Below are positions 1 to 64,000 of a DNA stretch of 64,000 nt, piece by piece. The notes beneath the pieces were generated by a model that searched no databases, was not told the DNA's origin, and worked only from the letters and a program-made list of their open reading frames with translations. The stretch spans positions 9,074 through 73,073 of the forward strand of contig CAIMUX010000086.1 in assembly GCA_903844735.1 (NCBI GenBank), in the 5' to 3' direction. A program made the position numbers and the translations under genes. The stretch is from Candidatus Eiseniibacteriota bacterium. Its GTDB lineage: Bacteria; Eisenbacteria; RBG-16-71-46; CAIMUX01. Positions within the stretch are counted from its first letter, which is position 1. Every line of letters begins with the position of its first letter.

Positions 1-35
1 GAGGCGGGTGCGCTGCAGGCGGAGCTGGTGGTCCT

Positions 36-1202
36 GTGAGCGGCGAATCGCTGATCGGGCCCTCCGTGAACGGCGTTCGCGCTGCGGCTGCCTCCGGCGC
101 TGCTGCTGCCACCTTTCCCAAAGGGGGGGTGGCGGCCGGTGCGGCCCCACAAGGAGGGACGGCGGGGGGCGCGAGTGAGAGCTCGGCGGCGGCCCGGCGC
201 GCGGCGAAAGCGATGCGTGACTTCCAGGCGGTCTTTCTCATGGAAATGATGAAGCCGCTGACGCAGGAGCTTGCGGGGGCGCCCGCTGAGGACGCGGCGG
301 ACACCGGCTTCGGGCTTTCGAGCGGTGCCGATGTCTACTCCTACTTCTGGGGCGAGGCTCTCGCGCAGCACCTGGCTGGGGCGCTCCCAGGGCTTCCAGG
401 ATTGACCGCCGTCGAGGGAAAGCGGAGTCCTGCGACGAGTGTGGTCCCCAACGGAGGGACGCCAGCGTACAGGGGCACGATCTTTTCCGGGGAAACGCCC
501 CCAGACGGGGGCACGACGGTCCGCGCCGGACTCTCCGCCGTGGTCGGGTCGGCGGGCCGTCTGGCGACTGCCGGGGTCTTGGCGGAGGAACTTCGTTTCG
601 CGGGAATCCCGGTCACCGGGATCGATCCGCTCGCGGCCGGTGTCACCTTGGATGGTGTCTCCGCGCTTGCCGCGGCGGGCGCGGTGCCGGCCGATGCCAC
701 CATGGTGTCGGTTCCCTCCGATGCGGCCCTCGCCGAAGCCACCGTGGCCGCGAGCCTCTCTGTCGCGACGGTAGTACCGTCCCGCGGCGTTTCGGGCCTT
801 TCGAAAGATGTGCACGCCCTCGCGGGGAAGGCAGGCCGGTTGTTCTCGCTGCCGGAGAATCTCGTGCGGGCCATCGTCACGGTAGAGTCCGGCGGCCGGA
901 CGAACGCTGTCTCAGACAAGGGGGCGGTCGGCCTGATGCAACTCATGCCCGGCACGGCCAAGGAGATGGGGGTCAAGGACCCGCTGAACGCGTGGGACAA
1001 TCTGGTCGGCGGGGCGAAGTACCTCGCCCGGCAGCTCGAGCGATTCGGTCGCCTCGACCACGCTCTCGCTGCCTACAATGCGGGTCCCGGCGCGGTGGAG
1101 AAGCATGCCGGCGTGCCTCCGTTCGCGGAAACCCGCGATTACGTTCGCCGCGTCCTTCAGGCCAAGGCCCGGCTCGATCGCGCCAACCCCGCCGGTGCCT
1201 GA
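36..1202 (+). CDS. flgJ: FlgJ-like flagellar rod assembly protein: N-terminal rod-binding domain fused to a C-terminal family-1 lytic transglycosylase (SLT) domain
   Basis: N-terminal 'AARRAAKAMRDFQAVFLMEMMKPL...VYSYFWGEALAQHLA' resembles the FlgJ rod-binding domain. C-terminal 'VESGGRTNAVSDKGAVGLMQLMPGTAKEMGV...AAYNAGPGAV' carries the SLT catalytic signature (ES..GLMQ..AYNAG). Sits immediately upstream of flgK/flgL. The start may be GTG at 36 or lie upstream of the window. Confidence 0.6.
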   Translation: MSGESLIGPSVNGVRAAAASGAAAATFPKGGVAAGAAPQGGTAGGASESSAAARRAAKAMRDFQAVFLMEMMKPLTQELAGAPAEDAADTGFGLSSGADVYSYFWGEALAQHLAGALPGLPGLTAVEGKRSPATSVVPNGGTPAYRGTIFSGETPPDGGTTVRAGLSAVVGSAGRLATAGVLAEELRFAGIPVTGIDPLAAGVTLDGVSALAAAGAVPADATMVSVPSDAALAEATVAASLSVATVVPSRGVSGLSKDVHALAGKAGRLFSLPENLVRAIVTVESGGRTNAVSDKGAVGLMQLMPGTAKEMGVKDPLNAWDNLVGGAKYLARQLERFGRLDHALAAYNAGPGAVEKHAGVPPFAETRDYVRRVLQAKARLDRANPAGA

Positions 1203-1509
1203 GACAGGGCTGTCGCCGCCCAACCCTCAGCCGGCGTCACCGACCGCGGCCCCGCCTCCCCGCACCTGTGATTCGGAGTAGTGCCCATGCCGCCGCAAGC
1301 GTCGGCTCCACGAGCCATGAAGCGGTGCTAGATTGTCTGGGTGAGGTCCGGCGCAGAGGCTCCGCGCCCGACCTGCCCGGCGCTCGCGGTGGCGGGGTTG
1401 CGCGAAGACGAACGTCTCCCCGACGGCCCCGACAGCCTGTCACAACCGAAGTGCGTCTTGCGACCACCCGGAAACCGACGCGCGGTTGCTCTATGAACTC
1501 GTCGGAGAC

Positions 1510-1548
1510 GCCCGAATCCCGAGTCCCGAAGCCCACTCCGAATCTCAG
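1510..1548. repeat. Copy A of a recurring intergenic CCGAA-rich motif ending CTCCGAATCTCAG
   Basis: 'cccgaatcccgagtcccgaagcccactccgaatctcag' lies about 75 nt upstream of the putative flgN start. The identical 13-mer recurs at 10558-10570 and 63308-63320. Confidence 0.5.
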
Positions 1549-1621
1549 CCCAAGACGCTGTCGCTTCCACCTCAAGAAGCGTTTCCATCGGGTCGATATC
1601 ACTCTTGAGGAGAATCCAAGG

Positions 1622-2107
1622 ATGACGAGGCCAGGGAAGGCAGCCGAGGGACCGGCGGAAGCGCTCGCCGCGGAGCTGGAAGCCGCGCGCGGACTCCTTT
1701 CCGTGCAACGAGAGCTGGAAGCGGCCCTGCTTGGCGGTGCTGACGGGGAAGCGGTGCTGGCCTGCGTCCGACGGCAAGAGGCCACGGTGCGAGAGGCTCA
1801 GGTGGCGACCCATGCGCGCCGTCTGTTTTTCGGCGGGCCGGGATCGCTCGAGCCTTTCCTCGCGGGACGGCCGGCGGCTGAGGCGGAGCAACTCCGGCGA
1901 CTGGCCCGTGACGCGGCTGGCTTGCGTGAGGAGATCCGCGACAGCGCCCGGCGCGCCGACTATGTCGCGCGCCGCGCAGTGGAGTGGACGCGGGCCCAGG
2001 TGGAGATCGTGGTGCGCGCGGTCAGCGGGCCGGCGGTGACCTACGACGCGCCCGGCGCGTCGCGTCGGCCGCGGGGAGCGCCGTCGCTGCTCGACCGCTC
2101 GGCCTGA
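1622..2107 (+). CDS. Candidate FlgN-like flagellar export chaperone (helical protein directly upstream of flgK)
   Basis: ATG at 1622 lies in frame within ORF 992..2107. Product 'MTRPGKAAEGPAEALAAELEAARGLLSVQRELEAALL...' is about 161 aa, alanine/arginine-rich and predicted helical. Position matches flgN in flgN-flgK-flgL operons. The upstream 992-1621 part of the ORF is Arg/Pro-rich junk. No strong family signature. Confidence 0.3.
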   Translation: MTRPGKAAEGPAEALAAELEAARGLLSVQRELEAALLGGADGEAVLACVRRQEATVREAQVATHARRLFFGGPGSLEPFLAGRPAAEAEQLRRLARDAAGLREEIRDSARRADYVARRAVEWTRAQVEIVVRAVSGPAVTYDAPGASRRPRGAPSLLDRSA

Positions 2108-2191
2108 CAGAAACGGGAGCCGTCTCCCGACGGAGGCGCACCGGGCGGAGTGCCATGAGGGCGCTCCGGGAACAGAGAGGGAAGGGAGTCC

Positions 2192-3547
2192 ATGCCGGGT
2201 CTCGTGCAGGGATTGGAAATCGCCCGGCGCGCGCTCTTCGCGCACCAAGCCTCGCTTAACGTCACCGGGAACAACATCGCCAACGTGTCTACTCCCGGCT
2301 ATACCAGGCAGGTGGTCGATCTCGTGCCGAGCCCCTCGGAGCGCACGCCCGAAGGGGTGCTCGGCACCGGCGTCGTCATGCAGTCGGTCAAGCGGGCGCG
2401 GGACATCTTCCTCGACATCCAGATCCGCGACGAGATGGGCCTGGCGGGAAAGTGGTCGGCACGGTCTAACATTCTGACCCAGGTGGAAAGCGTCATCAAC
2501 GAACCGTCCGATGATGGCCTCAGCAGCCTTCTGGACGGCTTTTGGGACTCCTGGCTCGATCTCTCCAACAACCCCGAGGATCCGGCCGCTCGCTCCGTGG
2601 TGGTGCAGAGCGGCGTCACCCTTGCCGATGGACTGCGCCAGACGGACTTCCGTCTCCGCCAGATCATGGATGCCGCCGACGCCGACATCGAGCAGCGGGT
2701 GGCCAATCTGAACTCCCTCTTCCAGGAGGCGGCCAACCTGAACGCCCAGATCCGACGCGCGGAGGTGGGCGGCGGCGTCGAATCCAACCTGCGCGATCGG
2801 CGCGACCTGATCCTCGACGAATTGGCGCAGAAGGGCGGCGCGACCAACCTCGTGCGGACCGACGGCACGGTGGTGGTGCGCATGGGAGGTCGTACGGTCG
2901 TCGAGGGAAACAGCTCCGTCCCCCTCGAAGCCCAGCGCTACAACGACGACGGTCGCGTCCGAGTGCGCATCGTCTTCGCGGAGGACAAGACTTCCCCATC
3001 GTTCCTCTCCGGTGAACTGGCGGGCCTGTTGGAGGCGCGGGATCAGGTTCTGCCCGACTTCCTCAGCAAGATGGATCAGATGACGCAGGCGATCACAACG
3101 TCGGTAAACCGCATCCACGAGGCCGGCCCGTCACACCTTCCGTTCTTCCGTGGAGACCGGGCCCAGATCCTCGAGGTGGTTCCGGAGATCGCCGGCGACC
3201 CGAGCCAGGTCAATGCGGGCACCACGGGGGATGCGGGGGACAACGACATCGCGCTCGCGGTGGCGGCCCTGCGCGACGCTCGGGTCATGAGTCGCAGCAC
3301 CGCCTCGATCCCCGACTTCTACCGGAGCGTCGTCGCCGAGATAGGCTCGCTCGGGCAGCAGGCCAAGTTGCTCAGTGACAGCCAGGACAAGGCAGTGCAG
3401 TCCGTCGAAGCGCAGCGGCAATCGGCCATCGGGGTGAACCTCGACGAGGAGCTGACCCGAATGATGACCACCCAAAAGGCGTACGAAGCCGCGGCCCGGC
3501 TCTTCAGCACAGTGAGCACCATGCTCGACACTCTGCTGAAGATGTAG
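2192..3547 (+). CDS. flgK: Flagellar hook-associated protein 1 FlgK
   Basis: N-terminus 'MPGLVQGLEIARRALFAHQASLNVTGNNIANVSTPGYTRQ' and C-terminal 'LTRMMTTQKAYEAAARLFSTVSTMLDTLL' are classic FlgK termini. 451 aa. Confidence 0.9.
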   Translation: MPGLVQGLEIARRALFAHQASLNVTGNNIANVSTPGYTRQVVDLVPSPSERTPEGVLGTGVVMQSVKRARDIFLDIQIRDEMGLAGKWSARSNILTQVESVINEPSDDGLSSLLDGFWDSWLDLSNNPEDPAARSVVVQSGVTLADGLRQTDFRLRQIMDAADADIEQRVANLNSLFQEAANLNAQIRRAEVGGGVESNLRDRRDLILDELAQKGGATNLVRTDGTVVVRMGGRTVVEGNSSVPLEAQRYNDDGRVRVRIVFAEDKTSPSFLSGELAGLLEARDQVLPDFLSKMDQMTQAITTSVNRIHEAGPSHLPFFRGDRAQILEVVPEIAGDPSQVNAGTTGDAGDNDIALAVAALRDARVMSRSTASIPDFYRSVVAEIGSLGQQAKLLSDSQDKAVQSVEAQRQSAIGVNLDEELTRMMTTQKAYEAAARLFSTVSTMLDTLLKM

Positions 3548-3555
3548 GAGAAACG

Positions 3556-4473
3556 ATGCCCACGCAGAGGATTTCCACGAAGACGCTCTATGACGCCATC
3601 GCCTCGTCGATCGGCGCGCGCAGCCAGCGGATCCTCAAACTGCAGTTGTCGGTCGCCGACGGGCGTGCGGTGCGCGCGCCTTCCGACGACCCGGTGCGCG
3701 CCCAGCAGGCGATGTGGTACCGGGAGCAGAAGCGGGAGAGCGAGCAGTACGAGCGGACCCTGCAGTCGGTGACGATTTCGCTGAGCGCCACCGAGAACAC
3801 CCTCAGCAATATTTCCGATGTCATTTCCGAGGCGCGCGATCTGCAGGTGCGCGGGTCCAATGACGCGATGGAAAACGACGCCCGGATCGCCTATGCCGCT
3901 CAGGTCGACCAGGAGCTGGAGCTCTTGCTCAGTCTGGCCAATGACCGCTTCGCCGGGACCTATACTTTCGGCGGGCGCAACAACATGACGGCGCCCTATA
4001 CGGCGGAGCGAGACGCGTCGGGGCGAATCGTGGGGGTGTCGACCAACCCCCGAGGGATCGAGGGGAAGCTCATTCGCCGGGTCGGTCCGGATGTTTTGCT
4101 CACTGTCAACGTCGCCGGGGCCGATCTCTTCGGGAAGGACGGGGCGGCGTTTCAGTCTCTGATCGCCCTGCGCACGGCACTCGAGATGGGCGACGGAGAC
4201 AGGATCCGGGCGATGGCAGCCCCGATGGGAAGCGCGCTCGACCGCGTGGCGAAGGCCAGTTCCGTCCAGGGTGCGTTGTCGGGCCGGGTGGATGCTCTGC
4301 TCGGGAGGGCCGGCCGCGAGCTGATCAGCTATGAGGCCGGCCGGTCGCAGGCGGAGGATCTCGACGTGGCCCAGGCCGTTGTGGACCTCCAACAGGAACA
4401 GGTCGCGCTCCAGGCCGCCTTGAAGTCGGGGGCGCAGATTCTCAATCTGAGCCTGCTGGACTACATCGTGTGA
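3556..4473 (+). CDS. flgL: Flagellar hook-associated protein 3 FlgL
   Basis: Flagellin-like termini ('...[38 protein letters not shown]' and C-terminal '[21 protein letters not shown]'). 305 aa, immediately after flgK. Confidence 0.85.
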
Positions 4474-4963
4474 GGGGGGACAGGATGATCCTGCATTCGA
4501 AGACGCTGGGTAGGCTGGAGGTCGGCGACAGCTCCTTCCTCTACTGTACCGACGGCCTGGTGGGGTTCGAGGAATACAAGAAGTACTACCTCGCCGAAGT
4601 GCCGGAGTACGGCCCCTTCCTCTGGATGATGTCCGTCGAGGAGCCGGACCTCGGGTTCGCCGTGGCCGACCCGCAGCTCTTTTTTCCCGGTCACTACGAG
4701 GTGAGCCTGGGGGAGTGTGATCGCGATGGCCTCGATCTGCAACCGGGGGATACCATCTCGATCTTCGTGATAGTCTCGATCATGGATGGCGGTCGGCGGA
4801 TTACGGCCAACCTCAAAGGCCCGGTGGTTCTCAATCGAGGAACCGGATCTGCCGCCAGATCGTCATTTACAACCCTGCGTACTCGATGCGGCAGCCGTTG
4901 CTGGTGCCGAGCGAAGAACGGATCGCCTTTGCGGAGAACGCCCGCGGACGGGTGGCGGCCTAA
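4470..4963 (+). pseudogene. fliW: Flagellar assembly factor FliW interrupted by an apparent -1 frameshift near 4840-4848 (possible sequencing indel)
   Basis: Frame A gives '[65 protein letters not shown]...[16 protein letters not shown]', then Arg/Ser-rich nonsense. The conserved FliW C-terminus '[38 protein letters not shown]' continues in the -1 frame and ends at TAA 4961-4963. Restoring one G after 'accgg' (4843-4846) gives an intact ~165-aa FliW. Confidence 0.6.
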
Positions 4964-5009
4964 GGGTGATGGAGGGAGCGGCAGGGATCGCCGCTTCGGG
5001 AGGCCCAGC

Positions 5010-5351
5010 ATGCTGATTCTCACAAGGAAGTTCGGGGAGAACATCCGGATTGGGGACAAGATCAAGATCATCATTCTCGATGTGAAGGGCGGCCAAGTGA
5101 AACTGGGGATCGATGCCCCCGCGAACATCACCGTCCACCGCGAGGAGATCTACGAGCGAATCCGTGAGGAAAACCGCCGCGCTTCAGGGATTTCGGCGAA
5201 GGCGCTCCGGGACGTCGCCCACATTTTCAACAAAGGGAAGAGTCAGCGGGCCATCCGCCGGGGCGGGGGCGACGCGCCAACCGTGAGCGAGGTGGACAAC
5301 GGCGGGGACGACGGGGAGGACGACGACGAGGACCAGCAGGACGACCGCTAA
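5010..5351 (+). CDS. csrA: Carbon storage regulator CsrA (flagellin translational repressor, FliW partner) with a long acidic C-terminal extension
   Basis: '[53 protein letters not shown]' is a textbook CsrA core. ATG at 5010 is preceded by GGGAGG. The product is 113 aa, versus 60-75 typical, and ends in '[18 protein letters not shown]'. Confidence 0.85.
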
Positions 5352-5477
5352 GCTTGCTCTCTTTCTCTCCCCTCTCCGTGCGGCCGCCGGGATCCAGCCC
5401 TGGCGGCCGTTTTGCTTCTGCGGTGGGGTCCACCTGTCACGTTGTCTTTCCACTGTCGCTTCGACGGTATCTTTTTC

Positions 5478-5504
5478 TAAAGGTTCCTTCTCGTCACCCG
5501 AAAA
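5478..5504 (+). promoter_or_regulatory. Candidate sigma-28 (FliA) class-III promoter for the flagellin gene
   Basis: 'TAAAG-N15-cCCGAAAA' (ctaaaggttccttctcgtcacccgaaaac) approximates TAAA-N15-GCCGATAA, about 100 nt upstream of the flagellin ATG. Flagellin genes are typically sigma-28 dependent and fliA is present at 56279. Confidence 0.3.
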
Positions 5505-5517
5505 CAAGAGTAAGGCA

Positions 5518-5535
5518 GCCTCCTTTTGAGGAGGC
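5518..5535 (+). promoter_or_regulatory. Stem-loop in the flagellin 5' leader (gcctcc-ttttga-ggaggc) with GGA-containing elements; candidate CsrA binding region
   Basis: Inverted repeat read directly from the sequence. A second A(N)GGA element (acagggag) overlaps the SD at 5586-5593. This parallels the two CsrA sites in Bacillus hag leaders. Confidence 0.25.
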
Positions 5536-5602
5536 ACGCCAAGCCACAGGGTACGGAAACCCGGTCCGCCCACGGGGCGACCAGAACAGGGAGTGATCCG
5601 AG

Positions 5603-6442
5603 ATGGCAACCAGCGACCTGACCAGAATCCGGTCAAACATCCAGGGCATGAACATCCTCTCGACGCTCCGTGACGTGAACAACTCGGTGGCCACCCACCA
5701 GCTGCGTCTCGGCACGGGCCGCCGCATCAACTCGGCCAGCGACGACCCGGCGGGCATGAGCATCGCCACGAAGCTGGACAACCGTAACCGCATCCTATCG
5801 GCGGTCTACGACAACATCGGGCAGGCGAAGAACATGCTGGCGGTCGCGGAGGGCGGCCTGCTCAGCATCAACGACATCCTCGTCCTCTTGAGCGAGAAGA
5901 TCATCAGTTCCGCCAGCGACACTCTGGCCGACGAAGATCGCGGGGCGATCAGCACGCAGTTGGAGTCGATGGTCGCGGAGATCGGCGACATCGCTGAGCA
6001 GACCGCCTTCGGCGGGACAGCCATTCTCAACTCTGAAAAGGTGCTCAATTTCCAGACCGGGGAGACCACGGCGACGACCTACCAGACGCGCAAGTACGAT
6101 GCGGTGTCCCTCGGGCTCTCGAACCTCGTGTCGCTTACTGCTGATACCATCATCAACTCCGAGAACTATCAGGACTTTCTCAGTGAGGTCGGCACTGCTC
6201 TGAGGACGGTGAGCACCGGTCTGACCGGCATCGGGTCGCTGACCAACCGCCTCACGATGAAGGAAGCCTCGATCTCGCTGACGCAGAGCAACACCGAGGC
6301 CGCCTACAGCCGGATCCGCAACGCCGACATGGCCGCGGAGCAGTTGGAGCTGACCAAGATGCAGATCCTGCAGCAGACGGCGACGTCGATGCTGGCGCAA
6401 GCCAACACCAACTCGCAGTCGATCCTGACTCTCTTTAGATAA
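5603..6442 (+). CDS. fliC: Flagellin (short, 279 aa)
   Basis: N-terminus 'MATSDLTRIRSNIQGMNILSTLRDVNNSVATHQLRLGTGRRINSASDDPAGMSIATKL' and C-terminus 'AAEQLELTKMQILQQTATSMLAQANTNSQSILTLFR' are canonical flagellin D0/D1. SD 'cagggag' lies upstream. Confidence 0.9.
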   Translation: MATSDLTRIRSNIQGMNILSTLRDVNNSVATHQLRLGTGRRINSASDDPAGMSIATKLDNRNRILSAVYDNIGQAKNMLAVAEGGLLSINDILVLLSEKIISSASDTLADEDRGAISTQLESMVAEIGDIAEQTAFGGTAILNSEKVLNFQTGETTATTYQTRKYDAVSLGLSNLVSLTADTIINSENYQDFLSEVGTALRTVSTGLTGIGSLTNRLTMKEASISLTQSNTEAAYSRIRNADMAAEQLELTKMQILQQTATSMLAQANTNSQSILTLFR

Positions 6443-6458
6443 CCGGTGAAGTAGCGGG

Positions 6459-6486
6459 CCGCGGCGGAACCTTGGTTCTGCCGCGG
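6459..6486 (+). terminator. GC-rich hairpin directly after the flagellin stop (possible partial terminator or attenuator before fliS)
   Basis: 'ccgcggcgg-aaccttggtt-ctgccgcgg' forms a near-perfect 9-bp stem. No U-tract follows; it is followed by the RBS aaggagga of fliS. Confidence 0.3.
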
Positions 6487-6504
6487 TAAGGAGGAGCCCG
6501 CACG

Positions 6505-6882
6505 GTGACCTGGCAAACAAGCGCTGATCCCCGCCGGATCTATCGGGCTCAGCAAGTGGCAAACGAGAGCCCCGGGCGGCTCGTGCTCTTAGTCTACGAC
6601 ACAGCCCTGCGGGCGTGCCGCCGAGGACAGCGCGGACTGCTCATGCGCGTGCTCCACGAGCTCATCGCGGGCCTCGACCTGGAGCAGGGTGAAGTCGCGG
6701 TGGGCCTGCTTCGGCTCTACGAGTACGCGCTCTGGCAGCTCCGCGAGGGCAACCTCGAGGAGGTTCGTCTGGTTCTCCAGGGTCTGCGTGAGGCCTGGGC
6801 GAAAGGCCTGGATGAGGAAGAGGGACGGGCGGCGGCCCGGCGCGGGAGTTTCCCGGCGTCGACCGGCGTTCCGGGGCGTTGA
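6505..6882 (+). CDS. fliS: Flagellin-specific chaperone FliS
   Basis: '...LVLLVYDTALRACRRGQ...LHELIAGLDLEQGEVAVGLLRLYEYALWQLREGNLEEVRLVLQGLREAW' matches the FliS family pattern. GTG start with RBS AAGGAGGA. Confidence 0.75.
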   Translation: MTWQTSADPRRIYRAQQVANESPGRLVLLVYDTALRACRRGQRGLLMRVLHELIAGLDLEQGEVAVGLLRLYEYALWQLREGNLEEVRLVLQGLREAWAKGLDEEEGRAAARRGSFPASTGVPGR

Positions 6883-6903
6883 TGTAGACGGGCGGATGGG
6901 ACG

Positions 6904-8334
6904 ATGGCTCTGACGAGCACGACGAGCACGGCTTCTACGGCAGTCCAGACAGCGGTCACGCAGTTGATGGTCACGGACCGGATTCCTCTGCAACGACTGC
7001 AGACCCAGAAGTCCGAATTGGCCGCCCGCACCACGGGGTACCAGGGGCTCGGCTCGAAGCTTTCCTCGCTGCTCACGCTCACGCGCTCCTTCGCGGCTAC
7101 CGGCTCACAGAATCCGCTGCGGAGCATCACGGTGACCGGGGGAGACCCCGCGGCTTTCACCGTGACGACGGACGGTACGGCGCAGCGGGGATCGCACACG
7201 GTCGAGGTGCTGCAGATCGCCACACGCCACGCGATCGCCTCGATTCCAGTCGATTCCAGCTCTCCGGCGACGGGGAGCGAGAAGGCGGCCGCGGCCCGCG
7301 AGGCCGGTCAGGCCCGCTTTCGGATCACCGCGGACGGGATCGTGCAGGACTACACTGTCGACCTTCTCGCGGGTGCCACGAGCGGCGAGGCGATGGATGC
7401 GATCGCGGAAGCGGTAAACGTCGCCGGCGGGCCCGTCACGGCCGGGGTGGTCGCGCAGGGGAACGGCCGTTCGTTGCTGGTTCTGCAGGGCGCCACGACC
7501 GGGGAGGCCGCCCGGATCACGGCGGTTGAGGACCTCGAGGGGACCTGGATGACAGACCTCGGACTCGCGGGGCAGGAAGGGCCGGATACCCCGCTTGCTT
7601 CCACGGTGCAGTCGGCGGCCGACGCCCGGCTGCGCATCGATGGTGTCGAGGTCAGCGCGCCCGAAAACAAGATCCGTAATCTGCTTTCGGGGGTGACCCT
7701 GGATCTGCACTCGACCTCGTCTCCGGTGGCCGTGCGCGCGGAACAGGACGCCGATGCCGTGGTCAACCAAATGCAGGCCTTCATCAGCAAGTACAACGCG
7801 GCCGTCGACGAAGTGCGCACCCTGACCCAGGCCGCTGACGAGACCGGGAAGAACCGAGGTCTCTTCGCCGGCGACAGCAGCGTTTCCCGTCTGCGCACGG
7901 CGTTGCGGGATGCGGTGGCGTTACCGGTATCCTCGGGGACAACCTTGCGCAGTCTGGCCGACCTCGGGGTGACGACCGACCGGGCAGGCCATCTTCAGAT
8001 GAGCGATGAGAGCAAGCTCCGCGACGTGCTTGATACCGATCCCCAGGGTGTGGAAACCCTCTGGACCGGGGCCGGCGGTGTGGCGACCCGGCTTGCCGGC
8101 GTACTGGAGGGATACAGCCCCACGGGGTCGACCTACTCGCGGCAAATCGAATCCTGGCGAAGCCAGTCGCGCGTCTTGGACCAACGCATTACCCAGGAGA
8201 ACACCAAATTGTCCCGCCGGGAAAAGGTTCTTACCGCCCAGGTCGCCCAGATGCAGGCCACCGTGGCCTCGCTGAAAGCACAGCAGACGTACATGGGAAG
8301 CATTTTGGCCTCGGGCGACAGTCTCTTTGGCTAG
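6904..8334 (+). CDS. fliD: Flagellar filament cap protein FliD (HAP2)
   Basis: N-terminal 'MVTDRIPLQRLQTQKSELAARTTGYQGLGSKLSSL' and C-terminal 'ENTKLSRREKVLTAQVAQMQATVASLKAQQTYM' are FliD hallmarks. 476 aa. Confidence 0.85.
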   Translation: MALTSTTSTASTAVQTAVTQLMVTDRIPLQRLQTQKSELAARTTGYQGLGSKLSSLLTLTRSFAATGSQNPLRSITVTGGDPAAFTVTTDGTAQRGSHTVEVLQIATRHAIASIPVDSSSPATGSEKAAAAREAGQARFRITADGIVQDYTVDLLAGATSGEAMDAIAEAVNVAGGPVTAGVVAQGNGRSLLVLQGATTGEAARITAVEDLEGTWMTDLGLAGQEGPDTPLASTVQSAADARLRIDGVEVSAPENKIRNLLSGVTLDLHSTSSPVAVRAEQDADAVVNQMQAFISKYNAAVDEVRTLTQAADETGKNRGLFAGDSSVSRLRTALRDAVALPVSSGTTLRSLADLGVTTDRAGHLQMSDESKLRDVLDTDPQGVETLWTGAGGVATRLAGVLEGYSPTGSTYSRQIESWRSQSRVLDQRITQENTKLSRREKVLTAQVAQMQATVASLKAQQTYMGSILASGDSLFG

Positions 8335-8359
8335 GTTCGCCGGTTGAGGGAGAAGGCCG

Positions 8360-8785
8360 ATGAGCGGGACTGATTCGATCCAGGACGTGACCTGCGAACG
8401 CTGCGAGGGGGCCTTCGACCGCGCCGAGTCCCTTCTGGATGAGGGCAGGCTGGAAGAGGCTATGCGCGTGCTTCAGGGGAACGAGGCCGGGCTTCGGCGG
8501 CTGGCTCAGACGGCGATAGTGGCGGCGCAGTCCAGGGAGGAACGCCGCCTTGTATCGCCCGTGGGCCGGTATGCGGCGGTTGCCGTTCCGCAAGGCGCGG
8601 GCTACCCTGGGGTGAGTGTCGGGTCGGCTCGGCTGTCGGTGCTTCTGGGCCGTACAGGCCGTCTGCTCAGCCGCTGCGAGGCGATGCGGGACGAGCACGT
8701 GGAGGAGCTCCGGTTGCTTCAGGTTAGCCGCCGCTTCCAGTCCGGTCCGTCGGTTGCCGGCACCTGGTTCAGCCGGGAGGCCTGA
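8360..8785 (+). CDS. Hypothetical protein at the position normally occupied by fliT (after fliD)
   Basis: 141-aa ORF. N-terminal CxxC ('CERCEG') followed by a helical Ala/Arg-rich region. No recognisable family. Calling it a CDS rests mainly on synteny and the lack of alternatives. Confidence 0.3.
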   Translation: MSGTDSIQDVTCERCEGAFDRAESLLDEGRLEEAMRVLQGNEAGLRRLAQTAIVAAQSREERRLVSPVGRYAAVAVPQGAGYPGVSVGSARLSVLLGRTGRLLSRCEAMRDEHVEELRLLQVSRRFQSGPSVAGTWFSREA

Positions 8786-8838
8786 TGTCTACGTCCCGGC
8801 GCCAGGATGACGCCGGCGGGAAGGAGCAGGAGGATACC

Positions 8839-9318
8839 ATGGCGGTCGAAAACGTGGGACGTGGCAACATCGTCCCGATCGAGACACTCCGGCTCAACCG
8901 CTTGGCGCGGGAACGGGACGAGACGGCGGCTGTGCGCACGAACCGTGCCGAAGCGGTGGACGGGGTGAACCCCGTGAACGGGGACGTGACGGAGGCCCAA
9001 CGCGCGGCTGGGGCCCGACGTGCGGCGGAGGCCCGCCCACGCTCCGCAGAGGACCGGGCGCGGCTCGTCGACCGATTCAAATCGGAGACCGCTGACTTGC
9101 CCGAGGTCCGGCGGGACAAGGTGATCGAGGCCAAAGTTCGGATCTCGACCGGTTACTACAACAACGACGAGGTCCGTCGCCAGGTGCTGCGCTCGGTTCT
9201 GGCGAATCTCCTGCCACCCTCATCGTCGGCCCGCCCTCTGCCTGAGGTGCCACCCGAGGCCCCGGGCGAGGCCGCCGTCAAGGGCGGGTCCGCGCCGGCC
9301 CCGTCGAACGAAACGTAA
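8839..9318 (+). CDS. flgM: Anti-sigma-28 factor FlgM
   Basis: C-terminal 'RRDKVIEAKVRISTGYYNNDEVRRQVLRSVLANL' matches the conserved FlgM C-terminal sigma-28-binding region (VxxxKxxIxxGxYxxDxxKxAxxLL). ATG 8839 is preceded by AAGGAGCAGGAGG. ORF 8785..9318 offers an earlier in-frame start. Confidence 0.6.
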   Translation: MAVENVGRGNIVPIETLRLNRLARERDETAAVRTNRAEAVDGVNPVNGDVTEAQRAAGARRAAEARPRSAEDRARLVDRFKSETADLPEVRRDKVIEAKVRISTGYYNNDEVRRQVLRSVLANLLPPSSSARPLPEVPPEAPGEAAVKGGSAPAPSNET

Positions 9319-9382
9319 CGACGCGCATCCCTGCCGGGCGCTCCGGCGGTACGGGTGGCCGCGAACGGGGATAAAGGCGCGC

Positions 9383-10291
9383 ATGGACCGCGACACGAAG
9401 CACGATCAGCCGGGAGACCCGGGCCAAGCCTCTCTGGTTCGGGCGGGGGGCACCCGCGGAAACCCGCCCTGGGGGGAGGCCACGCCGACCCTGCGGCCGG
9501 AGCCCGGGATGCGTGTGCGGATTCTCATCCCGATCGATGACAGCGATGGCGTTGCCGCCCGCGTCGTCGAGGTCAAGGACGACCGGGTGCTGCTCCGGGT
9601 GTCCCGAGGCACGGATTCCCAAGGGCGGGCCCTTGTCTCCGGCGGCCGGGTGCAACTGCTCCTCGGCGGGCGAGACGCGGCCCATCTCTTCGATGCCACC
9701 GTCCTCTCCCGCCCCGAAGATGGATTCATCGCGATCCTCCTCCGTGGGCACCCTTTGCGGTTGCAACGCCGGGACTACTTCCGGCTGGCGGTGCGCCTCC
9801 CGATCGCGGTCTGCCTTCCGATCCCAGTGCACCAGGACAGGGAGGACGCGATCGGGGAGTCCGGAACAGGGGATCGGGAGTCCGACAAGGATGATGAGGA
9901 CGATGAGCCGATGTTGTCCGGGTCCATGCCCGGCTCGGCCGGCGGGTCGGCGCAGGAGACCGAGATCGCCGAGGCTGTCAGTGTCATGGAACCATCCCCG
10001 ATGGCCCCTGAGATCCGGATTTTCCGCCTCGCCGACCTGAGCGGCGGCGGTTGTCTTTGCCTAGATCCCGAGGATCTGCTGAGGCCCGGCAGCGTCTACG
10101 GGGCCAGTCTGGATCTCCATGATGACGAGCCGGCCCTTCACGTAAGTGTCGAGGTCGTTCGGCGCGGGATTTCCCTCGGGTATCCCTCCGCCGGCCTCCG
10201 CTTCGTTACCCTCGCGGGGAAGCACCGCGAGCGGATTATGCGGACCCTCTTTCGCGAACATCACCGGCGGGTAGCCACCGGCCGGATCTAG
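9383..10291 (+). CDS. YcgR/MotI-like PilZ-domain protein (c-di-GMP flagellar brake candidate) with an acidic insertion
   Basis: PilZ motifs 'QRRDYFRLAV' (RxxxR) and 'DLSGGGCLCL' (DxSxGG) are present. N-terminal 'MRVRILIPIDD...VLLRVS' resembles the PilZN/YcgR N-domain. A roughly 60-aa Asp/Glu-rich insert separates the two motifs. An alternative start at ATG 9509 has a better RBS. Confidence 0.6.
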   Translation: MDRDTKHDQPGDPGQASLVRAGGTRGNPPWGEATPTLRPEPGMRVRILIPIDDSDGVAARVVEVKDDRVLLRVSRGTDSQGRALVSGGRVQLLLGGRDAAHLFDATVLSRPEDGFIAILLRGHPLRLQRRDYFRLAVRLPIAVCLPIPVHQDREDAIGESGTGDRESDKDDEDDEPMLSGSMPGSAGGSAQETEIAEAVSVMEPSPMAPEIRIFRLADLSGGGCLCLDPEDLLRPGSVYGASLDLHDDEPALHVSVEVVRRGISLGYPSAGLRFVTLAGKHRERIMRTLFREHHRRVATGRI

Positions 10292-10540
10292 GCCACGGGT
10301 CGCCAATCCGGACGCCTTCCATCGTCGTCCTCTGGCATGGCCGTGGCGCTATCCGGCCGATCTTTTCCGTGTCATCCTCCGGTATCACTGAGCTTCGGAG
10401 CAGGGAACGAGTACGACCGGCGTCAGGCTTCGGGCCTTAGGCCTCGGGCCGGAGGGCGTCGAACAGTCTCTGGAAGCCGTGAGTCAGCTTGCCGTACCGG
10501 GCCACGAGCGCGGCGTGGTCCTCCGCGCTCACGGTCCGCC

Positions 10541-10570
10541 CTCCCGAAGCCCGAAGCCTCCGAATCTCAG
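10541..10570. repeat. Copy B of the CCGAA-rich / CTCCGAATCTCAG motif
   Basis: 'ctcccgaagcccgaagcctccgaatctcag' lies 45-120 nt upstream of the sensor kinase gene. Confidence 0.5.
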
Positions 10571-10614
10571 AGTGTCATGCCGAGCTTGCGGCTTTCCGCG
10601 GGTTCGGCTAAGAT

Positions 10615-12318
10615 TTGGCCGGCGCCAAGGAAGCGGTGCACCCGGGTGGTCCGGGCTGCGGTCATGGAAGGCCGACCGCTTTGGCGCAGATGGAACCCGC
10701 TATGGATGCCACGGAGCCTCGTCCTCGCCACGGGGAGGACGCCGTCGTATGCCCGGACCCGCTCGCGCGCGAGATCTTTGCGCGGATCCTTGGGACGGTC
10801 GCTGCCTGTCTCTATGCCCGCTTTCCCGACGGCTCCCTGCACCCGGTCCATGCCTCCGGCCTGGAACTCGAACCTCGTGGGGCCTGGACTCACGAACTGA
10901 AATCGGCCGCCCCCTGGGGGGCGGCGCCACCCGGCGCGGTGACGGCGCTGGCCGCGTTGCCGCGCCGCGCCGGCTTGCCTGATCCCGATTCGTCGCTGTG
11001 GCTGCGCCCCCTCCGTTGCGGCCGCGACATCGCCGGCGGATTGCTCCTGCGCGTCGCGGGACGAACCGTTCCCGCGGCCCTCCGCCGACGGCTCGATGAT
11101 CCGGTGCATCTGGGTACCCTGACCGCACTCATCGAGTGGAGTCGTGCCGGGATCGAGCTCGAAGCGCTCCGGGGCTTTCGCGAGGCCGTGTCCTCGGCGC
11201 TTCCGTACGGCGTGCTGGTCGTGGACGGGCTCGGTCGCGTCACATGGACTGGAGGCCGTGCCACCGCGATTCTCGGCGTGAGTGCGGAAGAGGCGGCGGG
11301 CAGCGACTGCGCGCGGATCTTCCGGCCGGTGGGCCTGGAGCTGCACCCGATCCTGGAAGGACTGCGCGGGAGGGTTCACTCCGGCGAGATCGTCCTGGCT
11401 CGTGCCGACGGTGAGGAACTGCCGGTTTCGCTGGAAATGGCGCGGCTGCCCGGGCGAGGCGGGCGTAGTCACGGGTTGGTGGTGCTCTTTGCGGATCTGT
11501 CGGAGGAGCGTGTCTTGGAGGAGACCGCGCGGCAGCGCGACCGCCTGGCCGCGCTCGGCGAATTGTCTGCCGGGGTGGCTCACGAGATCCGCAACCCTCT
11601 GACCGGAATCGCCAACTGCGCGCAAGTCCTGCGGGAAGGGATGGAAGAGGAGGACCCTCGCCATCGCTTTCTTCGCATCATCCTCGACGAGACGGCGCGA
11701 CTGAACCGCATCGTGGAGGGGCTTCTTTGCTACGCCCGGCCGAACCGTCCCGACCTGCGCGACACCGTCATGGAGGAGCTCGTGCGTCACGCCATCGACC
11801 TCGTGCGGTCCGGGCTGGAGGCAAACGGGATTCGCGTCGGCTACAAGCTGGGTGGGCGGATCCCGCGGATCTTCGTGGATCCCGCGCAGGTCGAGCAGGT
11901 GCTGCTCAACCTGCTGCGCAACGCCGAGGAGGCGATGCCCTCCGGAGGCGAAATCGTGGTTGCGATCTCGGTGGTGCGGCGGCGACCCCATCGGCGGCGC
12001 GGCCTGGGGCGGCGGGCCGATGACCGGATGCGGGTGCGACCGCGCGATGACGGCCCGCTGGTGCGATTCGTCTCGGTTCGCGTGGCCGACACCGGACCCG
12101 GCATCCCGCGCGAACTTCTCCCGCGGATCTTCAATCCTTTCTATAGCACGCGGAGCAAGGGAACCGGGCTGGGACTTTCCCTTTCGCAATCGATCGTGCG
12201 AGAGCACGGGGGATTCCTCACGGCCCGCTCGGTGGTAGGCAAAGGAACCGTCTTCCATCTGGATCTACCGGTGGAGAGGAGGCAAGGTGAGCGACGGCAG
12301 GACCAGCGACGCGCTTGA
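10615..12318 (+). CDS. Sensor histidine kinase (PAS/GAF-like N-terminus, HisKA, HATPase), FleS/FlrB/NtrB-type
   Basis: H-box 'LSAGVAHEIRNPLTGI', N-box 'LLNLLRNAEEAM', G-boxes 'VADTGPGIP...GTGLGLSLS'. The start is ambiguous (ATG 10690 is an alternative). Confidence 0.8.
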   Translation: MAGAKEAVHPGGPGCGHGRPTALAQMEPAMDATEPRPRHGEDAVVCPDPLAREIFARILGTVAACLYARFPDGSLHPVHASGLELEPRGAWTHELKSAAPWGAAPPGAVTALAALPRRAGLPDPDSSLWLRPLRCGRDIAGGLLLRVAGRTVPAALRRRLDDPVHLGTLTALIEWSRAGIELEALRGFREAVSSALPYGVLVVDGLGRVTWTGGRATAILGVSAEEAAGSDCARIFRPVGLELHPILEGLRGRVHSGEIVLARADGEELPVSLEMARLPGRGGRSHGLVVLFADLSEERVLEETARQRDRLAALGELSAGVAHEIRNPLTGIANCAQVLREGMEEEDPRHRFLRIILDETARLNRIVEGLLCYARPNRPDLRDTVMEELVRHAIDLVRSGLEANGIRVGYKLGGRIPRIFVDPAQVEQVLLNLLRNAEEAMPSGGEIVVAISVVRRRPHRRRGLGRRADDRMRVRPRDDGPLVRFVSVRVADTGPGIPRELLPRIFNPFYSTRSKGTGLGLSLSQSIVREHGGFLTARSVVGKGTVFHLDLPVERRQGERRQDQRRA

Positions 12319-13711
12319 GTACACGCTCATGGTGGTGGACGACGAAGAGTCGATCCGCATCACCCTGGGCGAGGCGCTGTCCAACGAGCGGACCACCGTG
12401 CATACGGCGGGGACCGGTGGCGGCGCCCTCGAAATTCTGGAGCGCGAGCCGGTCGATCTCGTCCTTCTCGATCAGAACTTGAAAGTGTCGGGGGAGAACG
12501 GCATCGAGGTTCTGCGCGAGATTCGGCGTCGTTTCCCCGACACACTGGTCATCATGATGACGGCGTACGGGCGGATCGAAGCAGCGGTGGAGGCGACCAA
12601 GCTGGGCTGCTTCCAGTACATCACCAAGCCACTGGAGATCCCCCAACTACGGCTGCTCATCAAGAGTGCCCTGGCCACCGTCGAGCTACGCAAGGAGGTC
12701 GAGGTCCTGCGCAGCCAGCAGGAACGTGAGTTTGACGGGGAGCGCATCTTCGGCAGCAGTGAGAAGATGAAGGACCTCCTCGATAACGTGAAGAAGATCG
12801 CCCGCAGCGGCACCTCGACCATTCTGATCCGCGGCGACACCGGCGTAGGAAAGGACCTTATCGCCCGGGTCATTCACCAGACCAGCTCCGCCGGCAAGGG
12901 GCCGTTCGTAGTGCTGAATTGCTCGGCGGTGCCGGATAATCTGCTGGAGAGCGAACTCTTCGGCCACGAGCAGGGGGCTTTCACCGATGCGCGTCGCCAC
13001 AAGCGCGGGCTGCTCGAGATGGCCGACCGCGGCACGCTGTTTCTCGACGAGATCGGGGAGATGCCGGCGGGGCTGCAGTCCAAGCTCCTGCGCGTCCTCG
13101 AAACCAAGACGTTCCGCCGACTGGGCTCCACCACCGACATCCGGGTCAATGTTCGCTTCATCGCCGCCACCAACAAGGATCTCTTCCAGGAGGTGGAGGC
13201 GCGCCGCTTTCGAGAGGATCTCTACTACCGCCTCTCGGTGATTCCGGTCTATGTACCGCCGCTGCGCGAGCGGCGCGAGGATATCGGACTCCTCGTGCGG
13301 TATTTCCTCGATCGCTACAACCTGGAGCTGGGGGGGCGCCTGGCCCGTGTGGCGGATACGGCGATGGAGATGCTGGCCGACTACCGCTGGCCGGGAAATG
13401 TCCGCGAATTGCGCAACGTGGTGGAGCGGCTGGTGCTCATGCACCCGGGGCCGGAGGTGCTGCCGGAGGATCTTCCGGAGCAGGTACGGCTGGGAACCGT
13501 CGCGCTCCGTCCGGATGAGGAGAGCGAGGAGGTCGTCATCCGCAGCGAACGGGTGGTTCCTCTGGCGGAACTGGAAAAGGCCGGTATTCGCGACGCCTTG
13601 GCCAAACTCCAAGGGAACAAGACCCGTGCGGCCGAGCTTCTCGGGATCAGCCGTCAGACGCTCCGCACGAAGGTGCGGGAGTACGGGATCGAGTCCATCG
13701 ATACGGAGTGA
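12287..13711 (+). CDS. Sigma-54-dependent response regulator (REC + AAA+ sigma-54 activator + Fis-type HTH), FleR/FlrC-like
   Basis: 'MVVDDEESIR' receiver, Walker A 'GDTGVGKDLIARVIH', GAFTGA 'GAFTDA', 'ESELFGHEQGAFTDA', C-terminal HTH 'LLGISRQTLRTKVREYGI'. GTG start overlaps the kinase stop. Confidence 0.85.
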   Translation: MSDGRTSDALEYTLMVVDDEESIRITLGEALSNERTTVHTAGTGGGALEILEREPVDLVLLDQNLKVSGENGIEVLREIRRRFPDTLVIMMTAYGRIEAAVEATKLGCFQYITKPLEIPQLRLLIKSALATVELRKEVEVLRSQQEREFDGERIFGSSEKMKDLLDNVKKIARSGTSTILIRGDTGVGKDLIARVIHQTSSAGKGPFVVLNCSAVPDNLLESELFGHEQGAFTDARRHKRGLLEMADRGTLFLDEIGEMPAGLQSKLLRVLETKTFRRLGSTTDIRVNVRFIAATNKDLFQEVEARRFREDLYYRLSVIPVYVPPLRERREDIGLLVRYFLDRYNLELGGRLARVADTAMEMLADYRWPGNVRELRNVVERLVLMHPGPEVLPEDLPEQVRLGTVALRPDEESEEVVIRSERVVPLAELEKAGIRDALAKLQGNKTRAAELLGISRQTLRTKVREYGIESIDTE

Positions 13712-13930
13712 GCGGGGCGCCCTCGGTGGCCAGAGACTGACCAGTCGACCCGGCTAACTGTCCGAGCCGTGACCACCTGCGTGTTCGCGAGAGTACCTTG
13801 CGTCGTCCGCCCCACTGCGGGCCAACATTGCCCGCCAGCGGCAATTCTTTCCCCCTCCGCGAGTTGAGCGGAAGCCCGGATCTGGGATGCCACAACATCT
13901 AAGCCGGCGCAAGAGTTGGCATCGTCCTTG

Positions 13931-14320
13931 ATGCGGAAGCTCGGCGGCCGCGTCGGCCGCTGGAGGTGCCACATGCTCTCGGTAGCCAGCTTTTTCCAGG
14001 GAACCGCTTCGGGTACCGCCCGGCCCGCCCGGCGAAGCCTCGCCGCGCGCGAGGAAGAGCGCCGCCGCCTCAGCGCGGCGATACAAGAGCTCTCCGAAAC
14101 TTCGCGCGTCGCCCTCGCCCTGCGGTACTTCGAGTCGGCCCGGCCCCGGCAGATCGCGATCGTGCTGGGTATTTCGGAGGAGCGGATAGAGGCGATCCTC
14201 GTGGACGCGGTTCGGAACGTGGCGGAGATTCTGCGCCGGCCGGAGGTCGTGACGCCGGCGGCGTCCGGTCCGCGACCGCGCGCGCGCCGGACCTCGGCTC
14301 GGAATGTAGGCCGGTCGTGA
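13931..14320 (+). CDS. Orphan sigma-70 region-4 (HTH) domain mini-protein with no region 2
   Basis: 'LSETSRVALALRYFESARPRQIAIVLGISEERIEAILVDAVRNVAEIL' matches sigma-70 region 4.2. All three upstream frames hit stops within 260 nt, so there is no room for region 2. 129 aa from ATG 13931. Confidence 0.4.
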   Translation: MRKLGGRVGRWRCHMLSVASFFQGTASGTARPARRSLAAREEERRRLSAAIQELSETSRVALALRYFESARPRQIAIVLGISEERIEAILVDAVRNVAEILRRPEVVTPAASGPRPRARRTSARNVGRS

Positions 14321-14334
14321 GGACCATTCCCGGC

Positions 14335-15411
14335 ATGCGGATCCTGGCCGGGTCGACGCTGGCCGCGACCGTTCCCGTCGCCGCTCGAAGGATCGGCATC
14401 CCGTTCCTGGCTGCCGTGGAAAGCGTCCCGCTGGTGGAGGAGATCCGGCGGTTGCTTGCCGCATTGCTCGGCGATGTCGAGGTGGAGGTGGTCCCGCAGG
14501 AAGGGCCCCTAGCGTTGAACCGGCTTCGCGGGGCTCGGTCACGCCTGGTCTTTCTGCCGATGGATCTGCGGCTGATGGAAGGGCTGACGCTCTTGCGGGC
14601 CTTGCCCCCGGCGCGGGCCCGCCAGGTGGTCCTGCTCGTTCCTGACACGGTGGAGGGATATCGGGTGGCGTGGGAGGCGCTGTGCCTGGGCGCACGCGAC
14701 TTCATGGTCACCCGGGGTGCGCCTCCGCAAAGGCTGAAGGGCGGGACCGCTGCGCGGCTGCGCCAGTTGGCCCATCTGATCAGCGCGGATGATGAGTCCC
14801 CGGCAGCGGAGTCTCTCACCTGGCCCAACTCGCCGTCGCGGCCGGCATCGTGTCTCGAGACTGGGGCTGAGGAACCGACCCGCCCCGGCGCGTCGGCCCT
14901 CGACCAGGCCGCGCCCTGGTTGCTGTTGCCGGAATCGCGGCACCTGGCCGGGCTGGCGGCATGGCTGCGGGTGCTGCCGCTAGGCGTTTCCGCGGTGGTG
15001 CGCGTGCCCGAAGGGGTCCGGTTTCTGCGGGTCGTGCGCGAGGGACTGGGACGTCTGGTCCAGCGACCGGTGCGCGAGCTGTCGGACGGGGACCGACTCG
15101 TGCCGGGGCATGTTCACCTATGGACCGACCTGGAGGTGCTCCGGGTCTGCGGCGAGGAATCATTCGTCCGCGCGCGGCTGTCTCCTTTGGCGGAGGCACC
15201 GGGGTCCTGGGGTGCACGGCGCGAGGTTCTCACCGCGCTGCTCACATCGCCGGTGTCGCTGCGACTCGCGCTGCCGGACGCCGATCTCGCGGAAGAAGAG
15301 GATCTCCTTGCCGGAGCCCGGCGGCACTCGGTTTTCCGGCTTGAGCCCGGTCCCGGGCCGGCGGGAGCCGCCCGCGAACCGGTCGAGGTTCTTGGGGGCA
15401 GAGCCCCCTAG
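14335..15411 (+). CDS. Degenerate CheB-like protein (receiver-like N-domain + methylesterase-like C-domain missing catalytic residues)
   Basis: N-terminal 'SRLVFLPMDLRLMEGLTLLRAL...VVLLVPDTVEGYRVAWEALCLGARDFMVTRG' resembles a CheY/CheB receiver. C-terminal 'LLLPESRHLAGLAAWLRVLP...VRELSDGDRLVPGHVHLW' parallels the CheB 'GASTGG...vqHmp...eaxdGexlxpGxvyiAP' layout, but the Ser/His positions are substituted. Weak, by-eye call. Confidence 0.35.
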   Translation: MRILAGSTLAATVPVAARRIGIPFLAAVESVPLVEEIRRLLAALLGDVEVEVVPQEGPLALNRLRGARSRLVFLPMDLRLMEGLTLLRALPPARARQVVLLVPDTVEGYRVAWEALCLGARDFMVTRGAPPQRLKGGTAARLRQLAHLISADDESPAAESLTWPNSPSRPASCLETGAEEPTRPGASALDQAAPWLLLPESRHLAGLAAWLRVLPLGVSAVVRVPEGVRFLRVVREGLGRLVQRPVRELSDGDRLVPGHVHLWTDLEVLRVCGEESFVRARLSPLAEAPGSWGARREVLTALLTSPVSLRLALPDADLAEEEDLLAGARRHSVFRLEPGPGPAGAAREPVEVLGGRAP

Positions 15412-15566
15412 CGGCGCAAAGCGTCCTGCGGGGGAGCGGTCCACCCATCGGAAAGCGCGGCCCTCCGTTCGGAAGGCACAGCCTCCGTTCGGGGGACAAG
15501 CGAGCGGCGGAAAGGAACCGTCGCGGCGTGAGGCGGCCTGAGCACAGAGGAGCGGGGGCGAGGACG

Positions 15567-17636
15567 ATGGTCAGCGAAGGCGGCAAGCATAGTGGGGTCA
15601 GACGGGGCGAGCGTGGTCGACGCATCCTGGAGAGGCCAGCGGGGACTCGCTGCCTGCCGCTTCTCATGGCTTTGCTCCTGGGTCTGGCTCCCGCGGCGGC
15701 GCGCGCCGGGGACATGGAAGGCCCACTCAGCGGGACCCGTCGGCCGGGCGCGCCGTCCGAGGGCGATTACCGGCTGGAACGGATCCGCTTTGAGAACGAC
15801 GGTGAGTGGCTGCGCATGACGATTCCGATCAAGGCGCCGTGGGCGCACTGGACGCTCACCGACCCGCCGCGCATCATCGTCGACCTGGGTCAGACCACGA
15901 GTTTTCTGTCCAAGGCTCCCGGTCTCTACCAGGCCCGACTCGACCGGGGTCCGGTGCGCACCGTGCGGACCAGTCAGTTCCTCTACTCGCCCCTTGACCA
16001 TCGCGTGCGCATTACCCTCGACCTGTCGGAGGTGGTGCCGTACCAAGCACGCCGGGTCGGTGACGAGATCCAGATCCTGATCCCCGACCGCGGCGCGCGC
16101 ACGCCGCGCGCGGTCATGATCGGCCCGGCCGGGATAGCCGGGATCGACGGCGATCCCGCCCTGGCGAACGGGACATCCCCGTCTGCGGCCGGCGGAATCG
16201 CGACCGGCGCGATGATGACGACCCTCGTGCCCCTGTCCCGACTGAGCGCGCCGCGTCCCGATGCTGTGCCGTCCGAGGTCGCCTCAGGGGAGGCTGCGCG
16301 AGCTGACGAAGAGCCGGCGCAGAAGGTCGTGTCCCTCCTGGCGGGGGGCTCGGCCCAGGTGGCCGGGGGTACGGCAGACGGAGCAAACCGTCCGCCGGCG
16401 AGGACGTTGATGGACGCCCTGAGTGAATTCGGCGGGATCGCGGTCGAGCCTGTCGCCGACGACGAGACCGACCCACCCTCTGTGTCCCCATCACTGGGGC
16501 TGGTCTCTCGCGACGGCGACGCGGTGCCCGGCTCGCGTGAGCTCGCACCGTCCCCGACTGACGTCGGGTCGGTCTCCCGCGTCGGTGGAGCCGCGACCGC
16601 GACTTCGCGGTCCACGCGCGCCTTGCCCCCCGCGCGAGCCCGCCTCACCTTCGTGCCTGCCTCCTCTCCGGGCGCCAGCGCCTCGGCGGCTTCCTCTCCC
16701 ACCGCCTCGGTGCGCGAAACGCCGCCCGCGGGGGAGATGGATGGTGAGGGGGCGACCGGTTCCGCTCCGCCGGTGCCCCCCAAAGAACGTAGTGCGGCGC
16801 GTCTGCTGCGCCAGGCCGTGCTCGCCACGCTGCGAGGAGATCTTAAGACGGCCGGGGCGACGGCAGAACGGGCGCACCGTTTCTATGCGGGAACCGCGTC
16901 GGGTGATCAGTGCGGTTTCCTGGCCCGGGAGATCTTCCTCCTCCTGAAGAGACCCGCCGACGCAGGCCGGTCGGCAGCACTGCCCGCGTTGCCCTCGCTT
17001 CCCGACACCACGCGGTTGCCGCGCGCCCTCTATCTGTCCTTTGTCGACCAGTACCGGCGATCAGGTGACCTGGCGGCGGTCGACCGGGTGCTGGGCCAGT
17101 GGGGTCCGGCCTACAGTCCCCTGCCGGGGTTGGGAGCGCTGCAGTATGCGATGGGCGAGGCGTTCCTCCGCGCCGGGGACGCGGCCGCCGCCGAGGAACA
17201 CCTGCGCATGGTGCCTCCGGGCGACTCGCTCCACGTGCCCGCGCTTCTGCTGATCGCCCTGGTGCAGGATCGCCGCGGCGAGCGTGAGTCGGCCCTGGAG
17301 ACCTACCGCCAGGTGACCGCCCTGGGGCCGGGGCCGTACCAGGCGCGAGGACTGGCGCGTACGGCCGATCTGGAGTTCCAGCTCGGACGCGTCCACGAAG
17401 CCCTCGCCTCCTACGAACGCCTCCTGCAATCGAGCCCTCCGCGCGACGAGGAGGTTTGGGCGGTATATCAGGCCGGCAACTGCCACTTGCTGCTCGGCGA
17501 GTCTACGCCGGCCAAGGAGCGCTATGAGACCGTGGCGAAGCTGTGGCCGCAGTCGTTCTGGGCTCCCTTCGCCAAGGAACGGCTGGAGGAAATGACGTGG
17601 CGTGCCCAGTGGGCGGCCGGGAACGGTGTGCGATGA
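15567..17636 (+). CDS. Secreted AMIN-domain protein with Pro/Ala/Ser-rich linker and C-terminal TPR repeats
   Basis: Signal peptide 'LPLLMALLLGLAPAAARA'. AMIN-like 'YRLERIRFENDGEWLRMTIPI...PPRIIVDLGQT...RVRITLDL'. C-terminal TPR-like 'AMGEAFLRAGDAAAAEEHLRMV...ALETYRQVTALGPGPYQARGLARTADLEFQLGRVHEALASYERLL'. Confidence 0.55.
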   Translation: MVSEGGKHSGVRRGERGRRILERPAGTRCLPLLMALLLGLAPAAARAGDMEGPLSGTRRPGAPSEGDYRLERIRFENDGEWLRMTIPIKAPWAHWTLTDPPRIIVDLGQTTSFLSKAPGLYQARLDRGPVRTVRTSQFLYSPLDHRVRITLDLSEVVPYQARRVGDEIQILIPDRGARTPRAVMIGPAGIAGIDGDPALANGTSPSAAGGIATGAMMTTLVPLSRLSAPRPDAVPSEVASGEAARADEEPAQKVVSLLAGGSAQVAGGTADGANRPPARTLMDALSEFGGIAVEPVADDETDPPSVSPSLGLVSRDGDAVPGSRELAPSPTDVGSVSRVGGAATATSRSTRALPPARARLTFVPASSPGASASAASSPTASVRETPPAGEMDGEGATGSAPPVPPKERSAARLLRQAVLATLRGDLKTAGATAERAHRFYAGTASGDQCGFLAREIFLLLKRPADAGRSAALPALPSLPDTTRLPRALYLSFVDQYRRSGDLAAVDRVLGQWGPAYSPLPGLGALQYAMGEAFLRAGDAAAAEEHLRMVPPGDSLHVPALLLIALVQDRRGERESALETYRQVTALGPGPYQARGLARTADLEFQLGRVHEALASYERLLQSSPPRDEEVWAVYQAGNCHLLLGESTPAKERYETVAKLWPQSFWAPFAKERLEEMTWRAQWAAGNGVR

Positions 17637-19101
17637 GCCGTGCGACGAAAGCACCGGCCGACCTATTGGGGGGAACGCCTCTCCATCCGAGACGCACGCC
17701 CCCTTATACGAAGGGCACGGCTCCCGCAAGCGGGGGGGCGCCGGGCGGGAAGGCCGTGGCACACGGATCTGCCTCGCCGGTGAGGCGTCAAACAAACGCC
17801 CGAACGGCGTGCGATTCGGGAGAACTCGACTCGCTGCGGCGCCTTCTCGAAGGGCGCGAGCAGCTTTGTCTCATCCTCGAGGAACTGCTGGAGGCGTCCA
17901 CGGACGGAGTGGTCGCGCTCGATTTCCGTGGGCGCGTGGTCCATGTCTCCGGGGCGCTTTTCGGTTGGGCTGCGGGCCGGGATGGTGCGGCGAATCCGCC
18001 GGGTCCGCGGGGCATAGCAACGGCGTCTCCGGATCAGTGCCTCCCTCGTTCGGTGCGCCAGCGGTTGCGCCGCGAGGCAGCGGGGATCGAGGCGGGCGAG
18101 ACGATTCGCTTCGAGCTCCCCTGGTCGCGCCCTGACCGCGGCACGGAACTCTATCGCGTCGTCGCCACCGCGGGCACCGATCTGGCAGGCAGTCCCGCTC
18201 TCGCGAGGCGCAGCCCCGCCGAGATAGGCCAGGGTCGCGCCGAAACAGGACGCGGTCCCGCCGAGACAGGACACGGCGGACGCCTCCTGACCCTTTTTGC
18301 GTTCTTCGACCGCACGCGCGAAGCGACGGTGGAGCGCGAGCTCGCCGAGGCGAGAAACTTGGCGGCCCTCGGGCAGATGGCGGCCACAGTGGCTCACGAA
18401 CTTCGCAACCCGCTTGGAGCCATTCAGGGATTTGCCGGCCTGTTGAGCCGCGACCTAGTCGGGCAGCCCGCCCTCTTGCGGCAGGCGGAGCGGATCCTTC
18501 GCGGGGTGGAAGGGGCCAACCGCATCGTAAGCGACCTGCTTGAGTATACGCATCCGGTGGCGCCGCGGCGGGAGTCGGTGTCGCTTTCGATTCTGCTGGC
18601 GGAAAGCATCGCAGCGTGGCGTGCTTCGACACCGTCGCCTGGCCGGACGGAGGTTGACCTGTGCGTCGACCCCGATCTTCCCGATTGTTTCTGCGACGCG
18701 CGGCTCGTGCAGCAGGCGCTGCAAAACCTCTACGCCAACGCGGTTCAGGCGATGGGCGAGGAAGGGGGCACGCTCTTCGTGCGGGCGCGGGCCGCGGGAC
18801 CCGCGGGACGGCCCGACCGGTTGCGCGTCGTGGTGCGCGATACCGGATGCGGACTGGGCGCCGACGAAGTAGCGCGGATCTTCCAACCTTTCTACACCAC
18901 GCGCCCCGGCGGAACCGGCCTGGGGTTACCGCTGGTGCGGCGCATCGTGGAAGCGCATGGCGGCCATGTCCACGTGGTGAGTGCGCCGGGTCGCGGGACT
19001 TCCGTGGTCATTGACCTGCCGGCGGCGAGCCTCGAGTTGCCGAGCGGCCGGGACGAACCCGGCGAGGAGGATGTCGCGGGGGTCTGGGAGGAGAGAGCGG
19101 T

Positions 19102-19105
<4 letters not shown>
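17633..19105 (+). CDS. Sensor histidine kinase (second, paralogous), cytoplasmic-type
   Basis: 'LAALGQMAATVAHELRNPLGAIQGFAGLL', 'LQNLYANAVQAM', 'VVRDTGCGLGADEVARIFQPFYTTRPGGTGLGLPLVRRIVEAHGG'. ATG 17633 overlaps the upstream stop (ATGA). Confidence 0.8.
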
Positions 19106-20535
<1,430 letters not shown>

Positions 20536-20677
20536 TTCCGGTGCGGCGCGGCTACTCGGGTAGCAGGAAGTCAGAGTGAAAGTCGGCACCCGGATGCGGT
20601 ATCGCTGATCGGCTACCGGATGACCACCCAGCGTACCGTCTGTCGGACCGCCCCCGCCGTGTCGTGGCCGTCCAGCC

Positions 20678-22468
20678 TCACGAAGTAGATCCCCGTCGGG
20701 AGGGACCGGCTGTCGGTCCCGAAGTTGTCCCACTCAGCGTCCAGCTCCCGGGCCGGTATTCCTGCTCGCCGCCGAACGGGTCTGTCAAGCGCCGCCCGCC
20801 CGCGTCGAACAAGGTCAGGCGCAGCGTCGTGCTGCGTCCCACGGCCATCCCGAGCCGCGCCTTCCCCGTGGACGGATTCGGCATCATCCGGCAGCGAAGA
20901 CGATCGTCCGCGGGCAGGCCGCCTGGGCCGGAAGGATCGGGGTCGTCTTCGCTCGGCGCGTCCACGCGGAGATCGACAACGTGCAGCAAGTGGTCACTGG
21001 CGCCGGAATCGGCTGCCTGCAGCCCGCGAGCGGCGAGACTGTCGGCCGACATACCCGACGGGTCGAGGACGAAATGGTTTGCCGGTGACACGGCGGAGTC
21101 GTTGTACACGAGATAATCGATCCGGCCGGGCCAGAATGTGCTCTCGGCGCTGAGCCACGTATAGCAGAGCCGCCTCTCGGTCTGCCGTGAGATTACGTCG
21201 GTGAGCGATCCGCCATCCCAATCGGGAGCGAAGTCGGGTCCGAAGGTCGCGTTGTCGCTGATGTTTCCCGTCAGCAGCGACGTGCGCGTCCCCGATGCGC
21301 CGACGAAGTTGGTGTCGCCCATGAAGAGGATCGCCGCTCCCGGGGGTAAGTCCGGCGATCCGCCCGGGTTCATGGCATCGCGGATGAAGGACAGGATGCG
21401 GTCGATCTCCTCTTGGCGTCCGGCATCGTTGTCGCAGCAATAGAGATGCACATTGATCACCAGAGTCCGCTTGCCGATCGCCGCCTCGGTGTCGAGGCAG
21501 ACCGCGAGGTTGCCATCCAGCGGCCACGATCCGAGCACGGGGTAGCGGCTGACGGTGATGCAGTCGTGGTTTCCGGCGGCGTACCAGGTGCCGGGCAACC
21601 ATGAGGCGACGAGAGCGCGGGTCACCTCCGGCGTGTGGTCATAGATCTCCTGGAAGCTGAGAATATCGGGAGCCACGGCCTGGATCTGTCGCTCGAACTT
21701 CGGCCGGAGGGCACCGTTCCACGGTCTGTCCGAGAGCACGTTCCAAGTCGCGACGCGCAGGTCGGTGGTGAGCCGCCGGGCCAGAGGCAAGGGTGTTTCC
21801 GTGATCGGCGGACCCTGGTCGAGCTCGTAGGAAAGTGTCCATCCCGTGTTCGGGAGGACGTCGCCGCCGGTGTCGGTGTCGCGGAGCAGCACCCGGATGG
21901 TTCTGCCCGCGTCGCCGAGGAACAGCGGATGGGTCCCGTCGGGCAGCGCATCGCGGCGAAAGGCAACCTCGAATGCCGTGCCGCTGAACGTGGGCAGGCC
22001 GATGAAGCCGCAGTCGTTCCAGTGCACCGTGACCTGCATGGCGCCGGAGTAGAAGGTCCCGGACTTGTGGCCCGGGCGCCAGACGAGGTCGGCGCCGATC
22101 CCGTTCACCGGCTGGCCGGTGGCGGCGTTGTTGTCGGTGTCGAGGGCCAGGTTGATGTTGTTCCCGCCGTTCAAGAGCAGATCCGCGCCGACCTCGAAGC
22201 GGATATAGAGGTGCCGCGGGTCGTCGGCGAGCCAGAGACGGCGGAGGTCGATGCCACTCGCGCCCGCGTCTCCGGACGCGTCGGTCCAGGCTGGTGCGGC
22301 GGCGCCCCAGTCCTCGAAGAAGCCGTCGAGGACGACCGGAAGCCTTTCGGCGCGGGCGGTGGACGCGATTCCGAGGACGGCCATGAGAGCCAGGAAGGTG
22401 GCCGCGGGCCCCCGGCGGGGAACGGGGCGGACGAGTCGGAACGGACATAAATGGGGGGTCGGATGCAT
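20678..22468 (-). CDS. Secreted endonuclease/exonuclease/phosphatase (EEP) family protein with T9SS-type (Por) C-terminal sorting domain; C-terminus frameshifted
   Basis: Signal peptide 'FLALMAVLGIASTARA'. EEP motifs 'ATWNVLSD', 'ILSFQEI', 'FMGDTNF', 'DHLLHVVDL'. C-terminal 'MPNPSTGKARLGMAV...LRLTLFDAGGRRLTDPFGGEQEYRPGS' matches the first half of a T9SS CTD. The second half ('AEWDNFGTDSRSLPTGIYFVRLDGHDTAGAVRQTVRWVVIR*', ending at 20613) continues in another frame. This implies a 1-nt indel in the CCCGGG run at 20747-20752. The only confident reverse-strand gene. Confidence 0.6.
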   Translation of the reverse strand: MHPTPHLCPFRLVRPVPRRGPAATFLALMAVLGIASTARAERLPVVLDGFFEDWGAAAPAWTDASGDAGASGIDLRRLWLADDPRHLYIRFEVGADLLLNGGNNINLALDTDNNAATGQPVNGIGADLVWRPGHKSGTFYSGAMQVTVHWNDCGFIGLPTFSGTAFEVAFRRDALPDGTHPLFLGDAGRTIRVLLRDTDTGGDVLPNTGWTLSYELDQGPPITETPLPLARRLTTDLRVATWNVLSDRPWNGALRPKFERQIQAVAPDILSFQEIYDHTPEVTRALVASWLPGTWYAAGNHDCITVSRYPVLGSWPLDGNLAVCLDTEAAIGKRTLVINVHLYCCDNDAGRQEEIDRILSFIRDAMNPGGSPDLPPGAAILFMGDTNFVGASGTRTSLLTGNISDNATFGPDFAPDWDGGSLTDVISRQTERRLCYTWLSAESTFWPGRIDYLVYNDSAVSPANHFVLDPSGMSADSLAARGLQAADSGASDHLLHVVDLRVDAPSEDDPDPSGPGGLPADDRLRCRMMPNPSTGKARLGMAVGRSTTLRLTLFDAGGRRLTDPFGGEQEYRPGSWTLSGTTSGPTAGPSRRGSTS

Positions 22469-22911
22469 GTGGAGTTCTCTCTTTCCGGGTGTCGAGCCGC
22501 GGCATTCGGCCGCCGGTCAGGTCGCCGGCCTGGATGTCGGCCTCTCGTCATCAAAGAGACTGGAGACTGCAGCGTGCCGGGTCGCCGACCATCTGCCGGC
22601 TCGGAAGAAGGCCGGCGTTCTTTTTTGGGTACGGAAAGAGGATGGCCCGCGAGGCAAACTGCTCTGTGCTTCGGTGGCTCCGTTCGAGGGCACGGCGCTT
22701 TCTCGCTCCGCGCGGCCCAGTGTGTGCAAGCGCATGATCGGGAGGCTCTTGGGCGGTTGCCGACGATGCTTTTCGGGCATGGCCGGCGGTGCGAGTCAAT
22801 CCCCGGACGGCTTCTCAGTCACTTGCGGCGTTTCCGCGCGATAGGTATTCTCCCCGGCGATCCGCAAACCAATCGGACGATCGACAGGAGGAGCCCCTGA
22901 GAACGGTGACC

Positions 22912-23154
22912 ATGACCCATGCTTTCATGTTTCTCGCCTTCCTGGGGGTCGCGACGGCCCGGGCTCAGGAAAACGGGACGATCGTGGCCTGGGGGGCGAA
23001 CTCGTTCGGCCAGTGCAACGTGCCGGGGCCCGACACCGGCTCCGTGGCGATTGCGACGGGTGGTCAGGACGCCCTGGGTCTCAGGATTCCGGCGCATGGG
23101 GCCTGTTGTCACACCGATGGTTCCTGCGCCTACGGGATCCAGGACAGACGATGA
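22912..23154 (+). CDS. Small secreted RCC1-repeat-like protein (possible fragment)
   Basis: '[40 protein letters not shown]' contains a signal peptide plus one RCC1-like 'WGxNxxGQ' motif. Only 80 aa; its stop overlaps the icmF ATG (ATGA). Weak. Confidence 0.2.
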
Positions 23155-26100
23155 CCCAATCCAACGAGCGATATCAGCTTCGTCACCAGGTGCGCGTCGT
23201 CACCGCGACCAGCCTCTTCGACGGTCATGACGCGGCGATCAACATCATGCGGCGCCTGATCCAGCAGGGCGGAGCCGAGGTCATCCACCTGGGCCACAAT
23301 CGCTCGGTGGCCGAGATTGTTGAGGCCGCTATCGAAGAGGACGCCCAGGCTGTGGCTGTTTCTTCGTATCAGGGTGGCCACAACGAGTTTTTCCGCTATA
23401 TGGTCGACATGCTGAGGGAGCGCGGCGCGGGGCACATCCGTGTCTTCGGTGGCGGCGGCGGTGTCATCCGTCCCGACGAGATCCGCGAGCTTGAAGCGTA
23501 TGGCGTCGAGCGCATCTACGATCCCGAGGACGGCCGCAAGCTAGGCCTTTCGGGCATGATCGACGATCTCCTGGAGCGCGCCGACTTCCACACCATCAGC
23601 GTTCCGGGCTCCGACGATCCGAGCACCAAGGGCGCGGCCATGCCCGACCCGAGCCGGCTCACGGTCGACGACCACGCCGCCGTGGCCCGGTTGATCACCC
23701 TGACCGAGATGGGTGCCGGCGCCTACGACTTCGTCTCCGCGGCGGTCCGCGAGCGGGCGGCGAAAAGTCAAGCCCCGGTCGTTGGCATCACCGGCACCGG
23801 CGGCGCGGGCAAGAGCTCGCTCGTCGACGAATTGGTGCGCCGATTACGTCACGACCATCCCGACAAGCGCCTGGCCGTGCTCTCCGCCGATCCTTCCAAG
23901 CGTCGCACCGGCGGGGCCCTGCTCGGCGACCGCATTCGCATGAACGCCATCCACGGCTCGGACGTTTACATGCGCTCTCTGGCCACCCGCGGCTCGCGCA
24001 CCGAATTGCCCGACACTATCCGCGACGCCATCGATGTCGTTAAGGCCGCCGGCTTCGATCTCATCCTCGTCGAGACCTCGGGCATCGGTCAGGGCGATAC
24101 CGCGGTCGTCGACATCTCCGACGTGGCCGTCTACGTCATGACCGCCGAATTCGGCGCCCCGACCCAGCTTGAGAAGATCGATATGATCGACTACGCCGAC
24201 CTCATTTCGATCAACAAATTCGAACGTAAGGGCTCCGACGACGCGCTGCGCGAGGTGCGCCGCCAGTTGCGCCGAGCCAGGAACGCATTCGATGTCGAGC
24301 TCGAAAACCTGCCCGTCTACGGCACCATCGCCTCCAAGTTCAACGACGAGGGTGTCAACGGCCTTTACGCCGGTCTGTGCGAGATCCTCGCCAGGAAAAA
24401 GGACGCGGGCTTTGTCTGCAAGTTGCCGGCCTCGGTCATCTCCCGCACATCCAGCCAGAAGTCGCTCATCCCGGTGGATCGCAACCGCTATCTCGGCGAG
24501 ATCGCGGACGCGGTCCGGGGCTACAAAGCCAGGGCCGCCACCGAGGCCGAGCTCGCCCGTCAACGTCAGCACCTTACCTGCGCCGCCGAGTTGCTCGACG
24601 GTTCGGCTCGCGAGGCCGCGCTGCTGAAGCGCGCTGAGATCGACAAGCGGCTCTCGCCCGCAAGCCTTAGCCTCATCGAAGGCTGGCAGTGCCTGCGCGA
24701 CGCCTACGCCGGCGATACCTTCACCTACAAGGTGCGCGACAAGGAATTCCATTTGAACATCAGCTCCGAGACGCTGGCCGGAACGAGGATCCCACTCGTT
24801 GTCGTACCCGACCTCAAGGACGATGGCGACAAGCTCAGCTACCTGATGCTCGAAAACGTCCCCGGCGCCTTCCCCTTCACCGGCGGCGTCTTCCCCTTCA
24901 AGCGCGATGGCGAGGATCCCAAGCGCCAATTCGCCGGCGAGGGCGGCCCGGTCAAGACCAACCGCCGCTTCCACTACCTGACGCGCAACGACGACGCGAA
25001 GCGCCTCTCCACCGCCTTCGACTCGGTGACACTCTACGGCGAGGATCCGGCACCGCGTCCCGACATCCTAGGCAAGGTCGGCGACTCGGGCGTCTCGATC
25101 TGTTCCCTCGAGGACATAAAGAAACTCTACGCCGGGTTCGATCTGCTCCACCCCGGCACGTCGGTTTCGATGACCATCAACGGGCCGGCGCCGATCATGC
25201 TCGCCTTCTTTTTCAACGCTGCCATCGATCAGCAGGTCGATCTCTTCGTTGCCGATCACGGCCGCGCCCCGAGTCCCGGGGAACACGCCATCATCCGCGC
25301 CAAGACCTTGTCCACGGTGCGCGGCACGGTGCAGGCCGACATCCTCAAGGAAGATCAGGCCCAGAACACTTGCATCTTCTCCACCGAGTTCGCGCTTCGG
25401 ATGATGGGCGATGTCCAGGAGTTCTTCATCGAGAACGACGTGCACAACTACTATTCGGTTTCGATTTCCGGCTACCACATCGCCGAGGCCGGGGCGAACC
25501 CCATCTCCCAGACGGCCTTCACCCTGGCCAACGGCTTCACCTACGTGGAGTACTTCCTCTCGCGCGGCTTTCCCATCGACTCGTTCGCCCCCAACCTCTC
25601 GTTCTTCTTTTCCAACGGCATGGACGCCGAGTACACGGTTATCGGCCGCGTGGCGCGCCGCATCTTCGCCGTGGCGATGCGCGAGAAGTACGGCGCGGCC
25701 GAGCGCAGCCAGAAGCTCAAGTACCACATCCAGACATCGGGCCGCTCGCTGCATGCCCAGGAGATCCAGTTCAACGATATCCGTACCACGTTGCAGGCGT
25801 TGCTCGCGTTCTACGACAACTGCAATTCGCTGCACACCAACAGCTACGACGAGGCGATCACCACTCCCACCGAGGAGTCGGTGCGCCGCGCCATGGCGAT
25901 TCAGCTCATCATCCTGCGCGAGTTCGGTCTCACCAAGAACGAGAACCCGTGGCAGGGCTCGTACGTGGTCGCGGAGCTGACCGAGTTGGTCGAAGAGGCG
26001 ATCCTCTGCGAGTTCGAGCGGCTCTCCGAGCGCGGCGGCGTGCTCGGCGCCATGGAGACCCAGTACCAGCGCGGCAAGATCCAGGACGAATCGATGCTCT

Positions 26101-26423
26101 ACGAGCACCGCAAGCACACCGGTGAGTTGCCGGTGATCGGCGTCAACACCTACCTTGCCGAGAACTCCGAGAACCTCATCCCGAAGAACGTGGAACTGCG
26201 CCGCGCCACCGACGAGGAGAAGCACGAGCAGATCGACAACGTCGCGGGCCTGCAAGAGCGCAACGCCGAGCGGATCGCCGCCTCTCTCGCCGAACTGCAA
26301 CGCGTGGCACTCACCGGCGGCAACACTTTCGCCCAGATGATGGAAACCGCCCGCTACGCATCCCTCGGCCAGATATCGAGCGCCCTGTACAAAGTCGGCG
26401 GCCAGTACCGACGCAGCATGTGA
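23151..26423 (+). CDS. icmF: Fused isobutyryl-CoA mutase IcmF (B12-binding domain + MeaB-like GTPase + acyl-CoA mutase catalytic domain)
   Basis: N-terminal B12-binding '[23 protein letters not shown]...[13 protein letters not shown]', MeaB P-loop '[18 protein letters not shown]', mutase-domain blocks ('...[17 protein letters not shown]', '[15 protein letters not shown]'). 1090 aa, consistent with IcmF. Confidence 0.85.
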
Positions 26424-26956
26424 CGGGTCTTCCGGAGCGAAAGGGGGAAGCCTCTTCCGCGCAGCGGCGTCAAGCGTGCTCGACAACGTGGACCGTCATG
26501 TCTCTCCTGGGTCGCATGATGATCGCGTTGACAACGCCGCACCGGGGGCCGCCCGGCCTTGAGCGGGCAATAGCAGGCGCTTTGGCCGCCCCGGAAGACG
26601 AGGAGTCGCGCGACGCGGTCATCCCGCGGACCCCGAGAGTCCGAAGAACGTTCCCACCTGCGAGCTGTAGGAGGTAACCGAACCACGGGTTGTCCTTTCG
26701 GGCGGTCGCCCAACGGCCCACCGTTCCCCAAGAGGCCCGCGATCTGATCCGGCGAATGTCCACGGGCGATCCGCTTTGGGGACCGCCTCGCCTGGCCGCC
26801 GGCGACAGCTCATGCACAACTTCTTTCCGCCCCCGGGGAAGAACTTTCCCACCCAATCGTCACGACCGGCCGGGCGCGGCTCGATTCTACCTTCAGACTG
26901 TCCGTTATCGGACGGAGTAGCAGTGCGTTGTCGGATCGAATACAGATCGGGATGCC

Positions 26957-26972
26957 GATGGCACGACCGTTG
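26957..26972 (+). promoter_or_regulatory. Sigma-54 (-24/-12) promoter upstream of the flgB-led flagellar operon
   Basis: 'TGGCAC-gaccg-TTGCT' is a perfect match to TGGCAC-N5-TTGCW. It lies about 120 nt upstream of the flgB ATG. Two sigma-54 activators are encoded upstream. Confidence 0.5.
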
Positions 26973-27090
26973 CTCAGATCGACCCGGCCCTAACGGGTCC
27001 GGGTGTCCGGGAGCAGGGAGGCTCCTTCCTTGCTCCCGGGCCCTGTGGCTTGGGAGGCGCCGGATTGGCTCTGAGGTCGCGGAGGCAAAG

Positions 27091-27495
27091 ATGATCGGAA
27101 AGCTGCTGTTCGGAGGACGGGGTTGGAACGATATGAAGGGGGCCCTCGATGCCGGTGCCGTGCGGCAACGCGTCATCGCCTCCAACATCGCCAATGCCGC
27201 GACACCCGGCTATCAGGCCCAGGAGGTCGCCTTCGAGGATGTGCTGAGCGGTGAGAAGGGGAACCTGGCGCTGGCCCAAACGCGCCCGGGACATCTTGGC
27301 GGCAGCGTTGCTCCGTCCCCCTTGCCGGTCGTGCGGCCGCGCGGCGGTGAGGTTCCCCCGGGGAGCATCAACGATGTTGTTATCGAGCAGGAAATGAATG
27401 AGATGGTCCAGAACACCATCCACTTCCAGGCGGTGTCACAGCTTCTGGCCAATCGCTACAAGGGCATTCGCGACGCCATCCGGCCGGGCGCCTGA
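27091..27495 (+). CDS. flgB: Flagellar basal-body rod protein FlgB
   Basis: 'DAGAVRQRVIASNIANAATPGYQAQEVAFEDVL...NDVVIEQEMNEMVQNTIHFQAVSQLL'. ATG 27091 with RBS GGAGGC. Confidence 0.85.
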   Translation: MIGKLLFGGRGWNDMKGALDAGAVRQRVIASNIANAATPGYQAQEVAFEDVLSGEKGNLALAQTRPGHLGGSVAPSPLPVVRPRGGEVPPGSINDVVIEQEMNEMVQNTIHFQAVSQLLANRYKGIRDAIRPGA

Positions 27496-27509
27496 GGAAG
27501 GGCTGAAGG

Positions 27510-28010
27510 ATGCGAATTTCTTACCTCACCGGCATGAACGTCAGCGCCTCGGGCTTGACGGCCCAGCGTGCGGTGATGGATGCGGCGGCCGAGAACCTGG
27601 CCAACGCGCAAACGACTCGGACGCCCGAGGGCGGTCCGTATCGTCGCAAGGTCGTCCCGCTCGCCGCGGAGGTGCAGCCTTTCACTGTGCTCAGTGAGGA
27701 GGCGACATCACCCGCCGATCTCCAGCGGACCGACCCGGACCATCTAGGGTCCGACCGTGCCTCGCGACCGGTGGCCCAGGAGGCGATGGGTGTGGTCGCG
27801 CGGGTCGAGGAAGACTCCTCCGAGGGGTCAACTGTGTACGACCCCGGCCATCCCGATGCCGATGCCAACGGAATGGTGCGGATGCCCAATGTCGATACCG
27901 CCCGCGAGATGGTGACCTTGATGGTCGCCTCGCGGGCCTACGAAGCGAACCTGGCCGCACTGCAGGCCTCTCGACGGTTGGCCGAGGCGTCGCTCAACCT
28001 GGCTCGCTGA
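27510..28010 (+). CDS. flgC: Flagellar basal-body rod protein FlgC
   Basis: 'MRISYLTGMNVSASGLTAQRAVMDAAAENLANAQTTRTPEGGPYRRKVV...VRMPNVDTAREMVTLMVASRAYEANLAALQASRRLAEASLNL'. Confidence 0.85.
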   Translation: MRISYLTGMNVSASGLTAQRAVMDAAAENLANAQTTRTPEGGPYRRKVVPLAAEVQPFTVLSEEATSPADLQRTDPDHLGSDRASRPVAQEAMGVVARVEEDSSEGSTVYDPGHPDADANGMVRMPNVDTAREMVTLMVASRAYEANLAALQASRRLAEASLNLAR

Positions 28011-28047
28011 GTAAGCGGGCGGACACGGAAGGAAAGGAAGCACCGCC

Positions 28048-28386
28048 ATGATCGAGGGAGTCGGGGCCCGGCCGCTGAACCTGCGGATGCCGCAGGAACT
28101 TCCGGGGATGCCGAATGCCGGTGCGGCGGGTGCGGGTGGACTCGGCGCGCCGGCCACCAGCGGCGCGGGGAGCTTCGCCGGGAGCATGGAGAAGTTCCTC
28201 GGCGATGTGAACGATCTGCAGTTGAAGTCGGCCCAGGCGCTCGATGGGTTCGCGCGCGGCGAGACGGCGGACATGCACCGCGTGGTTCTGGCCCAGCAGG
28301 AGGCCTCGATCGCTTTGCGCCTCGTCAGCGAGATGCGAGACAAGCTGCTGCAGTCGTACCAGGAAATCATGCGGATGCCGGTCTAG
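28048..28386 (+). CDS. fliE: Flagellar hook-basal body complex protein FliE
   Basis: 112 aa. C-terminal 'DMHRVVLAQQEASIALRLVSEMRDKLLQSYQEIMRMPV' matches the FliE C-terminal region. Confidence 0.8.
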   Translation: MIEGVGARPLNLRMPQELPGMPNAGAAGAGGLGAPATSGAGSFAGSMEKFLGDVNDLQLKSAQALDGFARGETADMHRVVLAQQEASIALRLVSEMRDKLLQSYQEIMRMPV

Positions 28387-28438
28387 CGAAGGTCGGCAGC
28401 CGCGGTAGGACACCGGGAAAGCGGAGGACGGAAGGACG

Positions 28439-29920
28439 ATGGACTGGATGCAGAGAATGAGCCGGCTCTGGCAGCGGCTGAACCCCAACCAGAGGCTGCT
28501 TTTCGGCACCCTCGGGGCGGCGTTTATCATTCTCGTTGTCTCCCTTGTCGCTTGGTCAGGGCGGCCGCACTTCGCCACGCTCTTCGCCAACTTAGATCCC
28601 GGCGACGGCAGCTCCATCGTGGACCAACTTCGCACGCGCAAGATCCAGTACAAGGTGGAGGACGGCGGCCGAACCATCCTCGTCCCCGAGGCCAAAGTCT
28701 ACGAGACGCGCCTCCTCCTGGCCGGCAATGGGCTGCCCGGGTCGGGCTCCGGCTACGAGATCCTCGACTCGAACAAGCTCGGCTGGACCGACTTCGTACA
28801 GAAACTGCAGTACCGGCGCGCCCTCGAAGGGGAGATCGCGCGGAGCATCCAGACTCTGGAAGAGGTACAGTCGGCCCGCATCCATCTGGTGCAGCCCGAG
28901 CCGTCGCTCTTCGTGGAGAAGGAGAAGGCGGCCACCGCCTCGGTGGTGCTGCGCCTGAAGTCGGGAACGCGGTTGTCGCCGGCCCATGTCCAGGGGATCG
29001 TCCACCTTGTTTCTTCCGCGGTGGAGGGGCTCCAGCCCGAGAACGTCACCCTGATCGACACTCGGGGCAATCTGCTCAGCTCTCCGCAGTCCGACGCAGC
29101 CCTCGGCGGCACCGCCGACCAGATCACCATCCAGCGCGGACTCGAGGAGCAGCTTACCAACAAGGTGCAGAGCTTGCTCGAGGCGGTGCTCGGTCCCGGC
29201 AAGTCGGTAGTGCGGATCTCCGCCGAGATGGACTTCCGTGTGGCCGAGCGCACGGTGGAGAGCTACGACGCCGAGAACCCGGTCATCCGCTCCGAGGAAA
29301 CGCGCAATGAGACCGGCGCCGACGGGGGAAAGAGCGAGTCAGCCACCACCAACTACGAGATCTCCCGCACTCTGGAAACAACGAAGGTCCCCAGCGGAAC
29401 GATCAAACGCCTGACTGCCTCGGTCTTCGTCGACGGGACCTATCGCGCGCTGCCGAAGGGCGAGAGGGAGTACGCCGCTCGCACGCCCGAGGAGATGCAG
29501 AAGTTCGACGGGATCATCAGGAACGCCCTTGGCTTTGACGCTACCCGCGGCGACCTGCTCACCGTGGAAAACGTCGCCTTCGACACCTCGGTCTTGGACC
29601 AGGAAAAGAAGGAAATGGAGAAGTCGGACCGGATGCAGTTGCTCGTTTCAGTCGGGAGTCGCGTCCTGACCGGTGCGGTGGTGCTCTTCCTGTTCTTGGC
29701 GCTGCTGAAGGCGGCGAAACGGATGCGTCCGGCCGACGGTCCCCGCGGAACCGTGGGGCATTCGTTCGACCGCACGGTGGGCGGTGCTCTGCCCGCCCTC
29801 CCGGAGAAATTGGAGGACCCGCGCGCGGTATTGATCCAGCAGCGGATTCAGGAGTTGTCACGGACCAGCCCGGACGGCCTCGGACGCCTTCTCCGCAGTT
29901 GGCTGCACGAAGAGTCCTGA
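28439..29920 (+). CDS. fliF: Flagellar MS-ring protein FliF
   Basis: N-terminal TM 'LLFGTLGAAFIILVVSLVAW', 'SIVDQLRTRKIQYKVEDGGRTILVPEAKVYETRLLLA', second TM near the C-terminus. 493 aa. Confidence 0.9.
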   Translation: MDWMQRMSRLWQRLNPNQRLLFGTLGAAFIILVVSLVAWSGRPHFATLFANLDPGDGSSIVDQLRTRKIQYKVEDGGRTILVPEAKVYETRLLLAGNGLPGSGSGYEILDSNKLGWTDFVQKLQYRRALEGEIARSIQTLEEVQSARIHLVQPEPSLFVEKEKAATASVVLRLKSGTRLSPAHVQGIVHLVSSAVEGLQPENVTLIDTRGNLLSSPQSDAALGGTADQITIQRGLEEQLTNKVQSLLEAVLGPGKSVVRISAEMDFRVAERTVESYDAENPVIRSEETRNETGADGGKSESATTNYEISRTLETTKVPSGTIKRLTASVFVDGTYRALPKGEREYAARTPEEMQKFDGIIRNALGFDATRGDLLTVENVAFDTSVLDQEKKEMEKSDRMQLLVSVGSRVLTGAVVLFLFLALLKAAKRMRPADGPRGTVGHSFDRTVGGALPALPEKLEDPRAVLIQQRIQELSRTSPDGLGRLLRSWLHEES

Positions 29921-30972
29921 GCGGGGAGAATGCCGTGGACAATGCAGCCAAGAAGTTAGCCACCGCCCACAGTCTCTCGGGGCCCCAGAAGGCCGCGCTG
30001 GTCATCGTGACCATGGGCCGTGAGGCCGCGGCCGCGGTCTTCCGCAGCATGCGGCAGGAGGACATGGAGGCCCTCACCGCGCAGGTGGCCCGTTTGGGCG
30101 ACGTCGAACCCGAGACGCGCGACGCCATCCTCGGGGAGTTTGACGAAATGATGATGGCCAACTCGTACCTCACGGAAGGCGGATTGGAGGTGGCCAGGGA
30201 GATCCTCTACCAGGCGCTTGGGCAGGATCGAGCCATGGAGATTCTGGAGAAGATCCAACAGACCGAGGCGAGCGTCGGAGCGTTCCAGAAACTGAAGAAC
30301 GTAGACGAGAAGCAGTTGGTCAACCTCATCCAGGGAGAGCATCCCCAGACCATTTCGCTCATTCTCGGGCACCTCAAGCCGAAGCAAGCGGCGGGCGTGC
30401 TTACCGCGCTGCCTGCCGAGGTGCAGCCCGACGTGATCTCGCGCATGGCCACCATGGGTCAGATCTCGCCCGAGGCTGTGGCGGAGATCGAGGGGGTGCT
30501 GAAGCAGCACATCTCGACCATGACTCGGTCCACGGACAGCCAGTCGGGCGGCGTCAACGTGGTGGCGGAGATCCTGAACCTCGTCGACCGTTCCACCGAG
30601 AAGAACATTCTCGGCGTGATGGAGCGGGAAAACCCCGATCTTGCCATCCAGATCAAGAACCTGATGTTCGTCTTCGAGGACGTTCTGCATCTCGGCGACC
30701 GGGAGATCCAGCGGGTGCTTAAGGACGTTGACTCCCGTGACCTCGCCGTGGCCCTCAAGCTGGCATCCGAGGACGTGAAGACCAAGATCTTCGGCAATCT
30801 TTCGCAGCGTGCCGCCGAGATGCTCAAGGACGAGCTGGACTTCCTCGGACCGGTGCGCTTGAAGAACGTGGAAGACGCCCAGCGCCGCATCGTCGACACC
30901 GTGCGGAAACTGGACGAAGGCGGTGAGATTCACATCAGCCGTGGCGGCGCGGGGGAGGAGCTCATTGTCTAG
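29899..30972 (+). CDS. fliG: Flagellar motor switch protein FliG
   Basis: 'LSGPQKAALVIVTMGREAAAAVFRSMRQEDMEALTAQVARL', '...MFVFEDVLHLGDREIQRVLKDVDSRDLAVALKLASEDVKTKIFGNLSQRAAEMLKDELDFLGPVRLKNVEDAQRRI'. The start is TTG 29899 or GTG 29935. Confidence 0.9.
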   Translation: MAARRVLSGENAVDNAAKKLATAHSLSGPQKAALVIVTMGREAAAAVFRSMRQEDMEALTAQVARLGDVEPETRDAILGEFDEMMMANSYLTEGGLEVAREILYQALGQDRAMEILEKIQQTEASVGAFQKLKNVDEKQLVNLIQGEHPQTISLILGHLKPKQAAGVLTALPAEVQPDVISRMATMGQISPEAVAEIEGVLKQHISTMTRSTDSQSGGVNVVAEILNLVDRSTEKNILGVMERENPDLAIQIKNLMFVFEDVLHLGDREIQRVLKDVDSRDLAVALKLASEDVKTKIFGNLSQRAAEMLKDELDFLGPVRLKNVEDAQRRIVDTVRKLDEGGEIHISRGGAGEELIV

Positions 30973-31585
30973 CGTGCTGTCCCGCCCCGCGCTGGAGCGC
31001 CGGGCTTTCGTTCTCCGCCCGCCGGCCACCGCCGAGGGGAGCGGCGCCTTCCTCACTGATGAGGATCTCCTGCGCGTGCGCGAAGAGGCCGCCAACTGTG
31101 CCGAGCAGCGGGTCCGCAGCGACTTCGAGGCGTGGGGGCGCGGTCTGGAGGAGCGGACCGAGAGTGCCGCGGGTGACCTTCTTCAGGCGGCCCGCGGACT
31201 TCGTGATGCTCGTGCGAAGTTCCTGGAGGATGCGGCCGACGAGGTCGTGCTGCTGGCCTTTGCCGTGGCGCGGCGGGTTCTGCGCCGGGAGGTGGAAGCC
31301 GACCCGGAAGTAGCGTTGCCGTTGGTGCGGGAGCTCCTGCAGCGTGCCGCCGCGGGCACCCATGTGACCGTCCGCCTCTCGCCGCGCGACCACGCGGTGC
31401 TTTCAGCCGCCGATGCCTTGCCCGAGTCGGCCGGCCTCGATGGCGTGCACTTCCGTCTCGATGCCGCCATCACGTCGGGCGGTGTCCTCGTGGAGACGGC
31501 CGCGGGCGGGCTCGACGGTAGAATCGAGACCCAGCTCGAGTTGATCGAGGAGGCGCTGCGGGCGCCCCGTGCGGCGGCGGCATGA
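30923..31585 (+). CDS. fliH: Flagellar assembly protein FliH
   Basis: Position between fliG and fliI. 'EVVLLAFAVARRVLRREVEADPEVALPLVRELLQRAAAGTHVTVRLSPRD...GGVLVETAAGGLDGRIETQLELIEEAL' is FliH-like. The start is uncertain and overlaps the fliG end. Confidence 0.65.
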   Translation: MRFTSAVAARGRSSLSSVLSRPALERRAFVLRPPATAEGSGAFLTDEDLLRVREEAANCAEQRVRSDFEAWGRGLEERTESAAGDLLQAARGLRDARAKFLEDAADEVVLLAFAVARRVLRREVEADPEVALPLVRELLQRAAAGTHVTVRLSPRDHAVLSAADALPESAGLDGVHFRLDAAITSGGVLVETAAGGLDGRIETQLELIEEALRAPRAAAA

Positions 31586-32997
31586 GTTCGTCACTGCTCC
31601 ATTCGGGCATGGCCGATGTCGGCGCAACGCCGGCTGACCCCCGGGAGATCCTCGCCTCTATGATGGAGCGATGCCGGGAGCGGCTCGCCGACTGCGACCC
31701 GGTGCGCGAGACCGGCACCGTGCTGAAGGTGGCAGGCCCCCTGGTGGAGTCGACCGGGCCCAGCGCCGCAGTGGGTGAGATCTGCCCGATCTGGTCGCCC
31801 GGTTCCGATGAGCCGATTGTCGCCGAGGTGGTCGGTTTCCGCGATCACCGGCTTCTCCTCATGGCCTACGGCTCCATGGACGGCCTGCGTTCGGGCGCCG
31901 AAGTGCGATCCACCGGCCGACCGCTGCTGGCCCCGGTGGGCGAGCGGCTCCTTGGTCGCGTCCTTGACGGGCTTGGCCGACCCATCGACAGCAAGGGCCC
32001 GCTGGAAGGCACGGTGCAGGTTCCGGTAGCCGTGCGGCCGCCGCACCCGTTGGAGCGGGAGCTGATCCGCGAGCCTCTGGGTACCGGCATTCGGTCCATC
32101 GACGGGCTCACGACGGTGGGGCGGGGACAACGAATCGGCATCTTCGCCGGCAGCGGTGTGGGGAAGTCGGTGCTTCTGGGAACCATTGCGCGGCGCACCG
32201 ACGCCGAGGTCATCGTGGTCGCCCTGGTCGGTGAGCGCGGTCGCGAAGTCCGGGAGTTTCTCGAGCGCGATCTTACCGCGGAGGGGTTGGCCCGCTCGGT
32301 CGTGGTGGTGGCCACCTCGGATCAACCGCCGCTGGTCCGGGTCAAGGCGGCCCTTCTGGCCACGCGCATTGCCGAGCACTTCCGCGATGGCGGGAAGCAC
32401 GTGCTCTTGATGATGGACTCGCTCACCCGCTTTGCCATGGCCCAGCGCGAGGTCGGCCTCTTAGTCGGCGAGCCTCCGACGACAAAGGGATACACACCCT
32501 CCTGCTTCGCGGCCATGGCGCAGTTGCTCGAGCGCGCCGGCATGAGCGACCGCGGATCGGTGACCGGGCTCTACACCGTTTTGGTGGAAGGCGATGACCT
32601 CAACGACCCGGTGGCGGACGCGGCCCGCTCGGTGCTGGATGGGCACATCGTTCTCTCGCGGCGGCTGGCGGTGATGAATCACTACCCGGCGGTCGACGTG
32701 CTGGAGAGTGTCTCGCGCGTCATGCCCGAGGTAGCGCTGCCGGGGCAGATGGAAGCCGCCGCGCGTTTGCGCGAATGGCTGGCCGCCTGGCGTGAGTCGG
32801 AAGACTTGATCCAGCTCGGTGCCTACGTGGCGGGGACCAACCCGCTTACCGACCGGGCGATCGAGCGTCGGCCCGAAATCGTGCGCTTCCTGCGGCAGGC
32901 CTCCGGCGAGGGAACGCCCCTCGCGCGGACTGTCTCTTGGATGATCGAACTGGCGACGGCGGGGCCCGGCGGGGCGCCCGGGGAGGATGGTCGATGA
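31582..32997 (+). CDS. fliI: Flagellum-specific ATP synthase FliI
   Basis: Walker A 'GSGVGKSVLLG', 'VVALVGERGREVREFLE', 'LLMMDSLTRFAMAQREVGLLVGEPPTTKGYTPS'. 471 aa. Confidence 0.9.
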   Translation: MSSSLLHSGMADVGATPADPREILASMMERCRERLADCDPVRETGTVLKVAGPLVESTGPSAAVGEICPIWSPGSDEPIVAEVVGFRDHRLLLMAYGSMDGLRSGAEVRSTGRPLLAPVGERLLGRVLDGLGRPIDSKGPLEGTVQVPVAVRPPHPLERELIREPLGTGIRSIDGLTTVGRGQRIGIFAGSGVGKSVLLGTIARRTDAEVIVVALVGERGREVREFLERDLTAEGLARSVVVVATSDQPPLVRVKAALLATRIAEHFRDGGKHVLLMMDSLTRFAMAQREVGLLVGEPPTTKGYTPSCFAAMAQLLERAGMSDRGSVTGLYTVLVEGDDLNDPVADAARSVLDGHIVLSRRLAVMNHYPAVDVLESVSRVMPEVALPGQMEAAARLREWLAAWRESEDLIQLGAYVAGTNPLTDRAIERRPEIVRFLRQASGEGTPLARTVSWMIELATAGPGGAPGEDGR

Positions 32998-33437
32998 GGA
33001 AGTTCCGCTTCGCTCTGGAAGGGATCGAGCGGTTGCGCGCGCGCGACGTCCGCACGCACGAGGTGGAGTTGGCGAAGACGCGGGACGCTCTGGCGGAAGC
33101 GGAGAGAGCGCGGGAAGGAGCCGCGACGGCGCTGAGGCGCTCGGTGACGCTGGCTCCGACGGGGACCGTCGTACATGTGCGGCACCTCCTTGAGCTGGAC
33201 GCGGAGCGGCGTCGACTCACCGGCGAACTGCTGCGCGAGGAGACGCGGCTGGAGGGCTCCGGTCAGGCCATGGAGTCGGAGAGGATGAGACTCCTTGAAG
33301 CGCGGCGCGGGGCGCGCGCCGTGGAGATGCTGCGCGGGCGCCGGTATCTGGAGTTCCTTCAGGCTGTGCGGCACGAGGAACAGCAGATGACCGACGAAGT
33401 GGCGGCCCGGATCGTGCGGGAGTCGAGGGCGGCGTGA
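32994..33437 (+). CDS. fliJ: Flagellar export protein FliJ
   Basis: 147-aa coiled-coil protein 'MRKFRFALEGIERLRARDVRTHEVELAKTRDALAEAER...' directly after fliI. ATG overlaps the fliI stop. Confidence 0.65.
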   Translation: MRKFRFALEGIERLRARDVRTHEVELAKTRDALAEAERAREGAATALRRSVTLAPTGTVVHVRHLLELDAERRRLTGELLREETRLEGSGQAMESERMRLLEARRGARAVEMLRGRRYLEFLQAVRHEEQQMTDEVAARIVRESRAA

Positions 33438-34117
33438 CGCGGCGCGGGCAAGCGGGGAAAAGTGCCCTTGGCTCGCTCCTCGGACTTCTCTTCGGGGGAG
33501 GTGCGGTATTGGTCGTGGCCGCGCTCTTCATGACCGGCCTCGCCCAGCGGGAGATCCTGCCGCGAGTGCGGGCGCGGGCCGAGCGGGCGATGGAGCGCGC
33601 GACCTCGGCGGTGAAGCCGGGGAGTAAGGCGCCGGCCGGTGATGCAGCCGGGGCCAAAGGTGGCGCCGTTGGCGCAGGCATGGGCGGTCTCACGGCCGGA
33701 GTGGCCGACTCGGCGGGTGCGGCCGGTGGGTCCCGCGATTCGATTCAGGCTCTGTCCGCTCAGATGGATACACAGAAGTCCTTCTTGGCGCAGCGCGAGG
33801 CGGACCTGAAGCGCATGCGGGCGGGGATCGACAGTCTGCAACGCAAGGCGGATGTCGTCGATGACACCGAGCTGAAGCGTCAGGCCAAGCTCTTCGCCGC
33901 CATGAAAGCCGAAGAGGCGGCGCTCGTGTTAGGGGCGATGGACGACGTCACGCTGGCGTTGCTGCTCGATGCCATGAACGCCAAGGCGGCCGCCAAGGTG
34001 ATGGCCAGGCTGGACGCTGGACGCGTGGCCCGACTGGCAAGTCGAGCGGTGCATAAAGGGGAAATGACCGGCGCGGTCACGCTTGCCGGGCAGGAAGCCG
34101 GGCCCGCCGCGCGCTGA
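33434..34117 (+). CDS. MotE/YlxF-like flagellar protein (MgtE_N-like repeats)
   Basis: N-terminal TM. C-terminal 'AKLFAAMKAEEAALVLGAMDDVTLALLLDAMNAKAAAKVMARLDAGRVARL' shows the paired MgtE_N-like repeats typical of MotE/YlxF. Same position as ylxF in the Bacillus fla/che operon. Confidence 0.5.
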   Translation: MTRRGQAGKSALGSLLGLLFGGGAVLVVAALFMTGLAQREILPRVRARAERAMERATSAVKPGSKAPAGDAAGAKGGAVGAGMGGLTAGVADSAGAAGGSRDSIQALSAQMDTQKSFLAQREADLKRMRAGIDSLQRKADVVDDTELKRQAKLFAAMKAEEAALVLGAMDDVTLALLLDAMNAKAAAKVMARLDAGRVARLASRAVHKGEMTGAVTLAGQEAGPAAR

Positions 34118-34164
34118 GCGGTGGGGAAAGGCGCCGAACGCGGCGCCGAACCAGGAAGGAACGC

Positions 34165-37100
34165 ATGAATCCGCTGCCGTCTACGTTGACGCCGGCCCTG
34201 CCGGGTGCGGCTGCCGATCCGGGACTGCGGGGACGATTCCCCGAGGCTCCCGACGGCGGCGGCGCGCGCGTCCAAGACCGGGACGGGTTCGAGGCTGCAC
34301 TGCAGGCGGCGAGCGTCGCCGGTTCGTTCGTTCTCACTCGCGGGCCCGCGTTGTTTTCGCGGGTGAAGCAAATGGAAGACACGCTGGAGACCGCGGCGCC
34401 GGCGACGGCAAGCAATGTCGAACCGAGGGCGTTTCTAGCGCCGATGGAGCCCCTTTCTTCTTTGGGTGCCCCGAGGACCCTTGGCTCGAGCGGAGCGCCC
34501 GGAGGTCCGGCGACCGGGACCGATGCCGAGGTCGTCGAGGTAGCGGGCGCTGCGACGGTATCTGGAACGGTCTCGGTGCCTCATGGCTCGTCGGGAGTGG
34601 CCGGGTCCTCATCCACTGTCTTGACCTCGCCGGCGGCATTGACCTCGCCCGCGGCATTGACCTCGCCGGCGGCATTGACCTCGCCCGCGGCATTGACCTC
34701 GCCCGCGGCATTGACCTCGCCCGCGGCATTGACCTCGCCGGCCGCCGTGCGCACGCCGCGCATCGCCGCCTCCACGGTCGGTGCGGCGGGTGCGCTCCCG
34801 ACGGCCCGGGGTGCGCGCGCGACCCGGGTCGTGGATGGCTCTCCCTCGGCAGGGAACGTCTCGAACGGCGAGCGGTTGGGCGACGTCGGGGGACGGATCA
34901 TCGAGGCCTCCGGACGTGTTGTCGGCCTCTTTGACCTGGAGGACGGCGGGGCGCTGCCGGCGGCTGGTTCGGTCCCCGCTGGTGTAGGCGCGGGAATCGC
35001 CACGCCGGGGGAGGCGACCTCCGGAGCTGTTCCGCGTGCCGCCGGCGTAGTGGCGGGCGCGAAGAGCGCCCCCGCCGGCGATGCGGTTGTGTCCATGGCT
35101 CCTGGATCCGGGATCGCTTCCAGTCCGTCGTCCGCGAGGGTGTCCGAAACGACGAGGTCCGGCGCGGCGATGACCTCTCTCTCCAGCTCGGCTTCCGGTT
35201 CCGCAGGAAGTCGGGCGATGCCGGTCTCCAACCCGGTCTTGGCTGTCGGCATGGTTGCCGGCCCTTCGGTGGAGGGTGCGCCACCAACCCCGGTGTCGGT
35301 CCCCGCTTCCGGTTCGAATGCGGGTCAGACGAGGGGTGGCGCTGCCAAGGGCGCGGCGCCGGTACCGGTTTCCCCATCGGGCTCGGTTAGTGATCAGACG
35401 ACAATCGGTCCTCTGCCGGTCTCCGCGCGCTCTGCCGCACGGGCTTCCACACTAGGTTCGGCTCTCGGGCAAATGACCAATGCCCCGATGACAGCCTCCG
35501 TGCCAGGACCCGCACCAACACCCCTACCGCCCTCCGCGACAGCCTTCGGACGCGCCGAGGAATCGGGCTCGACTGGCGGAGAGAGAGTGCGGAGTGCGAC
35601 GACAGCCCCGGTAGCGGTTGCGATGCCGGTATCGACCTGCACGTCGACTCCTGAACCGTTGGTGAGTGGCCCGGGGCCGGGCGCCGCGCCGGTTTCCGCG
35701 CCGGGCTCTGCGCCGGGCTCTGCGCCGTGCTCCGCGTCGGTCTCAGCGCCGCTCCCCGCGCCGGTCTCCGTACCGGTTTCCCAGCCGATCTCTGTGCCGG
35801 CCTCCGCGCCGGTTCCCGTATCAGGCTCAACTCCTGATCAGACAGCCCGGAGTGCGGCGCCGGCCTTGGCCTTCGACTCGGCTGCCGGTCAAATGATCAG
35901 CGGCCCGATCCCGGTCTCTGTGCCGGCCTCGGCGCCGATCCGCTCGCCGGTTTCCGCGTCGGTCTCAGCGCCGGTCCCCGCGCCGGCGTCCAGGTCGGTC
36001 TCCGCGCCGATCTCCGTACCGATCTCCGTACCGGTCTCCGTACCGGTTTCCCAGCCGATCTCTGTGCCGGCCTCCGCGCCAGTTTCCGTATCAGGCTCAA
36101 CTCCTGATCAGACAGCCCGGAGTGCGGCGCCGGCCTTGGCGTTCGACTCGGCTGCCGGTCAAATGATCAGCGGCCCGATCCCGGTCTCTGTGCCGGCCTC
36201 GGCGCCGATCCGCTCGCCGGTTTCCGCGTCGGTCTCCGCGCCGGTCCCCGCGCCGGCTTCCAGGTCGGTCTCCGCGCCGGTCTTCGTACCGGTTTCCCAT
36301 CCGATCTCTGTGCCTGCCTCCGCGTCAGTTCCCGTATCAGGCTCAACTCCTGATCAGACAGCCCGGAGTGCGGCGCCGGCCTTGGCGTTCGACTCGGCTG
36401 CCGGTCAACGAATCAGCGGTCCGATGCCGGTCTCTGTGCCATCCTCCGCGCCGATCCCCTCGCCGATCCCCGGGCCGGCTTTCGCTTCGGTCTCAGTGCC
36501 GATCCCTGCGCCGATCCCCGCGCCAGTCTCCCAGCCGATCTCTGTGCCGGCCTCTGCGCCAGTCCCCATATCAGACTCAACTTTTGATCAGACAGTCCGG
36601 AGTGCGGCGCCGGTCTTGGCATTCGAACCTGCTCCCGGTCAGTTGGCCGGCGACCCGATGCCGGTTTCCGTGCCGGCCTCTGCGGCGGTCTCCTTGCCGG
36701 TCTTGGCAGGGATTCCCACGCGAACTTCCGTGCTAGCCTCGGCATCGATCCCCGCGCGGTCTTCCTTGTCAGCCTCGGTGCCGACTTCCTTGCCGGATTC
36801 CACGCCGAGTTCGGTGGCGGCCTCCGCACCGAACTCACGATTGGTTCCCCCATCCGGCTCGGCTCCTGCTCAGACGGTGCAGAGCGTGGCGCCGACTCCG
36901 GTGTCGACTTCGATACCGGCCTCTGCGTCCGATTCGATTTCTGTTCCGATGACGGGCGGCCCGCTGCCGGTGTCCGCGACGGCCTCTCCACCGGCTTCCG
37001 CCTCGGTTTTCGCGCCGGCCTTCGCGTCGTCCGCCGCGCCGACTTCCGTGCCGAACCCGGTGTCGATTTCATCGCGATCTTCGGTGGCGCACTCAACTCC

Positions 37101-38463
37101 TGATCAGACAACGTCGAGTGCGACGATAGCCCCGGCGGCCGTTTCGGTTCCGATTTCGGCGTCAGGCTCGATTCCCGCGCAGATGACGGGCATCGGGACT
37201 CCGGTCTCCGTGCCGGTCTCCGTGCCGATCACAGCGCCAAGTGCGGTTCCCGGTCAGACAGTGGAGAGTTCGGCGAAGGTTCCGGTGGCTGTTTCGATGC
37301 CTGCGTCCAAGGTAACTCGCGGGCACACTGCGCGAAGTGCTGTGACGGCCCCGGCCGTCGGCGCGACGCCGGCCCCCGCGTACGGTTCGGGCCCCGATCT
37401 GTTGACGAGCGGCCCGATGCAGGCAGCTGGACCGGTCTTCGCGCCGTCCGCCGTGCCGGCATCCGTCCGGGCCTCCGTGCCGGCCCCTGAGCCGTTTTCT
37501 GCGCCGGCCGCCGAGGTCAAAGCGGTGTTCGCGCAGGGTGGGTCCGGTACAGGGAGCGCGCCGGCCGAAGCAACAGGCCCAGGCGTGACGCTGAGCCGTG
37601 GCGAACGCCCAGCGAGTCTGCCCACCGCGATTAACGTGGCTCGGACAGTGCGGTCTTCCCAAGCTTCTGTCGGGACCAGCGAGGCGACCCCTGTGTCCGA
37701 GAACCCCCTGTTCCCGAACCCGATGCCTCAGGTCCGTGCCGAAGTCTCCTCGGTGGGGGAACCCAGCGCCGGCGGTGCATCTTTGACCCCGGGCTCTTCG
37801 GCGATAGCCGCGGCAGTGCATCTACCGGCGATTCAGACCTCCACGCCGAGCGCGTCGACGGCTCCTCTGGGGCGAGTGCTCGAGTTGGCCAACCCGGTTG
37901 CGCCCCCGAATCTACCGACGGCTGTGCCCCACGCCATCAAGCTCGCCCTGCGCGAGGGGGTCGGCGAGGTGCGGATCCGCCTCTGGCCACCGGAGCTGGG
38001 TGGCATCCTGGTTCGGCTGCGGGTCAACGGGACCGAGGTCACCGCGCGGATCGAGGCCGAGCGGACGGACGTGCGGGGAATGCTTGAGTCGATGCGATCG
38101 GACCTCGGGCGGGGGATGCAGGAGGCCGGGCTGAAACTGACGCGATTCGAGATCGGTCCGGCACGCCCGAACGAATCATTGCGGGCCTTGGAGACAGTGA
38201 TCCCGGCGAGCGCGGCCTCGCAGGGCGGTGGGGGCGGGACCCCGGATCGCCAGGGTCAAGGCGCCCCGGCGGGAAATCTCGGGACGTCCGGCGGCTTCAA
38301 TCAGGGCGATCCCGGCCCACGCGGCGAGCACGCCGCCGGCGGACGCGCCGGAAGCGGGCGGGAAGGAACGGGCCTAGCGCCCGAGAATCGTAGGGAGAGA
38401 AGCGAGGCGGGCCTTGTGGTTCGCCATGTGCGCGGCGAAGCGGCGATTGACGCCTGGGCCTGA
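34165..38463 (+). CDS. fliK: Giant hook-length control protein FliK (1432 aa) with expanded repetitive Pro/Ala/Ser/Val-rich ruler region
   Basis: C-terminal '[66 protein letters not shown]' is the Flg_hook / FliK C-terminal domain. It lies between ylxF-like and flgD as in Bacillus. The central roughly 1000 aa is low-complexity tandem repeat. Confidence 0.75.
34621..34746 (+). repeat. 18-nt perfect microsatellite x7 inside fliK encoding (ALTSPA)7
   Basis: 'ttgacctcgccggcggca / ttgacctcgcccgcggca' alternate seven times. The encoded peptide is '[18 protein letters not shown]...'. Confidence 0.85.
35771..36700 (+). repeat. Tandem array of ~240-270-nt near-identical repeats (about 3.5 copies) inside fliK; more diverged copies extend from ~35390 to ~37240
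   Basis: Units begin at 35771, 36041, 36287 and ~36527 ('taccggtttcccagccgatctctgtgccggcctccgcgcc...'). Encoded unit is '...[78 protein letters not shown]...'. Confidence 0.8.
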
Positions 38464-38489
38464 GCCCGGGCGGTTCGGAGGGAACGGCG

Positions 38490-39155
38490 ATGAACATTAG
38501 CAGCACGACAGCGGCCACAGCCGCGACCGCCACCACAGGCGTGCAGGGAACGTCGCGCGAGGCGCTGGGAAAGGACGACTTCCTCAAGCTCCTGATCACG
38601 CAATTGCAAAACCAGGACCCGCTGTCACCCATGGACAACAGTCAGTTTCTGGCCCAGATGGCACAGTTCAGCTCGTTGGAGCAGATGCAAAACCTGAACG
38701 CCAGTTTCGACGAGTCGATGCTGATCTCGCAGTCCCTGAGCAATTCGTCCGCCGCGGGTTTCATCGGGCGGCATGTCCGAGCCGCCGGTGATGGCGTGAC
38801 TCTCGGTACCACCGGGTCGGTGGAGCTGGGGTACTTCCTGCCATCGGATGCCGCGACAGTCACCTTGACGGTGCTGGACGAACAGGGTCGCGAGGTGCGC
38901 ACGCTGACAGCCGATGAGACCACCGCGGGCGCGCACAGACTCGAGTGGGACGGGGCCGACCTGGACGGTCGTCGGGTTGCCGCGGGCTCGTACACCTTCG
39001 AGGTCTCAGCCAAGGACGCGGACGGGCTCGACGTCAGCGCGACCTCCGTCGTCACTGGCCTGGTGGACGGGATCACCTTCCAGAACGGCAGTGCCTACCT
39101 GCTGGTGGACGGCCGCGAGGTTCCGCTCTCTGAAGTGCTCGAGGTCTATCAATGA
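38490..39155 (+). CDS. flgD: Flagellar hook capping protein FlgD (with FlgD Ig-like domain)
   Basis: '[44 protein letters not shown]' is the FlgD N-terminal signature. C-terminal '[49 protein letters not shown]' is a FlgD Ig-like domain. Confidence 0.85.
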
Positions 39156-39327
39156 GACACGGCATGACCCGAAGGAACCAGAGGAACAGCGGGCACCGCG
39201 CCCGGTCGCCGTGTGGCCTCCGGGTCGATCTCCGGGAGGCGAATGCCCCCCGGGACGGGCCGGTCCGCTCGGGCTGACCAGACGGCAGGAAGACGGCTAC
39301 CAACACGGCGCAGGAGGAAAAATCGCC

Positions 39328-41028
39328 ATGATGCGTTCACTTTTTTCGGGTGTTTCCGGATTGGCCAACAACATGGTCCGCATGGACGTGATCGGGAACA
39401 ATGTGGCCAACGTCAACACCATCGCGTACAAGGCCTCTCGGGTCACCTTCGAGGAGACGATGACCCAGATGCTCAAGGGATCGACTGCCCCCATGGGAAC
39501 GTTGGGCGGCTCCAACCCCACACAAGTGGGGACGGGTGCTCGACTCGGCACCATCGACAGTATTTTTACCCAGGGAAGTATGGAGGCGACCGGGATCGAC
39601 ACCGACCTCGGTATCCAGGGACGTGCCTTTTTCGTGGTCTCCGATGGGACCAACCAGTTCTATTCCCGGTCCGGCTCGTTCCAGCTCGACGGCCGCGGCA
39701 ACCTCGTCAATCCTGCAAACGGATTCACCCTCCAGGGATTCAGCTACAACCGCGTCACCGACCAATACGACAACCTGCCGGAGGCGATCAAGCTGCCGCT
39801 CGGCGAGGTGGAGCCGGCCAAGGCAACCGGCGTACTCTCGTTCCGCGGCAACTTCGACGCCGACTCGGAACCGCGGGGGACGCGTACGGGCTCGGCCGTC
39901 CTTTGGGGCGGGACCGGCAGCCCGGTCGCCATGGACACGCTGCTGGATGACATGAAGGCCGACCCGGGCGGCGTCCTCGACCTGCTTACGGTGGGTGACA
40001 CCATCGCCTACAGCGCCACCGTCGGTGGCAACCCGATTGGCGGCAACCTGACAGTTGACGCTGTCTCGACGATGGGCGACCTCGTGACTGCGATCCAGAC
40101 CTCTCTCAACTCGGTTTCTGGGGTAGCGGGGATCACTGTGAGCTTGGACAGCAACGGGCGCATCCAGGTTGCCACGCCGGACGGCCTGGGCAAGCGCGCG
40201 GAGGTGACCGGGCTTGTCATTCAGGCGGAGGATCCGACTTTGGTCCCGCGCGATGACTTCAATGGTCTCGTCGCCCTGACGGATACGCAGTCGGCGCGCG
40301 ACGCCAGCGTCTTCATCGATGAAAGCACCGTCTATGACTCCCTCGGCTTCAGTCACGTCATTCGGACCGAGTTCACTCGTCTCCTCGGGGCCAATCAGTT
40401 CACCTGGGCAGCGACGGTTGATGACGGCACGACCCCGATCCTGCAAGGCGGCACGGGCAAAGTGACCTTCAACGGCGACGGCTCCTTCAACGGGCTCTTT
40501 TTCGATGCCGCGGGCGATGTCATCCCGACCAAGCTGTCGATCTCCCCGACCACCGGTGCAAAGACGCCGCTGGAGGTGGAGCTCGACCCCGGAGTTCCCG
40601 GTGGCTTCGCCGGCATGACCCTCGTCCGCGCGCCGGCCACCCTCGCGGCAACCAGTGATGGCTTCAGCAAGGGGACCGCGACCGACTTCCGCATCGATCG
40701 AACCGGCACGGTGATCAGCATCTTCTCGAACGGCGTGACCCGACCCGTGGCGAGGGTCGCTCTTTCCGAGTTCGTCAACCCTTCCGGCCTAGTGCGTTAC
40801 GGGGACAACCTGTTCCAGGCCTCGACCAACTCGGGCAAGGCGCTGGTGGGGCAGGCCGGCGGAGCGGTGGAGGCGACGGTTTTCAGTGGCTCGCTGGAGC
40901 AGTCGAATGTCGATCTCGCACGGGAGTTCACCAACATGATCCTTGCACAGCGGGGATTTCAAGCGAGTGCTCGGGTCATCACCACGAGTGATGAGGTTCT
41001 CACCGAGCTGATCAACCTGAAGCGGTAA
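39328..41028 (+). CDS. flgE: Flagellar hook protein FlgE
   Basis: 'MMRSLFSGVSGLANNMVRMDVIGNNVANVNTIAYKASRVTFEE' and C-terminal 'EQSNVDLAREFTNMILAQRGFQASARVITTSDEVLTELINLKR'. RBS CAGGAGGAAAAA. Confidence 0.9.
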   Translation: MMRSLFSGVSGLANNMVRMDVIGNNVANVNTIAYKASRVTFEETMTQMLKGSTAPMGTLGGSNPTQVGTGARLGTIDSIFTQGSMEATGIDTDLGIQGRAFFVVSDGTNQFYSRSGSFQLDGRGNLVNPANGFTLQGFSYNRVTDQYDNLPEAIKLPLGEVEPAKATGVLSFRGNFDADSEPRGTRTGSAVLWGGTGSPVAMDTLLDDMKADPGGVLDLLTVGDTIAYSATVGGNPIGGNLTVDAVSTMGDLVTAIQTSLNSVSGVAGITVSLDSNGRIQVATPDGLGKRAEVTGLVIQAEDPTLVPRDDFNGLVALTDTQSARDASVFIDESTVYDSLGFSHVIRTEFTRLLGANQFTWAATVDDGTTPILQGGTGKVTFNGDGSFNGLFFDAAGDVIPTKLSISPTTGAKTPLEVELDPGVPGGFAGMTLVRAPATLAATSDGFSKGTATDFRIDRTGTVISIFSNGVTRPVARVALSEFVNPSGLVRYGDNLFQASTNSGKALVGQAGGAVEATVFSGSLEQSNVDLAREFTNMILAQRGFQASARVITTSDEVLTELINLKR

Positions 41029-41043
41029 GAGCGGAGGTTTGAG

Positions 41044-41631
41044 ATGGCGGAAGAGAGTGCGGCCAAGGCGGAGCAAAGACCGGGCGAAGAGGAGGAGGCT
41101 GCTCCCGCGGGGGCGAAAGGACCACTCATTCCTCCGATCCTGATCCGATTCTCCATCGTGGGCGGGATCCTCGCGGTAATGGCCGTGGGGGCGATCTTTC
41201 TCGTCACCGACGTCATCGCGCCGCGCCTGAAGAAGCTCGGCGAGCCGGCTTCGGCAACCGTCGAGGCGACCAAGGCCGAGGCGGTGCACGAACCGGGCGA
41301 AATCATCGAGATCAAGGACCTCATCGTCAACCCCGCCGGCTCGGGCGGGCGGCGCTACCTCAAGGTGGCGGCGGCTGTCGAGCTGGCGGCGGAAAAGGGA
41401 AAGAAGAAAAAGGAGAAGGCGCCGGCCGCCGAGGGTGACGGCGGCGGCGGCCTGCAGGACGCGCAGATCCGCGACCTGCTGATTCGCGAGCTGTCGTCGC
41501 GCACCCTGGACGAGCTGACCGACCCGATAGCGAAGGAAGAGATGCGGCAGGGGATCATCGAGGGTCTCTCGGGGATCCTCGGCGAGGGGCGCGTCACCAA
41601 CGTCTACTTCACCGAGTACGTGGTGCAGTGA
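41044..41631 (+). CDS. fliL: Flagellar basal body-associated protein FliL
   Basis: TM 'ILIRFSIVGGILAVMAVGAIFLV', 'IIEIKDLIVNPAGSGGRRYLKVAAAVEL...', C-terminal 'RVTNVYFTEYVVQ'. Confidence 0.8.
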   Translation: MAEESAAKAEQRPGEEEEAAPAGAKGPLIPPILIRFSIVGGILAVMAVGAIFLVTDVIAPRLKKLGEPASATVEATKAEAVHEPGEIIEIKDLIVNPAGSGGRRYLKVAAAVELAAEKGKKKKEKAPAAEGDGGGGLQDAQIRDLLIRELSSRTLDELTDPIAKEEMRQGIIEGLSGILGEGRVTNVYFTEYVVQ

Positions 41632-41665
41632 GCGGGCGGGACGCCGAGAAACGGGAGTAGCGAGC

Positions 41666-42676
41666 GTGGCAAACATTCTGTCCCAGGAAGAAATCGACGC
41701 CCTGCTGGGGGTGGTCGAGACGGAGGCCCCGGAGGCGGGAGCGGATACGCCCTCGTCGTCGCCGGCCACGGAAGGGCAGAGCTACCTGCCGTACGATTTC
41801 CGGCGGCCGAACCGTGTCTCCAAGGAACAACTGCGTTTCTTCCAGTCGATCCACGAAGTGTTCGGGCGCCAGTTCGGCAATGCCCTGTCTTCCCACATGC
41901 GCACCATCGTCGACATCGAAATCGTCTCGGCGGATCAGCTCACGTACGGGGAGTACATCCTCTCATTGCCGGCCAGTACGGCCCTCTTCCTCTTCGAGAT
42001 GAAACCGCTGGAGGGGAACGGAGTCCTGGAGATGAACCCGTCCCTCGTCCTCATGATGGTGGAACGGCTTTTCGGCGGCTCCGGCGGCGGGGCGGGGATG
42101 AGTCGCGATCTTACTTCTATCGAGACCGCCGTGGTGACCAAGCTGGTGCGCCAAGGGCTGTCGATTCTCGGTGACTCCTGGGAACGGATAGCGCCGATCC
42201 AGCTGGCCTTCAGCGAGCTGATGAAGAACCCACAGATGTTGCAGTTGTTGCCCAACACCGAGACGGTGATTCTGGTCACCTTCGAATTGCGTCTGGGCGA
42301 ACAGAACGGGATTCTCTCGCTCTGCTACCCCTACCTGTCTCTCGAACCGATCTTCCCCAACATGTCGACGCGCGGCGCCCTGTACGGGCAGAAGCTGCGT
42401 CATGTCGAGCACGGGAGCGACTGGATCAAACAACGCCTCGCCGACTCGACCCTGCCCGTTTCCGCCATCTTAGGGCGGACCGACTTGACGGTCGCTGAGT
42501 TCCTCCGCCTGCGGCTGGGCGACGTCATCCGGCTCGATCGCAAGGTGGACGAGGCGATCGAGGTCTTGGTGGGTGGTGAGCGGAAAGGCACGGCGTACCC
42601 CGGTCTGCGGGGACGCAACCGCGCGGTGCGGCTGGATACAGCGCTGCGCAGAGGAGATCTCCCGGATGAGTCCTGA
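41666..42676 (+). CDS. fliM: Flagellar motor switch protein FliM
   Basis: 'MANILSQEEIDALLG' CheY-P-binding N-terminus, 'LPYDFRRPNRVSKEQLRFFQSIHEVFGRQF', C-terminal FliN-like 'TVAEFLRLRLGDVIRLDRKVDEAIEVLVGG'. Confidence 0.9.
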   Translation: MANILSQEEIDALLGVVETEAPEAGADTPSSSPATEGQSYLPYDFRRPNRVSKEQLRFFQSIHEVFGRQFGNALSSHMRTIVDIEIVSADQLTYGEYILSLPASTALFLFEMKPLEGNGVLEMNPSLVLMMVERLFGGSGGGAGMSRDLTSIETAVVTKLVRQGLSILGDSWERIAPIQLAFSELMKNPQMLQLLPNTETVILVTFELRLGEQNGILSLCYPYLSLEPIFPNMSTRGALYGQKLRHVEHGSDWIKQRLADSTLPVSAILGRTDLTVAEFLRLRLGDVIRLDRKVDEAIEVLVGGERKGTAYPGLRGRNRAVRLDTALRRGDLPDES

Positions 42677-43397
42677 AAGCGCGAACCCAGCCGGTGGTGG
42701 AGATATCTCGGAAGACGAACTCCGCAAGATCCTCGGCGATGACTACGACTCGGTCGTGGGCAAGGGAGAGGAGGCCGGTGCCACGGACCAGGCGGCGACG
42801 GATGCTGCGTCGGCGCCGACCTCTGCGCCGGCGCCACCGCCGGCGGCCGGCCCGGCCCCCACGGCCGCGGGTACGCCCGGGGATGGTGTCACCCCCAACA
42901 TGACCGATGCCGAGGCGGAGGCGTGGGCTGCCGAGATGGAGGTGCAGATGGCGCAGGAGGCGGTTGCACCCTCGGCCGCCCCGGCGACCGCTGCGACCCC
43001 GTTCTCGTCGCCGGCGGCCACTGCCACGCTTCCGCGGCCCGCCGCCATGCCGGCGTCGGCACCGACGTCCGCGGTCCCGCCATCGGTGGTGCAGCCGGTG
43101 CAGTTCGCGCAAATCGAGGATAGCGGTGCGCGTACCCACGGCAGCATCGACGTTCTCCTCGACGTCCGTCTTCCCATCTCGGTGGAGCTGGGACGTACGG
43201 AAATGGAAGTGAAGGAGATCTTGGAGTTCGGCCCCGGAACGGTCATCGAGCTCACGAAGCTGGCCGGGGAGCCGGTGGACATCTACATCAACGGGCGGCT
43301 GGTGGCGCAGGGGGAGGTGGTGGTGGTGGATGAGCATTTCGGAGTGCGTGTGACGAGCCTCCTCACGCCGAGTGAGCGAGTGCGGAGTCTCGCGTGA
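42666..43397 (+). CDS. fliN: Flagellar motor switch protein FliN/FliY with long Ala/Pro-rich N-terminal region
   Basis: C-terminal SpoA domain 'IDVLLDVRLPISVELGRTEMEVKEILEFGPGTVIELTKLAGEPVDIYINGRLVAQGEVVVVDEHFGVRVTSLL'. ATG 42666 overlaps the fliM stop. Confidence 0.8.
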   Translation: MSPESANPAGGGDISEDELRKILGDDYDSVVGKGEEAGATDQAATDAASAPTSAPAPPPAAGPAPTAAGTPGDGVTPNMTDAEAEAWAAEMEVQMAQEAVAPSAAPATAATPFSSPAATATLPRPAAMPASAPTSAVPPSVVQPVQFAQIEDSGARTHGSIDVLLDVRLPISVELGRTEMEVKEILEFGPGTVIELTKLAGEPVDIYINGRLVAQGEVVVVDEHFGVRVTSLLTPSERVRSLA

Positions 43398-44083
43398 ACC
43401 CGGTCGTGCCGGGCAGCGCCGTGCTCATCGTGAAGCTGGCCCTTTCCCTTGGCCTTGTGGTGGGACTGATCCTCGTGCTCCAGAAGGCGGCCCGAAAGTG
43501 GGGCCACGCCCTCGGCGCCGGTGGCGGGCCGGAGGCGATTCGGCTGCTCTCCCAGCGTTCGGTCGGGCCGCGTCTTTCTCTCGCGGTGGTCGAGGTGCGG
43601 GGACGGACCTTGCTTGTTGGGATATCGCCGCAGGGGATTCATGCGGTGGCCGACCTCGACGCCTCCTCGCAGCCCGGCATCGTGCCGCGAGCCCAGGAGC
43701 AAGGGCCGCCGAGACCCGCGTCGTCCGCCTCGTTCGGTCCATGCTCTCAACCGATCGGTTACGGTCTTCCATCGGCGGCGCCGGCCGCGGGCGCGCCCGT
43801 GGGTGCGGCAGTTGGCGACCGGCATACGGTGGGGGCAACGCCCGCGCGGGGTTTCCTGGAGCGCTGGGGACTCCGCCCGCGCGGTGCGGCGTCGTTCGCT
43901 CCAACCTCCGGGCGCCCTGCCGGATCCCCGAGAGGGGGCGCGGCGGGCGGATCCGTTCCGCGTCGCGGCAGTGCTCCCCCGGCCGTCTTCGAAGACGAGC
44001 TGCTGGCCCGTCTCGCCTCGCTCCGCGATCGCTACCCCTCGCTGGCCGATCTCGAAGCCGATGCCGCGGAGGCGTGGCGATGA
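43394..44083 (+). CDS. fliO: Flagellar biosynthesis protein FliO (FliZ-like)
   Basis: Single N-terminal TM 'VLIVKLALSLGLVVGLILVLQKAARKW' followed by 'LLSQRSVGPRLSLAVVEVRGRTLLVGISPQGI', which is the FliO pattern. Position between fliN and fliP. Confidence 0.55.
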   Translation: MNPVVPGSAVLIVKLALSLGLVVGLILVLQKAARKWGHALGAGGGPEAIRLLSQRSVGPRLSLAVVEVRGRTLLVGISPQGIHAVADLDASSQPGIVPRAQEQGPPRPASSASFGPCSQPIGYGLPSAAPAAGAPVGAAVGDRHTVGATPARGFLERWGLRPRGAASFAPTSGRPAGSPRGGAAGGSVPRRGSAPPAVFEDELLARLASLRDRYPSLADLEADAAEAWR

Positions 44084-44841
44084 GCCGATCGCAGACCCGA
44101 ATCCTGGCGTCTCTTCTCGGCCTCGGCGTGCTCGTCGCGCTCGCTTTGCTCTACGCCGGGCCCGCTCTGGCCGACCCGTCACTTCGCCTCTCGATGGAGC
44201 AGGGCGGCCGCAAGGAGGTCGCGACGACGCTTCAGATCGTCCTTCTCCTTACCGTCCTTTCGCTCGTGCCCGCGATCCTCCTCATGGCGACCGCCTTCGC
44301 GCGCATCGTGGTGGTCCTGTCGTTCCTGCGTCAGGCGATGAGCACGCCCCAAGTGCCGCCGAACCAGGTGCTGCTCGGCCTGGCCCTCTTCCTCACCGTC
44401 TTCGTGATGAAGCCGACCATCGACCGGGTGCAGGCGGAGGCTGTGAAGCCCTACATGGACGGGCAAGCCACCAGCGTAGAGGCGCTCAAGAAGGGCGTGA
44501 TACCCGTGCGCGAGTTCATGCTCCGACAGACGCGGGAAAAGGATCTGGCGCTCTTTGTGCAGCTTTCCAAGTCCCCGCGGCCGGAGAAGCCGGAGGACCT
44601 GTCCCTGGCTGTGGTGACCCCGGCCTTTATGATCTCGGAGCTGAAGACCGCCTTCGAGATCGGCTTCATGCTCTACCTGCCGTTCATCATCATCGACTTG
44701 GTGGTCGCCTCGATCCTGATGTCCATGGGGATGCTCATGCTGCCGCCGGCCATGATCTCCCTGCCGTTTAAGATCCTCCTCTTCGTCCTCGTGGACGGGT
44801 GGAATCTGGTGATCCGGTCGTTGGTGGCCGGCTTTCATTGA
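44080..44841 (+). CDS. fliP: Flagellar export apparatus protein FliP
   Basis: 'LQIVLLLTVLSLVPAILLMATAFARIVVVLSFLRQAMSTPQVPPNQVLLGLALFLTVFVMKP...' plus C-terminal 'PFKILLFVLVDGWNLVIRSLVAGF'. Confidence 0.9.
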   Translation: MSRSQTRILASLLGLGVLVALALLYAGPALADPSLRLSMEQGGRKEVATTLQIVLLLTVLSLVPAILLMATAFARIVVVLSFLRQAMSTPQVPPNQVLLGLALFLTVFVMKPTIDRVQAEAVKPYMDGQATSVEALKKGVIPVREFMLRQTREKDLALFVQLSKSPRPEKPEDLSLAVVTPAFMISELKTAFEIGFMLYLPFIIIDLVVASILMSMGMLMLPPAMISLPFKILLFVLVDGWNLVIRSLVAGFH

Positions 44842-44848
44842 GGTAACG

Positions 44849-45115
44849 ATGACCCCGAACGAAGCCATTGTTCTCTTCCAACGCGCACTGCTCATGGCAC
44901 TGCTCATGGCCGGTCCCATGCTCATCTTCGGTCTGGTGGCCGGGGTGGCGGTGTCGATCTTTCAGGCGGTGACGCAGATCCAGGAGATGACACTCACGTT
45001 CATCCCGAAGATCCTCGCGGTGGTGGCGGCCCTGTTCCTCTTCATGCCGTGGATGCTCAATCAGATGATCCGCTACACGACCGAGACGTTCGGCCGGATC
45101 TCCTTCCTGCAGTGA
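44849..45115 (+). CDS. fliQ: Flagellar export apparatus protein FliQ
   Basis: 88 aa. 'LLMALLMAGPMLIFGLVAGVAVSIFQAVTQIQEMTLTFIPKILAVVAALFLFMPWMLNQM'. Confidence 0.85.
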   Translation: MTPNEAIVLFQRALLMALLMAGPMLIFGLVAGVAVSIFQAVTQIQEMTLTFIPKILAVVAALFLFMPWMLNQMIRYTTETFGRISFLQ

Positions 45116-45119
45116 CGAG

Positions 45120-45893
45120 ATGATGCCGCTGCCGTCGCCGGACCGGATCGAGACCTTTCTGCTGGTCTTTGTTCGCTGCCTCACCTTCTGGTCGATCGGC
45201 CCCCTGCTGGCCGATCGGAAGGTGCCGGTGCAGGTAAAAGTCCTGGGCGGGCTGGTCACGGCGATTGCGGTCTTCTCCTCGGTCGACACAACGCGCTGGA
45301 TCAAGACCGACTCGCTCCTCGTGCTGGCCTCGCTGGTGGCGCGAGAGGTCCTCATGGGCGCCGCCCTCGGGCTGGTGGCTTCGCTGGTCTTCCTTGCTGT
45401 GCGCATGGCGGGGAGTCTTCTCGGCGTGCAGATGGGCTTCTCCATCGCCAGCGTGATGGACCCGCAGACCCAGACCGAGATGTCGCTCCTGTCGGAGGTC
45501 CAAGAACTGCTGGCGGTGTTCCTCTTCCTCCTGGTGGACGGGCACCACCGGCTCTTTCAGGCCTTGGCGGTTTCTTTAGACCGAGTCCCCCCGGGGGCCA
45601 TCGGCGACCCCGGGATCCTCGTGGGGGCTCTGGTTCCGCTGATCGGGGCGATGTTCGGAATGATCATCCAGGTCGGGGCGCCGATCCTGGGCGCCATGTT
45701 TCTGACCGATGCCGCCTTGGGATTTGTCGCCCGGGCGGTTCCCCAAATGAACGTCTTCATCGTGGGGATCCCGGTCAAGATCGCGGCCGGAATGGCGTTA
45801 CTTGTTGTCACGGCGCCGCTCTTCTCTCGTCTGCTCCTCGTCCAGTTCAGCCGGATGGACCAGCAACTGCTCACTGTCTTGCGTGCCATGTAG
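45120..45893 (+). CDS. fliR: Flagellar export apparatus protein FliR
   Basis: 257-aa polytopic protein 'MMPLPSPDRIETFLLVFVRCLTFWSIGPLL...GAPILGAMFLTDAALGFVARAVPQMNVFIVGIPVKIAAGMALLVVTAP'. Confidence 0.85.
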   Translation: MMPLPSPDRIETFLLVFVRCLTFWSIGPLLADRKVPVQVKVLGGLVTAIAVFSSVDTTRWIKTDSLLVLASLVAREVLMGAALGLVASLVFLAVRMAGSLLGVQMGFSIASVMDPQTQTEMSLLSEVQELLAVFLFLLVDGHHRLFQALAVSLDRVPPGAIGDPGILVGALVPLIGAMFGMIIQVGAPILGAMFLTDAALGFVARAVPQMNVFIVGIPVKIAAGMALLVVTAPLFSRLLLVQFSRMDQQLLTVLRAM

Positions 45894-46180
45894 GTTATGG
45901 ATCGACTTCTGTTGACCGAGACCCACGGGCGGGCCCGACGGCAGCTTCCGGGACCGGTCTCCGTTGCTCATCGACCGGAGTTCGGCGGTCTCGACGCCCG
46001 TGCGGGCGGTGGTGACGTCGGGCGCGACCTACGACCCGTGTTGGCGGGATAGAACGACCAGCGAGAACTGGGTCTTCGTCACGGCGGATCGAATAGGTCG
46101 TCGAAGGTGCCGCGCATTCCCTTGCTGGTCGGCCTGTTGCGGGTAATCGGCCAACAGGAATCGATACATAGCCTGCTTCG

Positions 46181-46209
46181 TTGACGGTCCGCCCGCCCCC
46201 CGCTAGACT
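46181..46209 (+). promoter_or_regulatory. Candidate sigma-70-type promoter for the inserted PqqD-MEMO1 gene
   Basis: TTGACG -17 nt- TAGACT, about 55 nt upstream of ATG 46263 (RBS GAGAGG). Confidence 0.25.
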
Positions 46210-46262
46210 TCTCCGATAGCGCCACCACGCGCGCGTCCCACTCTGAAGCATCGAGAGGTACC

Positions 46263-47717
46263 ATGCCCGACCCTTCCGATCCAAAGCGTCCCCGACTCGT
46301 CTTTCCCGGCTCCGATGCCGATTCCGCCCCCGCCCGCCGCATCGTGTCTCCCGGCGCCGACGCGGCGGCGGCACCCGGACCCGAGGCTCCGGCACCGACG
46401 CGGCGGCCCGGTCTCATCCTCCCGCCCGGCGCGGGACGCGAGGTGCCCGAAGACCTGCCCGAGTACCCGCGCCTGCGACCGCTCGGACTCGCGCGCGTGA
46501 GTGACGGCCGACGTGAAATGCTGCTGGTGAGCGACCCGACGGGTGTGATCCAGGGCCAGCCGGCCCTGTCGATGGAGGCGCTGCCGATGCTGCAGTTGCT
46601 CGATGGCACGACGTCGCTGACCGACATCACGAGCACGCTCATGCGTGGCAGTAAGGATCTGCGCGTCGCGAGTTTGGTGCGCGATTTCGTTGCCCGACTC
46701 GACCAGATGCTGCTCCTCGATTCGCCTCGATTCCACCAGGCGCTGCAGATGCTGCGTGACCGGTACCATCAGCTCGAGATCCGCCCCGCGGCGCTCGAGA
46801 ACCAAGCCTATCCGGGCCAGAGAGCCGAGCTGGAGGCGTTTCTCGACGATCACTTTGCCGAGGCCGCGGCGATGCGCGAGCGCGCCGTACCGCCGGCCGC
46901 CGCCCAGCCGACCGACGCGCGATCGGCTACCGCACCGGCGGCGCCGCCGCGCGCGATCCTGTCGCCGCACCTCGACCCGCGCCGGGCGGGTGCGGTCATC
47001 GCGCGGGCGATGGCGGAGATCGGCCCCCGGCAGGCCCGGCCGCTGCGCGTCGTCATCTTCGGGACCGGCCACTCGTTGCTGGACGACCTGTTCGCTCTCA
47101 CGCGCAAGCACTTCGAGACTCCGCTCGGCAAGGCTCGCTGCGACACCGCGTTCGTCGACCGCGTCGCCTCGCGCCTCGGCGAGTCCGCCTACCGCGGCGA
47201 GTTGGCGCATCGCGACGAGCATTCGATCGAGTTTCAGGTGATCTACCTCCTGCGACTGCTCAAGGAACATCCGTTCACGATCGTGCCGATCCTGTGCGGC
47301 GGCTTCCACTCGCTTCTCGCGGAGGGCCAAACGGCGCGCGAGGCGCCCGAGTTCGAACGACTGATCGAGGCCGTGCGGGAGGCCGAGCGCGAGCTGAGCG
47401 GTCGCACGCTCTACATCGCCGGTGTCGACTTCTCCCACGTCGGACCCCGCTTCGGCCACCCGCCGATCGACGCGCGCGTGAAAGACGAGACCGAAGCGGT
47501 CGATCGCGCGGGTCTCACCGCGGCGCTCGCGGGCGACGCCGAAGGCTGGTTCCGGGCGATCGCCGCGCAGGACGACCGTACGAACATCTGCGGTTTCGCG
47601 CCGACGTACGCTATGCTGCGCTGTGCGGATGTCACCGATGGACGATTGCTCCATTACGAACAGTGCGACGAGCCGGACGGCTCCACGGTTACGGTCGCCG
47701 CCGCGGTCTGGGGGTAG
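46263..47717 (+). CDS. Fusion protein: N-terminal PqqD-like RiPP-recognition-element (RRE) domain + C-terminal MEMO1-family (AmmeMemoRadiSam system protein B-like) domain
   Basis: Residues ~70-160 'LRPLGLARVSDGRREMLLVSDPTGVIQGQPALSMEALPMLQLLDGTTSLTDITSTLMRGSKDLRVASLVRDFVARLDQMLLLD' fit the PqqD pattern (xLNxtaxxIwxlLDGxxtlxeIxxxLxxxyxxdxxxxxxDvxxFlxxLxxxgLL). The C-terminal 300 aa carry MEMO1 blocks 'SPHLDPRRAGAV', 'VIFGTGHS', 'DEHSIEFQVIYL', 'IVPILCGG', 'VDFSHVGPRFG', 'NICGFAPTYAML'. Confidence 0.6.
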   Translation: MPDPSDPKRPRLVFPGSDADSAPARRIVSPGADAAAAPGPEAPAPTRRPGLILPPGAGREVPEDLPEYPRLRPLGLARVSDGRREMLLVSDPTGVIQGQPALSMEALPMLQLLDGTTSLTDITSTLMRGSKDLRVASLVRDFVARLDQMLLLDSPRFHQALQMLRDRYHQLEIRPAALENQAYPGQRAELEAFLDDHFAEAAAMRERAVPPAAAQPTDARSATAPAAPPRAILSPHLDPRRAGAVIARAMAEIGPRQARPLRVVIFGTGHSLLDDLFALTRKHFETPLGKARCDTAFVDRVASRLGESAYRGELAHRDEHSIEFQVIYLLRLLKEHPFTIVPILCGGFHSLLAEGQTAREAPEFERLIEAVREAERELSGRTLYIAGVDFSHVGPRFGHPPIDARVKDETEAVDRAGLTAALAGDAEGWFRAIAAQDDRTNICGFAPTYAMLRCADVTDGRLLHYEQCDEPDGSTVTVAAAVWG

Positions 47718-48205
47718 GCTGCCTCAGCACATTTCCGCTGAGCGGTCCCCAAACCGTCCGTGGGAGAGTGAAGGGGGGTATCCGGGGAAAGTGAGTCTCC
47801 CCGCCCGCGAGGCCGAGCGGCGGGCGCGCACGCGTCACAGGAGGTCAGGAAGCTGCGGATTCTGGACCGGCTTCGGGCTTCCGCGACACCGTTGCTGTTC
47901 ATCATCGCCGCTGTGGGCAGCGTTCTGCCTGGTGCCGGCCGCGAGGAACGGACCGGTTCCCTTCGGGCCTGCCCGTCGCCGCGGCCGGATCGGCGGAGAT
48001 CAAGGTCACAAATCCGTATATTGTTACGGAATTCCACGGCCGATACGGAACCGGTGTGCAATCGAGTGGTTTCCAGGACCGCCCGCCTGTGACTCCGCGA
48101 GGGGTCCACGTGGCGGGAGCGCTGCATCGCTGCGCCCGCGTAGGACGAACTGGCGATCCGGCTGGTGACACCCCCGGTCTAGGTCAAGAGGAGGCAATCC
48201 ACACC

Positions 48206-49381
48206 ATGTCATCCCGGATTCGTTCCCTGATCGCCTTAGCCCTGTCGATGCTTCTCCTGGCCGGAGGCCAGGCTTTGGCTCGCAAACCGAAGGCATCCGC
48301 GTCACCGAATCCGCTCCCGGCCGCGGTCCTGGGGGACGGACGCATCGCAATCCCCGCCTCCATGACCCCGGCTCTCCCGTTCGAGATCAACGCTCCCGGC
48401 AGCTACTGTCTGGTCGGGAACCGCCATTGCGCCGAGGACGGCATCCGTATCAACGCCGACGACGTCACCATCGACCTTTCGGGATTCACGCTCGCCGGGC
48501 CCGACTCCGGCGGTTCCGTCGGAATCCTCATGAAAGGCCGCAAGAATGTGGAGGTCAAGAACGGAACAGTCCGGGACTTCGGCAATCGCGGCATCTTCGA
48601 CAAGAACGAGGGGGGCATGGCGCAAGGCAAACGGATCATCGGCGTGCGTGTCGTCTCGAACGGAGGCTGCGGCATCTGCCTGGGCGGAGACGGCAACCTC
48701 ATCCGTGACTGCTACGTCGCGGACAACAAGGGGACCGGCGCCTGTGTCGAGCGGACGATTGTGGAGAGGAGCGTCTTCGTCAACAACACCACCGGCGGGA
48801 TCGCCTGCGGCAACTACAGCCTCGTCGCTGGAAACCTCGTCACGAAAACCGAAAAGGCCGGGATCTTTGCCCGCAACGGCTGCACCATCAGGGACAACAC
48901 GGTCTGCGAGGCGGGCAACACGGGGATCTACGGCGATTATGGCTGCCTGATCGACGGTAACGTTGCCTGCGAAAACAACCAGGCGAACATGCCCTGGGCC
49001 TATGCCGGCATCAAGACGGTGGGCGACTGCATCCTTCGCAACAATCTCACGCGGGGTAACTTGCAGAACAACATCTGGGTGATCCGCTCGGGGAACGTCG
49101 TCGAGGACAACCTCGCCACCGCCCCGGCCGACACTCTCGGGAACGGCTACGCCTTCGGTAACAAGTCCAACTACTTCGCCAACAACAAGGCTTCGGGCAA
49201 CCAGACCGATTTCGTTGGCGAGCTACCCGAAGGCCCGGGCGACGGTGGTGGAAACCTCGCTTTGGAGCACTACGTGCCGCTTCCTCTGCCTGCTCCTTCC
49301 CCTCCGCCGCCGACTCCTGTTGCCGATACACCCAGCGGCGGCGTGCCCCCCGCCGGCCGAACGAAAGGCCCCGACAAGTAG
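48206..49381 (+). CDS. Secreted right-handed parallel beta-helix repeat protein (Cys-rich, pectin-lyase-fold-like) with Pro-rich C-terminal tail
   Basis: Signal peptide 'MSSRIRSLIALALSMLLLAGGQALA'. Repeated 'GIxxxNxxxVxIxNxTV.., GNLIRDCYVADNKGTGACVE, NNTTGGIACGNYSLVAGNLV, CEAGNTGIYGDYGCLIDGNV, NNLTRGNLQNNIWV' units typical of PbH1 beta-helix coils. Ends 'PLPLPAPSPPPPTPVADTPSGGVPPAGRTKGPDK'. RBS AAGAGGAGG. Confidence 0.6.
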   Translation: MSSRIRSLIALALSMLLLAGGQALARKPKASASPNPLPAAVLGDGRIAIPASMTPALPFEINAPGSYCLVGNRHCAEDGIRINADDVTIDLSGFTLAGPDSGGSVGILMKGRKNVEVKNGTVRDFGNRGIFDKNEGGMAQGKRIIGVRVVSNGGCGICLGGDGNLIRDCYVADNKGTGACVERTIVERSVFVNNTTGGIACGNYSLVAGNLVTKTEKAGIFARNGCTIRDNTVCEAGNTGIYGDYGCLIDGNVACENNQANMPWAYAGIKTVGDCILRNNLTRGNLQNNIWVIRSGNVVEDNLATAPADTLGNGYAFGNKSNYFANNKASGNQTDFVGELPEGPGDGGGNLALEHYVPLPLPAPSPPPPTPVADTPSGGVPPAGRTKGPDK

Positions 49382-50084
49382 CAGGGCCCACAGGTGATGC
49401 CGAGATGCCCTCGGACCTGCTTCAAGGCCCGGCCCTTCATGGATGCGATCACCCGGGATCGCCGCCCCCAGGAGCGTCGTCATGGTCACCGTCAACATCC
49501 ATGAAGCCAGACCCGGTTCTCGTAGCTGGTCGATTCCGCAGTCAAAGGCGAAGCGTATGTGATAACGAAGGCGGGTGGGCCGCTCGTGAAGGTGACGGCG
49601 CTGGACGCCCATGCGGCACCGCGGCGGCTGGACTTCCTCGCCGGCGAGATCGCCATGCCCGACGATGTCGACCGCATGGGCGAAGCAGAAATCGAAGCTC
49701 TGTTCGGGAGCGGTTCGTCAAGTCCGCCGCGTTCGCGTGGAAGTCCGCCATCGGCACATGCTCGATCGAGAGGTCGAGAAGCAGTCGCACCGCTCGGTCG
49801 AACCGTCTGTTCGCCCAGTGGGCCTTCGCCCGTCCGAAGGGGTCCGCGAGTTCCCGGTCCAGACCCTGCTCCAGCAGGAAGCGGTTCGAGTGATCGAGAT
49901 CGCCCAGCGGCGCGACACCATCGAGGCGCAACCTCCGGGGCAGGATCCGGCTTGCACGCCGCGGCACGGAGGGGCAGGTCGTCCTTACGATGGTGGCGAG
50001 ATCGCCGGTAACGACCAGTTCCCTGCGAACGGCGTCTCATTGTGGGGGGCTGGCGCCTTCTGCCGCTTGTCGGGGGCCTCGGTT

Positions 50085-50345
50085 CCTATCGTCGAAGCAA
50101 GGTTCGGGATGATGATCCAGGTCAGACCCCGATCCCGGGCGCCATGTTTCTGACCGATGCCGCCTTGGGATTTGTCGCCCGGGCAATCTCCCAGATGGAC
50201 GTGCTTATCGTGGGGATCCCTGTGCAGACCGCGGCTGGAATGACCTAACTCGTTGTCACGGATCAACGTGCCTCCAGTCTCGTCCCGCTCCGGTTCGGCC
50301 GAATGGCCCAGCAACGGCTTACCGTTTTGCGTGGCATGTAGGTTG
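50085..50345 (+). pseudogene. Diverged duplicate of the fliR 3' end (~260 bp, ~80% identity to 45637-45897) with premature TAA; remnant flanking the insertion
   Basis: Direct alignment: 'gcgccatgtttctgaccgatgccgccttgggatttgtcgcccgggc' is identical in both copies. Both copies end '...ttgcgtg[c/g]catgtaggtt'. Copy 2 reads '...PIPGAMFLTDAALGFVARAISQMDVLIVGIPVQTAAGMT*', in frame with the FliR C-terminus. Confidence 0.6.
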
Positions 50346-50408
50346 CTCCTTCCCCTCTCGCCTCCCCCTTGGGCGGCCTTTGGATAGCGTCATGGGGGGA
50401 TCGCCGAC

Positions 50409-51494
50409 TTGGCCAACGATAACTACGGAGAGCGCACCGAGAGCGCGACACCCAAGCGACGGGAGGAAGCCCGCAATGAAGGTAAAGTCGCGCGGAGTAC
50501 CGAGTTAACCAACGCCCTGGCCCTCCTGGCCGGTGTTGCCGCGTTGTCATTTCTGGGCGGCCGGCTGATGCAGCGCCTCTCCGACCTCTTTCGCTCACTG
50601 CTTGGCACTTCTCCGTCGGGGCTCGCCACCGAGGCCGGCGTCTACTTCGCTTTCCAGCGGCTCTCGCTCCAGATCACCGTGATCTTGGCCCCGCTGCTGA
50701 TCAGCCTGATCGCGGTTGGACTGGCTTCCAACGTCCTGCAAGTCGGCTTCATGCTGACGGGCAAGCCGATCTCGCCGCGCTGGTCCTTGATCGATCCGAT
50801 CGAGGGGTTCAAGAGGATCTTGTCGCTGCGTTCGGTCACCGAACTGCTCAAGTCGATCCTCAAAGTTTCGATCATCGGCCTCATCGCCTGGGTGACGCTG
50901 AAGTCCGACCTCGACCGGCTCGTCCCGCTCACCGGTGCGGACGGACCGACCCTGGTAGGCCAGGTGGGGGCCGCCACCGTCCGCCTCGGCTTGCGCGTCG
51001 GCCTGGCCCTTCTCGTTCTCGGCATCCTCGACTACGGCTACCAGCGCTGGGAGTTCGAGCGCTCCATCCGCATGAGCAGACAGGAACTTGAGGAAGAGCA
51101 GAAACAGACCGAAGGCGATCCGCAGGTGAAGGCGCGGGTGCGCGTGGCGCAAAGGCTTCTGGCGCGGCGCCGGATGATGGTCGACGTGGCGAAGGCTGAC
51201 GTTGTGGTCACCAACCCGACGCACTACGCGGTAGCGCTCAAGTACGACCGGCCGACGATGCCGGCTCCGTTGGTCGTGGCCAAAGGGATGCGCAAGCTGG
51301 CCGAGCGGATCAAAGAGGTGGCGAAGGAGAATCGAGTGCCGGTGGTCGAGGACCCGCCGTTGGCTCGACTTCTCTACAAGGAGTGCGAGGTGGGTTCGGC
51401 GATTCCGGTGTCGGTATACCAGGCGGTGGCGCGGGTGCTCGCGTATGTCTGGAAACTCCGGGGACGGACGCAGGGAGGCCGGGTCGCGGCCTGA
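50409..51494 (+). CDS. flhB: Flagellar export apparatus protein FlhB
   Basis: 'GERTESATPKRREEARNEGKVARSTEL' N-terminus and the 'NPTHYAVAL' autocleavage motif (NPTH). Non-ATG start per ORF track. Confidence 0.9.
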   Translation: MANDNYGERTESATPKRREEARNEGKVARSTELTNALALLAGVAALSFLGGRLMQRLSDLFRSLLGTSPSGLATEAGVYFAFQRLSLQITVILAPLLISLIAVGLASNVLQVGFMLTGKPISPRWSLIDPIEGFKRILSLRSVTELLKSILKVSIIGLIAWVTLKSDLDRLVPLTGADGPTLVGQVGAATVRLGLRVGLALLVLGILDYGYQRWEFERSIRMSRQELEEEQKQTEGDPQVKARVRVAQRLLARRRMMVDVAKADVVVTNPTHYAVALKYDRPTMPAPLVVAKGMRKLAERIKEVAKENRVPVVEDPPLARLLYKECEVGSAIPVSVYQAVARVLAYVWKLRGRTQGGRVAA

Positions 51495-51515
51495 GGCCGT
51501 CCCCGGGAGTAGCGC

Positions 51516-53585
51516 ATGGCGGAGAAGAAGCAGCGCAGCGGAGGCAGCGACCTCGCGGTGGCGGCGACCGTCCTTCTCATCCTCGCCATCATGATCCTAC
51601 CGGTCCAGACCTGGATCTTAGACGGGCTCTTGGTCTTGAACCTGGCGATTGCCCTCGTCGTGCTGTTGGTCACCGTCTACATCCAGCAGCCGCTCCGCTT
51701 CAACGTCTTCCCGAGCTTGCTCCTCCTGGCCACCCTCTTCCGTCTGGCGGTCAACGTCGCCTCCACGCGCACCATTCTGCTGCAGGGGTATGGCGGCCGC
51801 GTCATCGAGGCGTTCGGCAACTTCGTGGTCGGCGGCAACTACGCGGTCGGCATCATCGCCTTCCTGATCCTCACCATCATCCAGTTCGTGGTCATCACCA
51901 AGGGCGCCGGGCGCATCGCCGAGGTGGCGGCCCGCTTCACCCTCGACGCCATGCCGGGTCGCCAGATGGCCATCGACGCCGATCTGAACGCCGGGCTCAT
52001 CGATGAGCACCAGGCCCGCTCCCGCCGCGCCGATATCGAGCGACAGGCCGATTTCTATGGGGCCATGGACGGAGCCTCGAAGTTCGTCCGCGGCGACGCG
52101 GTGGCCGCCCTCATCATCGTCGCCATCAACATCGTGGGCGGCTTTGTGGTTGGGGTCCTGCAGCACGGCATGTCGATGGGCGAGGCTTTGCGCACCTACA
52201 CGCTGCTCACCGTGGGCGACGGGCTGGTGGCGCAGATCCCGGCACTCATCATCTCGACGGCATCGGGCATCCTCATCACCCGCTCCGAAGGGCAGGGCTC
52301 GCTCGGTCTCGCTCTCGGCGGACAGTTGTTCCGGGAGCCGAAGGCCGCCATCGTGGCGGGAGCCATCTTAGCCCTCCTCGGTCTGGCCCCGGGACTGCCG
52401 GCCGTGCCGTTCATTCTCCTCGGAGGCGTCACGTTCGCCGCCGGGATGGCGGCGCGGCGCGGTCACACGCGCGACGACCTAGTCGAAGCGGACGCGGTGA
52501 AGGCGCGCTCAGCCTCCGCCCCGGAAAAGGTGGAGAAGCTCATCGACGTCGACCCGCTGGAGTTGGAGATCGGTTTCGGGCTCATCCCGCTGGTCGATGA
52601 GACGCGCGATGGGGGTGATCTCCTGCGGCGTATCACTCTGGTGCGACGGCAGTGCGCCACGGAACTCGGTCTGGTGGTCCCCGCCGTGCGCGTGCGCGAC
52701 AACATCCGGCTTCCGCAGGATGGCTACGTGATTCTCCTCAAGGGGATCGAGGTGGCGCGCGGCGCGATCATCCTGGGACACGAGCTGGCCATGTCGCCCG
52801 GCGCGGGCGCGATTCCGCTCGAGGGAGTGGAGACCAAAGAGCCGGTCTTCGGGCTGGCGGCCACCTGGATCCGGCCGGAGCAGCACGGCGAGGCCGAGGT
52901 GGCGGGCTACACCGTGGTGGAGCCCTCGGCCGTCATCGCTACCCATCTCGCGGAAACGGTCAAGACCCACGCCGACGAGATCCTGGGACGCCAGGAGGTG
53001 CAATCGCTCCTCGATCAGGTGAAGCAACGCAATCCGGCGGTGGTCGAGGAACTGGTGCCGGGGCAGCTCACGGTGGGCGGTGTGCAGAAAGTGCTGCAGC
53101 GTCTGCTTCGCGAGCGGGTGTCGATCCGCGATATGGTGAGCATCCTCGAGTCGCTGGCCGACCACGCACCGGCGACCAAGGACTTAGATACTCTTGTGGA
53201 GAAGGCGCGGGAGAGTTTGGGCCGCGCCATTACGCAGCAGTATCGGGACGAGCGGGGGAACCTCTCGGTCATCTCCATCGAGCCGGCGCTGGAGCAGGAG
53301 CTGGTGCAGTCGGTAAAGCCGGGCGAGGGAGGCGGGCGACTGGTGCAGCTGCCGGACGCGGCTCGCCGCCTCTTGGAGAGTGTCTCGCAGGCCGTTCACG
53401 CCTCGCTCACACAGACCGCCCAGCCGGTGATCCTTTGTTCCCCCTACCTGCGGCCTTACCTTCGCGCGTTCCTGGAGCGGGCGCTGCCTCATGTGGCGGT
53501 TCTCTCCTACGCCGAGGTGATCGCGGCGGGGACGGTCCGAACCGTCGCTTCCGTCAGGATGGAACATGCACATCAAGAAGTTTGA
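51516..53585 (+). CDS. flhA: Flagellar export apparatus protein FlhA
   Basis: 689 aa. TM region 'LAVAATVLLILAIMILPVQTWILDGLLVLNLAIALVVLLVTVYI', 'FTLDAMPGRQMAIDADLNAGLIDE', large cytoplasmic C-domain. Confidence 0.9.
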   Translation: MAEKKQRSGGSDLAVAATVLLILAIMILPVQTWILDGLLVLNLAIALVVLLVTVYIQQPLRFNVFPSLLLLATLFRLAVNVASTRTILLQGYGGRVIEAFGNFVVGGNYAVGIIAFLILTIIQFVVITKGAGRIAEVAARFTLDAMPGRQMAIDADLNAGLIDEHQARSRRADIERQADFYGAMDGASKFVRGDAVAALIIVAINIVGGFVVGVLQHGMSMGEALRTYTLLTVGDGLVAQIPALIISTASGILITRSEGQGSLGLALGGQLFREPKAAIVAGAILALLGLAPGLPAVPFILLGGVTFAAGMAARRGHTRDDLVEADAVKARSASAPEKVEKLIDVDPLELEIGFGLIPLVDETRDGGDLLRRITLVRRQCATELGLVVPAVRVRDNIRLPQDGYVILLKGIEVARGAIILGHELAMSPGAGAIPLEGVETKEPVFGLAATWIRPEQHGEAEVAGYTVVEPSAVIATHLAETVKTHADEILGRQEVQSLLDQVKQRNPAVVEELVPGQLTVGGVQKVLQRLLRERVSIRDMVSILESLADHAPATKDLDTLVEKARESLGRAITQQYRDERGNLSVISIEPALEQELVQSVKPGEGGGRLVQLPDAARRLLESVSQAVHASLTQTAQPVILCSPYLRPYLRAFLERALPHVAVLSYAEVIAAGTVRTVASVRMEHAHQEV

Positions 53586-54990
53586 GGGAAAGGACCTCAA
53601 GGAGGCCTTGGCAAGGATCCGCGAGGAGCTGGGTCCCGAGGCCGTGATTCTCGAGACGGCGCCGCATCCGCGTCCTCGTCGCGGGGTCACCGTGCTTGCG
53701 GCGCTCCCGCGCGAGGCGGGGGACGTGCGGGCTGCCGAGCCGGCGTTCGCCGCCGCGGCCTCGCCCGTCGACGGGCCCGCAGGACGCGGCGCTTTTCGCC
53801 GCCCGCTGCCGTCCCGCCTCGAGACGGCCGACACCGGCGGGCCGATCTTCGGCAGCACCAACCTCGGTGGCGTGCCTCTTCGTCCGCTGATTCCGTCCGC
53901 GCGGGACGGCGTGGAACCGGCCCTTTCACCGGCGTCCTGGCGGTCGGAGTCGGCCCCGGCATTTCCGTCCGCGCCTTTGCGGTCCGTGACAGTGCCCGCG
54001 TTCCCGTTGGCGCCCCGGCGATCCGCGACAGCGCCCGCGTTCCTGCCGACGCTGCCTCCCTCCGAGGCGACCGTTCCGTTCCCGCGGGTTGCCACCTCCC
54101 GCGCGGCCGAGGTCGAGGAGGAGACGCGGGTTCTGCGGGCACGGGTGGAGCATCTGAACCGACTCGTCCGCTCCGACCATTTCTCGGCGGTGCCGCTGCC
54201 GCTGCGCCAGCTCTACTTCGACCTCACCGACGCGGAGGTCGATGCCGACTTGGTCTTCCGCATCCTGGAGAAAATGGGGAGCGCTCCGATTCCGGGGCAG
54301 TTCACCTCCTCGCCTCCGGGCGATCTGCTGGCCTACCTAGGCTCGCTGGTGCGGACCGGTGGCGCGCTGCAGCCGGGCGAGCGGCGCGTGCTCGCCCTGG
54401 TCGGCCCGACCGGGGTCGGGAAGACGACCACACTGGCTAAGATCGCCGGTCAGGCGTGCTTCCACCGCGGCCTTTCGGTGGCGCTGGTTTCGAGCGATTC
54501 CTACCGCGTTTTCGGAGCTCAGCACCTTGCGGCGTACGCCGCGCTGATGGGGCTCCCGTTCTTCGCCGTCGCCTCGGTTGCCGCGATGCGGACGCTCCTA
54601 TCGAAACGACTGGCGGACGTTGATCTTGTTCTCATCGACACCTCGGGCCGCTCGCCCAACGATCCCGGCGGCATCACTGAAATCCGGCAACTGCTGGCCG
54701 CCTGCCCGACGCTGGATGTCCACCTGGCCCTTTCGGCCAACACGCGAGCGCGGGACCTAGCGCACGCTCTCGATGCCTTCTCGGTGCTCCCGGTTCGCCA
54801 CCTCGTCTTCACCAAACTGGACGAGGCGACCTCGCGCGGCGGGATGTACACCACCGCCCTCAAGGCGCGCTGTCCGGTCTCTTGGCTGGGGACGGGGCAG
54901 GAGGTGCCGGACGACCTCGAGGCGGCCACCGCCGAAGCGCTCACGCACGGCTTGCTTGAGGAGGCGTCCCATGGCGGATCAGGCCGATAA
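53566..54990 (+). CDS. flhF: Flagellar biosynthesis SRP-type GTPase FlhF
   Basis: 'MHIKKFEGKDLKEALARIREELGPEAVIL' B-domain, G-domain 'LALVGPTGVGKTTTLAKIA', 'VDLVLIDTSGRSPND', 'LVFTKLDEA'. Confidence 0.85.
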   Translation: MHIKKFEGKDLKEALARIREELGPEAVILETAPHPRPRRGVTVLAALPREAGDVRAAEPAFAAAASPVDGPAGRGAFRRPLPSRLETADTGGPIFGSTNLGGVPLRPLIPSARDGVEPALSPASWRSESAPAFPSAPLRSVTVPAFPLAPRRSATAPAFLPTLPPSEATVPFPRVATSRAAEVEEETRVLRARVEHLNRLVRSDHFSAVPLPLRQLYFDLTDAEVDADLVFRILEKMGSAPIPGQFTSSPPGDLLAYLGSLVRTGGALQPGERRVLALVGPTGVGKTTTLAKIAGQACFHRGLSVALVSSDSYRVFGAQHLAAYAALMGLPFFAVASVAAMRTLLSKRLADVDLVLIDTSGRSPNDPGGITEIRQLLAACPTLDVHLALSANTRARDLAHALDAFSVLPVRHLVFTKLDEATSRGGMYTTALKARCPVSWLGTGQEVPDDLEAATAEALTHGLLEEASHGGSGR

Positions 54991-55918
54991 GCTGCGCAGC
55001 CTGCGCCTCGTGACGGGCGGCGTGTCCGCTGACGGGAAGACCCCGCCCTCCCATCGCGGCCGCCGGGCGGGTCCTGCTTTCGACGCTCGTGGGCCGATCC
55101 CGGACCGCCCGCGGGTCCGCTCCATCGCGTTGACCAGCGGCAAGGGCGGCGTCGGGAAGACCTCCATCGCCACCAACCTCGCCATCGCCTTTGCGCGGGA
55201 GGGGCGCCGGGTTCTCCTGGTCGACGGCGATCTGTCGCTGGCCAATGTCGACCTGCTTCTCGGGGTGGTGCCGCAGAAGAATCTCGGCGATGTCATCTTT
55301 GGCCGCGCCTCGATCGAACAAGTGGTGCTGAAGACGGTCGATGGCGTGCTTCTGCTCCCTTCCGCCTCGGGTGTGGAGGAACTGGCTGACCTCGACGACT
55401 TCCGCCGAGAACGGCTGCTGCGCGAGCTGGCCCGACTGGAGGATTCGGTCGAGCTGATCCTGCTGGACACCGGCTCGGGGATCGGACGCCAGACCATCCA
55501 TTTCGCGCGCGCAGCCGACGATGTGGTGGTGGTGACCACGCCGGAGCCGACGGCGTTCAGCGACGCATATGCCACCTTGAAGGTCTTGAGCCAGGGGCGC
55601 CTTCGCGGCCGACCCGGCATCGTGGTGAACATGGCGGCCACGCCCGAGGAGGGGCGCGAGACGGAGCGCCGGATCCGTCTGGTGGCGGAGCGCTTCCTTC
55701 AGCTCAAGCCGGAATACTTAGGCCACATCGCCCTCGACCCGTCGGTAGGGCGTGCGGTGCGTCAGCAGCAACCGCTGCTGAAGGCTTTCCCGCGCAGTCC
55801 GGCCGCGGCCGGCATCGAGGCTCTGGCCGCGCGGCTGCTTGTCGATCCGCCATGGCCGGAGCCCGGAGAGGTCGACCCGGAGGGGTTCTTTCTGAAGGTG
55901 GCGAACTTCGATGGTTGA
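54971..55918 (+). CDS. flhG: MinD-type ATPase FlhG/FleN (flagellar number regulator)
   Basis: Deviant Walker A 'SGKGGVGKTSIATNLAIAFAREGRRVLLVDGD', 'LILLDTGSGIG'. Follows flhF. Confidence 0.85.
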   Translation: MADQADKLRSLRLVTGGVSADGKTPPSHRGRRAGPAFDARGPIPDRPRVRSIALTSGKGGVGKTSIATNLAIAFAREGRRVLLVDGDLSLANVDLLLGVVPQKNLGDVIFGRASIEQVVLKTVDGVLLLPSASGVEELADLDDFRRERLLRELARLEDSVELILLDTGSGIGRQTIHFARAADDVVVVTTPEPTAFSDAYATLKVLSQGRLRGRPGIVVNMAATPEEGRETERRIRLVAERFLQLKPEYLGHIALDPSVGRAVRQQQPLLKAFPRSPAAAGIEALAARLLVDPPWPEPGEVDPEGFFLKVANFDG

Positions 55919-55975
55919 GCGGGGAGAGGATCTGCGCGGAACGAAGTCCGGGGCGGGAGCGTCCCGGGGAAAGGT

Positions 55976-56257
55976 GTGGCGATGAACCGGATCGTGGAGA
56001 GCCTGTCGCTCTTGCTCGCCAGCGGTGGGGCGCTCTTAGTCGCGGTCGTCGGTGCCTCGCGGGATCTCCCGCCGCTCACGCTCCTCGTGCGGGCAGCCCT
56101 CGCGGGCGGCGTCGTCTACGTCTTCGTGCGCGTGGCGGGGGATCTGGGGGGGCGCGCCGTCTTACGGCAGGTGGCCGAGCGCGAGCTGGCTCGCGAGGCG
56201 AGCAAGACACAGGGTGGCGCGGCGGGGGAAGGCCCCGACGCGCGTAAAGCAGCGTAG
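55976..56257 (+). CDS. Small hypothetical membrane protein between flhG and fliA
   Basis: 93 aa, two hydrophobic segments 'SLSLLLASGGALLVAVVGA' and 'LLVRAALAGGVVYVFVRVAG'. No family recognised. Confidence 0.3.
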   Translation: MAMNRIVESLSLLLASGGALLVAVVGASRDLPPLTLLVRAALAGGVVYVFVRVAGDLGGRAVLRQVAERELAREASKTQGGAAGEGPDARKAA

Positions 56258-56278
56258 TCCGAGAGCACGGAGGGAACG

Positions 56279-57049
56279 ATGCCCATCAGTCAGGCGGTGC
56301 GCAAAGCGGCGCCGGCACCTTGTCCGCAGCAGGCCCAGGTGGTTGAGAGCCGGGATACGGCGCTGCGCCGGTACTTCCCTTTGGTCAAGTATGTGGTCGA
56401 TAAGATCGCCGCCGGACTGCCGAAGTCGATCGATCGGGACGACCTGATCAACACGGCGCTCATCGGCCTTTTCGACGCCCTCGAAAAGTACGATGCCGAC
56501 CGCGGGACCAAGTTCGAAACCTATGCCATCTGGCGGATCAAGGGGGCAGTCCTCGACGAACTGCGCACCATGGACTGGGCCTCTCGCACCACCCGCCGCA
56601 AGGCGCGCGAAATCGAGAAGGTCTCGCAGCGCCTCGATCAGAAGATGGGGCGCGGGGCGACCGAGCAGGAGATGGCTGATGCTCTGGGCATCTCGCAGCA
56701 TGAGTTCATGCGCCAGTTAGAGGAGGTGCGCGGCACCGTGCTCCTCTCCCTAGACCAGTCACTGCAGGTGGATGACGAGCACGACATCGCCGGTCTCGCC
56801 GACATGATCGAGGACAGCACCGTCGAGAACACCCTGGTGACCATCGAGCGGGAAGAGTCCCGCTACTTCCTTCTCGACTTAGTCAATGGGCTGACGGAGC
56901 AGGAACGCCTCGTGGTCGCTCTCTACTACTACGAGGAGATGACCCTGAAGGAGATCGGCGAGACGCTGAACATCTCCGAATCGAGGGTCTCCCAGATCCA
57001 CACCAAGGCGATCCTGCGCCTCAAGGGAAGGCTGGGCCGGCCCCGCTGA
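56279..57049 (+). CDS. fliA: Flagellar sigma factor FliA (sigma-28 / SigD)
   Basis: Region 2 'YFPLVKYVVDKIAAGLPKSIDRDDLINTALIGLFDALEKYDADRGTKFETYAIWRIKGAVLDELR', region 4 'LTEQERLVVALYYYEEMTLKEIGETLNISESRVSQIHTKAILRLK'. Confidence 0.9.
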   Translation: MPISQAVRKAAPAPCPQQAQVVESRDTALRRYFPLVKYVVDKIAAGLPKSIDRDDLINTALIGLFDALEKYDADRGTKFETYAIWRIKGAVLDELRTMDWASRTTRRKAREIEKVSQRLDQKMGRGATEQEMADALGISQHEFMRQLEEVRGTVLLSLDQSLQVDDEHDIAGLADMIEDSTVENTLVTIEREESRYFLLDLVNGLTEQERLVVALYYYEEMTLKEIGETLNISESRVSQIHTKAILRLKGRLGRPR

Positions 57050-57080
57050 GGGTGCCGTCGGGGGCAGAACGGAGGCGGCC

Positions 57081-57398
57081 GTGGGCGAGATCGGGGGAGT
57101 CAAGCAGGCCCTTATCCAGGCCCAGGCGGCAGAGCGCCTGCAGGAAGCGGCGAGGCGGATCGGGGACCATCAGCAACAAGGCTTTGCCGTAACCCTGGAC
57201 CGCCAGGTCGACCACCGCGAGCACACGGTCACCGAAAAAGAGAAGGTGGCTTCCGAGGAACTTGATCCGAACGCGAAGCGGAAAAAGGAAGAAGCGCCGC
57301 GGCCGGCGAACGAGGGCACGGACGCAGACGAGAGCCCGGCGGAGCCCGGGTGGGACGAGGAGGAGGACCGGGGACGCCACGTCGACGCGCGGGCGTGA
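57081..57398 (+). CDS. Hypothetical charged protein downstream of fliA
   Basis: 105-aa ORF with GTG start, highly charged ('...EKEKVASEELDPNAKRKKEEAPRPANEGTDADE...'). No family. Could be noncoding. Confidence 0.2.
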   Translation: MGEIGGVKQALIQAQAAERLQEAARRIGDHQQQGFAVTLDRQVDHREHTVTEKEKVASEELDPNAKRKKEEAPRPANEGTDADESPAEPGWDEEEDRGRHVDARA

Positions 57399-57423
57399 AC
57401 CGGTTCGGGAAGGAATCCCGGTC

Positions 57424-59172
57424 ATGAAGGCCAAGAAACTGATGCGGTGGACACTGGCCCTGGCTCTAACGGGCGTCTGTGCTGCTCTGGCGGTGGTCAC
57501 GCTCGACGCGTGGACGGGCACGGGCGCCACGGCTCACCTGTCGGCGCCGCCGCCGGTGGTAACCTCCGCGGTGCCGATCGTCCCCCCGGCGACCGATTCT
57601 TCGTTGGCGGATTCGCCGGTGGTCGGGGCGATCACGGAGACCGCGTTGACCGTGGTCGGGCTCCCGCCTGAAGGTCCCCAAGCGGTTCCGGCCGGGTCGC
57701 CCGGCGCCGCGCGGCCGACCGGGGACGATGGGGTGATGCTGGCCGCCGCACCGCCCGTTCCGGCCGGCGAGGGGCGCCTCTTGGAGCAAATCGAAACCGC
57801 GAGGGTCGGTTTGTTCGCAGCGCAGGTGACGGTGCCGGCGCGCCCGGCCGCTCGATCGGCCTGGCTGCCGGTGATCTTTCTTGCCGGGGGGGGCGGCCTC
57901 ATTGGCTGCGCTCTCGGTCTAGGTTTGGGCTCGCTGATCCTGCGCCGGCGCGCCGTCCGGCGCACGGTGGGCACGACCGCGACCGCCGCGGCCCCTTCCC
58001 GGGAGTCGCGCACGAAGGAGGTCGCGCCGGATGACTCCGCCGCAGCGGTGCTCCAAGCCGCGCGCGCCGAACTGGCCGCGCGCGCGGCTTGGGATCGCGG
58101 GTCGCCGGCCGTGAGCGCCGGCCCGGGGGCCGAGGCTCGAATACAGGCCCTTTCCCGTCTTGCCGCGGCTGGCGAGTTCGCCGCAACCGGCGAGTTCGCA
58201 ACCGCGCCGTCGATCGTCTCGTCGCCGGTTCCCGCGTTGCCGGCAACCACATCGTCGACCGGCCACGAAACTGTCCCCATCCGCCCGCATCGCACCTCGT
58301 TCTTCGGGATCGCTCCGCGCCGACGCAGCACGGTGGATTATGCCCATGCCGCGAGCTTGCATGCCGCCGGTCCCCCTCCGGGTGCTTCCACGGCCGCGAG
58401 AGCGCGGGCTATCGATGCAACCGATGACTTTCCGATGCGTCGACAGGAGGCCGACCCGGTTGATCGGCGGATCGCCGCCATCGAGCGGTCACTGCTCCAA
58501 GTGGTTCGCGCCATGGAAGAGGTCGCCGAGCGGGTGGCGGATCGAGAGACGTCATCGGTACGTCTGCGCGCCGGCACCCGTGCGTCCGGGCAGGGTGCCG
58601 GGCAAGACGGCGGGCAGGACAGCTCGGGCCTCGAGCAGACTGACCCCGTCGCCCCCCGCCTTCCCAGCGAAGACGATGAGGATTCAAAACACGACGCCTT
58701 TGCTCCGCCGATGCGCGCCCCCCGCCGCCACGAGCGGGAGGCCCGGCCGCGGGTGGCTGCGTCGTCGTCGCCGATTGCGGCTTTGCGTTCGGTAGCCCCT
58801 GTGGCCTCCGGGCCCGTCGCGGCCCCGGCGCGCCCGGCCGCGAGCGTAGTCCGCGCTGTGCGTGCCTTGCGCGCCGCGCGTGATCAGACGCCCGCGGCAC
58901 CCGAGCCATGGGATCTTTCTCCTGCCGCCCCGCCGCCCCGGGATCCGGCAGTCACGGTGCGACAGGAACCTGCTCCGTCGATCCCGTCAGCGTCCACGGC
59001 GGATGGTCGCGATTTGGTGCGGATCCGCCGCGCAGTGCTGCGCCTCGCCGCCGAGGGCTGGGACGGGGGGCGCATCGCCGAACAGCTCCGCCTGGGCGAG
59101 GGCGACGTCGCACTCATCGTGAAGACGGCGGGTGTCGAGCGGCGGCTCCAGCCGACCGGGCGCGGACGGTGA
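57424..59172 (+). CDS. Pro/Ala-rich membrane-anchored protein with C-terminal HTH-like segment
   Basis: RBS GGAAGGA, N-terminal TM 'LMRWTLALALTGVCAALAVVTL', long Ala/Pro/Ser-rich body. C-terminal 'LVRIRRAVLRLAAEGWDGGRIAEQLRLGEGDVALIVKTA' resembles a LuxR/GerE-type HTH. Weak. Confidence 0.45.
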   Translation: MKAKKLMRWTLALALTGVCAALAVVTLDAWTGTGATAHLSAPPPVVTSAVPIVPPATDSSLADSPVVGAITETALTVVGLPPEGPQAVPAGSPGAARPTGDDGVMLAAAPPVPAGEGRLLEQIETARVGLFAAQVTVPARPAARSAWLPVIFLAGGGGLIGCALGLGLGSLILRRRAVRRTVGTTATAAAPSRESRTKEVAPDDSAAAVLQAARAELAARAAWDRGSPAVSAGPGAEARIQALSRLAAAGEFAATGEFATAPSIVSSPVPALPATTSSTGHETVPIRPHRTSFFGIAPRRRSTVDYAHAASLHAAGPPPGASTAARARAIDATDDFPMRRQEADPVDRRIAAIERSLLQVVRAMEEVAERVADRETSSVRLRAGTRASGQGAGQDGGQDSSGLEQTDPVAPRLPSEDDEDSKHDAFAPPMRAPRRHEREARPRVAASSSPIAALRSVAPVASGPVAAPARPAASVVRAVRALRAARDQTPAAPEPWDLSPAAPPPRDPAVTVRQEPAPSIPSASTADGRDLVRIRRAVLRLAAEGWDGGRIAEQLRLGEGDVALIVKTAGVERRLQPTGRGR

Positions 59173-60056
59173 ACGGGCCATCCGGCATCGGCCGTCCGCG
59201 CGCGACGTCGGCGGCGCCGACGGCCGCCGCGCCACCGCGGGACCGCCGCGAGGAATTGCTCGCAGCTCTCGATGAGGTGCCCCCGCTGGGTCCGGTGGCG
59301 CTGCGCGTACTTGAGCTTCTGAACGACCCGAATGCGAGCGCGGCCGATCTCGCCCGCGTGGTCTCTCGCGACCAGGGCCTGAGCGCGAAACTCCTGCGCA
59401 CCTGCAACTCGTCGTTCGTGTCGCCGATCGAGCCCGTTACCAGCCTCCCGCAAGCGGTGGTCACCCTCGGCCTGCGTGCGGTTCGTAATCTGGTGCTTTT
59501 CGATGCGATGCCGGTGGGAAAGGCCGGCGGCGCCTGGACTGAGGCGGAGCAGCGGATCTGGACGCACGCGATCGGCTCGGCGCTTGGGAGCCGTCTCCTC
59601 GCGATGGAGAAGGGTGGGGTTGACCCGGAGCTGGCGTTCCTCGGCGGGCTGTTTCATGACCTGGGCCGAATTCTCCTCTTGCAGGTGCGGCCGATGACCT
59701 ACAACGCACTCTGCGGCGCAGCAGCTCCCGGGCTGCCCGAGCGCTTGGTGGAGCACGAGTGCCTGGGCGCGGACCATACGGAGATCGGCGGTGCGGTTCT
59801 GCGCCGGTGGGGAATGGGCGACGAATTGGCGGCCGTCGCCGAACGCCATCACAACGATCCGGCGTCGCTCGATCCGCTGACCCTCCTCGTGGTGGCGGCC
59901 GAGTGCCTGCTCGAGACGGGGGCCGAGGAACCGCCCCCTTTGCACGTAGCGGCGGCCGCTCGGATCGGGTTGGTCCCGGCCCGCCAGGAGAATCTGCGCG
60001 AGCGCCTGCACGGGGCGCTCCAAAAGGAACAGGAATTCTTTCACTTGTCGGCGTGA
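59169..60056 (+). CDS. HDOD-domain signalling protein
   Basis: 'LRVLELLNDPNASAADLARVVSRDQGLSAKLLRTCNSSFV...SLPQAVVTLGLRAVRNLVL...HAIGSALGSRLLA...LGGLFHDLGRILL...HTEIGGAVLRRWGMGDELAAVAERHH'. Typical HDOD layout. Confidence 0.7.
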   Translation: MNGPSGIGRPRATSAAPTAAAPPRDRREELLAALDEVPPLGPVALRVLELLNDPNASAADLARVVSRDQGLSAKLLRTCNSSFVSPIEPVTSLPQAVVTLGLRAVRNLVLFDAMPVGKAGGAWTEAEQRIWTHAIGSALGSRLLAMEKGGVDPELAFLGGLFHDLGRILLLQVRPMTYNALCGAAAPGLPERLVEHECLGADHTEIGGAVLRRWGMGDELAAVAERHHNDPASLDPLTLLVVAAECLLETGAEEPPPLHVAAAARIGLVPARQENLRERLHGALQKEQEFFHLSA

Positions 60057-60159
60057 GCTCGGTCGAAACGAGCGCCGCATCGGCGGGTGATTTGGAATGG
60101 CCCCGGGGAAGGGATCCGTGGGGTCTTGGGCCGGGATCGAGGAAGGGGAGTCTAGGATC

Positions 60160-61398
60160 ATGCGCCGGAGAAACGGGAACGGTACCCAGCAGCTCCAGGA
60201 TGTCACCGAGAAGTTCCGCCGCGGTGAAATCAAGCTCATCCGGATCATGGAGGAGGAAGGACTGATCACGGAGCGGGAACGCACCGGCCTGGCCGAGCGT
60301 GTCGATCGCGCGGTCACCCAGAAGCGATCCTCCGAGGTCCTTGCCACCGCGCACACCATTCATAACCGGTTGATCCGCACCCTCCAGACTGCCAAGACGG
60401 TTGGGCAGAAGACCGGTCCCCCCACAGAGCTGGATGTCTTGAGTGAGATGAGTCGCCTGATCCAGGCCGACATCGGCCGGGACCGGCTCTTCGAACAGAT
60501 CCTCGACCTCATAGCCAGCGGAATCCCTTTCGAGAACGGCACCATCTTCACTCTCAATCGCACGACCGGGCAACTCGCTCCCGCGGGCGTGCGCGGGGCC
60601 CAGGTCGACCTCATCGGCGGCGTTCACTTCGACATGGGCTTTGGCTTCTCTTCATGGGTGGCCAAGCAGAAGAAGCCGATCCTCCTGAACGACCTTCACT
60701 CGTCGCAACGGGATGGCCGACCCGACATCGGCTCATTTCTCTCGGTACCGATGGTGGTGCAGGGAGAACTCATCGGCGTGCTCAATCTCTCTCACCCGGC
60801 CAACGCCGCCTTCAACGAGGATCACCTGCGACTGCTCACCCTTGTCGCCTCCCAGGCCGCGGCGATTCTCCAGCGCGTCCTCATGTACGAGGAGGTGGCC
60901 AGGCTCGCCGTCACCGACGATCTGACCGGCCTGCACAACCGGCGTCACTTCCATGATCGCCTCGCCGACGAAATCCGCCGCTGCCAGCGGTATGGCTGCT
61001 GCTTCTCGGTTCTCTACCTCGACATCGACAACTTCAAGGTCATCAACGACACGTGGGGACACGCCCTGGGCGACCGTATCCTCGCCGACCTCGGCAAAGT
61101 GATGGTTCGCTGGGGCCGCTCTTCCGACTTGGTGGCGCGCATCGGCGGTGAGGAGTTCGCGGCACTGCTGCCGATGACCGACGCAGCCCAGGCGATCCGG
61201 GCGGCCGATCGGTTGCGGGCCATGGTGGCCGATCACTCCTTCCCCCGCCGCAAACGACTCACCGTCTCTCTCGGCATCGCGTCTTTCCCCGGAGACGGGC
61301 AAACTGCCGAGGATCTGCTCAAGAAGGCGGATGCCGCCCTGTACGTGGCCAAGAAACTGGGACGGAACCGCACCGTGGCGAGCGGCGTGGCCGCGTGA
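60160..61398 (+). CDS. GAF-GGDEF diguanylate cyclase (active-site GGEEF)
   Basis: GAF-like N-terminus. GGDEF domain 'DDLTGLHNRRHFHDRLADEIRRCQRYGCCFSVLYLDIDNFKVINDTWGHALGDRILADLG...RIGGEEFAALLP'. Confidence 0.8.
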   Translation: MRRRNGNGTQQLQDVTEKFRRGEIKLIRIMEEEGLITERERTGLAERVDRAVTQKRSSEVLATAHTIHNRLIRTLQTAKTVGQKTGPPTELDVLSEMSRLIQADIGRDRLFEQILDLIASGIPFENGTIFTLNRTTGQLAPAGVRGAQVDLIGGVHFDMGFGFSSWVAKQKKPILLNDLHSSQRDGRPDIGSFLSVPMVVQGELIGVLNLSHPANAAFNEDHLRLLTLVASQAAAILQRVLMYEEVARLAVTDDLTGLHNRRHFHDRLADEIRRCQRYGCCFSVLYLDIDNFKVINDTWGHALGDRILADLGKVMVRWGRSSDLVARIGGEEFAALLPMTDAAQAIRAADRLRAMVADHSFPRRKRLTVSLGIASFPGDGQTAEDLLKKADAALYVAKKLGRNRTVASGVAA

Positions 61399-61438
61399 GG
61401 CCGCCTCCCGGCAGAAGCCGGGAACGAAAGGGGGAGGC

Positions 61439-61894
61439 ATGGACGCGCCTGACAACGAGGCCCGAAGACCCCGCATCCTCATCGTCGACGATGAGCCTGA
61501 ACTCCTGGTCATCCTCCGGGAGTTCCTAGGGGGGGAGTTCGAGCTGGAGGAAGCCGCCACCGGGTCCGAGGCGTTGGAGATGCTGGCGCGAGGCGCCTTC
61601 GCCCTGGTGCTGACCGACATCAACCTGCCGGGAGCCGACGGGATCGCCGTGCTGCGGGCCGCAAAGGCGGCCGATCCCGAGACCGAAGTCATCATGCTGA
61701 CCGGAAACGCCTCGACGATGACCGCCATCGAGGCACTCCGCGACGGCGCCTACGACTATCTGGCGAAGCCGTTCGATCTGCTCGAACTGGATCAGTCTCT
61801 GCGCCGCGCGCTGGAGGGGGCGGCGCCTGCGGGGCGAGAACCGACGGTTCGTGCAGCAGTTGCAGGTGGCCAACCTGGAACTGCAAACCAGTGA
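61439..61894 (+). CDS. Receiver (REC) domain, apparently the frameshifted N-terminal part of a REC-GAF-histidine kinase hybrid
   Basis: 'RILIVDDEPELLVILREFL...ALVLTDINLPGADGIAVLRAAK...VIMLTGNASTMTAIEALRDGAYDYLAKPFDLLELDQSLRRALEG'. The typical post-receiver linker 'LRGENRRFVQQLQVANLELQTSEEALRR' continues in the +1 frame, which is the kinase ORF. Confidence 0.6.
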   Translation: MDAPDNEARRPRILIVDDEPELLVILREFLGGEFELEEAATGSEALEMLARGAFALVLTDINLPGADGIAVLRAAKAADPETEVIMLTGNASTMTAIEALRDGAYDYLAKPFDLLELDQSLRRALEGAAPAGREPTVRAAVAGGQPGTANQ

Positions 61895-63200
61895 GGAGGC
61901 GTTGCGGCGCCACCGCGACGCGTTGAAGGGGATCGTGGAAGAGGCGACGCGTCGTGTGCGCACGCTGCACGAGTTGGGACGCCAGATCACCTCCTCGCTG
62001 AACCTCGAGCAGACCCTCGGTCTAGTGCTCGATAAGAGCCTGGAGCTGACCGGGACCGCGGAGGGGCTCCTCTTCCTGGCCGACGAACCGGGTGGGCCGC
62101 TCGTCTGCCGCGAGGGACGCGGGCTGATTCCGGATCCGGTCGGCGATGGGGCACTCGTCGCCGCCTTCGATTCGGTGACCGCTCGCCTGCGCGAGGGGCG
62201 CCGGCCGGCTGAGGGGACGGTCATCCTGGAGGGCGGGGCGACCCGCGAGGCGTACGCCGTTCCCCTGCTGCAGGAGGGGGAGGTGCGGGGCAGCGTCGTT
62301 ATTCTCACGCCCGGGGGCGGGCTCCTTTCCGACGACGACCGTGATCTCCTCGCCGGCCTCGCGGCCCAGGCCGCCATTGCGGTGCACAACGCCACCCTCT
62401 TCACGCGCATGCGCGACATCGAGCGGATGAAGTCCGAATTCGTGGCCGTGGTCTCGCATGAGCTGCGCACCCCGCTCACAGCCATCAAAGGGACGCTCGA
62501 ACTGCTCGCCGATCCGCGCTACTTCCCGGTGGAATCGAGACAAGGAGAGCTGTTCGCCATCTGCGAGGCCAACACCGAGCGGCTCGAGGCGCTCGTCAAT
62601 GACATCCTCGACCTGTCCAAGCTCGAGTCGTCGCGCCTGTCCAGCCACCCCGTGGAAACGTCGCTCGCCACCTTGGTGCGCGGGGCGGTGTTGAACCTCG
62701 GCAACCTGGCGGGGCGGAAGGAACTCCGCATCGTGACCGAAGTGACGGACGACTTGCCACTGGTGCGAGCTGACGAGCGGCGGATCGTGCAGGTGCTCTT
62801 GAATCTTCTGTCCAATGCCGTGAAGTTCTCGCCGGCGGGGGCGGAGATCACCGTGGCACTGCGATCCGTTTCCGGCGGAGTCTGCGTCGAGATTCGTGAC
62901 TCGGGCATCGGCATCGCGGCCGAGGATCTTCCGAAACTCTTCAGCCGGTTCCGCCAACTCGACGCGTCCAACACCAGGGCAGCGGGAGGGACCGGTCTCG
63001 GCCTCGTCATCTCGCGAGGGATCGTGGAGGAGCATGGCGGCAGGATCCACGCCGTGTCGACGCCGGGTGCGGGAAGCGTGTTCTCGTTCTGGCTGCCGGG
63101 AATCACCGCTCCCGAAGACGCCGACGAAACGGGGAGCGCTCCGGCGCCCTCTCCGGCCTTCCCGGAGCCGGAATCGCAGTGTAGCGTTGCGCGAGACTGA
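61851..63200 (+). CDS. GAF-histidine kinase (HisKA + HATPase); the real reading frame continues from ~61826 and joins the upstream REC domain after correction of a 1-nt indel
   Basis: GAF 'LEQTLGLVLDKSLELTGTAEGLLFL', H-box 'EFVAVVSHELRTPLTAIKG', 'VLLNLLSNAVKFSP', 'IRDSGIGIAAEDLPKLFSRFRQLD...GTGLGLVISRGIVEEHGG'. Confidence 0.75.
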   Translation: MQQLQVANLELQTSEEALRRHRDALKGIVEEATRRVRTLHELGRQITSSLNLEQTLGLVLDKSLELTGTAEGLLFLADEPGGPLVCREGRGLIPDPVGDGALVAAFDSVTARLREGRRPAEGTVILEGGATREAYAVPLLQEGEVRGSVVILTPGGGLLSDDDRDLLAGLAAQAAIAVHNATLFTRMRDIERMKSEFVAVVSHELRTPLTAIKGTLELLADPRYFPVESRQGELFAICEANTERLEALVNDILDLSKLESSRLSSHPVETSLATLVRGAVLNLGNLAGRKELRIVTEVTDDLPLVRADERRIVQVLLNLLSNAVKFSPAGAEITVALRSVSGGVCVEIRDSGIGIAAEDLPKLFSRFRQLDASNTRAAGGTGLGLVISRGIVEEHGGRIHAVSTPGAGSVFSFWLPGITAPEDADETGSAPAPSPAFPEPESQCSVARD

Positions 63201-63243
63201 CGGGGCCGAGTCTGGAGACAGCAGACAGTAGACAAAAGTCAGG

Positions 63244-63320
63244 ATTCGGAAGCCCTTTGTCCGAAGCCTCAAGCCCGAAACCTGAAGCCAGTCGTATTCG
63301 CTCCCTGCTCCGAATCTCAG
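63244..63320. repeat. Copy C of the CCGAA-rich / CTCCGAATCTCAG motif
   Basis: 'ggattcggaagccctttgtccgaagcctcaagcccgaaacctgaagcc...gctccgaatctcag' lies about 145 nt upstream of ATG 63465. Confidence 0.5.
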
Positions 63321-63464
63321 GACAGGAGAATCCGGTTGCAATTCCCGGGCCGCCTTCCTACCTTCGCGCACAGGCGACCGGTCTTCGGCCGCCGGCCGGG
63401 ATGCGGGATGCGTCCCGGCCCCGGTCATGGGGCCGGAGGGCGGAAGGACAGGAGGCCTGAGGGA

Positions 63465-64000
63465 ATGTCCCTGACGCAGACCGCGCGGGAGCGCCGAGAT
63501 CGGCTTGTGTCGACGTCGCCCTTGACCCCCGCGTCTGTCAGCTCCCGGAGGCGCTTTCCCCGCCGGCAACAGGCGCTTCTGGCCCTGGCGGATGCCGGTC
63601 TGGCGGAGGCGTTCTTCCTCGTGGCATGGCAGCTTGCCGGCAGTGTCGGGGTACGCGTCGGGGTACAGGTCGGGGTCAATCCCATCGGAGGCCCAGTCCC
63701 CTGGCTCCTGGCGGTGTTGTTCCCCCTGATCGTAGCCAGCCGAGGACTCTACCGTCTGGGCCGCTTTCCCTCCTGGCGGGGGCAGGCGAAGGCCGGTTTG
63801 CGAGCCGTCGCCTGGTCGGCGGGTCTCAGCGTTGCGGCGCTCTTTCTCTTTGCCCGCGAGATCCCCTTCGCGCTGCGCCTCGTGCTCGTCTCCTACCACG
63901 CCATGCTGGCGGTTTGGATGGTGGTGTTGCGGCCGCTGCTCGCGGTGCTGTTGCGGCGACGGTACGTCTCGCGCGACGGCGGGCGGGAGCGGGTTCTCAT
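63465..64000 (+). CDS. 5'-partial gene: polyprenyl-phosphate sugar transferase-like (WbaP/EPS glycosylphosphotransferase) N-terminal membrane region; runs off the window
   Basis: Open frame from ATG 63465 to the window end, with no stop. Several hydrophobic segments 'LALADAGLAEAFFLVAWQLA', 'PWLLAVLFPLIVA', 'VAWSAGLSVAALFLFA', 'LVLVSYHAMLAVWMVVL' followed by 'RRYVSRDGGRERVL', like the N-terminus of bacterial sugar transferases before the 'RVLIVG' motif. Confidence 0.4.
   Translation, partial: MSLTQTARERRDRLVSTSPLTPASVSSRRRFPRRQQALLALADAGLAEAFFLVAWQLAGSVGVRVGVQVGVNPIGGPVPWLLAVLFPLIVASRGLYRLGRFPSWRGQAKAGLRAVAWSAGLSVAALFLFAREIPFALRLVLVSYHAMLAVWMVVLRPLLAVLLRRRYVSRDGGRERVL

Follow-up and report, generated by a model that had tools for sequence, protein, structure and literature searches.

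A one-base deletion that splits fliW in the deposited sequence of an uncultured bacterium is probably a consensus error

In Bacillus subtilis and its relatives, CsrA binds a GGA over the Shine-Dalgarno sequence and blocks the translation of flagellin, FliW binds CsrA and relieves the block, and cytoplasmic flagellin binds FliW and thereby restores it (PMC6529632, PMC8523840, PMC7652899). Genes can also appear interrupted in sequence records, and long-read metagenome assemblies are known to retain indels that shift reading frames (PMC9262707; bioRxiv 10.1101/2021.08.23.457338). Both subjects meet in the DNA described here. The window, which means the whole stretch of 64,000 nucleotides analysed, comes from an uncultured bacterium with a G+C content of 67% and contains fliW and csrA next to a flagellin gene. 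In the deposited sequence, fliW is split by the absence of one base.

The genes flgK, flgL, fliW, csrA, flagellin, fliS and fliD are arranged in the canonical late-flagellar order, and the region is syntenic in a 79%-identical species (contig L005). The genes flgK (2192-3547, + strand) and flgL (3556-4473, + strand) were recognised as open reading frames and by the Pfam families of identical genes in relatives; the stop codon of flgL lies 11 nt before the fliW ATG. The identity of fliW proposed in the first-pass annotation is borne out by this gene order and by the match to Pfam FliW. The csrA gene (5010-5351, + strand) encodes a protein of 113 aa, with a CsrA domain at residues 1-53 and a 60-aa tail with an acidic run at its end, and relatives are annotated with the same 113-aa product. 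Structural sequence matches of CsrA include PDB 1Y00 and chain D of 5DMB. Within the part encoding the tail (5169-5351), at about 5305, the 12-nt unit GGACGACGGGGA occurs once more in the 99%-identical strains L001 and L002, giving a product of 117 aa versus 113 aa. The genes fliW and csrA do not overlap and are separated by a spacer of 46 nt, and csrA has its own Shine-Dalgarno sequence GGGAGG at 4998-5003, six bases before the ATG at 5010. Hence, csrA does follow immediately downstream of fliW, as had been noted, but the translational coupling of the two genes claimed along with it is unsupported because of the spacer and the separate ribosome-binding site. A terminator-like hairpin with a T-tract, predicted by a consensus scan at 5380-5410 (+ strand), closes the flgK-flgL-fliW-csrA unit. 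The flagellin gene (5603-6442, + strand) is an open reading frame for which Flagellin_N and Flagellin_C are found in relatives, and CsrA would be expected to act on it and FliW to bind its product. Upstream of it, reading by eye revealed a sigma-28-like sequence TAAAGGTT-N11-CCCGAAAA at 5478-5504 and two CsrA-like motifs, ACAGGGT at 5546-5552 and ACAGGGA at 5586-5592, the second of which overlaps the Shine-Dalgarno sequence.

The locus thus has fliW adjoining a csrA with a C-terminal extension, in a late flagellar operon next to flagellin, and it resembles the flagellin-FliW-CsrA module of Bacillus subtilis, Geobacillus and Clostridioides (5DMB; PMC6529632, PMC8523840) in several respects. The Pfam scores are 102.6 bits for FliW and 82 bits for CsrA, and the two proteins match chains A and D of 5DMB with E values of 1.3e-17 and 1.2e-15, respectively. 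The gene order and the extension of CsrA beyond its RNA-binding core are also shared, as is a motif, ACAGGGA, lying over the flagellin Shine-Dalgarno sequence. In contrast to the described systems, fliW in this record carries a deletion of 1 nt, the CsrA tail is long (60 aa) with an acidic run at the end, and the host is an uncultured bacterium of high G+C content. By analogy with the module described, a FliW of 159 aa would bind and antagonise CsrA in the real organism, and cytoplasmic flagellin would sequester FliW, after which the freed CsrA would block flagellin translation at a GGA site over the Shine-Dalgarno sequence. Binding of CsrA to the flagellin leader is predicted, with ACAGGGA at 5586-5592 as the sole sequence hint.

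In translation, the fliW reading frame begins at the ATG at 4485, which is also the start in relatives, runs to codon 117 (AAT, 4833-4835) and is then completed in the -1 frame to the TAA at 4961-4963. The N-terminal part (4485-4835, + strand) comprises 117 codons, M1-N117, in the frame of the start codon, with NLKGPVVLN as its last residues; it matches positions 4-104 of the Pfam FliW model and is identical to residues 1-117 of the intact protein of relatives (P0001). Past codon 117, the translation of this frame bears no resemblance to FliW. The C-terminal part (4836-4963, + strand) is read in the -1 frame, with codons from 4838 (RNRICRQ...RVAA), and supplies model positions 105-122. The first-pass annotation had correctly placed the two parts in different frames, the second of them at -1, but had given the N-terminal part 125 residues rather than 117. 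The joined protein matches Pfam FliW (PF02623) with 102.6 bits, well above the curated cut-off of 25, over model positions 4-122 of 122, whereas the uninterrupted frame as deposited matches positions 4-104 only. In the sequence match to 5DMB chain A, the last conserved strands of FliW follow directly after the break. Consequently, fliW is genuinely split in the deposited sequence, and the whole Pfam model is covered by the joined protein only: the window contains no single uninterrupted frame for FliW (break at 4835/4836), while the gene is intact in every relative examined.

After the deletion, the remainder of fliW, the 46-nt spacer and csrA lie in one stop-free frame. This yields a chimeric open reading frame (4485-5351, + strand) of 288 aa from the ATG at 4485, or 293 aa from an upstream GTG, which consists of FliW residues 1-117, 58 out-of-frame or intergenic codons and CsrA, and within which both Pfam FliW and Pfam CsrA match. 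The apparent linker is the out-of-frame FliW C-terminus followed by the intergenic spacer, so the chimera is a side effect of the deletion, not a fusion protein by design. The computed chance of such an open, in-phase read-through in DNA of 67% G+C is about 9%. The exact 288-aa sequence is present in the public protein collection for a single contig of 94,981 bp only (P0041), where it is named 'carbon storage regulator'. This means that the deletion is part of the deposited record; the in-phase junction with csrA would have led gene callers to this false product.

The site and identity of the missing base were established by DNA alignment with four independent contigs (L001-L004): these have CTCAATACGAGG at the place of CTCAATCGAGG in the window, which is short of one A between 4835 and 4836 (+ strand). 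Intact relatives have CTC AAT ACG AGG, encoding L N T R, and the missing A is the first base of the Thr118 codon (CTCAAT[A]CGAGG), a single, non-repeated base outside any homopolymer. A one-base lesion as the cause of the interruption had been rightly suspected, but the base proposed, a G within a G/C run near 4845, disagrees with the alignment. The base is likewise present in L005, the 79%-identical species, within CTCAAC[A]CGCGG.

The intact protein of the relatives (P0001, 159 aa) is identical to the repaired FliW of the window except for the junction residue, which had been guessed in the repair. It is encoded on 5 independent contigs that represent several read sets and assemblers. Two of the comparisons are particularly close: the alignments of the window with contigs L003 (6,250 bp) and L004 (1,776 bp) each contain 0 mismatches and 1 gap, which is the fliW base. 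All 38 FliW homologues found are full length, and LNTRNR is present across the break in 6/6 retrieved homologues, down to 58% identity. The nearest named homologues belong to Candidatus Eisenbacteria MAGs and are 58-59% identical. The intact FliW was also used to scan 185,579 species-representative genomes; this returned one locus, from a different species (79% aa identity), with the gene intact. Neither allele of the break site was matched when JGI metagenome contigs were searched for the exact patterns. The comparison of the orthologous region, which the first-pass annotation had recommended, therefore revealed relatives without the interruption and favours an error in the record.

In order to compare the rest of the window, independent contigs with exactly the same neighbouring proteins were aligned with it base by base. 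A frame survey based on GC3 is too blunt at this G+C content, and the direct DNA comparison was used instead. It covered 62,272 of the 64,000 bases, with a repeat region at 34651-36378 left out; between 57.9 and 64 kb the sole comparator was L010, which derives from a slightly different strain and has 20 mismatches. Exactly 3 window-specific indels were found in 62.3 kb, each of 1 nt, or about 1 per 21 kb. Interior substitutions relative to the closest contigs numbered 0-4 in about 60 kb, and the few remaining mismatches lie mostly at contig ends. Contig L007 aligns over 10,856 bp with 0 mismatches and 1 gap, and contigs L011, L024, L025 and L028 match the window with 100% identity.

The first of the three indels is the missing A of fliW at 4835/4836 (AAT[A]CGA, not a repeat). 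The second, between 20734 and 20735, removes the G of CACT[G]CAG, likewise outside a repeat, in a gene of the Exo_endo_phos family (20613-22468, - strand), the product of which is 596 aa here and 618 aa in four independent contigs. A one-base frame break in this gene had been noticed before, at a C/G run at 20747-20752; the break exists, but the alignment places it at the non-repeated base and rules out a shift at the CCCGGG sequence. The third indel is an extra G in the run at 61816-61820, just as had been described for 61815-61830: the run has five G in the window and four in the one relative with DNA there; the intact allele reads GGAGGGGC. It splits a REC-GAF-HisKA-HATPase hybrid kinase of 586 aa (61439-63200, + strand) into products of 151 aa and 449 aa. 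The broken products of the three genes (288 aa; 596 aa; 151 + 449 aa) are on record for the one 94,981-bp contig only, and intact versions of all three are found on several contigs.

Two further observations concern the kinase. In a ~90%-identical relative, a JGI contig of 2,826 bp encodes a 449-aa kinase with the same GTG start (P0060, VQQLQ...), which corresponds to window positions 61851-63200; this start could reflect the same upstream split in an independent assembly or a contig-end effect. A metagenome scan with the intact kinase (P0056) was swamped by generic receiver and kinase matches, the best of which was 36% identical.

The fliW split is thus probably a one-base consensus or assembly error in this deposited contig, and the organism itself would have an ordinary, intact fliW-csrA pair. 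The gap is absent from every other assembly of the same organism, which makes a consensus error the most likely origin and biology a less likely one, and it is accompanied by isolated indels nearly without substitutions. Since the indels are as many as the substitutions, all break frames and all fall on a single contig, the pattern looks like consensus error and not like divergence under selection. The suggestion that a single-base error is the likely cause therefore stands, but a systematic homopolymer problem is not borne out. Non-repeated bases are affected in two of the three cases, and among 588 homopolymer runs of at least 4 nt in the compared sequence, including 130 G/C runs of at least 5, only one is discrepant. 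The indels are sparse and sporadic. A methylation-motif error was also considered and discarded, the three indel contexts having no common motif when checked by eye.

The kind of assembly may be read from the contig itself. All short-read contigs end within 34651-36378, a region of 1.7 kb with tandem repeats of 12 nt and 270 nt, and the window spans it; the contig of the window also crosses all other break points of the short-read assemblies. Because this 95-kb contig passes every such point, repeats included, it suggests an incompletely polished long-read or hybrid assembly. It is similar to the split genes described in long-read and metagenome assemblies (PMC9262707; 10.1101/2021.08.23.457338) in that isolated 1-nt indels interrupt sequence that is identical elsewhere, gene calling yields split or fused genes, and the contig is far longer than the short-read ones and bridges their repeats. 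It differs from them in that only one of the three indels lies in a homopolymer and in the low density of about 1 per 21 kb. Long-read errors usually concentrate in homopolymers, so the two indels that lie elsewhere speak against an error, and if the contig were of short-read origin, single-base deletions at non-repeated bases would be less expected.

Several side observations were made at the break points and among the other flagellar genes. The repeat region lies in an open frame at 34165-38463 (+ strand) of 1,432 codons, the C-terminal end of which is a FliK C-terminal (Flg_hook) domain; its repeats (34621-37485) comprise 12-nt proline-rich units and a 270-bp unit repeated twice with 97% identity. 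The gene callers of relatives report only its last 256 aa, and it is possibly a giant repetitive hook-length protein. Contig ends of all short-read assemblies coincide at 10542-10950, 30354-30418, 46695-46753 and 50411-50465, with mismatch clusters at their tips, which suggests strain-variable junctions in the population. The fliR gene (45120-45893) contains a G-run at 45618-45622, which has five G in the window and in Logan contig L017, giving an intact fliR of 257 aa. In the BUCK21-1 scaffold (L018) the run has six G and only an 80-aa FliR fragment is called; the same 80-aa fragment is found at the protein level for a contig of ERZ1426741. Either these other assemblies are in error at the G-run or its length is truly polymorphic. 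The 3' end of fliR also has a decayed copy, about 80% identical to 45619-45896 and with indels and an internal stop, which is located at 50072-50344, just upstream of flhB (50409-51494). The gap between fliR and flhB is about 4.5 kb and holds a Memo-family gene (46263-47717) and a gene for a beta-helix protein (48206-49381); the junction looks like one split by an old insertion or duplication.

The main alternative, which we consider unlikely, is a genuine loss of function: the deletion would have arisen very recently and become fixed in the sampled population. FliW would then lack its last 42 residues and be joined via 58 nonsense codons to CsrA, and the CsrA made from its own start would, having no antagonist, repress flagellin translation, so that the strain would be poorly motile or non-motile. 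The deposited sequence does have the deletion, two annotation pipelines accepted it, and the base concerned is non-repeated, unlike the classic context of an error. In the literature, fliW mutants of both Bacillus and Clostridioides survive and have less flagellin (PMC6529632, PMC8523840). Against this, the allele without the A is found on one contig and the intact gene on 5, and the other ~40 flagellar genes of the window are intact, so that there is no sign of motility decay.

The other two lesions can be read in the same way. All three fall in regulatory or secreted functions and none in core genes; the kinase is located beside a GGDEF/HDOD cluster, and the second gene encodes a secreted protein of a nuclease/phosphatase family. 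In the broadest form of the mutation reading, the sampled strain has no functional FliW, carries a FliW(1-117)-linker-CsrA chimera together with unantagonised CsrA, and has recently shut down flagellin synthesis, while the frameshifts in the kinase and the secreted protein belong to the same fast adaptive or degenerative episode. This account, including its extension to the other two genes, is quite doubtful. Bacterial mutation spectra favour substitutions over indels by about 10:1; real indels are found mainly in runs, and within genes selection acts against them. The three frameshifts here stand against 0-4 substitutions in ~60 kb of otherwise identical DNA.

Some of the indel polymorphism may nevertheless be real, as the fliR run differs in length among the other assemblies; the short-read assemblies of the same population have G6 or G5 there, hence G-run length may vary in the population. 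In Campylobacter, the flagellar genes flgR, flgS and flhA are phase-variable and have poly-G tracts. As in those genes, where 1-nt changes switch off flagellar or regulatory functions, two of the indels among the assemblies compared (61816-61820 and the fliR run at 45618-45622) are in G-runs. In contrast to them, the fliW lesion is outside any repeat, and the G-runs here are 4-6 nt long, shorter than the tracts known to phase-vary.

A purposeful decoding of the split, by a programmed -1 ribosomal frameshift giving full-length FliW or as a natural FliW-CsrA fusion, is very improbable: the C-terminal part does lie in the -1 frame and the zero frame does run stop-free and in phase into csrA, but neither CTC AAT CGA GGA nor the stretch 4828-4840 holds a slippery X XXY YYZ heptamer, a slipped product would still lack Thr118, the residue present in 6/6 retrieved homologues, relatives at 99-100% DNA identity and the 79%-identical species have the gene in a single frame and thus nothing conserved to recode, and the linker of a supposed fusion is out-of-frame FliW sequence and spacer, with a chance of about 9%, as given above, of being open and in phase. 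With neither a slippery heptamer nor two-frame conservation in relatives, the programmed frameshift was excluded, and the natural fusion was rejected on account of its linker.

The value of the finding is mainly one of curation. The public record at present holds a false 288-aa 'carbon storage regulator' and no FliW, a truncated Exo_endo_phos protein and a hybrid kinase in two pieces. If frames are broken at this rate, about 1 indel per 21 kb, throughout a genome of a few megabases, the broken genes would number on the order of 100-250, and such breakage would distort estimates of gene content, pseudogenes and completeness for a little-known lineage. A true deletion would make this uncultured bacterium a natural fliW knockout, a case of modest interest. 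When the missing A is put back, fliW and csrA form a textbook module, and nothing in the locus suggests a new regulatory mechanism.

Follow-up and report, generated by a model that had tools for sequence, protein, structure and literature searches.

The locus raises a simple question: why does one and the same 13-mer stand upstream of three unrelated genes? The exact 13-mer CTCCGAATCTCAG occurs three times, at 1536-1548, 10558-10570 and 63308-63320 and always on the plus strand, in the window, by which we mean the whole stretch of 64 kb that was analysed (about 67% GC). In 100 dinucleotide-preserving shuffles of the window its mean count was 0.00 and its maximum 0, which bears out an earlier note on this DNA according to which three exact copies are improbable by chance. 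The CCCGAA(G) units which that note described in front of the 13-mers are also real. TRF reports them as period-7 tracts at 1511-1534 and 10543-10558 beside the first two copies and as a period-14 tract at 63261-63289 beside the third. A further heptamer tract is found at 10426-10450, and TRF detects no CCCGAAG-type tracts elsewhere in the 64-kb window; these tracts are confined to the vicinity of the motif.

All three copies lie upstream of genes on the plus strand, as had been observed. The distance from the 13-mer is 73 nt to the ATG of the FlgN-like gene at 1622, 131 nt to the ATG of the kinase gene at 10702 (the start in public gene calls; an alternative TTG start at 10615 would be 44 nt away) and 144 nt to the ATG of the Bac_transf gene at 63465. 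In public contigs carrying the same proteins the gene order around the first two copies is SLT, FlgN-like, FlgK, FlgL, FliW, CsrA, flagellin, FliS and FliD. Downstream of this flagellar cluster the public gene calls place genes for a PilZ protein, a PAS/HisKA kinase and a sigma-54 activator. The third copy is flanked by a gene for a hybrid kinase with GAF, HisKA and receiver domains and by the gene for a Bac_transf sugar transferase. Among the more remote homologues of this hybrid kinase some are recorded under Candidatus Eisenbacteria, which points to an uncultured, Eisenbacteria-like bacterium as the source of the window.

When mismatches were allowed in the search, an inverted partner of the 13-mer was found upstream of the first copy (CTGTGATTCGGAG at 1266-1278) and of the second (CTGAGCTTCGGAG at 10388-10400). 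The partner of the third copy is degenerate (GTCAGGATTCGGAAG at 63238-63252). Since each 13-mer has an upstream inverted partner, it marks the right end of a bracketed unit; we call the three units E1, E2 and E3:

1266-1548: E1, 283 bp, located between the SLT-domain and flgN-like genes; the left end is CTGTGATTCGGAGTAGT (1266-1282), the right end CACTCCGAATCTCAG with the 13-mer at 1536-1548
10388-10570: E2, 183 bp, in the spacer between the PilZ and kinase genes; left end CTGAGCTTCGGAGCAGGG, right-end 13-mer at 10558-10570
about 63238-63320: E3, 83 bp, in the spacer between the hybrid kinase and Bac_transf genes; right (long) arm 63261-63320, degenerate left end GTCAGGATTCGGAAG

The interval 10541-10570, to which the earlier note had drawn attention, is the right arm of E2. 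The 60-nt arm 63261-63320 of E3 is an inverted copy of 10388-10447 with 85% identity; this arm and the inverted partners had been missed. In the predicted fold of E1 the termini pair with each other (z = -3.45). The termini of E3 are unpaired in its fold, and its left boundary is uncertain.

Further copies of the element

A fourth copy, E4, is located about 3.3 kb past the end of the window, where contig L121 from a 99.3% identical strain extends for about 3.4 kb. It is complete in contig L124 (1466-1644, 179 bp), and the gene beside it is a likely valS homologue, its counterpart in L118 being a valyl-tRNA synthetase gene. With E4, one organism has four copies within about 67 kb. A fifth copy, E5, was found in a related genome (L127, 4958-5122, 165 bp) between a Fer4_5 gene and an asparaginase gene. 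Diverged extra copies were absent from the window and from the loci of the relatives when these were searched by nhmmer with single arms and with the family profile.

Genome contigs were scanned with the pattern GAAGC-N0-30-13-mer. This pattern is loose, and about 100 of the 105 loci retrieved are chance matches. One recurrent chance match is coding and reads like the purL peptide LSESQERML. L024, L063 and L077 are the informative loci, to which L067 and L039 may perhaps be added. L024 and L063 belong to one metagenome-assembled genome (MAG), JAKAPL01, labelled Myxococcales and hold elements of 187 and 186 bp with a mutual identity of 83%. L077, from the MAG JBBITY01, labelled Desulfurellales, holds a 175-bp element. 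From end to end this element matches the profile of E2, E4 and E5 (E = 1.3e-6), so that E2 has full-length homologues in E4, E5 and the L077 element. Over 42 nt the right arm of E1 and the left arm of the L077 element are 81% identical. A scan of metagenomes for both ends at a distance of 140-170 nt yielded L110 as its only locus. The element there measures 187 bp, lies on a contig of 43% GC from Ga0207010, has perfect 20-bp ends CTGAGATTCGGAGTAGGTAC and subterminal CCGCAGAG repeats, and folds into a near-perfect hairpin of 187 nt (z = -12). Four family members taken together have a consensus fold that is likewise a long, though imperfect, hairpin.

The terminal inverted repeats span 13-20 bp. 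L077, L024, L063 and L110 have the same 17 nt at their ends, and E1 and E2 each have one mismatch in one end. The consensus of the end is CTGAGATTCGGAG[T/C]AGG, and it is kept across genomes of 43-72% GC. Between the groups only the terminal 17-23 nt are common and the interiors are unrelated, except that the L077 element matches the E2/E4/E5 profile throughout. The 17-mer gave no match in viral sequences, and BLAST searches of plasmids with E2 and with the L110 element gave no matching ends. The plasmid matches that did appear are short, concern the subterminal repeat tracts and come from cyanobacteria and Streptomyces. Rfam has no match in the window at gathering score. Below threshold, E2 gave weak matches to radC and c-di-AMP, and L110 matched generic long-hairpin models of miRNA precursors.

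Insertion sites and target duplication

Syntenic loci from related genomes were retrieved via FliD homologues: L111 and L112 (87% identity), L114 (74%), L113 (72%) and L116 (56%). The 13-mer, with up to two mismatches allowed, is absent from all loci of relatives that were examined. In L111, L112, L113 and L114 the spacer between the PilZ and kinase genes is collinear with that of the window base for base and lacks exactly E2 and one 7-mer. The window reads tcctcc GGTATCA (E2) AGTGTCA tgccgagcTTGCGG, and the empty site of the relatives reads tcttcc ACTGCCG caccgggcTTGCGG, where GAAGTCG or GAGATCG may take the place of ACTGCCG. Judged from this alignment, E2 is a 183-bp insertion with a 7-bp target-site duplication:

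10381-10387: left copy of the target-site duplication of E2, GGTATCA
10571-10577: right copy of the target-site duplication of E2, AGTGTCA, which agrees with the left copy at five of seven positions

At the other sites the comparison is less direct, as a clean empty site can be drawn for E2 only and the upstream sequence of the relatives is unalignable at E1, E3 and E4. At the E3 site the arm and the motif are missing from L117-L119 (kinase identity 86, 83 and 73%), and the sequence directly downstream of E3 is kept. At the E1 site the relatives have either unrelated filler with CCCAAGCC-type repeats or a short spacer of 119 bp (L113). E4 is missing in L118, the single comparable locus.

For seven elements we compared the left with the right flank over n = 2-12 bases and used mismatched pairs of flanks as controls. 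Identity peaks at 7 bp only (26/49 against a control fraction of 0.26, p=4.5e-5), and no other length between 2 and 12 bases reaches p<0.03 in these seven elements. The duplication is perfect in L024, with ACCGAGC on both sides (7/7). It is 5/7 in E2 and also in E3 (GACAAAA at 63231-63237, GACAGGA at 63321-63327), a candidate whose left boundary was set with the duplication in view. E5, which was found after the test, has 5/7 as well (CTAGCAC/CCAACAC). With the nominal boundary E4 has an identity of 1/7, which rises to 6/7 once the right boundary is shifted by 1 nt; such a 1-nt adjustment is needed by both E3 and E4 to arrive at 5/7 and 6/7. A clear 7-bp duplication is missing in E1, L077, L063 and L110, where 1-3 of the 7 positions agree.

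The assemblies point in the same direction. Short-read contigs of the 99.3% identical strain start at window position 1292, inside E1, and end at 10567, inside E2, and others end within E4. Contig breaks inside E1, E2 and E4 are the usual behaviour of a dispersed repeat.

Nature of the element

Each element consists of two inverted ends, of subterminal CCCGAAG/CTTCGGG heptamers which lie on both arms and are able to pair, and of a variable core. Typical copies measure 165-187 bp, and the window also has the 283-bp and the 83-bp copy. The elements (83-283 bp) thus have inverted ends, a 7-bp duplication, an empty site and multiple copies but no transposase gene. Small size, the lack of convincing coding sequence, terminal inverted repeats, a duplication of fixed length, a precise empty site and the spread of multiple copies across unrelated genomes lead us to regard them as MITE-like transposons. 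The 13-mer is very probably the outer core of a terminal inverted repeat of about 17 bp that delimits small, non-autonomous elements of this kind, whose insertion in front of several unrelated genes would be recent, and a new MITE family is the conservative classification. A transposase encoded elsewhere would bind the ends and integrate the element in trans with a staggered cut of 7 bp; such a cut suggests an enzyme of the DDE type. In the 64-kb window and in the retrieved loci we found neither a transposase nor an autonomous element bounded by these ends, and six-frame translation of E1 and E2 gave nothing suggestive of a transposase-gene remnant. The 13-mer appears in no relevant paper that we found, and our literature search returned no bacterial MITE with a 7-bp duplication.

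Four readings had been offered for the motif, namely an operator, a promoter element of an alternative sigma factor, a small REP-like repeat and a 5'-UTR structure. The small dispersed repeat is the one that holds, albeit as a MITE with inverted ends and target duplication and not as a REP; the other three do not. In a REP or REPIN the palindromes would have been moved by a RAYT enzyme (HUH/Y1) and not by a DDE enzyme. The elements are indeed intergenic inverted pairs which form hairpins, and the failure to find a transposase would fit such an origin too. However, they carry the 7-bp target duplication, their ends begin with CTGAG and have no GTAG/CTAC head, a single arm is not a short palindrome, and they measure 165-187 bp and have a unique core. 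No RAYT gene was seen in the window and the retrieved loci. We consider an origin of this type highly improbable.

The 31-codon open reading frame

Could the element instead be a mobile micro-gene or a structured RNA cassette? Its payload would then be an open reading frame of 31 codons behind the Shine-Dalgarno-like sequence GGGAGGG, or an RNA hairpin which sequesters this Shine-Dalgarno sequence.

10437-10532, minus strand: open reading frame of 31 codons in E2, VSAEDHAALVARYGKLTHGFQRLFDALRPEA, preceded by GGGAGGG

In E2, E4 and E5 the arrangement is the same: GGGAGGG is followed after 6-7 nt by ATG or GTG and then by 31 codons. The consensus peptide is MSAEDHAELVARYGELIxGLQRLLDALRPEA. The peptides from E2 and E4 are present in a public protein collection as 'hypothetical protein', and an exhaustive search gave three more relatives. 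Beyond E2, E4 and E5, two database peptides have the frame with the Shine-Dalgarno-like sequence. Fifteen of the 31 positions are invariant and the variable ones follow a roughly helical spacing. Moreover, the arm bearing the Shine-Dalgarno sequence is complementary to the 3' end of the frame.

Against a payload of this kind stand pairwise dN/dS values of 0.56-1.17 and the loss of the start in P0145 and of the stop in P0143 and P0145. The L077 element is a full-length homologue without the reading frame, and the frame is also missing in E1, E3, L024 and L110. There is no Pfam match to the peptide and no Rfam match to the element. The conserved C-terminal codons are conserved at synonymous sites as well, because this stretch is an inverted copy of the other arm. 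Thus, the reading frame is probably not a functional gene and rather a by-product of open GC-rich sequence, and we give very little credence to a micro-gene or RNA cassette as the nature of the element.

Position relative to promoters

The MITE-like elements are not placed at random with respect to their downstream genes. In six of the nine elements a sigma-70-like -35/-10 pair begins 15-16 nt past an element end, a gap made up of the 7-nt duplication and another 8-9 nt. The pairs next to E2, E3, E4, E5 and L024 are:

10586-10614, plus strand: promoter-like block of the kinase gene at E2, TTGCGG (10586-10591) N17 TAAGAT (10609-10614), 15 nt past the end of E2
63336-63364, plus strand: promoter-like block of the Bac_transf gene at E3, TTGCAA (63336-63341) N17 TACCTT (63359-63364), 15 nt past the end of E3
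flank of E4: TTGACC N18 TAGCGT
flank of E5: TTCCCC N17 TACGAT
flank of L024: TTGACC N18 TAGTCT

These five conform to TT[GC]NNN-N16-18-TANNNT at an offset of 15-16 nt, against an expectation of 0.013; the expectation rests on a frequency of 3.7e-4 per position in the same sequences and on 36 trials (18 ends at 2 offsets). When pairs were ranked by a generic weighted score for -35 and -10, the top pair in the first 70 nt of the flank lay at an offset of 15-16 nt for 7 of the 18 ends (p=3.7e-7, given 2/70 per end). One member of this set has a low score, and the left flank of L110 (TTGCCA-N17-TATCTA) is among the seven. On its right L110 is flanked by TTGCAT-N17-TATATA, also at offset 16, and the element sits there between divergent genes. 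At E1 there is TTCCAC at offset 16 (1565-1570; TTGCAC in the relatives) with no -10 after it, and in L063 and L077 the geometry is not seen. All these figures come from a sample of nine elements in which the offset was noticed first and tested afterwards.

A strict consensus scan for promoters and terminators made no call in the three spacers of the window, and therefore the promoter assignments rest on conservation and on a softer, home-made score. The block next to E2 is the top-scoring -35/-10 pair of its flank and is kept in relatives without E2. There its -10 hexamer retains T1, A2 and T6 (TAAGAT, TACTAT, TAGGAT). At the E2, E3 and E4 sites alike the promoter-like blocks pre-exist, being conserved in relatives without the element. 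As judged from this conservation, the blocks are native and are not carried by the element. Since the internal orientation with respect to the promoter differs between E2 on the one hand and E4 and E5 on the other, either end of the element can face the promoter.

The same geometry might be claimed for an operator. In that case the 13-mer would be the operator or activator site of a shared transcription factor, and the heptamers would be auxiliary sites. The element ends lie at about -51 to -67 from the inferred transcription starts, which is the range where class I activators work, they keep a constant distance from the -35 hexamer, and in E1-E3 it is the exact copy of the 13-mer that is proximal to the promoter. 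In E4, however, the mismatched end faces the promoter, the same ends stand beside unrelated genes in an organism of 43% GC, and every copy of the 13-mer forms an end of an element that has inverted repeats and a target duplication. The spacers of homologous genes in relatives with 72-87% protein identity (FliD 72-87% for E1 and E2, kinase 73-86% for E3) lack the motif and have kept the promoters. At no homologous site is the 13-mer kept, and the blocks downstream of it are conserved. The promoter regions of the same genes being without the motif in the relatives, it is neither a conserved operator nor a conserved sigma element. We hold a shared operator to be very unlikely.

The weakest proposal, a -10 or -35 element of an alternative sigma factor (sigma-28) argued from a resemblance of CCGAAT to CCGATA and from one copy in the flagellar cluster upstream of flgN, can be dismissed with near certainty, as the other copies stand in front of genes for a PAS kinase and a sugar transferase and of a probable valS homologue, the 13-mer is unconserved at every homologous site, and a far better match lies downstream of the 13-mer:

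1572-1598, plus strand: TCAA-N16-GTCGATA, the sigma-28-like promoter of the flgN-flgK operon; it lies outside the element, 23 nt downstream of E1

This is the sole match to TCAA-N16-GTCGATA in the window, where 0.155 would be expected, and it is conserved in relatives without the 13-mer. A pair of the sigma-28 type TAAA-N15-GCCGATAA was not found at the 13-mer, and the only such match in the window is again 1572-1598.

We return to the MITE family and its register to the promoter. That insertion is not random is a pattern in the data, and the cause which we suggest for it is as follows. Integration would be directed to about -44 to -50, and the element would come to sit upstream from about -51. 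What the enzyme reads would be either the -35 region as such or a protein that occupies it, for example the RNA polymerase holoenzyme. Selection alone is not expected to produce single-nucleotide precision. The full proposal is that one MITE family is spread across very different bacteria (Eisenbacteria-like, MAGs labelled Myxococcales and Desulfurellales, an organism of 43% GC) and that its transposase integrates at a distance of the 7-bp duplication plus 8-9 bp upstream of a sigma-70-type -35, by reading promoter architecture or promoter-bound RNA polymerase. We put this forward tentatively and rate its chances somewhat below even. With respect to the earlier note, the link to gene starts survives in so far as the ends lie 15-16 nt upstream of promoter-like pairs far more often than by chance; as a cis-regulatory motif it does not survive. 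The 13-mer appears upstream of three unrelated genes because the insertions sit at a fixed place near promoters.

Significance of the family

As a plain MITE the element is an ordinary addition to a well-known class. Even so, a tempting regulon motif is explained away, and the three genes are not co-regulated through the 13-mer. It is also of practical note that the family interrupts short-read assemblies at its insertion sites. The register of 15-16 nt, which occurs in unrelated genomes, is not ordinary for a MITE, and we found no promoter-registered MITE in the literature.

If the targeting is true, bacterial promoters would here be recognised by a transposition system with a precision of single nucleotides. 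Each insertion would then put a protein-binding end of 17 bp and a heptamer hairpin at about -51 to -90, and could in this way rewire regulation. Such a system would bear on how mobile elements spare their hosts and on how promoters gain upstream sequence, and also on a possible tool for tagging or perturbing promoters. In addition, the family flags candidate promoters in uncultured lineages such as the Eisenbacteria, in which none has been mapped.

Comparison with known systems

Bacterial MITEs include Correia/NEMIS in Neisseria, ERIC/IRU in enterobacteria and RUP in pneumococcus. The elements described here resemble them in size (80-280 bp), in the lack of evident coding sequence, in their intergenic location, inverted ends, hairpins and multiple copies, and further in the presence/absence polymorphism among relatives and in the vicinity of promoters. 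They differ from the described MITEs in their ends, CTGAGATTCGGAGYAGG, and in the subterminal heptamer repeats on the arms. The target duplication of Correia is TA, whereas it is 7 bp here. They also differ in the register of 15-16 nt between element end and -35, and we know of no described bacterial MITE with a fixed register of this kind.

With REP, BIME and REPIN sequences the family shares dispersed intergenic inverted pairs that form hairpins. REP and REPIN sequences are not known to leave a target duplication; they start with a GTAG head and are built from palindromic units of 20-40 nt. The elements here, in contrast, have the 7-bp duplication and a 17-bp end which is not palindromic.

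Of the IS families in a published table, a possible parent is suggested by the ISPepr1 subgroup of IS4, which has direct repeats of 7-8 bp and the end consensus YT-AA-YTT---A (De Palmenaer et al. 2008, PMC2266710). The 7-bp duplication falls within this range and the ends likewise start with 5'-CT. The element end CTGAGATTCGGAG agrees with the ISPepr1 consensus at five of the eight specified positions and differs at three (PMC2266710). The preference for AT-rich targets that is reported for ISPepr1 is matched only in part. ISPepr1 transposases are DDE enzymes with a YREK motif, and we saw no transposase sequence linked to the ends described here. No IS4-type transposase was found in the first 50 kb of Pelobacter propionicus pPRO1. 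On these sequence similarities ISPepr1/IS4 is a lead only and does not amount to membership.

The closest analogy in the mode of working may come from eukaryotes. Ty3 and Ty1 integrate at Pol III genes, and mPing and P elements insert near the 5' ends of genes. As in these systems, integration here takes place at a set position relative to a site of the transcription machinery and spares coding sequence. The enzymes and hosts are wholly different, so that this is an analogy of working and not of membership. To our knowledge there is no described bacterial counterpart with a nucleotide-level register to the -35 hexamer. If our proposal is true, promoter-registered integration by this MITE family would be the bacterial counterpart of Ty3-like targeting.

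Assembly breaks at the element

In the Logan short-read contigs of a strain 99.3% identical to the source organism, contig starts or ends fall inside E1 (1266-1548) and E2 (10388-10570), two of the window's copies of the MITE-like element, and inside E4, which lies about 3.3 kb past the window end. One of these contigs, L106, spans window positions 1292-10567, and the other contig ends at the repeats belong to L121, L122 and L126. The assemblies of the source organism are fragmented by the E1/E2/E4 repeat.

Surroundings of the insertion sites

Downstream of E1, a sigma-28-like promoter (TCAA-N16-GTCGATA, 1572-1598) precedes the flgN-flgK operon. Nowhere else in the window does such a match occur, and four relatives keep this one. 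We also compared the E1-equivalent spacer at syntenic loci of related genomes. At L111 (4380-4648) and L114 (1377-1640) it holds about 130-150 nt unrelated to E1, and this stretch terminates in short repeats of the CCCAAGCC/CCCGAG type, which sit where E1 has its right arm. At L113 the spacer measures only 119 bp. An earlier insertion that has since decayed could account for the filler found in the relatives, or the site could be an insertion hot spot.

At the third copy, E3 (63238-63320), a heptamer tract (AGACAGC, 2.7 copies, 63216-63234) adjoins the presumed left border; it is of another type than the tracts in the arms, and may be part of either the element or its target. In L110 (10615-10870), a locus on a 43% GC contig with a 187-bp element of the same family, the flanks are roughly symmetric: GGCAAT, a T-rich stretch and 7 nt on one side, and 7 nt, an A-rich stretch and ATTGCA on the other. 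This symmetry places a -35-like hexamer 16 nt from each element end, between divergent genes.

Other repeats and paralogous genes

The window further contains a very large nested tandem-repeat region at 34571-37507, across which both the GC and the AT skew are reversed; presumably this is minus-strand coding sequence that is highly repetitive.

Repeats within the nested region
34571-34768: 18-nt unit, 8 copies
from 35664: 12-nt unit, 51 copies
reaching about 37450: higher-order units of 234-270 nt, 4-8 copies

A direct repeat of 216 nt (D6, 80% identical) has its copies 4.4 kb apart, at 45681-45896 and 50129-50344. A histidine kinase paired with a sigma-54 activator is present as two paralogous sets (12122-13440 and 18873-20273), in which three more direct repeats fall, D11, D12 and D15 (73-79% identical). 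In the public gene calls, HisKA/HATPase followed by Response_reg-Sigma54_activat-HTH_8 appears twice in succession. After the sigma-54 activator, at 13973-14320, lies a protein of 115 aa comprising little beyond one sigma-70 region 4 domain, and most relatives keep it at the same position.

Occurrence of the motifs in other sequences

The 13-mer, the core of the terminal inverted repeat, recurs in many phyla within a conserved coding stretch (genome scan matches L022, L032, L040, L054 and L080), which looks like purL, judging by its translated motif LSESQERML. Any motif search with the 13-mer is therefore liable to pick up such coding stretches as false positives. Plasmid matches involve the subterminal repeat tracts only, not the element ends, and are short and located in unannotated stretches.

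Subterminal-type tracts on plasmids
Streptomyces clavuligerus (H38-H40): GGCTTCGGGCC-type tracts
Cyanobacteria, Anabaena and Sphaerospermopsis (H14/H21): CCGCAGAG-type tracts

Short repeats like the subterminal tracts may be used by other elements too.

Follow-up and report, generated by a model that had tools for sequence, protein, structure and literature searches.

Flagellar gene cascades that combine sigma-54 with sigma-28 are textbook systems, and in most lineages the coupling between the two tiers rests on the export of FlgM alone. In Pseudomonas (Pa) sigma-28, residues S224 and Q228 read the -35 element, and the hydrophobic residues L187, I191, L200, A203, L204, and L210 are in contact with the anti-sigma factor FlgM (PMC12784957). 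[quoted passage not shown]

The locus compared here with these systems lies in a window of 64,000 nucleotides, the whole stretch of DNA that was analysed, from Candidatus Eiseniibacteriota bacterium. By its gene content the window was a flagellar locus, as the earlier note on this DNA had stated; all coordinate ranges given below refer to the + strand. The gene in question, here called mini-sigma-4 (13973..14320), encoded 115 residues plus a stop codon (14318-14320) in the frame given in that note, and was defined by Pfam match, homologue lengths, public gene calls, and dN/dS. In the profile search that the note had proposed, both families scored above their Pfam cut-offs at residues 45-97 of the 129-residue version of the protein: Sigma70_r4 with an E-value of 2.4e-7 (30.6 bits, cut-off 24.1) and Sigma70_r4_2 with an E-value of 5.5e-7 (29.6 bits, cut-off 25.7). 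Neither Sigma70_r2 nor Sigma70_r3 was found in the product by the Pfam scan, which upholds the description of the protein as a sigma-70 region 4 without region 2. Because the sigma-2 domain is missing, mini-sigma-4 cannot act alone as a sigma factor. The argument that the upstream DNA has no space for region 2 was borne out over the 220-nt gap that follows the end of the preceding sigma-54 activator gene (13711): stops were present in all three forward frames, and therefore no region 2 could be encoded there. The GC3 value of the mini-sigma-4 reading frame was 0.83, equal to that of its neighbours.

The 129-residue product read from ATG 13931 was not retained. The start codon is very probably ATG 13973, because the homologues were of the corresponding length, public gene calls agreed, the upstream dN/dS was higher than that of the coding sequence, and ATG 13931 fell within the -12 element of the conserved promoter (sigma-54 type) described below. 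Among 18 close homologues, 12 were exactly 115 residues long and another four were 112-118 residues long, and the identical 115-residue sequence was found among the NCBI, JGI, Logan, and ENA gene calls. The 57 in-frame nucleotides 5' of 13973 gave dN/dS values of 0.9-4.5 and were conserved at all codon positions. The coding sequence itself is under purifying selection, with dN/dS values of 0.27-0.43. A further upstream start, 13916, was rejected together with 13931 on the same evidence of lengths, dN/dS, and gene calls. A Shine-Dalgarno sequence, GGAGG, was read at 13962..13966, 6 nt 5' of ATG 13973, and the same pentamer occupied the equivalent position in every locus compared.

The AlphaFold2 (AF2) model and the PDB matches placed a four-helix sigma region-4 domain at residues 23-88 (14039..14236), with helices at residues 23-38, 42-52, 58-65, and 69-88 and pLDDT values of 77-87. 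The helix-turn-helix was formed by residues 58-88 (14144..14236). Residues R57, P58, and R59 were located at the N-terminus of its first helix; R57 and P58 belonged to the family consensus (LRP), and position 59 was variable. The best matches among solved structures were the sigma-4 domains of WhiG, SigF, and FliA, of which only the identities were used, the Foldseek E-values being at least 0.03 and weak owing to the disordered tails. Residues 1-22 (13973..14038), an N-terminal motif of 11 residues with a basic linker, were predicted to be disordered with pLDDT below 50. The motif was MLSVxxLxQEA in the family, MLSVxxLMQEA in summary form, and MLSVASFFQGT in the window protein; M1 was invariant, L7 was almost so, and the information content of 2.94 bits per position corresponded to a conservation equal to that of the domain core. 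The C-terminal tail (residues 89-115; 14237..14317) had low pLDDT and a net charge of +6, and was likewise predicted to be disordered. A basic tail was common to the family, and its sequence was not conserved. The whole protein had a pI of 11.7 and a net charge of +9, most of which was located in the tails.

The database searches gave 18 close homologues and about 34 proteins in total. Typical members were about 100-170 residues long, could be aligned from residue 1, and shared the N-terminal motif, the region-4 fold, and the basic tail; one call of 79 residues appeared to be truncated. In the profile search, members scored at least 85 bits and other sigma factors at most 58 bits, and this gap argues for a sharply bounded family that is real and conserved. 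Other short proteins with only region 4 were numerous in the exhaustive profile search, at E-values of about 1e-7 to 1e-6. One member was assigned to Candidatus Eisenbacteria, and the GTDB representative genomes, with a single match, gave little taxonomic information. The search for natural fusions of this type of sigma-4 to another domain returned long matches that were ordinary ECF sigma factors with extensions, which were uninformative. In the literature found on stand-alone region-4 proteins, FlgM decoys, and Eisenbacteria flagella, the family was not described; it is an uncharacterised family, and its function is inferred here.

The 5' region suggests that a conserved sigma-54-type promoter, TGGCAT-cgtcc-TTGAT (13917..13933), drives an operon that opens with mini-sigma-4; the -24 element of this promoter was canonical, and its -12 element was not (GA for GC). 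The window contained three copies of the pattern TGGCAY-N5-TTG where 0.49 were expected, and all three sites (13917, 26959, and 50332) were on the + strand immediately 5' of flagellar operons; the sites at 26959 and 50332 were canonical sigma-54 promoters. In seven of seven distinct loci, TGGCAY was located 56-66 nt 5' of the ATG. When these seven loci were compared with the sigma-54 consensus (TGGCAC-N5-TTGC; GG at -24, GC at -12, 10-nt spacing), the -24 element was perfect as TGGCAY, whereas the -12 element deviated, with TTGA in five loci, TTGT in one, TTTC in one, and TTGC in none.

A second element lay further upstream (13827..13852), a palindrome ATTGCC-N7-GGCAAT that continued into GCAATTCTTTCC. 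Its motif, GGCAAWTNTTTCC (CCAATTGCTTCC in locus L006), was found 74-78 nt 5' of the TGGCAY element in all seven distinct loci and occurred once in the window. The element was kept in locus L004 despite two extra genes between the activator and mini-sigma-4, so it belongs to the mini-sigma-4 promoter; it may be bound by a sigma-54 activator or by IHF. A leader hairpin 5' of the Shine-Dalgarno sequence was present in each locus and was discarded, since it was no better than shuffles in such GC-rich sequence (z = -0.7, -1.2, -0.5, and +0.45; only L005 reached -3.3). RNAalifold gave no structure common to the leaders of the compared loci, and Rfam gave no match in the window. Binding of CsrA to two GGA motifs would be speculation.

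In the loci examined (n = 8), the gene order was kinase, sigma-54 activator, mini-sigma-4, CheB-fold protein, AMIN/TPR protein, second kinase, and second activator, and it was retained even for members of only 34-37% identity. In the window, Pfam assigned the upstream pair (10615..13711) to a PAS histidine kinase (10615-12318) and a sigma-54 response-regulator activator (12287-13711), and the latter is a candidate for firing the mini-sigma-4 promoter. The pair was directly 5' of mini-sigma-4 in seven of the eight loci. The third gene of the block, identified by Pfam AMIN and TPR matches, was at 15528..17636 with an uncertain start codon, and its position was likewise occupied in other loci. 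The second pair, also assigned by Pfam, spanned 17543..20535; the kinase was called from 17543, with its real start probably near 17777, and the activator lay at 19102-20535. Elsewhere in the window, a complete FliA (sigma-28) was encoded at 56279..57049 with Pfam matches to regions 2, 3, and 4. A FlgM-like anti-sigma-28 protein was encoded at 8785..9318, with a Pfam FlgM match (E-value 6.3e-4) that falls short of the family cut-off. Its C-terminal stretch, EVRRDKVIEAKVRISTGYYNNDEVRRQVL, has a FlgM-like appearance, and in L005 a gene with a weak FlgM match was found at the equivalent place.

The gene that followed mini-sigma-4 (14335..15411; 358 residues) encoded a protein with the CheB fold, here called pseudo-CheB, which was identified by family profile, AF2, and Foldseek as a pseudo-receiver joined to a pseudo-methylesterase. 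Its start was 14 nt past the mini-sigma-4 stop in the window, and the two genes overlapped by 4 nt in L003-L010. The family profile matched CheB (PDB code 1a2o) with an E-value of 6.8e-11, and the AF2 model (pLDDT 78.7) matched the same structure in Foldseek with an E-value of 3e-14. In the alignment to 1a2o, D56 was replaced by P, K109 by A, and H190 by an invariant R, and S164 was variable; the alignment stopped short of D286, and its manual extension gave V for D10. The phospho-acceptor Asp and the catalytic His thus appear to be lost. The earlier note had placed a CheB-like gene 14 nt downstream, and both position and fold stood; that its receiver and its enzyme domain are predicted to be inactive had escaped that note, as had the real start codon and the sigma-54 promoter. 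The 24 pseudo-CheB homologues formed one tight family, and more distant relatives were not found; pseudo-CheB having no relatives beyond its own family, its distribution yields no functional hint. Since mini-sigma-4 and pseudo-CheB were paired in eight of the eight loci examined, adjoining or with the 4-nt overlap, the pairing appears to be obligate.

All ten full-length profile matches picked by sigma-28-like length (241-301 residues) were FliA/WhiG by NCBIfam, and region 4 of the window FliA was 35% identical to mini-sigma-4. The FliA/WhiG model itself (TIGR02479) gave 31.5 bits against a cut-off of 189.6, over profile positions 156-219 only, and the top single NCBIfam match was a generic sigma-70/ECF model rather than FliA. 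On these comparisons, region 4 of mini-sigma-4 is judged to be of the FliA/WhiG type. The Pa sigma-28 hydrophobic residues L187, I191, L200, A203, L204, and L210 corresponded to the conserved L33, I37, V/L46, A49, L50, and A/L56 of mini-sigma-4. Another residue of the FlgM interface, E209, was not kept and corresponded to S55. These hydrophobic positions also contribute to the sigma-4 fold itself, so that their conservation is no specific sign of FlgM binding.

We propose, with a probability of roughly one in three, that mini-sigma-4 is a mimic of sigma-28 region 4 that acts by binding proteins, probably FlgM and pseudo-CheB, rather than by reading promoters. A decoy-like role, one of the three functions suggested in the earlier note, would be favoured by the nearest full-length relatives being FliA/WhiG and by the presence of FliA and a FlgM-like gene in the same locus. 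The first kinase and activator would turn on the sigma-54 promoter, and mini-sigma-4 would be produced 1:1 with pseudo-CheB and would bind to it in a complex, perhaps by means of the N-terminal motif. When free or released, the sigma-4 domain could then accommodate the FlgM C-terminal helices in the groove equivalent to that of sigma-28 region 4. FlgM would thereby be titrated off FliA, in an anti-anti-sigma role comparable to that of PhyR on NepR, or be held for export, and either outcome would couple the two tiers, sigma-54 and sigma-28, of the flagellar cascade. If produced early by sigma-54-dependent transcription, a decoy would set FliA free ahead of hook completion unless something kept it in check, and pseudo-CheB is assumed to do so. 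The more specific version, in which the two proteins form a phosphorylation-independent counterpart of PhyR with the mimic caged by a dead receiver/CheB scaffold, is more doubtful.

The strongest competing explanation is that mini-sigma-4 is a small transcription factor whose helix-turn-helix, basic linker, and tail bind flagellar promoter DNA for repression or activation, in the manner of stand-alone GerE/LuxR-type proteins, with candidate sites in a -35-like box or in the element upstream of its own gene; this is possible, though less likely than the mimic. The helix-turn-helix fold was predicted to be intact with good confidence in the AF2 model and carried R57-P58-R59 at the start of its first helix, the basic tails and the pI of 11.7 suit nucleic-acid binding equally, and conserved cis-elements are nearby. 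One family member bears the NCBI name 'sigma factor-like helix-turn-helix DNA-binding protein'. Residues E70 and R71 have identical counterparts in sigma-70, namely E585 and R586, which contact the -35 element. The recognition helix itself argues against this explanation. S224 and Q228 of Pa sigma-28 corresponded to E70 and A74, and both positions were variable across the family, whereas the window FliA retained the Ser and the Gln (ISESRVSQ). The exposed positions of the helix were the least conserved of the domain (score 3-4 of 9), although the loci, and hence any target sites, were conserved. At 2.25 bits per position, the helix carried less information than helix 2 (3.29) or the N-terminal motif (2.94). 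It was also acidic on average, with a net charge of -2.1 +/- 1.3 (n = 53) against +0.16 +/- 0.85 in other sigma region-4 domains (n = 85). The face that would read the -35 element therefore appears not to be maintained. Some true ECF sigma factors likewise have E and A at these seemingly degenerate positions, and ECF factors whose equivalents of S227 and Q228 are E and A do bind DNA. No dimerisation element was evident, and no Pfam GerE match was obtained at E-values up to 0.1. The idea of a -35 competitor, which the earlier note had raised, is disfavoured by the replacement and variability of the S224 and Q228 positions; since these sigma-28 readers are not kept, competition for the TCTAAAG box at 5476, in the flagellin promoter (5476-5505), is not expected.

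It is unlikely that mini-sigma-4 is instead an accessory regulator of the adjacent two-component/sigma-54 system, sensing the assembly or envelope state together with pseudo-CheB and the AMIN/TPR protein and modulating the second kinase or activator. This explanation corresponds to the adaptor for activators suggested in the earlier note. Mini-sigma-4 opened a compact block that ended in the second kinase and sigma-54 activator, the genes of which were tightly packed or overlapping in other loci, with gene overlaps in L005, L006, and L010, and the five-gene block stayed together even at 34% identity. Its partner is a receiver-fold protein that, by its replaced residues, should not be phosphorylated, and a receiver-fold protein of this kind could dock on a kinase. 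Against it, a gap of 140-180 nt preceded the second kinase gene in the window clade, and nothing in the sequence indicated an interface. A sigma-4 domain is not known to be a partner of any sigma-54 activator or kinase.

A role as a binder of the RNA polymerase flap is quite improbable. In such a role, the sigma-4 domain would sit on the beta-flap tip helix and hinder -35-dependent initiation by sigma-70 or sigma-28 while sparing the sigma-54 holoenzyme. The conserved hydrophobic groove residues, which are covered by FlgM in sigma-28, overlap the flap-binding surface, and expression from a putative sigma-54 promoter would fit. Isolated sigma-4 binds the flap weakly, most of the affinity for core coming from sigma-2, which is absent here, and the explanation leaves the obligate pseudo-CheB partner and the N-terminal motif without a part to play.

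The precedent of SigO-RsoA makes it conceivable that mini-sigma-4 is one half of a split sigma factor whose sigma-2 is supplied by a separate protein, but this is highly improbable: among the 48 likely-gene ORFs scanned, in which small unassigned ones were followed to E-values of up to 1, no Sigma70_r2 was found apart from that of FliA, the adjoining co-conserved gene encodes a CheB fold, and the recognition helix is not conserved. That the gene is a fragment, either a 3' piece left over from a sigma gene or a product of mis-assembly, was suggested by the missing region 2 alone and can practically be dismissed, as the earlier note had done for a frameshifted sigma factor, given that at least eight independent assemblies and about 34 proteins show the length, the N-terminus with its motif, and the neighbourhood again, that the dN/dS values (0.16-0.43) are those of purifying selection, and that the gene has its own putative promoter and ribosome-binding site.

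A conserved protein consisting only of a region 4 of sigma-28 descent, at the head of a sigma-54 operon and tied to a dead CheB, suggests an extra, undescribed layer of control. If the sigma-28 region-4 mimic proposed here binds FlgM, sigma-factor mimicry, so far known from PhyR and NepR, would be extended to group-3 sigma factors. If it is in addition caged by pseudo-CheB, the sigma-54 tier would be wired directly to the sigma-28 tier. The ECF/NepR system would then no longer be the only one with sigma-factor mimicry, and the CheB fold would have gained a new use. A function would also be given to one of the many ORFs labelled only as 'sigma factor-like HTH protein'; as the lineage is uncultured, the practical impact is limited for now.

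When compared with FliA/WhiG, mini-sigma-4 shared the fold of region 4, the nearest sequence kinship, and the flagellar locus. It differed in having neither region 2 nor region 3, so that it cannot bind core as a sigma factor or open promoters, and in lacking the -35 base-contact residues; it added the N-terminal motif, the basic tails, and a putative sigma-54 promoter. Generic sigma factor-like HTH proteins and stand-alone GerE/LuxR proteins are, like mini-sigma-4, small proteins with only a sigma-4/LuxR-type HTH, from which it was set apart by the score gap, the N-terminal motif, the fixed flagellar neighbourhood, the apparently obligate pseudo-CheB, and the lack of a GerE match. Pseudo-CheB shared with the CheB methylesterase the two-domain fold of receiver and methylesterase-like domain, and differed from it by the changes at D56 (P), K109 (A), and H190 (R), by the variable S164, and by its place outside any chemotaxis operon.

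In SigO-RsoA, as for mini-sigma-4, the sigma-4 protein is encoded apart from sigma-2 (PMC8103513); the mini-sigma-4 locus had no sigma-2 partner among the 48 ORFs scanned, and its neighbour has the CheB fold. Mini-sigma-4 also resembles PhyR, in which a degenerate sigma-like domain that has lost its role in transcription is coupled to a receiver fold, much as mini-sigma-4 is paired with pseudo-CheB. The PhyR profiles gave weak matches to mini-sigma-4 (NCBIfam PhyR, E = 7.2e-5 and 22.7 bits against a cut-off of 240; Pfam PhyR_sigma-like, E = 0.026). In PhyR, a phosphorylatable receiver shares one chain with the sigma-2-like and sigma-4-like segments, whereas the system described here comprises two proteins, with sigma-4 only and a receiver that has P in place of Asp, followed by a dead CheB domain. 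The proposed target is FlgM and not NepR, and mini-sigma-4 is less similar to PhyR than to FliA.

The ORF of the stand-alone sigma-70 region-4 protein (mini-sigma-4) ended with a stop at 14318–14320, in the frame of the earlier note. Its product matched the Pfam profiles Sigma70_r4 (E=2.4e-7, 30.6 bits) and Sigma70_r4_2 (E=5.5e-7), both above the curated cut-off, and no match to regions 2 and 3 was found with Pfam, which upheld the assignment as a region-4-only ORF. The gene on the 5' side encoded a sigma-54 response-regulator activator and ended at 13711. The 220-nt gap between activator and ORF carried stops in all three forward frames, leaving no room for a region 2, as had been proposed. 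The 14-nt distance to the CheB-like gene (14335–15411) and the flagellar setting were also confirmed. The start codon was revised: the earlier note had a 129-aa product from ATG 13931, but translation almost certainly starts at ATG 13973, giving 115 aa (13973–14320, + strand). Twelve of the 18 close homologues were exactly 115 aa long and another four 112–118 aa, with the N-terminus MLSVAS, and the identical 115-aa sequence was already present in NCBI, JGI, Logan, and ENA gene calls. A Shine-Dalgarno GGAGG was located 6 nt 5' of ATG 13973. The 57 in-frame nt before this codon had dN/dS values of 0.9–4.5 between loci, yet were conserved at the nucleotide level; the coding sequence gave 0.27–0.43 and, in the closest pair of loci, its folded domain gave 0.16. 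ATG 13931 fell within the -12 element of a sigma-54-type promoter.

When 1.84 billion representative proteins were searched exhaustively with a profile, 26 clusters came out at E <1e-10; these were 100–154 aa long except for one 51-aa fragment, and nearly all were alignable from residue 1. A second search, with a broad alignment, retrieved about 34 members scoring at least 85 bits, followed by ordinary sigma factors, none of which exceeded 58 bits. One member was annotated as Candidatus Eisenbacteria, and a single genome among 185,579 GTDB species representatives carried the family. The consensus began with MLSVxxLxQEA and a basic linker, followed by the domain, R.EERR.LA.AI..LPE..RL.LALRYYESLRP..IA.VLG..E..V..LL, and a basic tail. 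With 2.94 bits per position, compared with 3.29 in helix 2 and 2.93 in helix 3, the N-terminal motif matched the domain core in its degree of conservation across the alignment. The AF2 model showed a four-helix region-4 (sigma-4) domain at residues 23–88 (pLDDT 77–87) with disordered ends, and the closest solved relatives were the sigma-4 domains of WhiG, SigF, and FliA. Region-4-only ORFs are frequent in databases under generic names, and literature searches found no publication on this family or on its motif, sigma-54 promoter, or pseudo-CheB partner.

Eight distinct loci were compared (the window, L001/L002, L003, L004, L005, L006/L007, L008/L009, and L010), including members with only 34–37% identity to the window protein. 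The order histidine kinase, sigma-54 activator, intergenic region (~250–450 nt), mini-sigma-4, and CheB-fold gene was found in all eight. Further 3', where the contig was long enough, came AMIN/TPR, another pair of kinase and sigma-54 activator genes, and finally flgB/C and fliE–I. The mini-sigma-4 and CheB-fold genes shared a 4-nt overlap in L003 to L010, whereas a 14-nt spacer separated them in the window and L001. L004 was exceptional in that two extra genes separated the activator from mini-sigma-4. In this locus (5312–9476 of CAYYQN010000009, the only GTDB representative with the family), the inserted genes encoded 962 and 421 aa, part of the intergenic sequence (GGTCAGAGACTG...GCCCGAGTCGTGGCC) was duplicated, and a run of N marked an assembly gap.

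The window (67% G+C) encoded, in order, FlgK, FlgL, FliW, CsrA, flagellin, FliS, FliD, an FlgM-like protein (8785–9318), and PilZ; a PAS histidine kinase and a sigma-54 activator; mini-sigma-4, the CheB-like protein, AMIN/TPR, a second kinase, and a second sigma-54 activator; and FlgC, FliE through FliR, FlhB, FlhA, FlhF, FlhG, and a complete FliA. The flagellar block was split between the second activator gene and flgB by a minus-strand endonuclease/exonuclease/phosphatase-family gene (20678–22468) and by a gene for a 1136-aa protein of IcmF-like architecture (23013–26423), in which B12-binding, MeaB GTPase, and methylmalonyl-CoA-mutase-type parts are fused. The PilZ gene (9383–10291) adjoined the FlgM-like gene, and the locus ended with genes for a diguanylate cyclase (GAF-GGDEF) and a GAF histidine kinase (60097–63200); these genes suggest c-di-GMP input into this flagellar system. 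Compared with L001, the window fliW (4470–5351) lacked 1 nt near 4836 (ctcaat-cgagg, where L001 has ctcaacacgagg), through either an error of assembly or a genuine frameshift. The frame thereby continued into csrA as a spurious 293-aa FliW-CsrA "fusion" ORF, while the authentic FliW C-terminus lay in another frame with a stop near 4962. The flagellin gene (5603) was preceded by a sigma-28-type promoter, TCTAAAG-N15-CCCGAAAA (5476–5505), with a -35 box identical to that of Pseudomonas fliC, and the flagellin leader had a GGA-rich hairpin and a GGGAG Shine-Dalgarno, as expected under CsrA/FliW control.

The window had three copies of the pattern TGGCAY-N5-TTG, where 0.49 would be expected, each on the + strand just 5' of a flagellar operon: at 13917 before mini-sigma-4, and as canonical sigma-54-type promoters directly 5' of the flgB/C-fliE operon (TGGCACGACCGTTGCT, 26959–26974) and of flhB (TGGCATGTAGGTTGCT, 50332–50347). 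TGGCAY lay 56–66 nt 5' of the mini-sigma-4 ATG in all seven loci compared, in which the -12 element was TTGA (5/7), TTGT (1/7), or TTTC (1/7) and never the canonical TTGC. This conserved non-GC element departed from both canonical promoters. A second motif, GGCAAWTNTTTCC, stood at a constant 74–78 nt 5' of TGGCAY in the seven loci, and was kept in L004 despite the two inserted genes; it is therefore part of the mini-sigma-4 promoter. From these elements, we infer that the mini-sigma-4 gene is the first of a predicted sigma-54-dependent unit and that the kinase and activator encoded 5' of it probably fire this unit. The octamer TTCTTTCC occurred three times in the window, twice (13845–13852 and 26821–26828) 5' of same-strand sigma-54 promoters, and could belong to an activator site; its count alone was not significant (at least three copies in 15 of 100 shuffles). 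A G+C-rich hairpin directly 5' of GGAGG (13936–13972), with an upstream GGA, recurred at the same place in L001–L010 with differing sequences. This hairpin is not claimed, its folding energy being no better than that of shuffles save in L005, and CsrA control through the leader is speculation.

The anatomy and conservation of mini-sigma-4 are solid and its context is suggestive; its function we only infer. In Pseudomonas sigma-28, residues S224 and Q228 read the -35 box TCTAAAG, and FlgM contacts residues L187, I191, L200, A203, L204, Y206, E209, and L210 of sigma-4 (PMC12784957). The window FliA retained S and Q (ISESRVSQ), whereas the equivalent residues of mini-sigma-4 were E70 and A74. Among 42 non-redundant members, exposed recognition-helix positions had the lowest conservation in the folded domain (3–4 on a 0–9 scale), while buried L76 and A79 and helix-2 residues R45, L48, L50, R51, and E54 scored 8–9. 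The recognition helix of the family carried a net charge of -2.1 ± 1.3, compared with +0.16 ± 0.85 for 85 other sigma region-4 domains. The replaced residues and the variable, acidic helix speak against a conserved, sequence-specific recognition of DNA and, in particular, against mini-sigma-4 as a competitor for the -35 box of sigma-28. The hydrophobic positions L33, I37, V/L46, A49, L50, and A/L56 were conserved and are predicted to contact FlgM, but they also build the fold. Our tentative reading (probability about 0.35) is that mini-sigma-4 would be a mimic of sigma-28 region 4 and work through protein binding. Produced from the sigma-54 promoter and coupled 1:1 with pseudo-CheB, it would engage FlgM in the groove offered by sigma-28 region 4; PhyR/NepR is a precedent for sigma mimicry (PMC8103513). 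A small DNA-binding regulator is a possible but doubtful alternative to this mimicry: some true ECF sigmas likewise carry E and A in two of the recognition-helix positions, and the whole protein has a pI of 11.7, which is due to its tails (charge +3 in the linker, 0 in the domain, and +6 in the tail).

The profile of the downstream family matched full-length CheB (1a2o, E=6.8e-11), and Foldseek matched the AF2 model of the partner (pLDDT 78.7) to CheB structures (E=3e-14). Relative to 1a2o, the phospho-acceptor D56 was replaced by Pro, K109 by Ala, and the catalytic H190 by an invariant Arg, and S164 was variable; D10 was Val by manual extension of the alignment, which did not include D286. 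By these substitutions, the partner is predicted to combine a pseudo-receiver with a pseudo-methylesterase. Its homologues numbered only 24, all within one family. Through this pseudo-receiver, mini-sigma-4 might act as an accessory of the adjacent kinase and sigma-54 activator, which seems unlikely. Binding of mini-sigma-4 to the RNA-polymerase flap is a slightly weaker proposal still. One half of a split sigma of the SigO-RsoA type is very improbable; among the 48 likely genes scanned in the locus, none but FliA had a sigma-2 (region-2) match. A gene fragment is hardly credible; as the earlier note held, this is not a frameshifted sigma. The recurrent family consists of short proteins sharing an N-terminus, separated from ordinary sigmas by a score gap.

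Mini-sigma-4 shared 35% identity over 65 residues with region 4 of the window FliA (56279–57049). For ten full-length hits of the exhaustive search, chosen by sigma-28-like length (241–301 aa) from a list that also had shorter, ECF-sized hits, the best NCBIfam family was FliA/WhiG in all ten, seven above that family's own cut-off. The top NCBIfam match of mini-sigma-4 itself was a generic sigma-70/ECF model, so a FliA origin is likely, not proven. Mini-sigma-4 did not qualify as a SigO-RsoA pair or a GerE-type regulator. It falls outside the functional sigma factors because it lacks the sigma-2 that they have, and outside the PhyR family because mini-sigma-4 and the receiver-fold protein are separate here, the receiver lacks the Asp, and the profile scores were far below the cut-off.

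Follow-up and report, generated by a model that had tools for sequence, protein, structure and literature searches.

A 1432-residue FliK with an expanded, partly repeated central tract in a flagellar locus of a Candidatus Eiseniibacteriota bacterium

We analysed a window of 64,000 nucleotides from a Candidatus Eiseniibacteriota bacterium (contig CAIMUX010000086.1) and found that it carries a real, intact fliK gene encoding a protein of 1432 aa. The excess length sits almost entirely in a tract of roughly 900 aa that follows the N-terminal region and precedes the switch domain, and part of this tract arose by recent tandem repetition. The protein is identified as a FliK by its domain and fold, by its conserved termini and by the place of the gene in the operon, and it is very probably a working switch protein. 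The giant size is a lineage trait and not a singularity, with the window holding an extreme member of a known family. We regard the window FliK as a natural test case, of moderate interest, for the ruler model of hook length.

Results

The window encodes an intact, oversized FliK

A single uninterrupted ORF was listed for the gene, with an ATG start and a ribosome-binding site (Table 1). A run of 1432 codons with the local nucleotide composition should contain 25 stops, and the probability of finding none is ~9e-12, ruling out a chance ORF in high-GC DNA; the remaining five frames of the same segment contain 14-37 stops each. Read in one frame, the start of the ORF is homologous to the N-terminus, and its end to the C-terminus, of FliKs from relatives. 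These FliK-like termini share a frame and a syntenic position, which likewise ruled out a fusion of two genes and a pseudogene with a frameshift. A sequence-only reading of this DNA had described the ORF as a FliK three to four times the typical size, and both statements were borne out. The protein is 3.5 times as long as Salmonella FliK (405 aa; PMC6126814) and 2.7 times the median of 535 aa for the 83 complete-looking homologues among the best 150 matches, in which it is the longest single-domain FliK. Its overall composition is dominated by Ala (17.9%), Ser (15.1%), Pro (14.0%), Val (10.3%) and Gly (9.8%). An exact look-up of the protein in indexed collections returned no record.

Table 1. 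Features of the fliK region, with window coordinates.
Feature	Coordinates	Strand	Basis and remarks
fliJ	32937..33437	+	Pfam, alignment
MgtE_N-domain gene	33434..34117	+	Pfam, synteny; separates fliJ from fliK, as it does in relatives
Shine-Dalgarno-like AGGAAGGA	34153..34160	+	Sequence read; 4 nt 5' of fliK ATG
fliK ORF	34165..38463	+	ORF list, Pfam, chance test; ATG start, 1432 aa plus stop
FliK N-terminal region	34165..35034	+	Alignment with relatives; aa 1-290
FxxxL motif, F42-E-A-A-L46	34288..34302	+	Alignment
In-frame 18-bp tandem array	34621..34739	+	Repeat finding; 6.6 near-perfect copies, (LTSPAA)x7, aa 153-194
Expanded central linker/ruler tract	35035..37716	+	Alignment, composition, AF2; aa 291-1184, 894 aa
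Four tandem units of 90, 82, 78 and 78 aa	35773..36756	+	Motif anchoring, MAFFT; aa 537-864
Flg_hook/T3S4 switch core	37897..38169	+	Pfam, PDB profile, AF2, Foldseek; aa 1245-1335
Gly/Ala/Arg-rich C-terminal tail	38170..38460	+	Alignment, AF2; aa 1336-1432, ending IDAWA (38446-38460)
flgD (hook cap)	38490..39155	+	Pfam; directly 3' of fliK
flgE (hook protein)	39337..41028	+	Pfam, relatives; 563 aa
flhB (switch partner of FliK-C)	50409..51494	+	Motif read; NPTH autocleavage motif at residue 269

The gene lies in a flagellar export and hook cluster annotated in the order fliF-G-H-I-J-(MgtE_N)-fliK-flgD-flgE-fliL-M-N-O ... fliR ... flhB-flhA-flhF. Adjacency to flgD and flgE, in a cluster whose FlhB carries NPTH, is a FliK-type context. 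FlgE is of ordinary size, with 566 aa in relatives. The FliJ of a relative (147 aa) aligns to aa 20-166 of the window fliJ ORF, and the true fliJ start is probably downstream of the ORF start.

The switch domain and both termini are conserved

Pfam places exactly one Flg_hook domain (PF02120) in the protein, at aa 1258-1335 (E 7.4e-15; score 55 bits, cut-off 29.8), and multi-domain architecture is thereby ruled out as the cause of its size. The Flg_hook peptide quoted in the earlier reading lies within this match, at aa 1269-1308. A profile comparison with the PDB matched Salmonella FliK-C (2RRL_A, E 4.7e-18) and also the ruler protein 5CUK. The AF2 model of the switch domain (pLDDT 81) retrieved 2RRL at rank 1 in Foldseek (E 3e-6, TMq 0.72) and 5CUK, PscP, at rank 2, and the predicted fold matches that of both structures. 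The 97-aa tail that follows is Gly-rich and AF2 predicted no structure in it. Its terminal IDAWA is kept as xDAWA or xDxRV in aligned relatives and resembles the last five residues of Caulobacter FliK (LDIRI), which are essential for function (PMC8545394).

At the other end, aa 1-290 align at 37% identity with the closest relative's 666-aa FliK, over its aa 1-298, and the first ~55 aa are conserved in an 862-aa relative too. The region presumably comprises the export signal and the part that interacts with hook and cap. The Phe of its FxxxL motif is invariant in an alignment of 12 long FliKs. The motif resembles the gate-recognition motif (GRM) described for early flagellar export substrates (PMC8983047) and is a candidate for this element of rod/hook-type substrates.

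The excess length is a low-complexity tract with recent repeats

The central tract consists largely of Ser (19%), Ala (18%), Pro (17%) and Val (12%), with charged residues making up only 7%. The closest relative has ~120 aa in its place. No secondary structure was predicted in the tract by a single-sequence AF2 run that did recover the C-terminal domain. The Pro/Ala/Ser/Val-rich repeat region of the sequence-only reading was confirmed, as a tract with no predicted structure. In our reading, the tract occupies the place of the proline-rich FliK-L linker plus ruler segment of Salmonella FliK. Its GC3 is 0.62-0.78 against ~0.80-0.83 in neighbouring genes, as expected for fast-evolving low-complexity sequence.

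Four tandem units, with boundaries set by motif anchoring and MAFFT, account for ~330 aa of the tract, and the 18-bp array upstream, in the N-terminal region, contributes 42 aa more. Each unit opens with PVS[QH]PISVPASA. At the nucleotide level a 270-bp unit occurs twice at 97% identity, followed by degenerate 234-bp copies up to position 36757. Over 246 nt the first two units show 7 differences, which change four codons synonymously and three non-synonymously. For the 97%-identical 270-bp units, the number of copies is as assembled, and only reads could verify it. Among the long relatives compared, extensive recent internal repeats were seen only in the window FliK, where repeated 6-mers take in ~25% of residues; in the others the share is 0-6%.

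Giant FliKs recur in related lineages and vary in length

Long FliKs of related uncultured bacteria measure 666 (P0003), 862 (P0007), 919-970 (970 in P0004), 1121 (P0010), 1237 (P0020, MBK8231927.1, annotated as FliK in a Candidatus Eisenbacteria MAG) and 1343 aa (P0025, GCA_964652115.1). P0020, which bears the Eisenbacteria label, is a more distant homologue than that of the closest genome. Single-domain FliKs of 850-1343 aa were found across related uncultured lineages; of the 12 complete single-domain relatives at E <= 1e-10, all have at least 535 aa and eight at least 850 aa. The same synteny surrounds the long FliKs of L001, L045, L046 and the P0010 contig, and FliKs of 1121-1343 aa occupy it in independent assemblies. 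These proteins share with the window FliK a single C-terminal Flg_hook, a low-complexity A/S/P/G/T-rich middle, the gene order fliJ-X-fliK-flgD-flgE, the conserved FxxxL and a terminal xD[AIV][WR][AV].

The two closest relatives have FliI proteins 91-92% identical to that of the window, but their FliKs have 666 and 862 aa and middles that are non-homologous to the window tract and 570-770 aa shorter. On these alignments, FliK length is very labile in the close kin of the window organism. A ~400-aa FliK of otherwise identical sequence, which would have counted against the earlier reading, was not what these relatives showed: the closest FliK is the one of 666 aa, and its ends are 37-60% identical to those of the window protein.

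Two metagenome scans, one with the C-terminal 208 aa and one with a clade profile, found no close relatives. A word-indexed homology search with the C-terminal domain as query returned one 179-aa fragment, and a 34-sequence domain profile search only short fragments of 102-176 aa. In our literature search, which covered naturally giant FliKs, FliK and hook length across species and the flagella of Eisenbacteria, no description of proteins of this kind came up. Nor did the texts read on the subject confirm the long-hook precedents that the sequence-only reading named, those of spirochaetes and epsilonproteobacteria.

Comparison with known rulers and switch proteins

FliK proteins are characteristically secreted while the hook assembles, and cells that lose the gene form polyhooks. 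Salmonella enterica FliK comprises FliK-N (1-207), a Pro-rich linker (208-267), the FliK-C core (268-352) and a disordered tail (353-405). The window FliK belongs to the same family, PF02120, has the same C-terminal fold (2RRL) and the same order of parts, from a presumed N-terminal export and measuring region through a Pro-rich linker, predicted to be disordered, to the switch core and a tail with no predicted structure. Its partners, FlgD, FlgE and an FlhB with NPTH, are also the same. The two proteins differ in the distance from the N-terminal part to the switch core, ~950 aa against ~60 in Salmonella, and in the middle region, which in the window FliK is Ser/Ala/Pro/Val-rich, partly tandem-repeated and not helical.

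The YscP proteins of Y. enterocolitica strains, of 452-538 aa, owe their natural differences in length to varying numbers of internal repeats of 14, 25 and 46 aa, and needle length is linear with ruler size (PMC3469391). YscP, too, is a ruler that is secreted and carries a T3S4 switch at the C-terminus, and PscP (5CUK) is a fold match. It serves the Yersinia injectisome rather than a flagellum, however; the ruler of YscP is helical, and natural lengths vary by less than 100 aa, against hundreds in the kin of the window. Three further large, Flg_hook-bearing FliK-like proteins from the same search (P0018, 1894 aa; P0016, 912 aa; P0068, 1161 aa) owe their size to 3-5 Flg_hook matches, whereas the window FliK has one and an expanded linker.

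Discussion

Does the long FliK mean a long hook?

In Salmonella, FliK variants of 363-785 aa produced hooks of 42-135 nm, a slope of 0.2 nm per residue (PMC6126814). That series used helical YscP inserts rather than Pro-rich coil, a point against carrying it over to the window FliK. Deletions in the Pro-rich linker of Salmonella FliK gave shorter hooks (PMC6972891), and in the YscP injectisome ruler variation in repeat number tunes length (PMC3469391). As in Salmonella, export of the window FliK would be intermittent, with the N-terminus leading the way along the rod and hook while these grow, and its extended, non-helical middle would span the channel. With a longer spacer, switching would therefore be delayed and a longer hook expected. 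In-frame gain or loss of repeats would then offer a simple route to retuning hook length.

Linear extrapolation gives a hook of 55 + 0.2 x (1432 - 405) = ~260 nm, a value far beyond the tested range, which ends at 785 aa and hooks of 135 nm. The same line puts the relative with 666 aa at ~107 nm and the one with 862 aa at ~146 nm. Scaling of this kind would place a hook difference of ~150 nm between near relatives, which we count against it, as we do the 2.1-fold difference in FliK length between close relatives (FliI 91-92% identical) with unrelated centres. We lean towards the statement as a whole, that a functional fliK specifies a hook whose length scales with the spacer. By analogy with Salmonella, the chances that the hook of the window organism is clearly longer than 100 nm are about even. 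That the full Salmonella slope applies to the window FliK seems rather unlikely on the same analogy. We are similarly doubtful that hooks reach ~200-300 nm, several times any characterised, and vary more than two-fold between near relatives via in-frame tandem repeats. Of the earlier interpretation, FliK identity, several-fold size and the repeat-bearing Pro/Ala/Ser/Val middle without predicted structure stand, while the long hook is an extrapolation.

Since FliK length is so labile in near relatives, a serious rival, already named as the alternative in the sequence-only reading, is that it has been decoupled from hook size. The tract would be a near-neutral, fast-evolving low-complexity spacer drifting by slippage and duplication. 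Hooks would be roughly normal, their length set mainly by export kinetics, the switch domain and the conserved N-terminal part of ~290 aa, for instance if the spacer stays compact or slack. We consider this possible, though on balance doubtful. In its favour, conservation among the relatives is confined to the FliK termini, the non-homologous centres differ so widely in length at near-constant FliI, and FlgE keeps the same size throughout the clade. The newest repeat units have also changed at synonymous and non-synonymous codons alike, and long hooks are costly in Salmonella, where those above 75 nm impair motility (PMC6126814). Against this, each FliK or YscP insertion or deletion tested shifted length linearly (PMC6126814, PMC3469391, PMC6972891). 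The sizes of relatives, with their floor of 535 aa and predominance of proteins of at least 850 aa, suggest retained rather than random length, and a 4.3-kb open frame for a protein that is secreted, and hence lost, implies tolerance or selection.

Two other explanations were weighed. Mis-assembled repeats could have inflated fliK, or a chimeric join could have brought in unrelated low-complexity sequence; short-read assemblies can mis-count repeats such as the two near-identical 270-bp units and the 18-bp array, perfect or nearly so, and the exact protein is absent from indexed collections. We nevertheless find an artefact highly improbable. Repeated 6-mers cover only about a quarter of the residues, and with just one of the four units and one copy of the 18-bp repeat the protein would still have ~1150 aa. 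The units differ in length and carry distinguishing substitutions, the frame stays open all the way between two termini of FliK type, and the independent assemblies with FliKs of 1121-1343 aa share the synteny. A second, extracellular role, with the Ser/Pro/Val/Ala tract selected for its size as a surface or matrix polymer or as a glycosylation substrate, is also quite improbable. The tract is presumably comparable to Pro/Ser-rich extended linkers, which we count in favour of such a role. FliK is released outside the cell and has reportedly been reassigned as extracellular, and in Bacillus thuringiensis and H. pylori the gene reportedly influences traits other than motility. Pfam, however, finds Flg_hook only, with no other domain, motif or homology for such a role, and the tract is without AF2 structure and unconserved in sequence even among close relatives.

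Implications for the ruler model

The ruler model so far rests on engineered FliKs of 363-785 aa in one species. The proteins described here form a natural series of orthologues, of 666, 862 and 1432 aa in close kin and 850-1343 aa further afield, that keep their ends but have highly dissimilar spacers. Such a series could show whether a disordered Pro-rich chain measures like a helical one, and bears on the longest hook that a flagellum tolerates and on repeat slippage as a means of tuning hook mechanics. In these phyla, annotation pipelines and comparative work should allow for FliKs considerably longer than 1000 aa. If the long-hook reading is true, these bacteria would possess a natural, evolvable 'tape measure' far beyond the tested range of the ruler model. 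If hooks are normal despite a 1432-aa FliK, the ruler relation would fail for disordered spacers, and the mechanism would be equally constrained.

An intact giant fliK

The sequence-only reading had proposed a 1432-aa FliK at this locus, and the gene is confirmed as a single ORF. At the local G+C content of 70%, 25 stops are expected in 1432 codons and the probability of finding none is ~9e-12. The remaining five frames of the interval carry 14-37 stops each, with a longest open stretch of at most 280 codons. AGGAAGGA lies 4 nt 5' of the ATG. The product is composed mainly of Ala (17.9%), Ser (15.1%), Pro (14.0%), Val (10.3%) and Gly (9.8%).

Flg_hook (PF02120) was the only Pfam family found in the protein (aa 1258-1335; 55 bits against a cut-off of 29.8), and the C-terminal peptide quoted in the earlier reading corresponds to aa 1269-1308. 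A domain profile built from the window C-domain and 33 homologues matched the NMR structure of Salmonella FliK-C in the PDB (2RRL, E 4.7e-18) and, with lower significance, PscP (5CUK), the injectisome ruler of Pseudomonas. The AlphaFold model of the C-domain had a pLDDT of 81, and the same two structures were its only significant Foldseek matches in the PDB. In every feature testable in this analysis, the window protein is a FliK.

Anatomy of the protein

The protein was segmented by alignment to the 666-aa FliK of its closest full-length relative (P0003, contig L045). The N-terminal region (aa 1-290) is 37% identical to aa 1-298 of P0003 and the C-terminal region (aa 1185-1432) 60% identical to aa 419-666, leaving 894 central residues opposite just ~120. 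By our reading this layout mirrors that of Salmonella FliK, in which an N domain is followed by a Pro-rich disordered linker, a C core and a disordered tail (PMC6972891), with the linker and ruler part ~fifteen-fold larger in the window protein.

An FxxxL motif near the N-terminus (aa 42-46), whose Phe is invariant across 12 long FliKs, appears to resemble the gate-recognition motif of early flagellar export substrates (PMC8983047). The terminal pentapeptide is also conserved among these 12 (IDAWA in the window, xDAWA or xDxRV in the others), and may recall the last five residues, LDIRI, which Caulobacter FliK requires for function (PMC8545394).

The central tract is built largely of Ser (19%), Ala (18%), Pro (17%) and Val (12%), with 7% charged residues. 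A single-sequence AlphaFold run on aa 291-1432 predicted aa 291-1249 to lack secondary structure (pLDDT 25-37), and still recovered the C-domain (pLDDT 52-75) as an internal control. This agrees with the earlier suggestion that the expanded middle is disordered.

Coordinates of fliK, its repeats and neighbouring features (nt on the window; aa on the window FliK)
Feature	Position	Strand	Remarks
fliK ORF	34165..38463	+	Sole ORF listed there; ATG start; 1432 aa
(LTSPAA)x7 array	aa 153-194		Near-perfect 18-bp repeat; inside N-terminal region, upstream of central tract
Degenerate S-x-P-x-Q-T...PVSVP modules	~aa 380 to 1050		Central tract
Four tandem units	nt 35773-36756		Central tract; 90/82/78/78 aa; units 1 and 2 differ at 7/246 nt
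Sigma-54 response-regulator activator gene	19102-20535		Upstream of flagellar cluster
IcmF-like fusion	23013-26423		1136 aa; just upstream of flagellar cluster
fliJ ORF as listed	32937-33437		TTG start; 61-nt overlap with fliI end
MgtE_N-domain gene	33434-34117		
fliR	45120-45893		
Memo-like protein ORF	46263-47717		Between fliR and flhB
441-aa ORF	48056-49381		Between fliR and flhB; no Pfam match
162-aa ORF	49405-49893		Between fliR and flhB; no Pfam match
flhB	50409-51494		
FlhF and MinD/ParA-type ATPase genes	53566-55918		Downstream of cluster

Flagellar gene neighbourhood

The flagellar cluster housing fliK is complete; the genes annotated do not include fliP and fliQ. Identified in it were flgB/C-like rod genes, fliF, fliG, fliH, fliI, fliJ, the MgtE_N-domain gene, fliK, flgD, flgE, fliL, fliM, fliN, fliO, fliR, flhB, flhA, flhF and a MinD/ParA-type ATPase gene. 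FlhB, the target of FliK-C, retains its NPTH autocleavage motif. The true fliJ start is probably ~57 nt downstream of the listed TTG, because the 147-aa FliJ of the relative aligns to aa 20-166 of the listed ORF.

The MgtE_N-domain protein, Ala/Gly-rich and of low complexity in its N-terminal half, is far more diverged than the products of the adjacent genes, with ~59% identity to the relatives against 83-92% for FliG, FliI, FliJ and FlgD (L045). The gap between fliR and flhB (46263-49893) holds three apparently non-flagellar ORFs. The fusion protein encoded upstream combines B12-binding, MeaB GTPase and methylmalonyl-CoA-mutase domains. The sigma-54 activator, together with FlhF (an SRP54-type GTPase) and the FlhG-like ATPase, would fit sigma-54-controlled flagella of regulated number and placement.

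FliK length among homologues

The C-domain was searched exhaustively with HMMER against 1.84 billion representative proteins, which gave 2265 homologues at E <= 1e-3. Median length was 535 aa among the 83 complete-looking proteins in the best 150 of these. Top matches within the same 150 include single-domain proteins of 666, 850, 862, 919, 923, 970, 1121, 1237 and 1343 aa, and 8 of the 12 complete single-domain matches with E <= 1e-10 reached at least 850 aa. The nearest relatives of the window FliK are systematically long. Gene order fliJ-X-fliK-flgD-flgE, X being the MgtE_N-domain gene, recurs around the 666-, 862-, 1121- and 1343-aa genes. The organism with the 1343-aa FliK is a rather remote relative (FlgE 60% and FliM 53% identical), and long FliKs therefore span a deep clade.

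Comparison across relatives, which the sequence-only reading had proposed, placed the window protein as the longest single-domain FliK in the best 150 of 2265. It alone among the long FliKs compared is rich in recent repeats, with 25% of residues in repeated 6-mers against 0-6%. Since comparably long FliKs exist in related MAGs, one of them annotated (1237 aa, 'flagellar hook-length control protein FliK [Candidatus Eisenbacteria bacterium]', MBK8231927.1), it is an extreme member of an already known kind. Our literature search found no paper discussing such giant FliKs.

Three homologues, P0018 (1894 aa), P0068 (1161 aa) and P0016 (912 aa), carry 3-5 Flg_hook matches spread along the protein, an architecture unlike that of the window FliK which points to another route to giant size. 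P0018 contains large blocks duplicated almost exactly, by real or assembly duplication.

Ruler length, hook length and alternatives

FliK length differs greatly between the window and the two closest genomes, L045 and L001. L045, with its 666-aa FliK, is 92% (FliI), 88% (FliG) and 83% (FlgD) identical to the window; L001, with 862 aa, is 91% (FliI) and 74% (FlgD) identical. The FliK middles of all three are unrelated in sequence, and FlgE stays within 563-566 aa. The middle of the ruler is thus changing rapidly, in sequence as well as in length, whilst its ends are conserved. The L001 FliK (7385-9973 on its contig) has a more charged, Arg/Asp/Glu/Gln-rich middle with short repeats of its own (e.g. 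DATPKLL.R.ARE.AP and AQDA.P motifs); as these are unrelated to the window repeats, the ruler expanded independently in the relatives, in different sequence.

In Salmonella, FliK variants engineered to lengths of 363-785 aa hold the hook tightly to between 42 and 135 nm, each residue adding 0.2 nm (PMC6126814), and deletions in the Pro-rich linker shorten the hook (PMC6972891). A long hook, as predicted in the sequence-only reading, would be a reasonable if tentative expectation for a 1432-aa FliK. Extrapolating the Salmonella slope would give ~260 nm, and ~107 and ~146 nm for the 666- and 862-aa relatives, although the window spacer is a Pro-rich coil rather than a helix and its size is far outside the tested range. 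Alternatively, ruler function may have been decoupled from length, the central tract being a near-neutral spacer. The extreme lability of FliK among near relatives, taken with the motility cost of long hooks (Salmonella swimming is impaired beyond ~75 nm; PMC6126814), makes such a spacer plausible, and we regard decoupling as possible if somewhat unlikely.

An enlargement of fliK by misassembly is very unlikely to matter: ~1150 aa remain with all repeats collapsed, the tandem units are distinguishable from one another, and FliK genes of 1121-1343 aa are present in independent assemblies. A second, extracellular role for the central tract found no support in this analysis and seems improbable.

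For repeat-driven tuning, the closest mechanistic parallel is YscP, which has different numbers of repeats in different Yersinia enterocolitica strains (452-538 aa), with needle length linear in ruler size (PMC3469391). With FliKs of 666, 862 and 1432 aa, these close relatives already offer a natural experiment on the ruler model.
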